A stretch of DNA of 24,000 nt, taken from positions 81,982 through 105,981 of the forward strand of contig CAJUOU010000001.1 of the NCBI GenBank assembly GCA_910588545.1, written 5' to 3'. Source of the DNA: an uncultured Christensenellaceae bacterium (GTDB lineage Bacteria; Bacillota; Clostridia; Christensenellales; UBA3700). The notes below the pieces were generated by a model, which worked only from the letters and a program-made list of their open reading frames with translations, ran no database searches and had not been told where the DNA came from. This document shows positions 1 through 24,000 of this stretch, piece after piece. Position numbers and translations under genes: made by a program. Numbering within the stretch: the stretch's first letter is position 1; each line of letters starts with the position of its first letter.

Positions 1-291
1 AGCGAAGGTAAAGTTTGCGTAACCGAAAGATTGGAAATGGAGGAGTACGCAGAACGCTTGCTTGAAGTTTTGGACGGAAAAATGCAGGATTTTAAAAGCG
101 CATTTGAAATGCAAGACGATGAGAATGCCGTAAAGGAAATTGCAGAAGTAGTAGAAGTGCTTTATGCAGTGCTTAATTTGATTGGGGTTGAAAAAGAGTC
201 ATTTGAGAAAATTCGACTTGCGAAATGCCAAAAGTTCGGTGGATATGATAACAGAGTTTTGTTAAAAGAAGTATTGGAAAAGCAAGATTAG
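1..291 (+). CDS. MazG-superfamily (all-alpha) house-cleaning NTP pyrophosphohydrolase, 5'-truncated by the window edge
   Basis: The reading frame is open from base 1 (SEGKVCVTERLEMEE...), so the gene starts upstream of the window. The C-terminal pattern EIAEVVEVLYAVL...FEKIRLAKCQKFGGYDNRVLL resembles the ElaDvlEvl...K...rGgF...r.L signature of predicted noncanonical NTP pyrophosphatases. Confidence 0.55.
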   Translation, partial: SEGKVCVTERLEMEEYAERLLEVLDGKMQDFKSAFEMQDDENAVKEIAEVVEVLYAVLNLIGVEKESFEKIRLAKCQKFGGYDNRVLLKEVLEKQD

Positions 292-334
292 TAAATTTAC
301 GGATAAAACAAGTAAGTTGTTTGATAGGTGTGAT

Positions 335-808
335 ATGAAAGACGGTTTTGAGCCTGTTTTTGACAGCAATAGCACAATTTTGATTTTGGGGAGTTTTCCA
401 AGTGTACTTTCATTTAAGCAAGGCTTTTATTACGGCAACCCGCGAAATAGGTTTTGGGGACTTATGCAAGAAATTTTCGGCGGACAAATTGACAGTATAC
501 CCAATAAAAAACAGTTAATATTAAATAACAAAATTGCACTTTGGGACATTGTTTTAAACGGCGAAAATATGAATAACGGCAAGGAAAGCAGTAGCGACAG
601 CAATTTAAAATGCGAAATTGTGGCAGATATACCATGGATAATCAAAAACAGCAAAATCAAAAAGGTTATTTGTAACGGCAAAAAAGCGTATGAGTTGTAT
701 TGTAATTATTATCCCGAGCTTGTTGATATAGCAGTGTGTTTGCCGTCTACAAGTCCTGCAAACGTAAGGTTTGATAAGGATAGTTGGGTAAATGAACTAT
801 CAAAATAA
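335..808 (+). CDS. DNA-deoxyinosine (hypoxanthine) glycosylase, uracil-DNA glycosylase superfamily
   Basis: The N-terminal motif FEPVFDSNSTILILGSFPSVLSFKQGFYYGNPRNRFW matches the UDG-superfamily ILGSFPS...YY..p.N.FW pattern. I chose ATG 335 (AGGTG just upstream) over the TTG at 317 in the ORF track. Confidence 0.65.
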   Translation: MKDGFEPVFDSNSTILILGSFPSVLSFKQGFYYGNPRNRFWGLMQEIFGGQIDSIPNKKQLILNNKIALWDIVLNGENMNNGKESSSDSNLKCEIVADIPWIIKNSKIKKVICNGKKAYELYCNYYPELVDIAVCLPSTSPANVRFDKDSWVNELSK

Positions 809-816
809 ACAAAAAA

Positions 817-841
817 ATATCCCTACTTTTGATAGGGATAT
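817..841. terminator. Bidirectional intrinsic terminator between convergent genes
   Basis: A perfect 9-bp stem, ATATCCCTA (817-825) with TAGGGATAT (833-841), encloses a 7-nt loop. It has an A-run upstream and a T-run downstream and lies between the stop at 808 (+) and the stop at 856 (-). Confidence 0.6.
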
Positions 842-855
842 TTTTATATTATAAA

Positions 856-1263
856 TTATTTGTTAAAATCCGCATCCGACATCATATCTGCATTCGGTGC
901 CCATTTGCCTACGCTTGCAATACCGTTTTTACACGATGCTTTGCTTGCATAACCTTCCTCCGAAATGCAAAGTATATTGCCGTTGTTTGCACGCAAGCGG
1001 TAGCGGAACTTGCCTTGTTTATCTTTGTAAATTTCAAATTTAGGATTTGTCAAAGTCTCGTATTTCGAAAGAGTTTGGTCCTCGATTTTATCTATACCGC
1101 CGAATTTGCGTACAGAATCGATTCCGCTTTTGCAACTGCTCAATGTAGTGTAAATACCTTCGCTGACTGCAATAGTCTCCTTATTAGAAGCTTTTAATCT
1201 AAAATTAAAGTTGCCCTTTGGTGTTTTGGAATAAACAAAATATCCTTTTAGTTCGTTTGCCAT
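856..1263 (-). CDS. yegP: YegP family protein (tandem DUF1508/UPF0339 domains)
   Basis: Two repeats have the pattern F.(Y/I)....G.F.FRL.A.NG..I..SEGY.s...C..GI.SV. The start is ATG at 1263 (MANELKGYF) with a GGGAGGAAA RBS upstream. The 47-codon extension to 1404 in the ORF track is AT-rich and lacks an RBS. Confidence 0.8.
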   Translation of the reverse strand: MANELKGYFVYSKTPKGNFNFRLKASNKETIAVSEGIYTTLSSCKSGIDSVRKFGGIDKIEDQTLSKYETLTNPKFEIYKDKQGKFRYRLRANNGNILCISEEGYASKASCKNGIASVGKWAPNADMMSDADFNK

Positions 1264-1379
1264 AAATTTCCTCCCTAGTATATTATAAAAACATATTATC
1301 GTAATTAATATAAGTTTAACATAAAAATCATAGTTTTTCAAGGGGTATAGCAAATAAATAAAAAATTTTTTAACAATGT

Positions 1380-1409
1380 TGAATAAAAGTTTGCAAAAGG
1401 GCAATAATG
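1380..1409 (+). promoter_or_regulatory. Forespore-type (sigma-F/G-like) promoter candidate for spoIIR
   Basis: TGAATA (1380-1385), a 14-nt spacer, then GGCAATAATG (1400-1409). The latter fits the sigma-F -10 pattern GGnnAnAHTR as I recall it from B. subtilis. It lies about 20 nt upstream of the spoIIR start, and spoIIR is sigma-F dependent in B. subtilis. Confidence 0.35.
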
Positions 1410-1428
1410 AACATTGCGGAGGCGTTGT

Positions 1429-1941
1429 ATGAAAAAATTAATAGTTTTGGCAGTTGCATTGGTAATTGCAATAAGCACATTTTGTTTATTAAATCATAAG
1501 GAGAATGATTACTTAAGGATACATATAAGAGCAAACAGTAATAGTGAGTATGACCAACAAATCAAATATCAAGTGAAAGATGCGGTGGTTGAAGCACTTA
1601 AACCTATAGCAAACAATATAAAAAACAAAGAGCAGATGATTGAATTACTAAATGAAAACGTACATCTTTTAACTGCCGTTGTGGATAATAAGCTTAGGGA
1701 GCTTGGACAAAACTATACTTCAACAGTTAAAATTTGCGAGGAAAAATTTCCCACCCGCTCGTATGAGGAGTTGACTTTGGGTGCAGGAGTATACGATGCG
1801 ATTATCATAGAGCTAGGCAGCGGGCAAGGGGATAATTGGTGGTGTGTGGCATACCCTCCTTTGTGTTTTGTGACTGCAGACGGCGACGGCGATAGCATAC
1901 AATATAAATCTATTTTTTCAAAATGGTTTGGTAATCAATAA
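1429..1941 (+). CDS. spoIIR: Stage II sporulation protein R (forespore signal activating pro-sigma-E processing)
   Basis: An N-terminal signal/TM segment is followed by LRIHIRANSNSEYDQQIKYQVKDAV...GDNWWCVAYPPLCF, the characteristic SpoIIR pattern (lRlHViAnSds..DQ..K..VrD...G.NWWCVlfPPLCf). ATG 1429 has a GGAGG RBS 6 nt upstream. Confidence 0.85.
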   Translation: MKKLIVLAVALVIAISTFCLLNHKENDYLRIHIRANSNSEYDQQIKYQVKDAVVEALKPIANNIKNKEQMIELLNENVHLLTAVVDNKLRELGQNYTSTVKICEEKFPTRSYEELTLGAGVYDAIIIELGSGQGDNWWCVAYPPLCFVTADGDGDSIQYKSIFSKWFGNQ

Positions 1942-2069
1942 AATAATTAGTCATTTATGTTTTTGCATAGATGATTTTTTATTTGCATTACACAAAATTT
2001 TCATTTTAAGTTTAAAAGTTTTTAAAATGTGGAAAAATTAATATAAAATCTAAAAAAGGAAGAGAAGTT

Positions 2070-2819
2070 ATGAAAAAAATGGATAAATATCAATTTGTAA
2101 GTTTTTTAAATAAAAACAAATTGTGTATTTGCATAGTTTGTGCTTTTATTGCGCTTGCTTCTTTAACTACAGCTATAGTTTATCCTTTTACTTATAGTAA
2201 TGCGATTGTTGCCGACGGTACGTTGGAGGTCGCTGCAATAAGGCGTGGCGATAGCGGTAGCAAAGTAAAGGAAATTCAACGAAAACTCAATGAATACGGC
2301 TTTAGCGTAGGGGCGGTTGATGGTATTTTTGGTAGCAAAACTTTGCAAGCGGTTAAAAATTTTCAAAAATCACGCGGTTTGGTCGTTGATGGAATTGTAG
2401 GAAATGCGACAGCCAAAGCTTTGGGGATTTCTTTAAGCAATGGTAGCGGCGGTAACAGCAACTACGGTGGCGGAGATGTGTATCTACTTGCCAAAACCAT
2501 ACACGCAGAAGCAAGGGGAGAACCTTATATCGGTCAAGTTGCAGTAGGGGCGGTTGTCTTAAACAGGGTAAAAAGCTCTAGCTTTCCAAACACTATTTCC
2601 GGTGTGGTGTATCAACCTTGGGCTTTCACCGCTGTGCATGACGGACAAATCAATTTAGAGCCTAATGACAGTGCAATGAGAGCAGCAAAAGATGCAATGA
2701 ACGGTTGGGACCCAACAAACGGGTGTTTGTATTACTTTAATCCTGCTACCGCTACAAGCAGTTGGATATGGTCAAGACAGGTTAAATTGACTATCGGTAA
2801 ACACAAATTTGCAATTTAA
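2070..2819 (+). CDS. sleB: Spore cortex-lytic enzyme SleB (PG_binding_1 domain plus SleB/CwlJ hydrolase domain)
   Basis: A peptidoglycan-binding repeat (GDSGSKVKEIQRKLNEYGFSVGAVDGIFGSKTLQAVKNFQKSRGLVVDGIVG) is followed by the hydrolase_2 signature LLAKTIHAEARGEPYIGQVAVGAVVLNRV...VVYQPWAFTAV. An RBS is present, and the gene lies immediately upstream of ypeB as in Bacillus. Confidence 0.85.
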   Translation: MKKMDKYQFVSFLNKNKLCICIVCAFIALASLTTAIVYPFTYSNAIVADGTLEVAAIRRGDSGSKVKEIQRKLNEYGFSVGAVDGIFGSKTLQAVKNFQKSRGLVVDGIVGNATAKALGISLSNGSGGNSNYGGGDVYLLAKTIHAEARGEPYIGQVAVGAVVLNRVKSSSFPNTISGVVYQPWAFTAVHDGQINLEPNDSAMRAAKDAMNGWDPTNGCLYYFNPATATSSWIWSRQVKLTIGKHKFAI

Positions 2820-2828
2820 GGAGAGATT

Positions 2829-4169
2829 ATGGAACTGACAAATAAAAGAAAAACTATAATAATAAGCATAATAATTTTTATGCTACTTGCGGCTGTAATA
2901 ACCTTAAGTGTGTTTGTGGGATTGTACGCAAAAGACAGGCATGATAAGGATAGAGATATAGAGAGCTTCTACCAATCCGCGTATTACGGCTTAGTTGGCA
3001 ATTTTGTGGATATAGAGAATGACCTTGCAAAAGCAAGAGTAATTACGGATAACAAATTATTAAGACAAAACCTTATGAAAATCGATGTTAACTGCAATTT
3101 GGCTAGTCAAAACTTGCAAGTTTTTTATGCAAATAACGAGGGAATGTCAAATTTGATGAACTTTATAAATCAACTTGGCGATTATTGCGGTTATTTAATA
3201 AAGGAGTTGGAAAAAGGTAAAAGTTTAACAATTTCTCAAACAGAAAATTTAAATAAAATGTGGGGCGTTTCCAAAGAGTATGGTAAGCTTTTAAATAGTT
3301 TGCAAGACTATGCAAAGGATGGTACTACTTTGGCAAGATTGCTTGGAACAAGTAATGAGCAGTTTGAAGATATTTTGAGCAATATCGGCAATGGCAGTAT
3401 TGAATATCCGTCCCTAATATATGACGGACCATTTAGTGACGGTATATTAAACAGAGAGGCAAAAGGTATCGTAGGAGAGGAAATATCCGCTGACCAAGGC
3501 AAAGTTTTGGTGGAAAAATATCTTGTCGGCTATGATATTGAAAACATTGAGTACTCTCAAGACAGCGTAAATAGGATTGACAGTTATTTGTATGCGGTAA
3601 AACTTAAAGGCGGTAGACAATGTTCGGTGCAAATTGCAAAAAAAGGCGGATTATTGTTGCTTATGGACTTATTTCACGAAGTTGTAGAGCCAAGTTTGAC
3701 TATTGAACAGTGTCAAAAGGTAGCAGAACAATATTGCGATTCAATAGGGCTTAAAAATATGAAAGCTGTTTGGATAAACAATAATCAAAGCAATGTTTAT
3801 ATTAATATGTGTTATGAACAGGACGGCATTGTAAACTATGCAGATATGGTTAAGATAAAAATAAGTTTGGATACAGGCGAGGTTATCGGTTATGAGGGGT
3901 TGAACTATGCTTTTAACCATGTAACAAGAGTATACGATACTCCTATAGTAAGTGAAGAACAAGCCGTATTGAATGTTTCCGCTATTTTAGACAATATAGA
4001 ATGTAGATTGGTCACAATCCCTTGGAATGTCACTGCCGAAAAGGTTGCTTATGAAATCGTGGGCGAGCTTGACGGCGAAAAATATTTCGTTTATATCGAT
4101 GCTTATAACGGCGACGAATTAAATGTATTGAGAATGATTGATAGTAATCAAGGCGATTTGCTAATGTAA
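2829..4169 (+). CDS. ypeB: Germination protein YpeB (SleB partner, PepSY-type C-terminal repeats)
   Basis: It has an N-terminal membrane anchor, the YPSLIYDGPFSD motif typical of YpeB, and C-terminal PepSY-like repeats. The start is 9 nt after the sleB stop with an AGGAGA RBS, matching the conserved sleB-ypeB operon. Confidence 0.85.
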   Translation: MELTNKRKTIIISIIIFMLLAAVITLSVFVGLYAKDRHDKDRDIESFYQSAYYGLVGNFVDIENDLAKARVITDNKLLRQNLMKIDVNCNLASQNLQVFYANNEGMSNLMNFINQLGDYCGYLIKELEKGKSLTISQTENLNKMWGVSKEYGKLLNSLQDYAKDGTTLARLLGTSNEQFEDILSNIGNGSIEYPSLIYDGPFSDGILNREAKGIVGEEISADQGKVLVEKYLVGYDIENIEYSQDSVNRIDSYLYAVKLKGGRQCSVQIAKKGGLLLLMDLFHEVVEPSLTIEQCQKVAEQYCDSIGLKNMKAVWINNNQSNVYINMCYEQDGIVNYADMVKIKISLDTGEVIGYEGLNYAFNHVTRVYDTPIVSEEQAVLNVSAILDNIECRLVTIPWNVTAEKVAYEIVGELDGEKYFVYIDAYNGDELNVLRMIDSNQGDLLM

Positions 4170-4235
4170 AACACTAAACAACAGCCAATATTTGACTAGA
4201 TTGTGAATGCGACAACATTAAAATAATATAAAAAT

Positions 4236-4264
4236 ACACCCCGAAACATTTAGTTTTGGGGTGT
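4236..4264. terminator. Bidirectional intrinsic terminator downstream of ypeB
   Basis: A 12-bp stem, ACACCCCGAAAC (4236-4247) with GTTTTGGGGTGT (4253-4264), contains one G-U pair and a 5-nt loop. An A-run lies upstream and TGCTTTTTG downstream. Confidence 0.7.
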
Positions 4265-4375
4265 TGCTTTTTGTGTAAAGTTTAAAGTAGGCAAAAAGTG
4301 CCGTTCACTGCAATAATCCTATCAAAAATCGGGACTATTGGGGGTAAAAAATTGCCGTTAATGTAAAGTTTGGGT

Positions 4376-4401
4376 ACATGGAATAAGTATATCTATGTAC
4401 A
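4376..4401 (+). repeat. Left inverted repeat (IR-L) of the candidate invertible element
   Basis: ACATGGAATAAGTATATCTATGTACA. Its reverse complement recurs at 4523-4548 with a single mismatch (4380 versus 4544), and the perfect core is 21 bp (4381-4401). Confidence 0.85.
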
Positions 4402-4413
4402 TATTATATGTAT

Positions 4414-4443
4414 ATTTTAAACTAAAAAGTAAGATAATGTCAA
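4414..4443 (-). promoter_or_regulatory. Near-consensus sigma-A promoter inside the invertible segment, currently reading away from the surface-protein gene
   Basis: On the minus strand: TTGACA (4443-4438), an 18-nt spacer, then TAAAAT (4419-4414). In this orientation transcription runs toward the bidirectional terminator at 4236-4264. After inversion it would start about 55 nt upstream of ATG 4572. Confidence 0.5.
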
Positions 4444-4522
4444 CGTTATGATAAAGGTTTTGTAAACTCTTTACTTTAAGCATACAAAAATTATATATTC
4501 AAACTCAAAAAATCCTCGATTT

Positions 4523-4548
4523 TGTACATAGATATACTTATTCTATGT
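4523..4548 (-). repeat. Right inverted repeat (IR-R) of the candidate invertible element
   Basis: TGTACATAGATATACTTATTCTATGT is the reverse complement of IR-L with one mismatch. It ends 24 nt before the RBS and ATG of the downstream gene. Confidence 0.85.
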
Positions 4549-4571
4549 TAGACAAAAACGGAGGTTTTATT

Positions 4572-7500
4572 ATGGCAAAGATAATAAAAAGAGCGGGAAT
4601 GATATTTTTTGTGTCAGTAATATCTTGTCTAATAGCTTTGGGCTGCGTAATAACAATGCAAGTTACGGAAAGTAGCAATAACGGCATTGTAAATGCAGAC
4701 ACACAAAATAACATTTATACTAGCCAAAATAATGAGGACAGTAGTTATACTGTACCAAAGGCGGAGGTGCCCGAAGTACCAAAGTCGGACTATGAGTATG
4801 AATTGGGACATAAGGCAAATTGTACAAACCAAACAACTTGTACTTGTATGCAGGATATATGGAACAGTGCGGTACAAAAATCTTTGGATACAGGCAAAAA
4901 TGTAAAAGTAACTTTATTAAACGATTGGATTGCCTCTACCGATGATGCAATGCATAAATTGGGAACGGGAATTGGATTTGTCAGTCAAGATGGTACATTA
5001 CATATTCCTCTAAATGCAGAGATTACTTTGGATTTGAACGGACATGATATAGACAGAAAATTCGATGCAAGCAATGCTATACCCGGAGGTTTAATTTTTA
5101 GATTTCAAGGTACTTTGAATCTTGTGGACAACAAATATAATACTGTTGAAATAGAAAATATCTACAATCAAACCAAAGGCAATAAAGATAATTTTGTGTC
5201 TGCTTTAAATAACTATAAAGCCGGTCAAATACGCGGAGGTGGCAGAAGTGAGAATTCCGGCGGAGCAATAGTTTTGGACCCGGGTGCAGTTTTAAATATG
5301 TATGGCGGTATTATAACAGAAAACTATGCATTTGTTTCAGGCGGTGCTATTTGTTCAACAAATGGTACAAAAGTTAATATTTATGACGGAGTAATAACAA
5401 ATAATTATTCCAATAGAGTTGGTGGATTGTTTATTCAAGACGATATCGATATTTATGGCGGAATAATTGCATACAATCACGATTTGATTGAAGAAAATGT
5501 AGTAAATCAAGCGGGCGGAATGTATGTGATTTCTCCTACTGCGGATGTAAACATTTACGGAGGAAAAATCACTCACAATACATCTACGGGCAGAGCAGGC
5601 GGAGTTTATTTTCATAATGCAAACAAAGTAAATATTTATGATTGCGATATAAGCTATAATCAAGCAGGCAGCTACGGAGGTGGTATATATTCAAGAACTG
5701 TCAACGAGTTTAATTTTTACAATGGTAAAGTTAACTACAACACTACTGAAGCTGACGGCGGAGGAATGATTTTGTATTTGACAAAGGTTGTACGTATATA
5801 CGATGGACAAATCAATAACAATACCGCAAGTTATGGCGGCGGTATAAAAATTGACTCTGTCGAAGATGCGTATTTATATGGTGGAGAGATAAGTGGTAAT
5901 GTCGGTGACAATGGTGGCGGAATATATGTAAACTGTCGGTTGTATTTGAAAGGTGGAACTATAGTAAATAATATTGCCGAAAATGGTGGAGGTATTTATG
6001 TAGCCGGAAAAGTCTCCTTAGGTGCAGGAACACAAGTTTATGGCAATAAATTAAAAACAAATGCCGAATCGGATATATTGTTACATAATGGAACTAAACT
6101 CCAAATATTTGAAAAATTAGGTACTGATTCAAAAACAACCCGTGTAGGAGTTGCTTTAGCTAGTGATTACGGTAGTGGATATTTTACATCAGGCTATAAG
6201 TATTTTAACGAATCGGCAACTTCTATTTCTCCGTCGGTTTATTTCTTCTCGAATGCAAGCAACACAAGTGTAGTTTTAGACGGAGAAGATTTGAAAATGA
6301 GTACAGGAACAAAACCGACTGCGACATGCGATTGGATAATTTCCAACAAAGGTACGGAAGAAAGGTTTAATAAAGATAATGTTATAAGAAAAACTTATAA
6401 TGGCTCGATATTTACTATTTCAAATTCAAAAGGTGCATTTTATATCGGGGGCAGTTATAATACATCAATAAATTCATATACGCAAGCTTTAAATGTTGGA
6501 GAATACGCTTTTTATACAAAAGAAAATGTGACAAATCCTGTATTTACGTTAATAATTGAACCAAAACAAGTGGATTTGGAGTGGCAAACAATTTTAACAT
6601 ATAACGGAACTGTTCAAAGTCCTATAGCAAATGTGGCAGAAAATGAAATCTTAAACTTAGACAGCTGTAATGTTTTAGTAGATGGCAGTGCAATAAATGT
6701 TGGTACCAATTACTATGCAACTGCAATAAGTTTGCAAAATATCAATTACAAAATTAATCCATTGACAAAAAGCACGACTTATAAAATATTACCTGCAGAA
6801 CTCGAAATAAATATTTCAACAAACGATAAAAGTGCTGTATATAGCGGACAGGAAATTAAACTTGATAAATGGTTTAGCGTGAGTGCAACTTTACTTGGCA
6901 ATGATAAATTGAAACCATTAACTAATGTATTTAATATAGACTACAGCAAAATAGTGCCACAGTTTACAAAGGATGGAATAACAACGGATAGTGTTATCAA
7001 TGTAGGAGAGTATGCAATAAGCGTAAAACCGTTTGATGTCAGCAAAGTGTTTAGCGGTAATAGCAACTACAATGTAACGGTAAATTATGTAAACGGAGGA
7101 ACGCTTACAGTAAGTGAGGCAAATGTCATAAGACCAACAGCAGAGTCTAAATACGATTATTTGATATTAGAGGGAGATAAGAGAGTAAGTTATAAAGACA
7201 AAGGCTTGATACACGGGGATAATGACAGTAATGTAAATGTAGTAGATGGAAAAGCAAACTACTATATGGGAAACATAAGCCCAAATACAAGTGTAAATAA
7301 ATTTATAAGCAACTTGGTATACGAAAAAACACAAATACAAATCTACAACAGCAAAGGCACAATAATCTATGACAAAGGCAACGCAAGCGTAAATGAGGAG
7401 CTGTTGAATAATGGAAAAGAGTTGGAAGTAGGAACAGGTTGGTATATAGAGTACAGCAAAGACGGAGAAACAGAAAGAATAACCTTATCCGTACTAGGCG

Positions 7501-7703
7501 ACGTAAACGGAGATGGTAGGATAAGCGCAAGCGATGTTACATACCTAAGACAAATAGCAAGTGACAACGCGTTATACGAAAGCTTAAGCGTGGAAAAGAA
7601 ACTAGCAAGTATGGTAATAAACAAAGGTAATGTGACAAGTGCAGATGCGGAAATAGTAAGAAATGTTGTGGATAAATTGCTTACAATGAACTTATTTTTT
7701 TAA
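4572..7703 (+). CDS. Large secreted/cell-surface protein: N-terminal signal anchor, right-handed beta-helix region with GG(A/G)I(Y/F) Pmp/PbH1-type repeats, MBG-like repeats, C-terminal type I dockerin
   Basis: ATG 4572 (MAKIIKRAG...) has a GGAGG RBS, and the upstream ATG 4545 lies inside IR-R without an RBS. About 12 repeats of the form NIYGG.I..N.a..GGGIY span roughly 5230-6110. YNG...NVGEY...NY motifs (MBG-like) span roughly 6370-7120. Dockerin EF-hand-like repeats (GDVNGDGRISASDVTYLRQ and NKGNVTSADAEIVRNV) occupy 7497-7700. Confidence 0.8.
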   Translation: MAKIIKRAGMIFFVSVISCLIALGCVITMQVTESSNNGIVNADTQNNIYTSQNNEDSSYTVPKAEVPEVPKSDYEYELGHKANCTNQTTCTCMQDIWNSAVQKSLDTGKNVKVTLLNDWIASTDDAMHKLGTGIGFVSQDGTLHIPLNAEITLDLNGHDIDRKFDASNAIPGGLIFRFQGTLNLVDNKYNTVEIENIYNQTKGNKDNFVSALNNYKAGQIRGGGRSENSGGAIVLDPGAVLNMYGGIITENYAFVSGGAICSTNGTKVNIYDGVITNNYSNRVGGLFIQDDIDIYGGIIAYNHDLIEENVVNQAGGMYVISPTADVNIYGGKITHNTSTGRAGGVYFHNANKVNIYDCDISYNQAGSYGGGIYSRTVNEFNFYNGKVNYNTTEADGGGMILYLTKVVRIYDGQINNNTASYGGGIKIDSVEDAYLYGGEISGNVGDNGGGIYVNCRLYLKGGTIVNNIAENGGGIYVAGKVSLGAGTQVYGNKLKTNAESDILLHNGTKLQIFEKLGTDSKTTRVGVALASDYGSGYFTSGYKYFNESATSISPSVYFFSNASNTSVVLDGEDLKMSTGTKPTATCDWIISNKGTEERFNKDNVIRKTYNGSIFTISNSKGAFYIGGSYNTSINSYTQALNVGEYAFYTKENVTNPVFTLIIEPKQVDLEWQTILTYNGTVQSPIANVAENEILNLDSCNVLVDGSAINVGTNYYATAISLQNINYKINPLTKSTTYKILPAELEINISTNDKSAVYSGQEIKLDKWFSVSATLLGNDKLKPLTNVFNIDYSKIVPQFTKDGITTDSVINVGEYAISVKPFDVSKVFSGNSNYNVTVNYVNGGTLTVSEANVIRPTAESKYDYLILEGDKRVSYKDKGLIHGDNDSNVNVVDGKANYYMGNISPNTSVNKFISNLVYEKTQIQIYNSKGTIIYDKGNASVNEELLNNGKELEVGTGWYIEYSKDGETERITLSVLGDVNGDGRISASDVTYLRQIASDNALYESLSVEKKLASMVINKGNVTSADAEIVRNVVDKLLTMNLFF

Positions 7704-7743
7704 TAAATCGAAGCAACATTAAATATTATTAAACAAGTAAAAG

Positions 7744-7775
7744 CAGCAAAGAGAAGTTGTTAACTCTCTTTGCTG
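7744..7775 (+). terminator. Intrinsic terminator of the surface-protein gene
   Basis: An 11-bp stem, CAGCAAAGAGA (7744-7754) with TCTCTTTGCTG (7765-7775), is followed by TTTGCTATTGTT, about 40 nt after the stop codon. Confidence 0.6.
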
Positions 7776-7924
7776 TTTGCTATTGTTCTATTAGCTATAA
7801 AATACTTATAAACTTGGGTTTTAAAGAGGTTTTGCGATTTTTGAAATATAATAGTATAAAAATAAATTATGGAAAATATAACAAATTGAAAAATCAAAAA
7901 TAACTAAAAATTTACTAAAAAAGA

Positions 7925-7953
7925 TTGAAAAAGTACAAATAAAATGTTATCAT
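7925..7953 (+). promoter_or_regulatory. Sigma-A promoter candidate for the DUF1846 gene
   Basis: TTGAAA (7925-7930), a 17-nt spacer, then TATCAT (7948-7953) preceded by TGT (extended -10 TGnTATCAT). It sits about 100 nt upstream of ATG 8056. Confidence 0.45.
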
Positions 7954-8055
7954 ATTATAGTAAGCTATTTGGAGTTTAATCGGATTAAATTTAATTACAT
8001 ATTAGTTTAATACAATAAACCAAAAGAAAGGAAAAATTTGCTAAAGAGGTTTGTT

Positions 8056-9534
8056 ATGGAATACGGTTTTGATAATGAGAAATATGTCAAAATGCAAAAA
8101 GAAAATATCTTAAAAAGAATCAGTCAATATGACAAGTTGTACCTTGAATTCGGTGGCAAGTTATTTGACGATTGGCATGCAGCGAGGGTATTGCCCGGTT
8201 TTGATGTAAATGCTAAAGTTAAACTATTGGTTACATTAAAAGATAAAGCCGAAATCATCATTGCAATCAGTGGCGAAGATTTGGCTCGAAATAAGATTAG
8301 GGCAGATTACGGCATAGGCTACGATGCCGACGTAATGCGCTTGATTGACAATATGAGAGAGCTTGGCATTTATATAGGCAGTATTGTTATAACTAAATAT
8401 GAGGGACAGCCATCTGCCGATTTGTTTAAAACAAAAATGGAACGTAGGGGAGAAAAAGTTTATATTCATACAAAAACAAAAGGTTACCCTACGGATATAA
8501 ATACAATTATCAGTGACGAGGGATATGGTAAAAACCCTTATATCGAAACAACAAGACCGTTGGTTGTGGTTACTGCACCCGGTCCCGGCAGCGGAAAGCT
8601 TGCAACTTGTTTGGGACAATTATATCATGAGTATAAAAGGGGAAATCGTGCAGGATATGCTAAGTTTGAAACATTTCCTATTTGGAATTTACCTTTAAAA
8701 CACCCTGTAAATGTTGCGTATGAGGCTGCAACAGCCGATTTAAAGGATGTTAATATGATTGACCACTTCCATTTGGAAAAATACGGTGTCAGCACAGTAA
8801 ACTATAATCGTGATATCGAGGTATTCCCTGTAGTAAGAACTATTTTGGAGAGGATAACAGGACATTGTCCTTACTGCTCGCCGACTGAAATGGGTGTAAA
8901 TATGGCAGGATTTGCAGTTAGTAATGACGAAATCGTTCAAAAGGCTGCAAAACAAGAAGTTATACGCAGATATTACAAAGCTTGTTGCGATTATTTACAA
9001 GGCAATGGGGATATTTCTACAAAGGAAAAAATAGAGCTTTTGATGGGCGATTTAGGGATTACCCCGGATGATAGAAAGGTTGCGGTAATTGCAAGAGAAA
9101 AGTCCAACGATTGCGGAGTACCTGTTGTGGCATTGGAACTGCCAAACGGTAAAATAGTAACAGGTAAAAAATCCAACTTACTTTCGGCATCTTCCGCTGT
9201 ACTGCTAAATGCTATTAAAGAGCTTGCAAACATTAGTGACGATATAAATTTGATTTCCCCACTTACAATCGAACCTATTTTGAAAATGAAAAAGGAGCTT
9301 TTGAAAGAAAAATACGATTTCTTGACATTGGAGGAAATGTTAATTGCATTATCTATCGGTGCGGTAACAAATCCTACAGCTGCAAAAGCAATGTCCAAAG
9401 TTAAAGAGTTGTTTGGATGTGAAGCACACGGCAGTTGTATACTACCTGTTACGGACGAAACTGTTATCAAAAAACTTGGTATTAACATAACAACAGAAGC
9501 AGTTTTTGGAAGTAACAATCTATATAATTTGTAA
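8056..9534 (+). CDS. DUF1846/UPF0371 family protein (conserved, function unknown)
   Basis: The N-terminus GFDNEKYVKMQKENILKRI...LYLEFGGKLFDDWHAARVLPGF and the overall length of about 490 aa match the UPF0371 family as I recall it. ATG 8056 with an AAGAGG RBS is preferred over TTG 8038. Confidence 0.7.
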   Translation: MEYGFDNEKYVKMQKENILKRISQYDKLYLEFGGKLFDDWHAARVLPGFDVNAKVKLLVTLKDKAEIIIAISGEDLARNKIRADYGIGYDADVMRLIDNMRELGIYIGSIVITKYEGQPSADLFKTKMERRGEKVYIHTKTKGYPTDINTIISDEGYGKNPYIETTRPLVVVTAPGPGSGKLATCLGQLYHEYKRGNRAGYAKFETFPIWNLPLKHPVNVAYEAATADLKDVNMIDHFHLEKYGVSTVNYNRDIEVFPVVRTILERITGHCPYCSPTEMGVNMAGFAVSNDEIVQKAAKQEVIRRYYKACCDYLQGNGDISTKEKIELLMGDLGITPDDRKVAVIAREKSNDCGVPVVALELPNGKIVTGKKSNLLSASSAVLLNAIKELANISDDINLISPLTIEPILKMKKELLKEKYDFLTLEEMLIALSIGAVTNPTAAKAMSKVKELFGCEAHGSCILPVTDETVIKKLGINITTEAVFGSNNLYNL

Positions 9535-9698
9535 TAATTTTGATAAAAACTTATCAAAAATCGGTATTAAAATTTATATACTATAAAAAACATTTAATTA
9601 AACAGTAAAAAACTATTTGGTTTGCAGTTTAATTTATTAGATATTAAATATACATAAAAACAGAAAAGATAAAAAATTTAAATGAGGAGAACCTATTG

Positions 9699-10856
9699 AT
9701 GGTAACTGAAGAAATCTTTAAGATTAGTGAAGTAAAAGATGTGGATTTGGCTGTATTGCCTACAGAAGGTGCAAAAGAACTTGCTAAAATGGTGGATAAA
9801 TATTTGGTGCAATGGTATAACGAAGCTGCTGAAAAAAGCAACTTGCCAAAAAAAGATACTTTTTTGATTAACAGTAAATGCCCAAGATTTACTACCGGCG
9901 ACGGAAAAGGAATTATAAATGATTCCGTAAGAGGTAAGGATTTATTTTTCATTTGCGATGTCGGTAATTACAGCATAGAATATACTATGTTCGGCACTCC
10001 TAACAGAATGTCTCCGGATGACCATTATTGCGATTTGAAAAGACTTATTTGCGCAAACGCAGGCAAAGCAAGACGTATGACGGTTATAATGCCTATTTTA
10101 TATGGTGGCAGACAACACAGAAGAAACAGCCGTGAGTCTTTGGACTGTGCACAAATGCTTAAAGAGCTTGAGTCAATGGGAGTAACTGATATAATCACTT
10201 TTGATGCTCATGACCCAAGAGTACAAAATGCAGTGCCGGAAATGGGATTTGACAACTTTTTTGCTACATACCAAATTTTAAAAGCATTGCTAAAGGAATA
10301 TCCTCAAGTTAACTTGGGCAAAAACCATTTTATGATAGTCAGCCCTGACGAGGGTGCAATGGGAAGAAATATCTACTATTCATCCGTGCTTGGCATCAAC
10401 TTGGGTATGTTCTACAAACGTCGCGATTATTCTACTATCGTAAACGGACGTAATCCTATCGTTAGTCACGAGTATATCGGTAACGATGTTAAAGGTATGG
10501 ATATTTTTGTTGCAGACGATATTATTGCAACAGGCGATAGTATGTTGCATCTTTGCAAGGAACTTAAGGAAAGAGGTTGTAAAAACATATTTATTACAGC
10601 AACTTTTGCATTGTTTACCGAAGGAGTGGAAAAGTTTAACAAAGCTTACGAAGAGGGCTTGTTTACAGCGGTATTGTCCACAAATTTGACTTATACCCCT
10701 GAAATTGTTAAAAACTGCAAATGGTTTATAAGTGCAGATATGTCAAAATTTATCGCAAATATCATTGCAACCTGCAATCAAGACAAGTCTGTTTCGACTT
10801 TGCTTGACCCACACGACAAAATCAATGATATGCTTATTAATAGCGGCATAAAATAA
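9699..10856 (+). CDS. prs: Ribose-phosphate diphosphokinase (PRPP synthetase), long approximately 385-aa form
   Basis: It carries a PRPP-synthetase N-terminal domain, the motif RRMTVIMPILYGGRQHRR...ITFDAHD, and a PRPP-binding loop DIFVADDIIATGDSM. A GAGGAG RBS lies upstream, and the start could instead be TTG 9696. Confidence 0.75.
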   Translation: MVTEEIFKISEVKDVDLAVLPTEGAKELAKMVDKYLVQWYNEAAEKSNLPKKDTFLINSKCPRFTTGDGKGIINDSVRGKDLFFICDVGNYSIEYTMFGTPNRMSPDDHYCDLKRLICANAGKARRMTVIMPILYGGRQHRRNSRESLDCAQMLKELESMGVTDIITFDAHDPRVQNAVPEMGFDNFFATYQILKALLKEYPQVNLGKNHFMIVSPDEGAMGRNIYYSSVLGINLGMFYKRRDYSTIVNGRNPIVSHEYIGNDVKGMDIFVADDIIATGDSMLHLCKELKERGCKNIFITATFALFTEGVEKFNKAYEEGLFTAVLSTNLTYTPEIVKNCKWFISADMSKFIANIIATCNQDKSVSTLLDPHDKINDMLINSGIK

Positions 10857-11201
10857 AAATATAGTATAAATATAAAAATATAGAGAGTTTTTGGCTGAAA
10901 TATAAATTTTTAATCTTCAAAACGAAATTTTTATTTCAGCTTAAAAAACTTTACAGCTTTGATTTTAAAAGCTAATTCGTCAAAATAGGCTATAAAAATT
11001 TTGTTTCCGTAAAATAAAATTAAATTATTTTGACAAAAAATATAGCAAAACTTATTTTTTTATTATATAATATCTATAAGAATTAGAATGATATTTTAAA
11101 TTAACAAACATTATTTAATAATAATATTGTATTTATTTAACAAATTTATCAAAGATTATTTAATGTAATGATTATTTAAAATAATTTTAAGGGAGATAAA
11201 A

Positions 11202-11849
11202 ATGAACATTCAATGGCTAGGGCATTCTGCCTTCAGGCTAGTGGAATCAACAGGAACAACAATTATAACCGACCCGTATAAAGGGGAGATGGTTGGCTAC
11301 GATATGCCAAAAGGTATAAATGCAGATATTGTCACTTGCTCACATGAACATGAAGACCATAACTATTTGGCAGCTGTAGATGGTAATCCTACTGTTTTAA
11401 ATCAAGAGGGTGCGTTTGAAATTAACGGCGTTCATATTACAAGTATGGAGTCCTATCACGACCACCATAACGGTAGTCGCAGGGGCGGCAATCTTATTTT
11501 TAAATTCCGTATGGATGGCGTGGATATTTGCCATTTGGGCGATATAGGCGAAGCTTGCAGTATTGATATTTGTTCGCAAATCGGCTCGGTTGATATTTTG
11601 TTAATACCGGTTGGCGGAAATTATACAATAGATGCACAAACAGCAAAGGAATTTGTAGACCTTCTTATGCCGGATGTAGTTATCCCTATGCATTACAGAA
11701 CACGTGATTGCGAGATGGATATTGACAAAGTTGACAGCTTCTTAAAATTATTTGAGGAAGAACAAATAATTTATGCCAATAGTGCTATCGATTTTGATAG
11801 GACGGATTTTGACGGCGAAGACACAAAAATAATTGTTTTTAATAGATAA
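11202..11849 (+). CDS. MBL-fold metal-dependent hydrolase (UPF0173-like)
   Basis: MNIQWLGHSAFRLVESTGTTIITDPY...CSHEHEDHNY...HLGDIG...PMHY gives a beta-lactamase-fold metal-binding pattern, HxHxDH-like (SHEHEDH). A GGGAG RBS is present. Confidence 0.7.
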   Translation: MNIQWLGHSAFRLVESTGTTIITDPYKGEMVGYDMPKGINADIVTCSHEHEDHNYLAAVDGNPTVLNQEGAFEINGVHITSMESYHDHHNGSRRGGNLIFKFRMDGVDICHLGDIGEACSIDICSQIGSVDILLIPVGGNYTIDAQTAKEFVDLLMPDVVIPMHYRTRDCEMDIDKVDSFLKLFEEEQIIYANSAIDFDRTDFDGEDTKIIVFNR

Positions 11850-12057
11850 CATATATTTTAATGTTTTTTTATTATAATTTCTTTTTGTTTTTAAACTATT
11901 AAATTATTTTGAATATAACATTTAATTATTAAAAATTATAAACTTTTTCTGCATATTGATTTTATTAAAAAGTCATTATGCCAAATTTTGTATAATCATT
12001 TTATAAATTAGAATTGCTTACGTGTTTTAACTAATTAATTTATTAAAAGGAGTATTT

Positions 12058-13560
12058 ATGGTAGATTTAACCTATTTAACACTCAGGGATATGTATAGAA
12101 TGCCGATAGGAAAATTACGTGACGTTGCGGCATATTTGGGAGTTGAATCTCCTACCACTTTATCAAAAAGCGAACTTGTAGAAGTAACCTATAAGGCTAA
12201 ATGTGGTGTTGATATAGATAATATTCCTGTAAGGAGAGGTCGTCCGACAAAGCCAGCCAAAGGGGAGTATTCAATCGATTGGGACAATGTTCCCGAGAAA
12301 AATTGGACTTCGGAACAAATTGGCGAAAGTTTAGGAAAATTTTCGAAATTTAATGACAATGTGGCCGGATACGATATACAGGATTCAAATGATAAACGCG
12401 CTGCAAACGACAATTCCGATTTGACTAATATTATCGAACTTGGTTATTTGGAAATTATGGATGATGGCTACGGATTCACACGTTCCACTTATGGAAAAAA
12501 TAACGATGCTTATGTTTCTTCAAGGCTTATTCGTACTGTAGGATTGCGTAAAGGCGATGTTTTGACAGGAACTGCAAGAGCACAATATGAGGGTAAACCT
12601 TATGCTGTTGTAAATGTTTCGAGAATAAACGGAATGCCTGTTGCGGCGCTTACGCAAAGACCGCGTTTTGACGAGCTAACACCCATTTATCCGGACCAAA
12701 TGCTAAGATTGGAGAAAGACAAATCTAAAAATAGCGATATTACTATGCGAATGATAGATTTGATTTGTCCTATCGGTAAAGGGCAAAGGGCACTTATCGT
12801 AGCACCCCCTAAAGCAGGTAAAACTACGATTATCAAAAAAATCGCATCCAATATAATGAATAACAATCCTAACATTATGTTATTTACATTGCTTATCGAC
12901 GAGCGTCCGGAGGAAGTTACCGATATGCAACGTAGCGTTCCTGGAGAGGTTATTTATTCGACTTTCGACGAAACCGCAGAAAATCATATAAAAGTTGCCG
13001 AAATGCTTATCGAACGTGCAAAAAGACAGGTAGAAGTTGGTGCTGATGTAGTGATTATTATGGATAGTTTGACAAGACTTGCCCGAGCATATAACACTGT
13101 TACCGAGTCGAGCGGCAAAACTTTATCTGGTGGTATTGACCCGAAAGCATTGCATTTCCCTAAGAAATTTTTTGGTAGTGCAAGAAAAATCGAGCATGGC
13201 GGAAGTTTGACTATTATAGCAACAGCTTTGGTTGAGACGGGTAGTCGTATGGACGATGTTATTTTTGAAGAGTTTAAGGGTACAGGTAATTTAGAGTTAA
13301 GGCTTGACAGAAAATTATCCGAAAAAAGGATTTTCCCTGCTATAGATTTGGAAAAATCGTCTACAAGACGTGATGATTTGCTACTTACTCAAAAAGAGCT
13401 TGAGGCAAGTATCGCACTTCGTACACTGCTAGCAAATAACGAGCAGGAGGCAACAAAAATATTTATTAATTTATTGTTAAAAACAAAGAACAATAAAGAA
13501 CTTTGCGAACAACTGCTTTTGCAATATCGTGCATCCGAGAAAAATGATTTTCAAATGTAA
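12058..13560 (+). CDS. rho: Transcription termination factor Rho, with an approximately 75-aa N-terminal insertion
   Basis: Motifs present are Walker A (APPKAGKT), LLIDERPEEVTDM, DSLTRLARAYN, GGSLTIIATALVETGSRMDDVIFEEFKGTGN and KRIFPAID. The N-terminal domain is interrupted between about aa 51 and 126 relative to E. coli Rho. Confidence 0.95.
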   Translation: MVDLTYLTLRDMYRMPIGKLRDVAAYLGVESPTTLSKSELVEVTYKAKCGVDIDNIPVRRGRPTKPAKGEYSIDWDNVPEKNWTSEQIGESLGKFSKFNDNVAGYDIQDSNDKRAANDNSDLTNIIELGYLEIMDDGYGFTRSTYGKNNDAYVSSRLIRTVGLRKGDVLTGTARAQYEGKPYAVVNVSRINGMPVAALTQRPRFDELTPIYPDQMLRLEKDKSKNSDITMRMIDLICPIGKGQRALIVAPPKAGKTTIIKKIASNIMNNNPNIMLFTLLIDERPEEVTDMQRSVPGEVIYSTFDETAENHIKVAEMLIERAKRQVEVGADVVIIMDSLTRLARAYNTVTESSGKTLSGGIDPKALHFPKKFFGSARKIEHGGSLTIIATALVETGSRMDDVIFEEFKGTGNLELRLDRKLSEKRIFPAIDLEKSSTRRDDLLLTQKELEASIALRTLLANNEQEATKIFINLLLKTKNNKELCEQLLLQYRASEKNDFQM

Positions 13561-13584
13561 AATTTAAAAAGTTAATTTTATTAA

Positions 13585-13617
13585 ATAACTTCAATGTAAT
13601 ATTGGAGTTATTTTTTA
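13585..13617 (+). terminator. Intrinsic terminator of rho
   Basis: A 10-bp stem, ATAACTTCAA (13585-13594) with TTGGAGTTAT (13602-13611), has one G-U pair and is followed by TTTTTT. Confidence 0.6.
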
Positions 13618-13763
13618 TGATTATTTTATTTTGCACTTAATTTTTAGAATTCTTATTTAGGTTTAAAAATAAAAATCGTTCAATAAGCAGAGTAGTTTGT
13701 TGGTATATATTCATATCTGCATATCAACATACGATTATATAAAAATTTGTAATAACCGTACAA

Positions 13764-13795
13764 AAATCGGGATTAAAATCATTTAATCCCGATTT
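13764..13795. terminator. Perfect 14-bp hairpin, a likely bidirectional terminator between convergent rho and the DUF4363 gene
   Basis: AAATCGGGATTAAA (13764-13777) pairs with TTTAATCCCGATTT (13782-13795) around a 4-nt loop. It has an A-run upstream and a T-rich stretch downstream, and it carries the dispersed CAAAAATCGGGATTAAA motif on both arms. Confidence 0.5.
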
Positions 13796-13878
13796 GTTTA
13801 TATAAATATATCAAAATATAATAATATGCAGATATTTGCAAATGAACATTATTACAAAGTTAGATATAAACTAATTGT

Positions 13879-14259
13879 TTAAAAAATGTTTTTAGGTGCA
13901 AATTTCAAAAGTCCTAATCTGGTTTTTGCATCTTGCTCAAGTGACAAACTTATTGATAGAGCATCTTGATAATTTTCTGCATAAATTGCACCGTGAAGAG
14001 AAGCTAAATTAGTCATAAAGTCTTTTATTTCATTGTGCGGACAGGTAAATTCCAGCACATTTCGCCTTTTATTCCACCACTCGACGCTGTCTTTTGCAAG
14101 TGCCTTGGCAGTTTCGTAGTCATGAACTTCGATATGCTTTCTTATTTCTACACAGCGAACACTTATTTCGTTAAAGGAATTGTGGATGTATACTTCATTT
14201 AGTATTCCAAAGGTTAAAATAAGCACAACTACAACAATAGCTATTATAATTCTATTCAT
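13879..14259 (-). CDS. DUF4363 family protein (single N-terminal TM helix)
   Basis: An N-terminal TM segment (MNRIIIAIVVVVLILTFGIL) is followed by a helical domain with the W-N/K-R motif (VEWWNKRRNVLE). The start overlaps the upstream DUF421 stop by 8 nt with a GGAGGT RBS. The DUF421-DUF4363 pairing is common in Clostridia. Confidence 0.6.
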   Translation of the reverse strand: MNRIIIAIVVVVLILTFGILNEVYIHNSFNEISVRCVEIRKHIEVHDYETAKALAKDSVEWWNKRRNVLEFTCPHNEIKDFMTNLASLHGAIYAENYQDALSISLSLEQDAKTRLGLLKFAPKNIF

Positions 14260-14962
14260 TTACTACCTCCTTAACGCTAGTGTTTATAGCAGGCTTTTTG
14301 ATTGGTTGTAAAAATACATTTTCGTTATTATCTACTGATGCCATAAGCACATTTTTTTGTTTTAAGTCGTATTTTTGCAAAAGTTTATCAATAAAATCAT
14401 TGCGTATGCCTGATAGCTGCATATTTTGAGATAAAATTTTTCCTTCGCAAATAAGCACATAAGGGATGCCTTTCGGGTCTGTCTTTATGCCCATATCGGC
14501 AGGAGTAAGCGGTGCGTTTTCTGCTTTAGGCACAACTGTTAAGTCTCCGTTTGTTTCTACTATTGCATACTGCACCTCGCTAGGGGAAAAGTATCCGCAT
14601 CCTCTGAGCGATTCCAAAAGGTCGTTTACAGTCATATCCAATTTGCTTATTGCATCGTAGTTTATACCATTTGAATCGATTATAATAATTGGTTTACCAT
14701 TTATTACACGTCTGATTTTTATAGAATGTTTAATAATTTTTGTCAATATCAAATGTATGACAAACAGCGTGAAAATCGGTATTAAACCATAAAAAATAGG
14801 CACGGTTGTATCCGACATCGGTATGCAGGCAAGTTCTGCCGCTACCAATGTCACTGCAAATTCGAACGGTTGTAATTCTCCTAATTGCTTTTTGCCCATA
14901 AGTCGCATTGCAAAAAGCAAACAAATATAAATTATTATTGCACGAGTAAATACTATTAACAT
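14252..14962 (-). CDS. DUF421 (YetF/YdfS-like) membrane protein
   Basis: RLMGKKQLGELQPFEFAVTLVAAELA plus a C-terminal soluble domain is typical of YetF-family proteins. The start is ambiguous. ATG 14962 gives a family-typical N-terminus. GTG 15004 (the ORF track start) directly abuts a terminator hairpin. Neither has a good RBS. Confidence 0.7.
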   Translation of the reverse strand: MLIVFTRAIIIYICLLFAMRLMGKKQLGELQPFEFAVTLVAAELACIPMSDTTVPIFYGLIPIFTLFVIHLILTKIIKHSIKIRRVINGKPIIIIDSNGINYDAISKLDMTVNDLLESLRGCGYFSPSEVQYAIVETNGDLTVVPKAENAPLTPADMGIKTDPKGIPYVLICEGKILSQNMQLSGIRNDFIDKLLQKYDLKQKNVLMASVDNNENVFLQPIKKPAINTSVKEVVNE

Positions 14963-15012
14963 ATTTTTAGTATTTGAAAGATTTGCAGTTTTATACGTAT
15001 ACACAAAATTAA

Positions 15013-15040
15013 AAAAGTGCTTTTGAGTAAGAGCACTTTT
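15013..15040 (-). terminator. Intrinsic terminator after the spoVB-like gene
   Basis: The stem is AAAAGTGCT (15013-15021) with AGCACTTTT (15032-15040). On the minus strand it is followed by TTTTTTAATTTT. It lies 44 nt downstream of the stop at 15084. Confidence 0.6.
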
Positions 15041-15083
15041 TTGTTGTTCATTTTTTAATTTGATATAATTAAAGATAATTTGT

Positions 15084-16577
15084 TTATTTATTTTCGCTAG
15101 TTATTTTATTTTTCTTCTTGTAATACAAAAAAGTAGGCAATGCAAATGTAGCGGAAAGCAATGTGGATATTATCGAAGTAATGCTTATCCTTGCGAATAT
15201 GCTTAGATTGCTGTAACTTAAGGAAATTAATTTTGACAAAAATCCTACGCCGATAGACAGCCCGAAAGTAGTAAAGCAAACAATCAAGTATTTAAGTGAA
15301 ACCGCAGTACATTTTTTTAGTTTTATTGTATTGATAATCAAGCCGATAGTGTGATATACGAGAAGAGCTGCGGGATATGCGTAAATGCCGATAGGTTTTG
15401 CAAATAAAACCAGCGTTATAATCAAACCGACCGAAGATACTATGCTTGCCCAAAAAGTTGTTTTTTCATTGCCCAATGTGTTTAGCAGTGAAACAGTTAG
15501 TTGATTTATTACAAGCGGGATAATAATCATGGCTGTTATTACAAGCATTTTTCCGGCTTTTTCGTCGCGGTAAAACAAGACCGAAATATCTTCTCCCGCA
15601 CCTATAAATATTGACATTAAAAATGCGGAAATTATTGCTGTAAATACCATTGAGTAACCTATTTTGCCGTTTGCTGCACTTTTACCTTGTTTTGCTACTT
15701 GGCTTGAAATTTCAGGTATCATTATAACAAGTAACGAGCCGATTATAGTATTCGGTGCAAGCGCGATTGGCAAAACCATACTGCTCATTCTGCCGTAATC
15801 GGCAGTTGCCATATCCATGGAGATTCCGCTGTGTACCAATAAGCTAGGTAACATAAGCGCGATTACCGAACTCATAAGCGAGCCGATTATTCTAGTAGTT
15901 GTTATAGGCAGTGACGAAGTTGTAATTTCGGCAGCGTAGTTAGGTCTTTTCATTTTTCCGCCAAAAGCTATAAACATTATTACTATAATAATCATGCAAA
16001 ATACATCGCCTAGCACATTTGCCAATGCAAAAGCGTTGTATGGCTCGCTTACATAAAATTTAGTTAGCCAAACTATAAGCACTCCGACAAGCAAAAAGGC
16101 CTCGTCAGCAAACTCCAAAAGCGAATATGTAGTGTACTTTTTCTTTCCCCAAAACCATGCTCTGAAAGTAGCGTAAATGGCTGTGGAAATAAGTGTCGGC
16201 GATAGTATGCGAAAAACTTCACGACATTTGGGATTTGAAAACAGCAAGTTTAACGACGACGGAAATACATTGAAAAACAAACATATCAAAGTAGATATTC
16301 CCGCTGTAATAAGCAATGTTGAGGCAAGTATACTATTTGAATGGTCAAAGTCCCCAAGTGCATCGTAATGTGCTATTTTTCGTGATAGTGTAACAGGAAA
16401 ACCGCTTGCCGCGAAACATGCAAACATTACAAAAACCGAACTCGCTATGGAATAAATACCAATATTCAATGCTCCGAATATTCGTGACAAATATATATGG
16501 AAAATAAAAGAAACGAGCCTTGTAATTATACTTATAGAAGTAACTTTAAAAAAAGATTTTACGAAGTTATTAGCCAT
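15084..16577 (-). CDS. spoVB: MOP-superfamily polysaccharide/lipid II flippase, SpoVB-like
   Basis: It is a multi-TM protein (about 14 helices) of about 497 aa. The N-terminus FVKSFFKVTSISIITRLVSFIFHIYLSRIFGALNIGIY is typical of SpoVB/MurJ/Wzx family members. ATG 16577 has an AAAGGAG RBS. The spoVB assignment rather than a generic flippase is inferred from the sporulation context. Confidence 0.6.
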   Translation of the reverse strand: MANNFVKSFFKVTSISIITRLVSFIFHIYLSRIFGALNIGIYSIASSVFVMFACFAASGFPVTLSRKIAHYDALGDFDHSNSILASTLLITAGISTLICLFFNVFPSSLNLLFSNPKCREVFRILSPTLISTAIYATFRAWFWGKKKYTTYSLLEFADEAFLLVGVLIVWLTKFYVSEPYNAFALANVLGDVFCMIIIVIMFIAFGGKMKRPNYAAEITTSSLPITTTRIIGSLMSSVIALMLPSLLVHSGISMDMATADYGRMSSMVLPIALAPNTIIGSLLVIMIPEISSQVAKQGKSAANGKIGYSMVFTAIISAFLMSIFIGAGEDISVLFYRDEKAGKMLVITAMIIIPLVINQLTVSLLNTLGNEKTTFWASIVSSVGLIITLVLFAKPIGIYAYPAALLVYHTIGLIINTIKLKKCTAVSLKYLIVCFTTFGLSIGVGFLSKLISLSYSNLSIFARISITSIISTLLSATFALPTFLYYKKKNKITSENK

Positions 16578-16666
16578 ATTGCTCCTTTTGTCGTTTAATT
16601 TCTTTATCCTTATATCATATTGCATAAAAACTAAAAATAGAATAGAAAGGAAAGGAGAGTGTGCTT

Positions 16667-16960
16667 ATGTTATACATTTACAAAGTAAAAAAAGACGAGA
16701 GTTTGCAGGATGTTTGTATAAAATATTCGGTGTTTAAAGACGATTTGTTGAGTTTAAATAATATTACGGAAGAAAATGTTCGCGAAGGACTCTTATTGGT
16801 AATCGACATACCGGACGGCAAAAGATATGTAGTAAAACCTTTTGATACAATTACAAAAATTGCAAATAAATTTAACATTTCCGAAAAAGAGATATTGGAT
16901 TTCAATAATATTTCTCAAATATTTTTGGGACAAATACTGTATATCCCGATATCAAAATAA
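16667..16960 (+). CDS. Small protein with two LysM peptidoglycan-binding domains
   Basis: There are two LysM repeats: YKVKKDESLQDVCIKYSVFKDDLLSLNNI... and YVVKPFDTITKIANKFNISEKEILDFNNI...GQILYIP. ATG 16667 has an AGGAGA RBS. Confidence 0.75.
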   Translation: MLYIYKVKKDESLQDVCIKYSVFKDDLLSLNNITEENVREGLLLVIDIPDGKRYVVKPFDTITKIANKFNISEKEILDFNNISQIFLGQILYIPISK

Positions 16961-16997
16961 AAAGTGCATTTAAATTTTGCCATTTACCTAAAAATTA

Positions 16998-17026
16998 GCA
17001 TATTGCAAAAGGCTTGGACATAAAAT
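16998..17026 (+). promoter_or_regulatory. Sigma-E-like mother-cell promoter candidate for the spoIIIA operon
   Basis: GCATATT (16998-17004), a 14-nt spacer, then CATAAAAT (17019-17026). This compares with the B. subtilis sigma-E consensus as I recall it (kmATATT-N14-CATACA-T). It lies 18 nt upstream of the ATG 17044 and overlaps the TTG start (17014) given in the ORF track. Confidence 0.4.
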
Positions 17027-17043
17027 TTAGCGTGGAGGTTGAT

Positions 17044-17448
17044 ATGGACAAGAAGTTGAAATTTGGAAAAGACGATTTAATAGATATAGTAAAAAGCAGC
17101 TTGATAGCGGTTGTTTGCTCTTTGGTATTGATTTTGGTATTTGCCATTATTATCAAGTTTACGGGTATTGAGGATAATATTATTTTAGTAATCAATATGA
17201 TTATAAAAAGTCTGAGCATAGTTATAGGAATATTGTTCGGTATAAAAAATGCCAGATTAGGTGCAGTTAAGGGGCTTTTTAGCGGTCTGTTATTTGTGCT
17301 TGTTTCGTACATATTGTTCGCAATAATCAATTTGGATGCAAAAATCGATTTGATGATGTTGATTGACAGTTTGATAATCTTGGTTGAAAGTTTAATTGCG
17401 GGTATTATCGCCGTAAATATTAAAGATAAAAGAGTGGAAAGAAGATGA
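17044..17448 (+). CDS. Small integral membrane protein (about 4 TM helices), translationally coupled to spoIIIAA
   Basis: It is a 134-aa hydrophobic protein with a GGAGG RBS 5 nt upstream of ATG 17044. Its stop overlaps the spoIIIAA start (ATGA at 17445-17448). It may belong to a small Firmicutes membrane-protein family (TIGR04086/YrzE-like), but I cannot verify this from memory. Confidence 0.6.
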   Translation: MDKKLKFGKDDLIDIVKSSLIAVVCSLVLILVFAIIIKFTGIEDNIILVINMIIKSLSIVIGILFGIKNARLGAVKGLFSGLLFVLVSYILFAIINLDAKIDLMMLIDSLIILVESLIAGIIAVNIKDKRVERR

Positions 17449-18290
17449 AACCGTCTTTAAAAAGATTGTTCCGCGAGCGTATGTGCGAGTGCTTGGAAAA
17501 GTTTGAAGAGCTTTGCGAAATTAGGGTAAGGAGTAATAAAAATTTAGTCGTTTACACTTTTGGCGGCAGGTATGTTACCGACTACATTGCAACGCAGGAA
17601 GATATTGACTATATTTTGAAAATTGCTACCTCCCGTTCTCTTTATGCAGTGGAAGAAAGCATAAAGTGTGGGTACATAAGTTGTGACGGTGGCATAAGAA
17701 TAGGTTTAAGCGGCGAAGCGGTTTTGGATAACGGTAAACTGAGGTCAATTAAAAATATTAATAGTTTGGTTATCAGAATTGCAAAGTCAGTGCAAAACTT
17801 GCCTATGGAAGTGCTACCTATCATAAATAACTTTGATAACACTTTGATTTTATCTCCGCCTTTTTTGGGAAAGACTACCTTACTTAGGGAAATGACAAGG
17901 CGTCTTTCTGATAAAGGCAATGATATTTTGGTCATCGACGAGCGAAACGAAATTTCTGCAACTGTAGACGGCAAGCAAAATTTGGATTTGGGGGCAAATA
18001 CAGATGTTATGGTAGGAGTACCTAAAATAGCATGTTATGAGGGTGCAGTAAGAACAATGGCACCGGATATTATCGTAACTGACGAAATTTTTGGCGAACG
18101 GGAAGTGGATTGTTTGGTGGACAGTGTTCGAAGCGGCGTTAAAGTTATGGCGACAGCCCATGCCTGTAATATAGACAAGTTTCTTTTAAATAAAAGTTAT
18201 GCACCGCTCAAAGAAATAATGGCAAACTATCTTTTGCTTGGGGATTCGGTAGGTGCCGTCAAGGAGGTTCGTTATAATTGTTCGGTTTGA
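17445..18290 (+). CDS. spoIIIAA: Stage III sporulation protein AA (secretion-type ATPase)
   Basis: It has Walker A (SPPFLGKTTLLREM) and Walker B (ILVIDE) motifs, an IRIG... region and a family-typical length. It is followed by the canonical AB-AH series. Confidence 0.9.
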   Translation: MKPSLKRLFRERMCECLEKFEELCEIRVRSNKNLVVYTFGGRYVTDYIATQEDIDYILKIATSRSLYAVEESIKCGYISCDGGIRIGLSGEAVLDNGKLRSIKNINSLVIRIAKSVQNLPMEVLPIINNFDNTLILSPPFLGKTTLLREMTRRLSDKGNDILVIDERNEISATVDGKQNLDLGANTDVMVGVPKIACYEGAVRTMAPDIIVTDEIFGEREVDCLVDSVRSGVKVMATAHACNIDKFLLNKSYAPLKEIMANYLLLGDSVGAVKEVRYNCSV

Positions 18291-18772
18291 TTTGCGGAGC
18301 TGTAATTTGTATTGCCGTATCATTTGTAGGACTTATAATAAAAAGAAAATATAAGACAAACGCTGATTTTATGGCAATTTATCTAGATTTTATCGGTTAT
18401 GTCAAAACAGAAATTGCAAATAACAAAACGCCGATTTTTACTATTATAGATAATTACATATCACGTGATGTAAATGTATTTACCAAAGTGCTCAAAGTTA
18501 TAAACGGCAACTTGAAAAAGGATGTTGTTGACACCGAAAACTATCCCAAGGAATGCGCGCTTGTAGATAAAAAACGAATACAATGGCTGATTTCGGATAT
18601 CGCAAGCATTGGAAAATACGACAGCGTCACAGAGGTAAACAAGCTCAAAAGTATAGAGGAAAGGGTAAAAATCGATTGCGATTTGGCTGCGACTAAATAT
18701 AAAAAGGATGGTGTTATGGCATTCAAATTATCTGTACTTATTGGCATTGCCATTATGATAATTTTATGCTGA
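18278..18772 (+). CDS. spoIIIAB: Stage III sporulation protein AB
   Basis: It has an N-terminal TM, a helical cytoplasmic domain and a C-terminal TM in about 164 aa. It sits between AA and AC and overlaps the AA stop by 13 nt (TTG start). Confidence 0.8.
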   Translation: MFGLICGAVICIAVSFVGLIIKRKYKTNADFMAIYLDFIGYVKTEIANNKTPIFTIIDNYISRDVNVFTKVLKVINGNLKKDVVDTENYPKECALVDKKRIQWLISDIASIGKYDSVTEVNKLKSIEERVKIDCDLAATKYKKDGVMAFKLSVLIGIAIMIILC

Positions 18773-18779
18773 TAAAAGT

Positions 18780-18977
18780 ATGGGGATTGATATAGTTTTT
18801 AAAATTGCGGGAGTAGGGCTAATAACTTGGATAATCAATAGTGTACTCAAAAAAGCGGACAAGGATGAAATTGCATCTTTTGTTACCATTGCGGGACTTA
18901 TTATTGTGCTTTCAATCATTTTGGATATGATAGGTGGTTTGTATAGCAGTATAAAATCACTTTTGCAGTTATATTAA
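18780..18977 (+). CDS. spoIIIAC: Stage III sporulation protein AC
   Basis: The 65-aa two-TM protein IVFKIAGVGLITWIINSVLKKADKDEIASFVTIAGLIIVL matches the SpoIIIAC pattern. Confidence 0.9.
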   Translation: MGIDIVFKIAGVGLITWIINSVLKKADKDEIASFVTIAGLIIVLSIILDMIGGLYSSIKSLLQLY

Positions 18978-19363
18978 TGGATATTTTTAAAATTATAGCA
19001 ATAGGTTTGATAGGGGCAATTATAGTAGTTATGCTTAGGGCGATAAAGTCGGATTTGAGTATCATGGCGACTCTTGCTACAGGCATAGTTATTGTGATAA
19101 TTACACTTACATATATAAGTGATGTCATTGTTGCTTTTAATCAAATAGTGGACAAGACCGGTTTGAACAGCAAGCTTTTTGCATCCCTTTTAAAGATTGT
19201 AGGCATAGGATATCTTACCGAATATTCAAGCGGCATGTGCGAAGATATGGGCAGTCCAAGCCTCGGCAAAAAAATTCAGTTTAGCGGTAAGATAGCGATA
19301 TTTTTGATGGCTATCCCTGTGGTCACCGCGCTTATAAATACAGTAGCAAATTTGTTAAAATGA
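18977..19363 (+). CDS. spoIIIAD: Stage III sporulation protein AD
   Basis: MDIFKIIAIGLIGAIIVVMLR...LLKIVGIGYLTEYSSGMCEDMG...GKKIQFSGKIAIFLMAIPV matches the SpoIIIAD pattern. The start overlaps the AC stop (TAATG). Confidence 0.9.
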   Translation: MDIFKIIAIGLIGAIIVVMLRAIKSDLSIMATLATGIVIVIITLTYISDVIVAFNQIVDKTGLNSKLFASLLKIVGIGYLTEYSSGMCEDMGSPSLGKKIQFSGKIAIFLMAIPVVTALINTVANLLK

Positions 19364-19370
19364 GGTAAGT

Positions 19371-20585
19371 ATGCGTCAAAAATCGGCATTAAATCGTAAA
19401 ATTTGTATTTTTTTGTTAATAGCTTCGATATTGGTTTTGACGCTTTGTATATTACCGTTAATGTCGTCAAATGTAAGTGCCACCACCAAAGCTGAGGAAG
19501 AAATCAAAGAAGAATTGGAAAAAAATGTGGACGAAAACTTAAATGACATTGACTTTTCCGAGCTTATTGATTTTGAAAAAAATTTGGGTAGCAATGTATA
19601 TGAAGGTGGAGTGACACAGCTTATCAAAGACATATTGTCGGGAAAATATTCAGGTGGATTTGCCGATACCTTTAACATGCTAATAAATATGCTCGGAACT
19701 TCCGTCAAAGGATTCATACCTTTGCTTGTGACATTGATTGCAGTAAGTATAATTTTTAGTATTGTAAATGGTTTGACATCGGGTTTTATGTCCAAGTCTA
19801 CAACGGAGATAATTCACTTTGTATGTTACTCTGCAATAATTGTTTTGCTTATGACAGAAGTTACTTTTTTGATAAGCGACAGTGTCAAAGCCATACAAAA
19901 TATGGCAAAGTTTATGGAAATTATTTTCCCGATTATGCTAACTTTGGTAACGGCGCTTGGAGGGATTGCGACTACAGCGACCTACAGCCCTATGATGACA
20001 GTGCTATCCGTAGGTGTAACCAAAATTATAAGCAATATAGTTTTACCATGCTTTATAGCGACTATGGCTTTATCGATAGTCGGCTTCATTTCAAAAGACA
20101 TAAAATTAAACAAATTGACAAAGTTTTTCAAAAGTGCGGGAGAAGTAATAATCGGTGTCGTATTTGGGTTATTTACAACATTTATCACGACAAATGGGAT
20201 AAGTGGTGCGATTACGGATAATATCTCGATAAAATCTGCAAAGTTTGCAATATCAAGTTATGTTCCCGTGTTGGGCGGTTATTTGAGTGATGGGTTGGAT
20301 TTGGCTGTCGCAAGTGTAATGCTTGTTAAAAATGCAGTAGGTGTCGGTGGAGTAATATTGATGCTTTCTATCATACTATCCCCGGTTATTAAAATATTGG
20401 TTTTTTCGCTAGGCTTAAAATTGGTGGCAGGTATAATAGAGCCTATCGGTAATAAGCGTATGAGTGAAATTGTTTATGCAATCAGCAAAAATTTAACTTT
20501 GCTTGTTATTGCAATGCTTGGTATGGCTTTTATGTTTTTTATAATGATGATTTTGATTTTGCTTACCTGCAATGCGGGGATATAA
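19371..20585 (+). CDS. spoIIIAE: Stage III sporulation protein AE
   Basis: It is a 404-aa polytopic membrane protein with a signal peptide. The conserved segment SIKSAKFAISSYVPVLGGYLSDGLDLA is typical of SpoIIIAE. Confidence 0.9.
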   Translation: MRQKSALNRKICIFLLIASILVLTLCILPLMSSNVSATTKAEEEIKEELEKNVDENLNDIDFSELIDFEKNLGSNVYEGGVTQLIKDILSGKYSGGFADTFNMLINMLGTSVKGFIPLLVTLIAVSIIFSIVNGLTSGFMSKSTTEIIHFVCYSAIIVLLMTEVTFLISDSVKAIQNMAKFMEIIFPIMLTLVTALGGIATTATYSPMMTVLSVGVTKIISNIVLPCFIATMALSIVGFISKDIKLNKLTKFFKSAGEVIIGVVFGLFTTFITTNGISGAITDNISIKSAKFAISSYVPVLGGYLSDGLDLAVASVMLVKNAVGVGGVILMLSIILSPVIKILVFSLGLKLVAGIIEPIGNKRMSEIVYAISKNLTLLVIAMLGMAFMFFIMMILILLTCNAGI

Positions 20586-20689
20586 TTAACTGTTAAATAT
20601 CATATCGATAATTTTAATAAAAAATAAGTTTACAGTCATAAATGCTTTATGTTTAATAGTACAAATTATTGATTTTGACGGAGAAATAA

Positions 20690-21139
20690 ATGAATGCTTG
20701 GTTACTTTCTATCGTAGGGGTGGTGTCCTTGGGAGTGCTGCTTGAGATATTACTTGCAGACGGCGAAACCTCCAAATACATAAAAGGTGTGTTTGCTTTG
20801 GCGGTTGTGTTGGTACTTGTTGCCCCGATACCAAAATTTTTGAATAAAAATTTTGACATAAACGAATTTTTTGGGGATGAAATAGTTGCTCAATCTACAT
20901 TTTTGCAGAGTGTAAACGAAAGACGCAATATCGAAAGAGAAAATAAAGTTTTAGCTGAACTCAAAAAATCGAATATTTCAGCCGAAAAGGTGCGTGTTTA
21001 TTATCTTCGCGGAGATTTAGACTATATAGATGTTGTAAAAGTTTACTTAAATGGAGATTGCGACAATGATAAAATTTTGGATATAGTATCGCAAAAGGTC
21101 GGTTGCGACAAAAATAAAATAAAAATATATTCTTCTTGA
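20690..21139 (+). CDS. spoIIIAF: Stage III sporulation protein AF
   Basis: The N-terminus WLLSIVGVVSLGVLLEILLADGETSKYIKGVFALAVVLVLVAP is typical of SpoIIIAF. A GGAG RBS is present. Confidence 0.85.
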   Translation: MNAWLLSIVGVVSLGVLLEILLADGETSKYIKGVFALAVVLVLVAPIPKFLNKNFDINEFFGDEIVAQSTFLQSVNERRNIERENKVLAELKKSNISAEKVRVYYLRGDLDYIDVVKVYLNGDCDNDKILDIVSQKVGCDKNKIKIYSS

Positions 21140-21193
21140 TATTAATTTATTTTGTAATCATTTTAAAATATAAATAAATTGTGGGGGCATTGT

Positions 21194-21742
21194 ATGGAAA
21201 ACAATAATATAATTGATAACCGCGAAAAGAACAGCAGTAAAAGCGATAAATTGAACAAATTGATAAAAAATAAAAAATTTCAAATTATTTTTGCAGTTGT
21301 TGTTCTATTTGTTGTAATCGTTGCATACTTTAGTTATGTAAATGTGAAAGACAAGGACAAGCAAGTAACACTGAGTGACGGCACGGAATTAACTTCACAA
21401 ATTCAAAAAGTATTGAGCAAAATAAAGGGGGTAGGTGATGTAAACGTTTTGATAGTGTATGACGGTGGCGAGCAACTTGAAATCGCTTCAAAAGTAGATA
21501 AAAGGACAGACAGAGTGGAAGACGACGGAAGAGTAACCGAAATAATCGAAGAAACAATAACACCTATCCTTACAAACGGCAACGAACCATTGGTTATAGG
21601 CACTAAAAGGGCTAAAATCGACGGTGTTGTGGTAGTGGCAAAAGGTGGAGATGACCCTAAGGTAAGAGTAGCTATTATGCAAGCCTTGGCGACCTTATTA
21701 AAAATTGAATATAATTGCATAAATGTATTTAGTATGGAATAA
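21194..21742 (+). CDS. spoIIIAG: Stage III sporulation protein AG
   Basis: It has a single TM, and its C-terminal domain contains PKIDGVVVVAKGGDDPKVRVAIMQALATLL, matching the SpoIIIAG ring-forming domain pattern (I.GVlVVAeGa.....k..I..Av..lL). ATG 21194 is preferred over TTG 21179. Confidence 0.85.
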   Translation: MENNNIIDNREKNSSKSDKLNKLIKNKKFQIIFAVVVLFVVIVAYFSYVNVKDKDKQVTLSDGTELTSQIQKVLSKIKGVGDVNVLIVYDGGEQLEIASKVDKRTDRVEDDGRVTEIIEETITPILTNGNEPLVIGTKRAKIDGVVVVAKGGDDPKVRVAIMQALATLLKIEYNCINVFSME

Positions 21743-21767
21743 AATATATTAGAAATCGGAGGTAGTT

Positions 21768-22268
21768 ATGAAAATTAAATTGACAGAAAACAGAAAGAAA
21801 ATCCTTGTACTTAGTTGTATGGTAGTGCTATTGGTTGTAGCAGGCACATTGAGCATTGTATTGAACTTAAATGCCGGTAAAACTCCGGATAATAGTTTGG
21901 ACGGAACTCAAAGCACTTTCTTCAGTGAACTTCAAAGCGACAAAGAACTTAGAAAAAATGAGCAAATTGCTTTATTGGATGCAATTATCAATAATGATAA
22001 TTCTACTAAGGAAGCTATTGCAAATGCAGAGGCAGAGAAACTTGCAATCGTTACAAATATCAAAACCGAAATGGCTTTAGAGTCTATGATAAAATCTAAA
22101 GGTTTCCAAAATGTTGCAGTTATGATTGGAAATGAAAAGATTAACGTGTTTGTGGACAAAGCAGAGCTTTTGGACGAAGAGACAGCAACAATTTGCTCCT
22201 TGATTATGGAACAAACCAAGTTCACAATCGCTGATATCATTATTAATCCTACAGTTCAATCTAACTGA
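21768..22268 (+). CDS. spoIIIAH: Stage III sporulation protein AH
   Basis: It has an N-terminal TM, and its C-terminal region carries the F...R..R (FFSELQSDKELRKNE) and KGFQNVAVMIGNEKINVFV motifs typical of SpoIIIAH. It is the last gene of the operon and has a GGAGG RBS. Confidence 0.8.
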   Translation: MKIKLTENRKKILVLSCMVVLLVVAGTLSIVLNLNAGKTPDNSLDGTQSTFFSELQSDKELRKNEQIALLDAIINNDNSTKEAIANAEAEKLAIVTNIKTEMALESMIKSKGFQNVAVMIGNEKINVFVDKAELLDEETATICSLIMEQTKFTIADIIINPTVQSN

Positions 22269-22287
22269 AATCAACAATAATAAATTA

Positions 22288-22309
22288 AAGCGGCACTAAG
22301 GTGCCGCTT
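22288..22309 (+). terminator. Intrinsic terminator of the spoIIIA operon
   Basis: A GC-rich 9-bp stem, AAGCGGCAC (22288-22296) with GTGCCGCTT (22301-22309), has a 4-nt loop and is followed by ATTTAATTTT. Confidence 0.75.
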
Positions 22310-22608
22310 ATTTAATTTTATGGCTTTAGCCCCGATTTTTGTCGGTTTTTTGTTGTTTTACGATTTTAAGTGTGATTGTCTTAAATTTAATAAGCTTGGC
22401 TGTAAGTTAGGTAAGCGTAAGTAATAAAAACTGCGAAAAGCTTTTCAAAAATTAAAAAAATAAATATAAGTAAAAAACTCTCAAGAGGGAATTTTTTACA
22501 TTAAAACAGTCAAAATAGAAGTTTTTCTTTTTTTTGTTTGAAATTGTAATAAAATTGTGCATAATTTTTGTATAAATTTATAAAATATATAAAATTATAA
22601 ATTAAATC

Positions 22609-22637
22609 TTGATTTTATAATATTTTTATGCTAAAAT
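22609..22637 (+). promoter_or_regulatory. Sigma-A promoter candidate for the asp23-nusB-folD unit
   Basis: TTGATT (22609-22614), a 17-nt spacer, then TAAAAT (22632-22637) preceded by TGC (extended -10). It lies about 40 nt upstream of ATG 22680. Confidence 0.5.
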
Positions 22638-22679
22638 ATATTCGTATAATTATAAATAAATTATTATAAAAGGAGCGTT

Positions 22680-23012
22680 ATGGATAATACACTTAATCAA
22701 AATACTTATATAAGTCTAATAGGCTCAATTATTTCCGCTGCTGCATCCAAAGCAAAAGGTGTTGCATCTATCAGTACCGAAAGTGGAATAACAAATAAAT
22801 TTACATCCAAAAATGGTTTTGATGGTATGGAAATTGTTATAACTCACTCTAACTTGGTGGTAATATCATTATCTATCAATGCCTATTACGGTTATCCGTT
22901 GCCGGAAATCGTAAGTGAATTGCAAAATGCAATAAAACAAGGTGTAGAGGAGCAAACAAACTTTAAAGTAAAAGCTATCAACGTAAACGTTGTGGGCGTT
23001 GTTTTTGTTTAA
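22680..23012 (+). CDS. Asp23/Gls24 family envelope-stress protein (YqhY-like)
   Basis: The sequence has the Asp23-family pattern (I..ia..aa....GV..........G......g.....V.....vnV.v.v.yG..i.....lq..v...ve..t...V..vnV.V..v). Its position directly upstream of nusB-folD matches yqhY in B. subtilis. Confidence 0.75.
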   Translation: MDNTLNQNTYISLIGSIISAAASKAKGVASISTESGITNKFTSKNGFDGMEIVITHSNLVVISLSINAYYGYPLPEIVSELQNAIKQGVEEQTNFKVKAINVNVVGVVFV

Positions 23013-23044
23013 TAAATGAGCAAGAAGATAAAAGGAATTTAATA

Positions 23045-23452
23045 ATGAATAGGAAAAAAGCAAGAGAATACGCTTATCAAATGATTTTTAGTTATCTTTT
23101 TAATAACGAAAAAGATGAGTATATATTGGAAAAATGCAATGCGGACAAAGATTTGTCAAATGAAGATGCCGAGTATGTAAATTTGACATTCAACAATGCA
23201 ACCGCAAATTTAGACGAGATTAAAAGTTGCATACAACAGTATGCAATAGGTTATCAGTTGGATAGAATTTATAAGCCTGACCTGGCTGTGTTGATTTTGG
23301 CCATTGCAGAAATGAAGTATAATGACGAAGTGCCTGACAGCGTTGCTATCAGCGAAGCAGTTTGCATTATCAAAAAATATTCTACCGCAAAAAGCGGTCC
23401 GTTTGTAAACGGAATTTTGGCGAGTGTATATAAGGAGCTAAATAAACAATGA
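23045..23452 (+). CDS. nusB: Transcription antitermination factor NusB
   Basis: RKKAREYAYQMIFSY...LDRIYKPDLAVLILAIAEMKY..EVPDSVAISEAVCIIKKYSTAKSGPFVNGILASV matches the NusB signature. Confidence 0.9.
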   Translation: MNRKKAREYAYQMIFSYLFNNEKDEYILEKCNADKDLSNEDAEYVNLTFNNATANLDEIKSCIQQYAIGYQLDRIYKPDLAVLILAIAEMKYNDEVPDSVAISEAVCIIKKYSTAKSGPFVNGILASVYKELNKQ

Positions 23453-24000
23453 ATATAATAAACGGAAAAGAAGTATCTAAAAAAACAAGGGAAAAAGTTG
23501 CCCTTATGGTCAAAGATTTTATTGCCGAAAAAGGTAGAATACCTTGTCTTGCAGTTATATTGGTAGGGGAAGACCCTGCATCGCAAACTTATGTTAAAAA
23601 CAAAATCATAGGTTGTGAAGAAGTAGGTATGAAATCGTTATCTTATAGATTGCCTGCAAACAGCACAAATGACGAGGTTGCAAAAATTATAAAAGATTTG
23701 GCTGCAGATAGTACTGTTGACGGAATTTTGATTCAGTTGCCTTTGCCAAAAGGTTTGGATGAAAGATATTTGCTTTCGCTTATACCTGACAGTAAAGATG
23801 TGGACGGCTTTAGTCCTAACAATTTGGGTTTGCTTGCAATGAACAATCCAAGGACTGTAAGTTGCACGCCTTACGGAGTTATGGAGTTATTGGCATCTAC
23901 AGGGGTTAATTTGAGCGGCAAAAATGCAGTTGTAATCGGTAGGAGCAATACTGTAGGAAAGCCTATGGCAATGTTGCTTTTAAATGCAAATTGTACGGTT
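23449..24000 (+). CDS. folD: Bifunctional methylenetetrahydrofolate dehydrogenase/methenyl-THF cyclohydrolase FolD, 3'-truncated by the window edge
   Basis: ATG 23449 overlaps the nusB stop (ATGA). My translation reads MNIINGKEVSKKTREKV...LAVILVGEDPASQTYVKNK...VDGILIQLPLP...DVDGFSPNNLG...CTPYGVMELL...GKNAVVIGRSNTVGKPMAMLL, which is the classic FolD pattern. The frame stays open to base 24000. Confidence 0.9.
   Translation, partial: MNIINGKEVSKKTREKVALMVKDFIAEKGRIPCLAVILVGEDPASQTYVKNKIIGCEEVGMKSLSYRLPANSTNDEVAKIIKDLAADSTVDGILIQLPLPKGLDERYLLSLIPDSKDVDGFSPNNLGLLAMNNPRTVSCTPYGVMELLASTGVNLSGKNAVVIGRSNTVGKPMAMLLLNANCTV

Follow-up and report, generated by a model that had tools for sequence, protein, structure and literature searches.

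Promoter invertons are familiar from Bacteroidota and from a few pathogens. In Escherichia coli, the fimS element (FimB/FimE) is a short invertible sigma-70-type promoter from which an adhesin gene is read in one orientation only, and it represents a single site with the recombinases encoded alongside. The vsa, vsp, and vpma systems of Mycoplasma comprise large families of surface lipoprotein-like paralogs, conserved in the N-terminal signal region and variable in the body, which are diversified by site-specific inversion, silent genes being moved to one expression site. In Clostridioides difficile, RecV switches (cwpV/Cdi1, flgB/Cdi4, cmr/Cdi6) belong to a set of seven sites with mostly unrelated inverted repeats (IRs), which flank segments of 154-230 bp upstream of surface or motility genes, the recombinase acting in trans on several of them; at cwpV, termination reportedly depends on the orientation of a segment located downstream of a fixed promoter. 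Larger sets have been described for Bacteroides fragilis, in which the serine-type master recombinase Mpi acts on at least 13 invertible regions (PMC5903667), and for Akkermansia muciniphila ATCC BAA-835, which possesses 32 invertons in one group (PMC11892184).

Here we describe a locus in a 24-kb stretch of DNA, which was analysed as a whole and is designated the window. We regard positions 4376-4548, with a probability of about 0.87, as a promoter inverton that is one of ~30 modules per genome and serves phase or antigenic variation. With the Mpi regulon, in which the promoters of capsular polysaccharide loci and further surface loci are inverted, the switch family shares the occurrence of many dispersed promoter invertons with the same IR in one genome and a presumed control of surface architecture, and just as the Mpi recombinase is unlinked to its sites, no linked recombinase was found here. 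The family stands outside the Bacteroides Mpi family proper, as it belongs to another phylum, its IR is GTACATAGAATAAGTATATCTATGTAC, and its promoter is of the Firmicutes sigma-A type (TTGACA/TATAAT). This IR is unrelated to what we take to be the Mpi consensus. Unlike the Mpi sites, the ~30 copies are near-identical over the whole module, down to a flank of 110 nt and the signal peptide, and their cargo consists of single paralogous protein genes instead of polysaccharide operons. The class Clostridia and the small intergenic segments are common to the RecV switches of C. difficile and the family described here, in which, by contrast, ~30 sites carry an identical 21-nt core and the promoter lies within a segment devoid of a terminator, in a manner different from cwpV. 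As for fimS, the population appears to be strongly biased to OFF, a state assigned here from the sequence; fimS differs by its 9-bp IRs and its 314-bp element from the 26-nt IRs and the 121-nt segment present in ~30 copies. A large family of surface-protein paralogs with a conserved N-terminal signal region and a variable body recalls the Mycoplasma systems, from which the family is distinguished by an invertible promoter for each paralog. The inverton groups of A. muciniphila and other gut commensals found in PhaseFinder-type surveys likewise have an IR motif shared within a genome and surface-related neighbour genes (PMC11892184), whereas the present group consists of 30 promoter switches of one type. 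The features of the locus are listed in Table 1.

Table 1 Features of the switch locus and of the controlled gene (window coordinates)
Feature	Position	Strand	Remarks
Intrinsic terminator	4236-4272	+	Hairpin 4236-4264 and T-run; left edge of the repeated module
Conserved left flank	4273-4375		77 copies, 48 representatives <88% identity
Flank block GTGTAAAGTTT	4273-4283		Invariant
Flank block TGCAATAAT-C-CTATCAAAAATCGGG	4309-4333		Invariant
Flank block AATGTAAA	4360-4367		Invariant
IR-L	4376-4401	+	Predicted recombination site; 26 nt
Invertible segment	4402-4522		121 nt, non-coding; exact reverse complement in L002 and L006
-10 TAAAAT	4414-4419	-	18 nt from -35; TATAAT in other subtypes; faces away from the gene as sequenced
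-35 TTGACA	4438-4443	-	Same in 73/73 complete switches and 12 diverged representatives
IR-R	4523-4548	-	Partner site; would lie toward the 5' end of the mRNA leader when ON
RBS GGAGG and start ATG	4560-4564, ATG 4572	+	Conserved in the paralog family (alignment of 41 cassettes)
Controlled gene	4572-7703	+	1043-aa secreted protein; GGxI/N-rich repeats; C-terminal dockerin

Inverted repeats and orientation of the segment

The first-pass annotation had proposed an invertible promoter between two 26-nt IRs. These repeats are 96% complementary, the G at 4380 in IR-L being the sole mismatch, and they contain the perfect 21-nt core described there (4381-4401 and 4523-4543). The pair is the top-ranking short-range inverted repeat of the whole 24 kb, and a search for the core with up to three mismatches retrieved just two sites in the window, the number expected from 100 shuffles being 0.00. 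An internal dyad, which had also been pointed out, was found in each IR; in IR-L, the 9-nt arms GTACATgGA (4374-4382) and TCTATGTAC (4392-4400) are separated by the asymmetric 9-nt spacer ATAAGTATA (4383-4391). This dyad shows no variation among 47 diverged copies, and the recombination site has a length of 27 nt and a fixed sequence.

The inversion that had been proposed, and for which a comparison of related loci had been suggested, is borne out by public assemblies, which carry the segment both ways. In L002 (SRR10593851) and L006 (SRR10593861), which come from two independent metagenome samples, it is reverse-complemented with 0 mismatches to the in silico inversion, the encoded YpeB is identical to that of the window, and the sequence shows no difference from the window as far as the IR, both contigs terminating within IR-R. 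The orientation of the window is carried by L001, L005, L097, and L098. A second family member provides a further pair, L052 and L090, whose segments are reverse complements at 121/121 positions and whose flanks are identical at 170/171 and 218/221 positions. At both loci the breakpoints coincide with the IRs. DNA inversion of 4402-4522 occurs in natural populations. The two orientations come from separate samples, and we infer that switching also takes place within one clone. Between positions 1 and 10808, the window and a public contig differ by a single base.

The multi-copy nature of the module and the detection of the orientations in separate samples rather than in one clone are also what would be expected of a dispersed repetitive or MITE-like element whose orientations are rare RecA-mediated or historical rearrangements fixed per strain. 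We consider this the least credible of the alternatives weighed here, and a very improbable one. The flanks of flipped and unflipped contigs are base-identical at the window locus and near-identical at L052/L090, and the flip must therefore be recent; the breakpoints lie precisely at the IRs at two loci; and the contigs of many assemblies end inside or at the switch, as mixed populations would give. Moreover, a paralog start with its RBS always follows the module at a constant distance, no target-site duplication is present in the aligned flanks, and the IR is built like a recombinase core site that has remained invariant although the segment has diverged by ~30% among lineages. For RecA recombination, 26 nt is a marginal length. 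Gene-shuffling inversion of the kind known from shufflons and Mycoplasma vsa/vsp was rejected, as the inverted DNA consists of 121 nt of non-coding sequence and each paralog has its own switch.

For a site-specific promoter inverton, two polymorphisms locate the exchange. G4380 remains with the flank after inversion in the flipped contigs L002 and L006, and the innermost IR base travels with the inverted segment in L052 versus L090. Strand exchange is therefore bounded to 4381-4400, around ATAAGTATA, and the crossover most likely occurs at this asymmetric spacer.

Predicted promoter and conserved left flank

As previously claimed, the minus-strand TTGACA-18-TAAAAT is the top sigma-70-like match (11/12) between 4100 and 4700. 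In 12 segment representatives sharing <90% identity, TTGACA and TA(T/A)AAT, at a constant distance from each other, are the only blocks besides the IRs that do not vary, and the assignment of the promoter is supported because the hexamers are invariant while the remaining segment diverges. The hexamers are common to all 73 complete copies recovered, and at the sequence level TTGACA-18-TAWAAT (73/73 copies) is directed toward the neighbouring gene in just one of the two orientations. Recalculation confirmed the layout predicted for the inverted segment, with the -10 at 4505-4510, a start near 4517, and a leader of ~55 nt. On the plus strand, the OFF orientation offers weak promoter candidates, which vary among subtypes. 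The distance from the IR core to the ATG amounts to 27-30 nt in almost all copies, and there is therefore no space for another promoter. Consensus match and conservation argue for promoter activity, and on the same grounds the orientation facing the gene is the putative ON state.

An alternative source of transcription would be a fixed promoter in the left flank, e.g. the extended -10-like motif TGCAATAAT (4309-4317), with the segment serving as a cwpV-like, orientation-dependent attenuator. This motif lies on the plus strand, is kept in most lineages, and could add orientation-independent transcription; the promoter scan includes TAGGCA-18-AATAAT with a TG motif, and the left flank is constrained. 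Several lineages that retain the switch (L014, L054, L059, and L062), however, have lost the TG together with portions of the motif, and the invariant elements of the segment are precisely a -35 and a -10 hexamer 18 nt apart. An attenuator of the cwpV type would require a terminator in the segment, but no hairpin with T-run is present there on either strand, the sole terminator-like element in a scan of 4100-4700 being that at 4236-4264. We therefore give this explanation only a small chance of being correct.

The terminator itself was found upstream of every copy, with compensatory changes in the stem between lineages (CG, GC, AT, and TA pairs), and it shields the switch from transcription running on from ypeB. 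The hairpin was present as the first-pass annotation had stated, and the description as bidirectional holds for the lineage of the window but not for the sister lineage CAJTYW, in which only the plus-strand T-run exists. Between terminator and IR-L, the left flank contains invariant blocks that may be bound by proteins as accessory or arm-type sites. A local stem AATAATCC/GGACTATT in the flank was dismissed as a structured RNA, as it is lost in the sister lineage. Block CTATCAAAAATCGGG resembles TTATCAAAAACC, which we take to be a Hin half-site, and provided a lead only, as it has no dyad partner.

In nearly every copy of the consensus assemblies (~95% of assembled copies, only four copies facing their gene), the promoter is directed away from the gene, the putative OFF state, and aims into this conserved flank, which in the window lineage closes at a hairpin flanked on either side by a T-run. 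Such an arrangement could mean that a leftward regulatory RNA of ~170-180 nt through the flank is the main product of the promoter and the majority orientation its active state. We rate this as still less probable than an attenuator. RNAalifold on 47 diverged copies revealed no conserved structure or covariation in the left flank on either strand and recovered nothing beyond the terminator and the IR dyad; Rfam searches of 4150-4650, L096, and L075 gave nothing but sub-threshold noise; and inspection showed no small ORF that is conserved and preceded by an RBS. In addition, the minus-strand T-run is absent in the CAJTYW lineage, and ~30 near-identical copies of a single sRNA would be redundant.

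The switch family, its paralogs, and the recombinase search

A search for further copies of the 21-nt core, which had been recommended earlier, yielded 60 cores, corresponding to 30 switches, in one related MAG (CANSGN01) and 25 cores in CAJTYW01; in total, the core-bearing stretches comprised 43 from genomes and 43 from metagenomes. In the complete copies, the start-to-start spacing of the IRs is 141-143 nt, with 142 nt nearly throughout, and the segment length is equal within 1 nt. The module is repeated in the order terminator, flank, IR, promoter, IR, RBS, and signal peptide, and almost every copy precedes the ATG of a member of a paralogous family whose products share the signal peptide, vary in the body, and end in a dockerin. 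The ~30 family copies per genome, the extension of the module ~140 nt leftward of IR-L, and the OFF majority nearly everywhere had escaped the first-pass annotation.

N- and C-termini are common to the paralogs, and the family belongs to the dockerin-bearing secreted proteins, having an N-terminal signal peptide and a C-terminal type I dockerin. In the window protein, Dockerin_1 was matched at residues 975-1031 with 23.7 bits (cutoff 22.9); the domain was matched in 21/25 paralogs with E values up to 1e-8, and there was a weak match to the dockerin chain of PDB 2ccl. By inspection, the N-terminus of the window protein is hydrophobic with a possible lipobox, and the protein is possibly a lipoprotein. 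L098 carries at the same position a strain-variant paralog of 740 aa with a weak Beta_helix match. The ATG at 4545 suggested by the ORF tool falls within IR-R and was discarded, as it is not the start conserved in the family.

Pfam analysis of all sizeable ORFs agreed with the earlier view that the window contains no recombinase gene. None was detected in the Pfam-annotated neighbourhoods 10 kb past either window end, nor near ~100 other copies (ORF pieces of L001-L104, ~750 kb), the latter by phmmer with Hin and XerD queries and by Pfam on selected ORFs, a procedure that a very divergent enzyme could escape. A 410-aa ORF beside an orphan-looking switch in L096, tried as a new recombinase, proved to be another family paralog, and a 509-aa ORF between two switches in L047 had no Pfam match. 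With no recombinase detected in the window, its 10-kb surroundings, and the neighbourhoods of the copies, the enzyme would act in trans; the lack of a detected linked gene is consistent with this and with a single master recombinase, which may serve all sites.

Implications for the lineage

For the promoter inverton favoured here, the following mechanism can be proposed. A recombinase encoded elsewhere would act on the 21-nt cores, exchange strands at a point in 4381-4400, and thereby flip the 121-nt segment bearing one strong sigma-A promoter, TTGACA-18-TAAAAT. As sequenced, this promoter would drive leftward transcription across the conserved flank to the terminator, leaving the gene at 4572 OFF. 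In the inverted state, transcription would start near 4517 and traverse IR-R, and the secreted protein of 1043 aa with its dockerin tail would be translated from the GGAGG RBS. Each of the ~30 modules would head a different paralog, most being OFF and few ON in the population consensus, and through mixed ON/OFF states the cell surface would undergo combinatorial variation of the phase or antigenic type, which is the probable role of the switch family. The mechanism is known in kind, as that of a promoter inverton, and its scale and cargo appear to be undescribed for Firmicutes; in the literature searched, we found no mention of the IR sequence or of dockerin proteins linked with invertible promoters or phase variation.

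Surveys report a handful of promoter invertons per genome for Clostridia-like Firmicutes; here, one bacterium of the class Clostridia commits ~30 identical switches to a single protein family. As an experimental system the module is convenient, offering a fixed 27-nt site, a segment of a mere 121 nt, and conserved flank blocks that can be mutated. It accounts for recurring breaks in MAG assemblies of the lineage and represents a sequence tag for the read-level phase profiling of gut metagenomes.

Taken together, the data allow a more far-reaching reading, to which we assign slightly less than even odds: that an uncultured, spore-forming gut lineage of Clostridia, apparently from mouse, harbours the largest uniform Firmicutes promoter-inverton regulon yet, in which ~30 modules served by one unlinked recombinase each gate a different dockerin-tailed, beta-helix-like surface (lipo)protein, so that on a cohesin scaffold the cell presents a repertoire that changes and is largely silent, with the flank blocks as accessory sites. 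Among 60 identical sites, the same recombinase would have to distinguish a nearby partner from remote ones. If the reading is correct, GTGTAAAGTTT, CTATCAAAAATCGGG, and AATGTAAA would confine synapsis to the two IRs of one switch and shift the balance of switching toward OFF, and 60 identical sites could therefore coexist without scrambling of the chromosome. The dockerin tails suggest display of the proteins on a cohesin scaffold, in which case the cohesin-dockerin interaction would serve phase or antigenic variation besides polysaccharide degradation.

A switch with both orientations in public assemblies

The switch occupies the interval between ypeB and the large open reading frame starting at ATG 4572. 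Its left and right inverted repeats (IR-L and IR-R) rank first among the short-range inverted repeats of the window, and their perfect 21-nt core, GAATAAGTATATCTATGTACA, is confined to these two positions within the 24 kb when up to three mismatches are permitted (chance expectation, none). Each repeat contains a dyad, GTACATgGA followed by ATAAGTATA and TCTATGTAC; this internal symmetry had been described in the first-pass annotation, whose coordinates for repeats, core, promoter, terminator, ribosome-binding site (RBS) and start codon were all correct on recomputation. The single mismatch, G 4380 in IR-L versus A 4544 in IR-R, is a conserved asymmetry of the two sites, being seen in almost all copies of the window's lineage, and G is present at the IR-L equivalent of 4380 in about half of the diverged representatives. 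The mechanically called start, ATG 4545, falls within IR-R; since all paralogs begin at the equivalent of ATG 4572 after GGAGG, the repeat lies entirely outside the coding sequence.

Coordinates of switch features; positions without a prefix refer to the window, L-numbers to related public stretches
Feature	Coordinates	Description
ypeB	2829-4169	left neighbour of switch
Invariant flank block	4273-4283	GTGTAAAGTTT
Invariant flank block	4309-4333	(TG)CAATAAT-N-CTATCAAAAATCGGG
Invariant flank block	4360-4367	AATGTAAA
IR-L / IR-R	4376-4401 / 4523-4548	26 nt each, 96% complementary, 121 nt between
GGAGG RBS	4560-4564	7 nt 5' of ATG 4572
Orphan switches	L014:5653-5815, L036:3508-3670, L069:2176-2338	full left flank and promoter, without RBS or paralog
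Fossil switch	L078:3276-3446	left flank, IR-L and most of segment, without IR-R

The proposal of an invertible segment was supported by comparison of orthologous loci, for which ten contigs from different samples were retrieved by exact look-up of the YpeB sequence. Two of them (L001 and L005) agree with the window across the switch, and two others (L002, from the SRR10593851 assembly, and L006, from SRR10593861) match it perfectly up to 4401 and then hold 4402-4522 exactly reverse-complemented, with 0 mismatches to the inversion made in silico. Both flipped contigs terminate within IR-R, and the other YpeB-bearing contigs stop at the switch module or shortly before it, as expected for mixed orientations or repeated sequence. 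At a second locus (L052 versus L090), the flanks are identical at 170/171 and 218/221 positions and the segments are exact reverse complements (121/121). G 4380 remains with the left flank in the flipped contigs and a polymorphic innermost repeat base at the second locus moves along with the segment, which places strand exchange within 4381-4400, an interval centred on the asymmetric spacer 4383-4391.

Promoter, terminator and left flank

The top sigma-70-like match in 4100-4700 (11/12) lies on the minus strand within the segment, TTGACA (4443-4438), 18 nt, TAAAAT (4419-4414), and TTGACA-18-TA(T/A)AAT is present at the same position in 73/73 complete switches. The two hexamers are the sole invariant blocks within the segment among 12 representatives of less than 90% identity. 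The best predicted promoter faces away from the gene as sequenced (the presumed OFF state); in the computed inverted state (presumed ON) the -10 hexamer lies at 4505-4510 and transcription would start near 4517 with a leader of 55 nt, and the coordinates of the first-pass annotation hold. Promoter candidates on the opposite strand are weak and vary among subtypes. In the aligned copies the interval from IR-R to the RBS is too short for a promoter.

In these consensus assemblies, the promoter is directed away from the gene in all complete copies but four, namely the two flipped contigs at the window's locus and an orthologous pair (L038, L052) preceding a distinct 564-aa dockerin protein. Such a distribution, with most switches OFF and a few ON, would be expected of a variable surface repertoire; an OFF-biased recombinase would also fit it.

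A bidirectional terminator had been proposed as the sink for the OFF transcript. The site itself (4236-4264) is the only terminator-like one in 4100-4700, none being found within the segment, and its stem shows compensatory changes among the 48 representatives of the flank alignment. Conserved minus-strand termination did not hold up: the minus-strand T-run is not kept in a sister lineage, and the conserved role is therefore insulation against upstream read-through rather than termination of the OFF transcript. RNAalifold, run on both strands, returned conserved structure for the terminator and the repeat dyad only, and no Rfam match was found in the flank region; conservation of the flank therefore looks DNA-level, and its three blocks, which do not vary across the 48 representatives, may be accessory or arm-type sites. 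With the segment in the OFF orientation, three copies of TGTAAA share one direction (in 4273-4283 and 4360-4367 of the flank and 4459-4467 of the segment), and each is conserved across subtypes. Elsewhere, nested inverted repeats (13713-13835; 29-nt arms at 76%) between rho and a convergent DUF4363 gene, probably a terminator region, include a 19-nt hairpin (13759-13800) that has AAAAATCGGGA in common with a switch flank block.

A repeated module heading a dockerin paralog family

The search for further copies of the core yielded 43 stretches in one genome per species and 43 further stretches in a metagenome collection; one metagenome-assembled genome (MAG), CANSGN01, holds 60 cores, i.e. 30 switches, and its fragmented sister CAJTYW01 25 cores. 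The repeated module comprises, in order, an upstream terminator, a flank of about 110 nt, IR-L, segment, IR-R, RBS and signal peptide, and because of this repetition three MAG contigs stop at window position 4297. The start-to-start spacing of complete pairs is 141-143 nt, nearly always 142, and in nearly all copies 27-30 nt separate the core end from the ATG start codon of an ORF, 500-1200 aa long.

The product of the window's gene (1043 aa) begins with a hydrophobic signal, which may carry a lipobox, continues with GGxI/N-rich repeats and ends in a type I dockerin. The switch-headed ORFs are members of one paralogous family: they have the N-terminus (MAKIIKRAGIVFFVLVIS...) and the dockerin tail in common and vary in the body, and Pfam Dockerin_1 is matched by 21/25 paralogs tested. 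Strains differ in the paralog body found at the window's locus, whose signal peptide and dockerin tail are conserved. One example, L098, is homologous to the window at 2148-4630 and again from 7401; in place of 4630-7401 it holds a different 740-aa body (L098:2484-4346) between flanks otherwise about 99% identical, which suggests that a cassette was replaced or that family members underwent gene conversion. In two further assemblies (L099 and L100) the switch is absent altogether: positions 1-3875 hold a DUF1846 neighbourhood with a 491-aa gene, the upstream genes (HTH_3, Pyridox_ox_2, DNA methylase, HNH) are unrelated to those of the window, and homology starts at 6930, within the surface-protein gene.

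Several copies depart from the module. Each orphan switch is followed, after 120-170 nt, by a rarA/mgsA-like AAA ATPase gene, an arrangement kept in at least three assemblies, and the fossil copy, having lost IR-R, is a locked switch. In L096 a 261-nt insert (1510-1770; 43% GC), present in no other fetched locus and without an Rfam match, parts the switch from its paralog gene (232-1464, minus strand); the IR-R sequence ACATAGATATACTTAATACATGTACA is directly duplicated on either side of it, as though the recombination site had been the target of an inserting element. L047 (5218-7468) has two switches whose left flanks are identical, at a distance of 2088 nt from each other. Between them is encoded a membrane-anchored protein of 509 aa without a Pfam match, and the second switch has a diverged segment subtype and heads a different N-terminal class (MSNSKIKF...).

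Recombinase, host and known systems

A domain search of the window's ORFs detected no recombinase, and none was found within 10 kb past either end or in about 750 kb around other copies; the enzyme would therefore act in trans. By analogy, the odd-length 9-9-9 layout of the site, with its asymmetric central spacer, appears closer to tyrosine-recombinase core sites than to serine invertase sites, which have a 2-bp crossover.

The upstream genes spoIIR, sleB and ypeB and the spoIIIA operon, which lies downstream with the DUF1846 gene, prs and rho, mark the host (34% G+C) as a spore-forming member of Clostridia. A single base distinguishes the window from CAOTNX010000007.1 (MAG GCA_948531805.1) in 21.8 kb (1-10808 and 13045-24000). 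Related MAGs with the core are named uncultured Clostridia, Eubacteriales or 'Christensenella sp.', several isolates bearing the label MGBC, which we take to denote the Mouse Gastrointestinal Bacteria Catalogue and hence a mouse-gut origin. Directly upstream of the window, L105:2836-9613 encodes two alpha-L-fucosidases, a WG-repeat protein and a GH98 enzyme, suggesting a forager on host or blood-group glycans.

Mechanistically this is a promoter inverton, as the first-pass annotation had interpreted it, and the system is known in kind. C. difficile cwpV works by attenuation. Nearest in organisation are the Mpi regulon of B. fragilis and the repeat-sharing inverton groups of Akkermansia; nearest in taxonomy are the RecV switches of C. 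difficile, which, however, number seven with mostly unrelated repeats, as against about 30 same-core switches here. In a defined gut community that has been surveyed, the median inverton count per genome was 3 for Clostridia-like Firmicutes. In the literature searched, no paper with this repeat sequence or tying dockerins to invertible promoters was found. What sets the system apart is its copy number, the uniform module, the conserved flank and the dockerin-tailed cargo.
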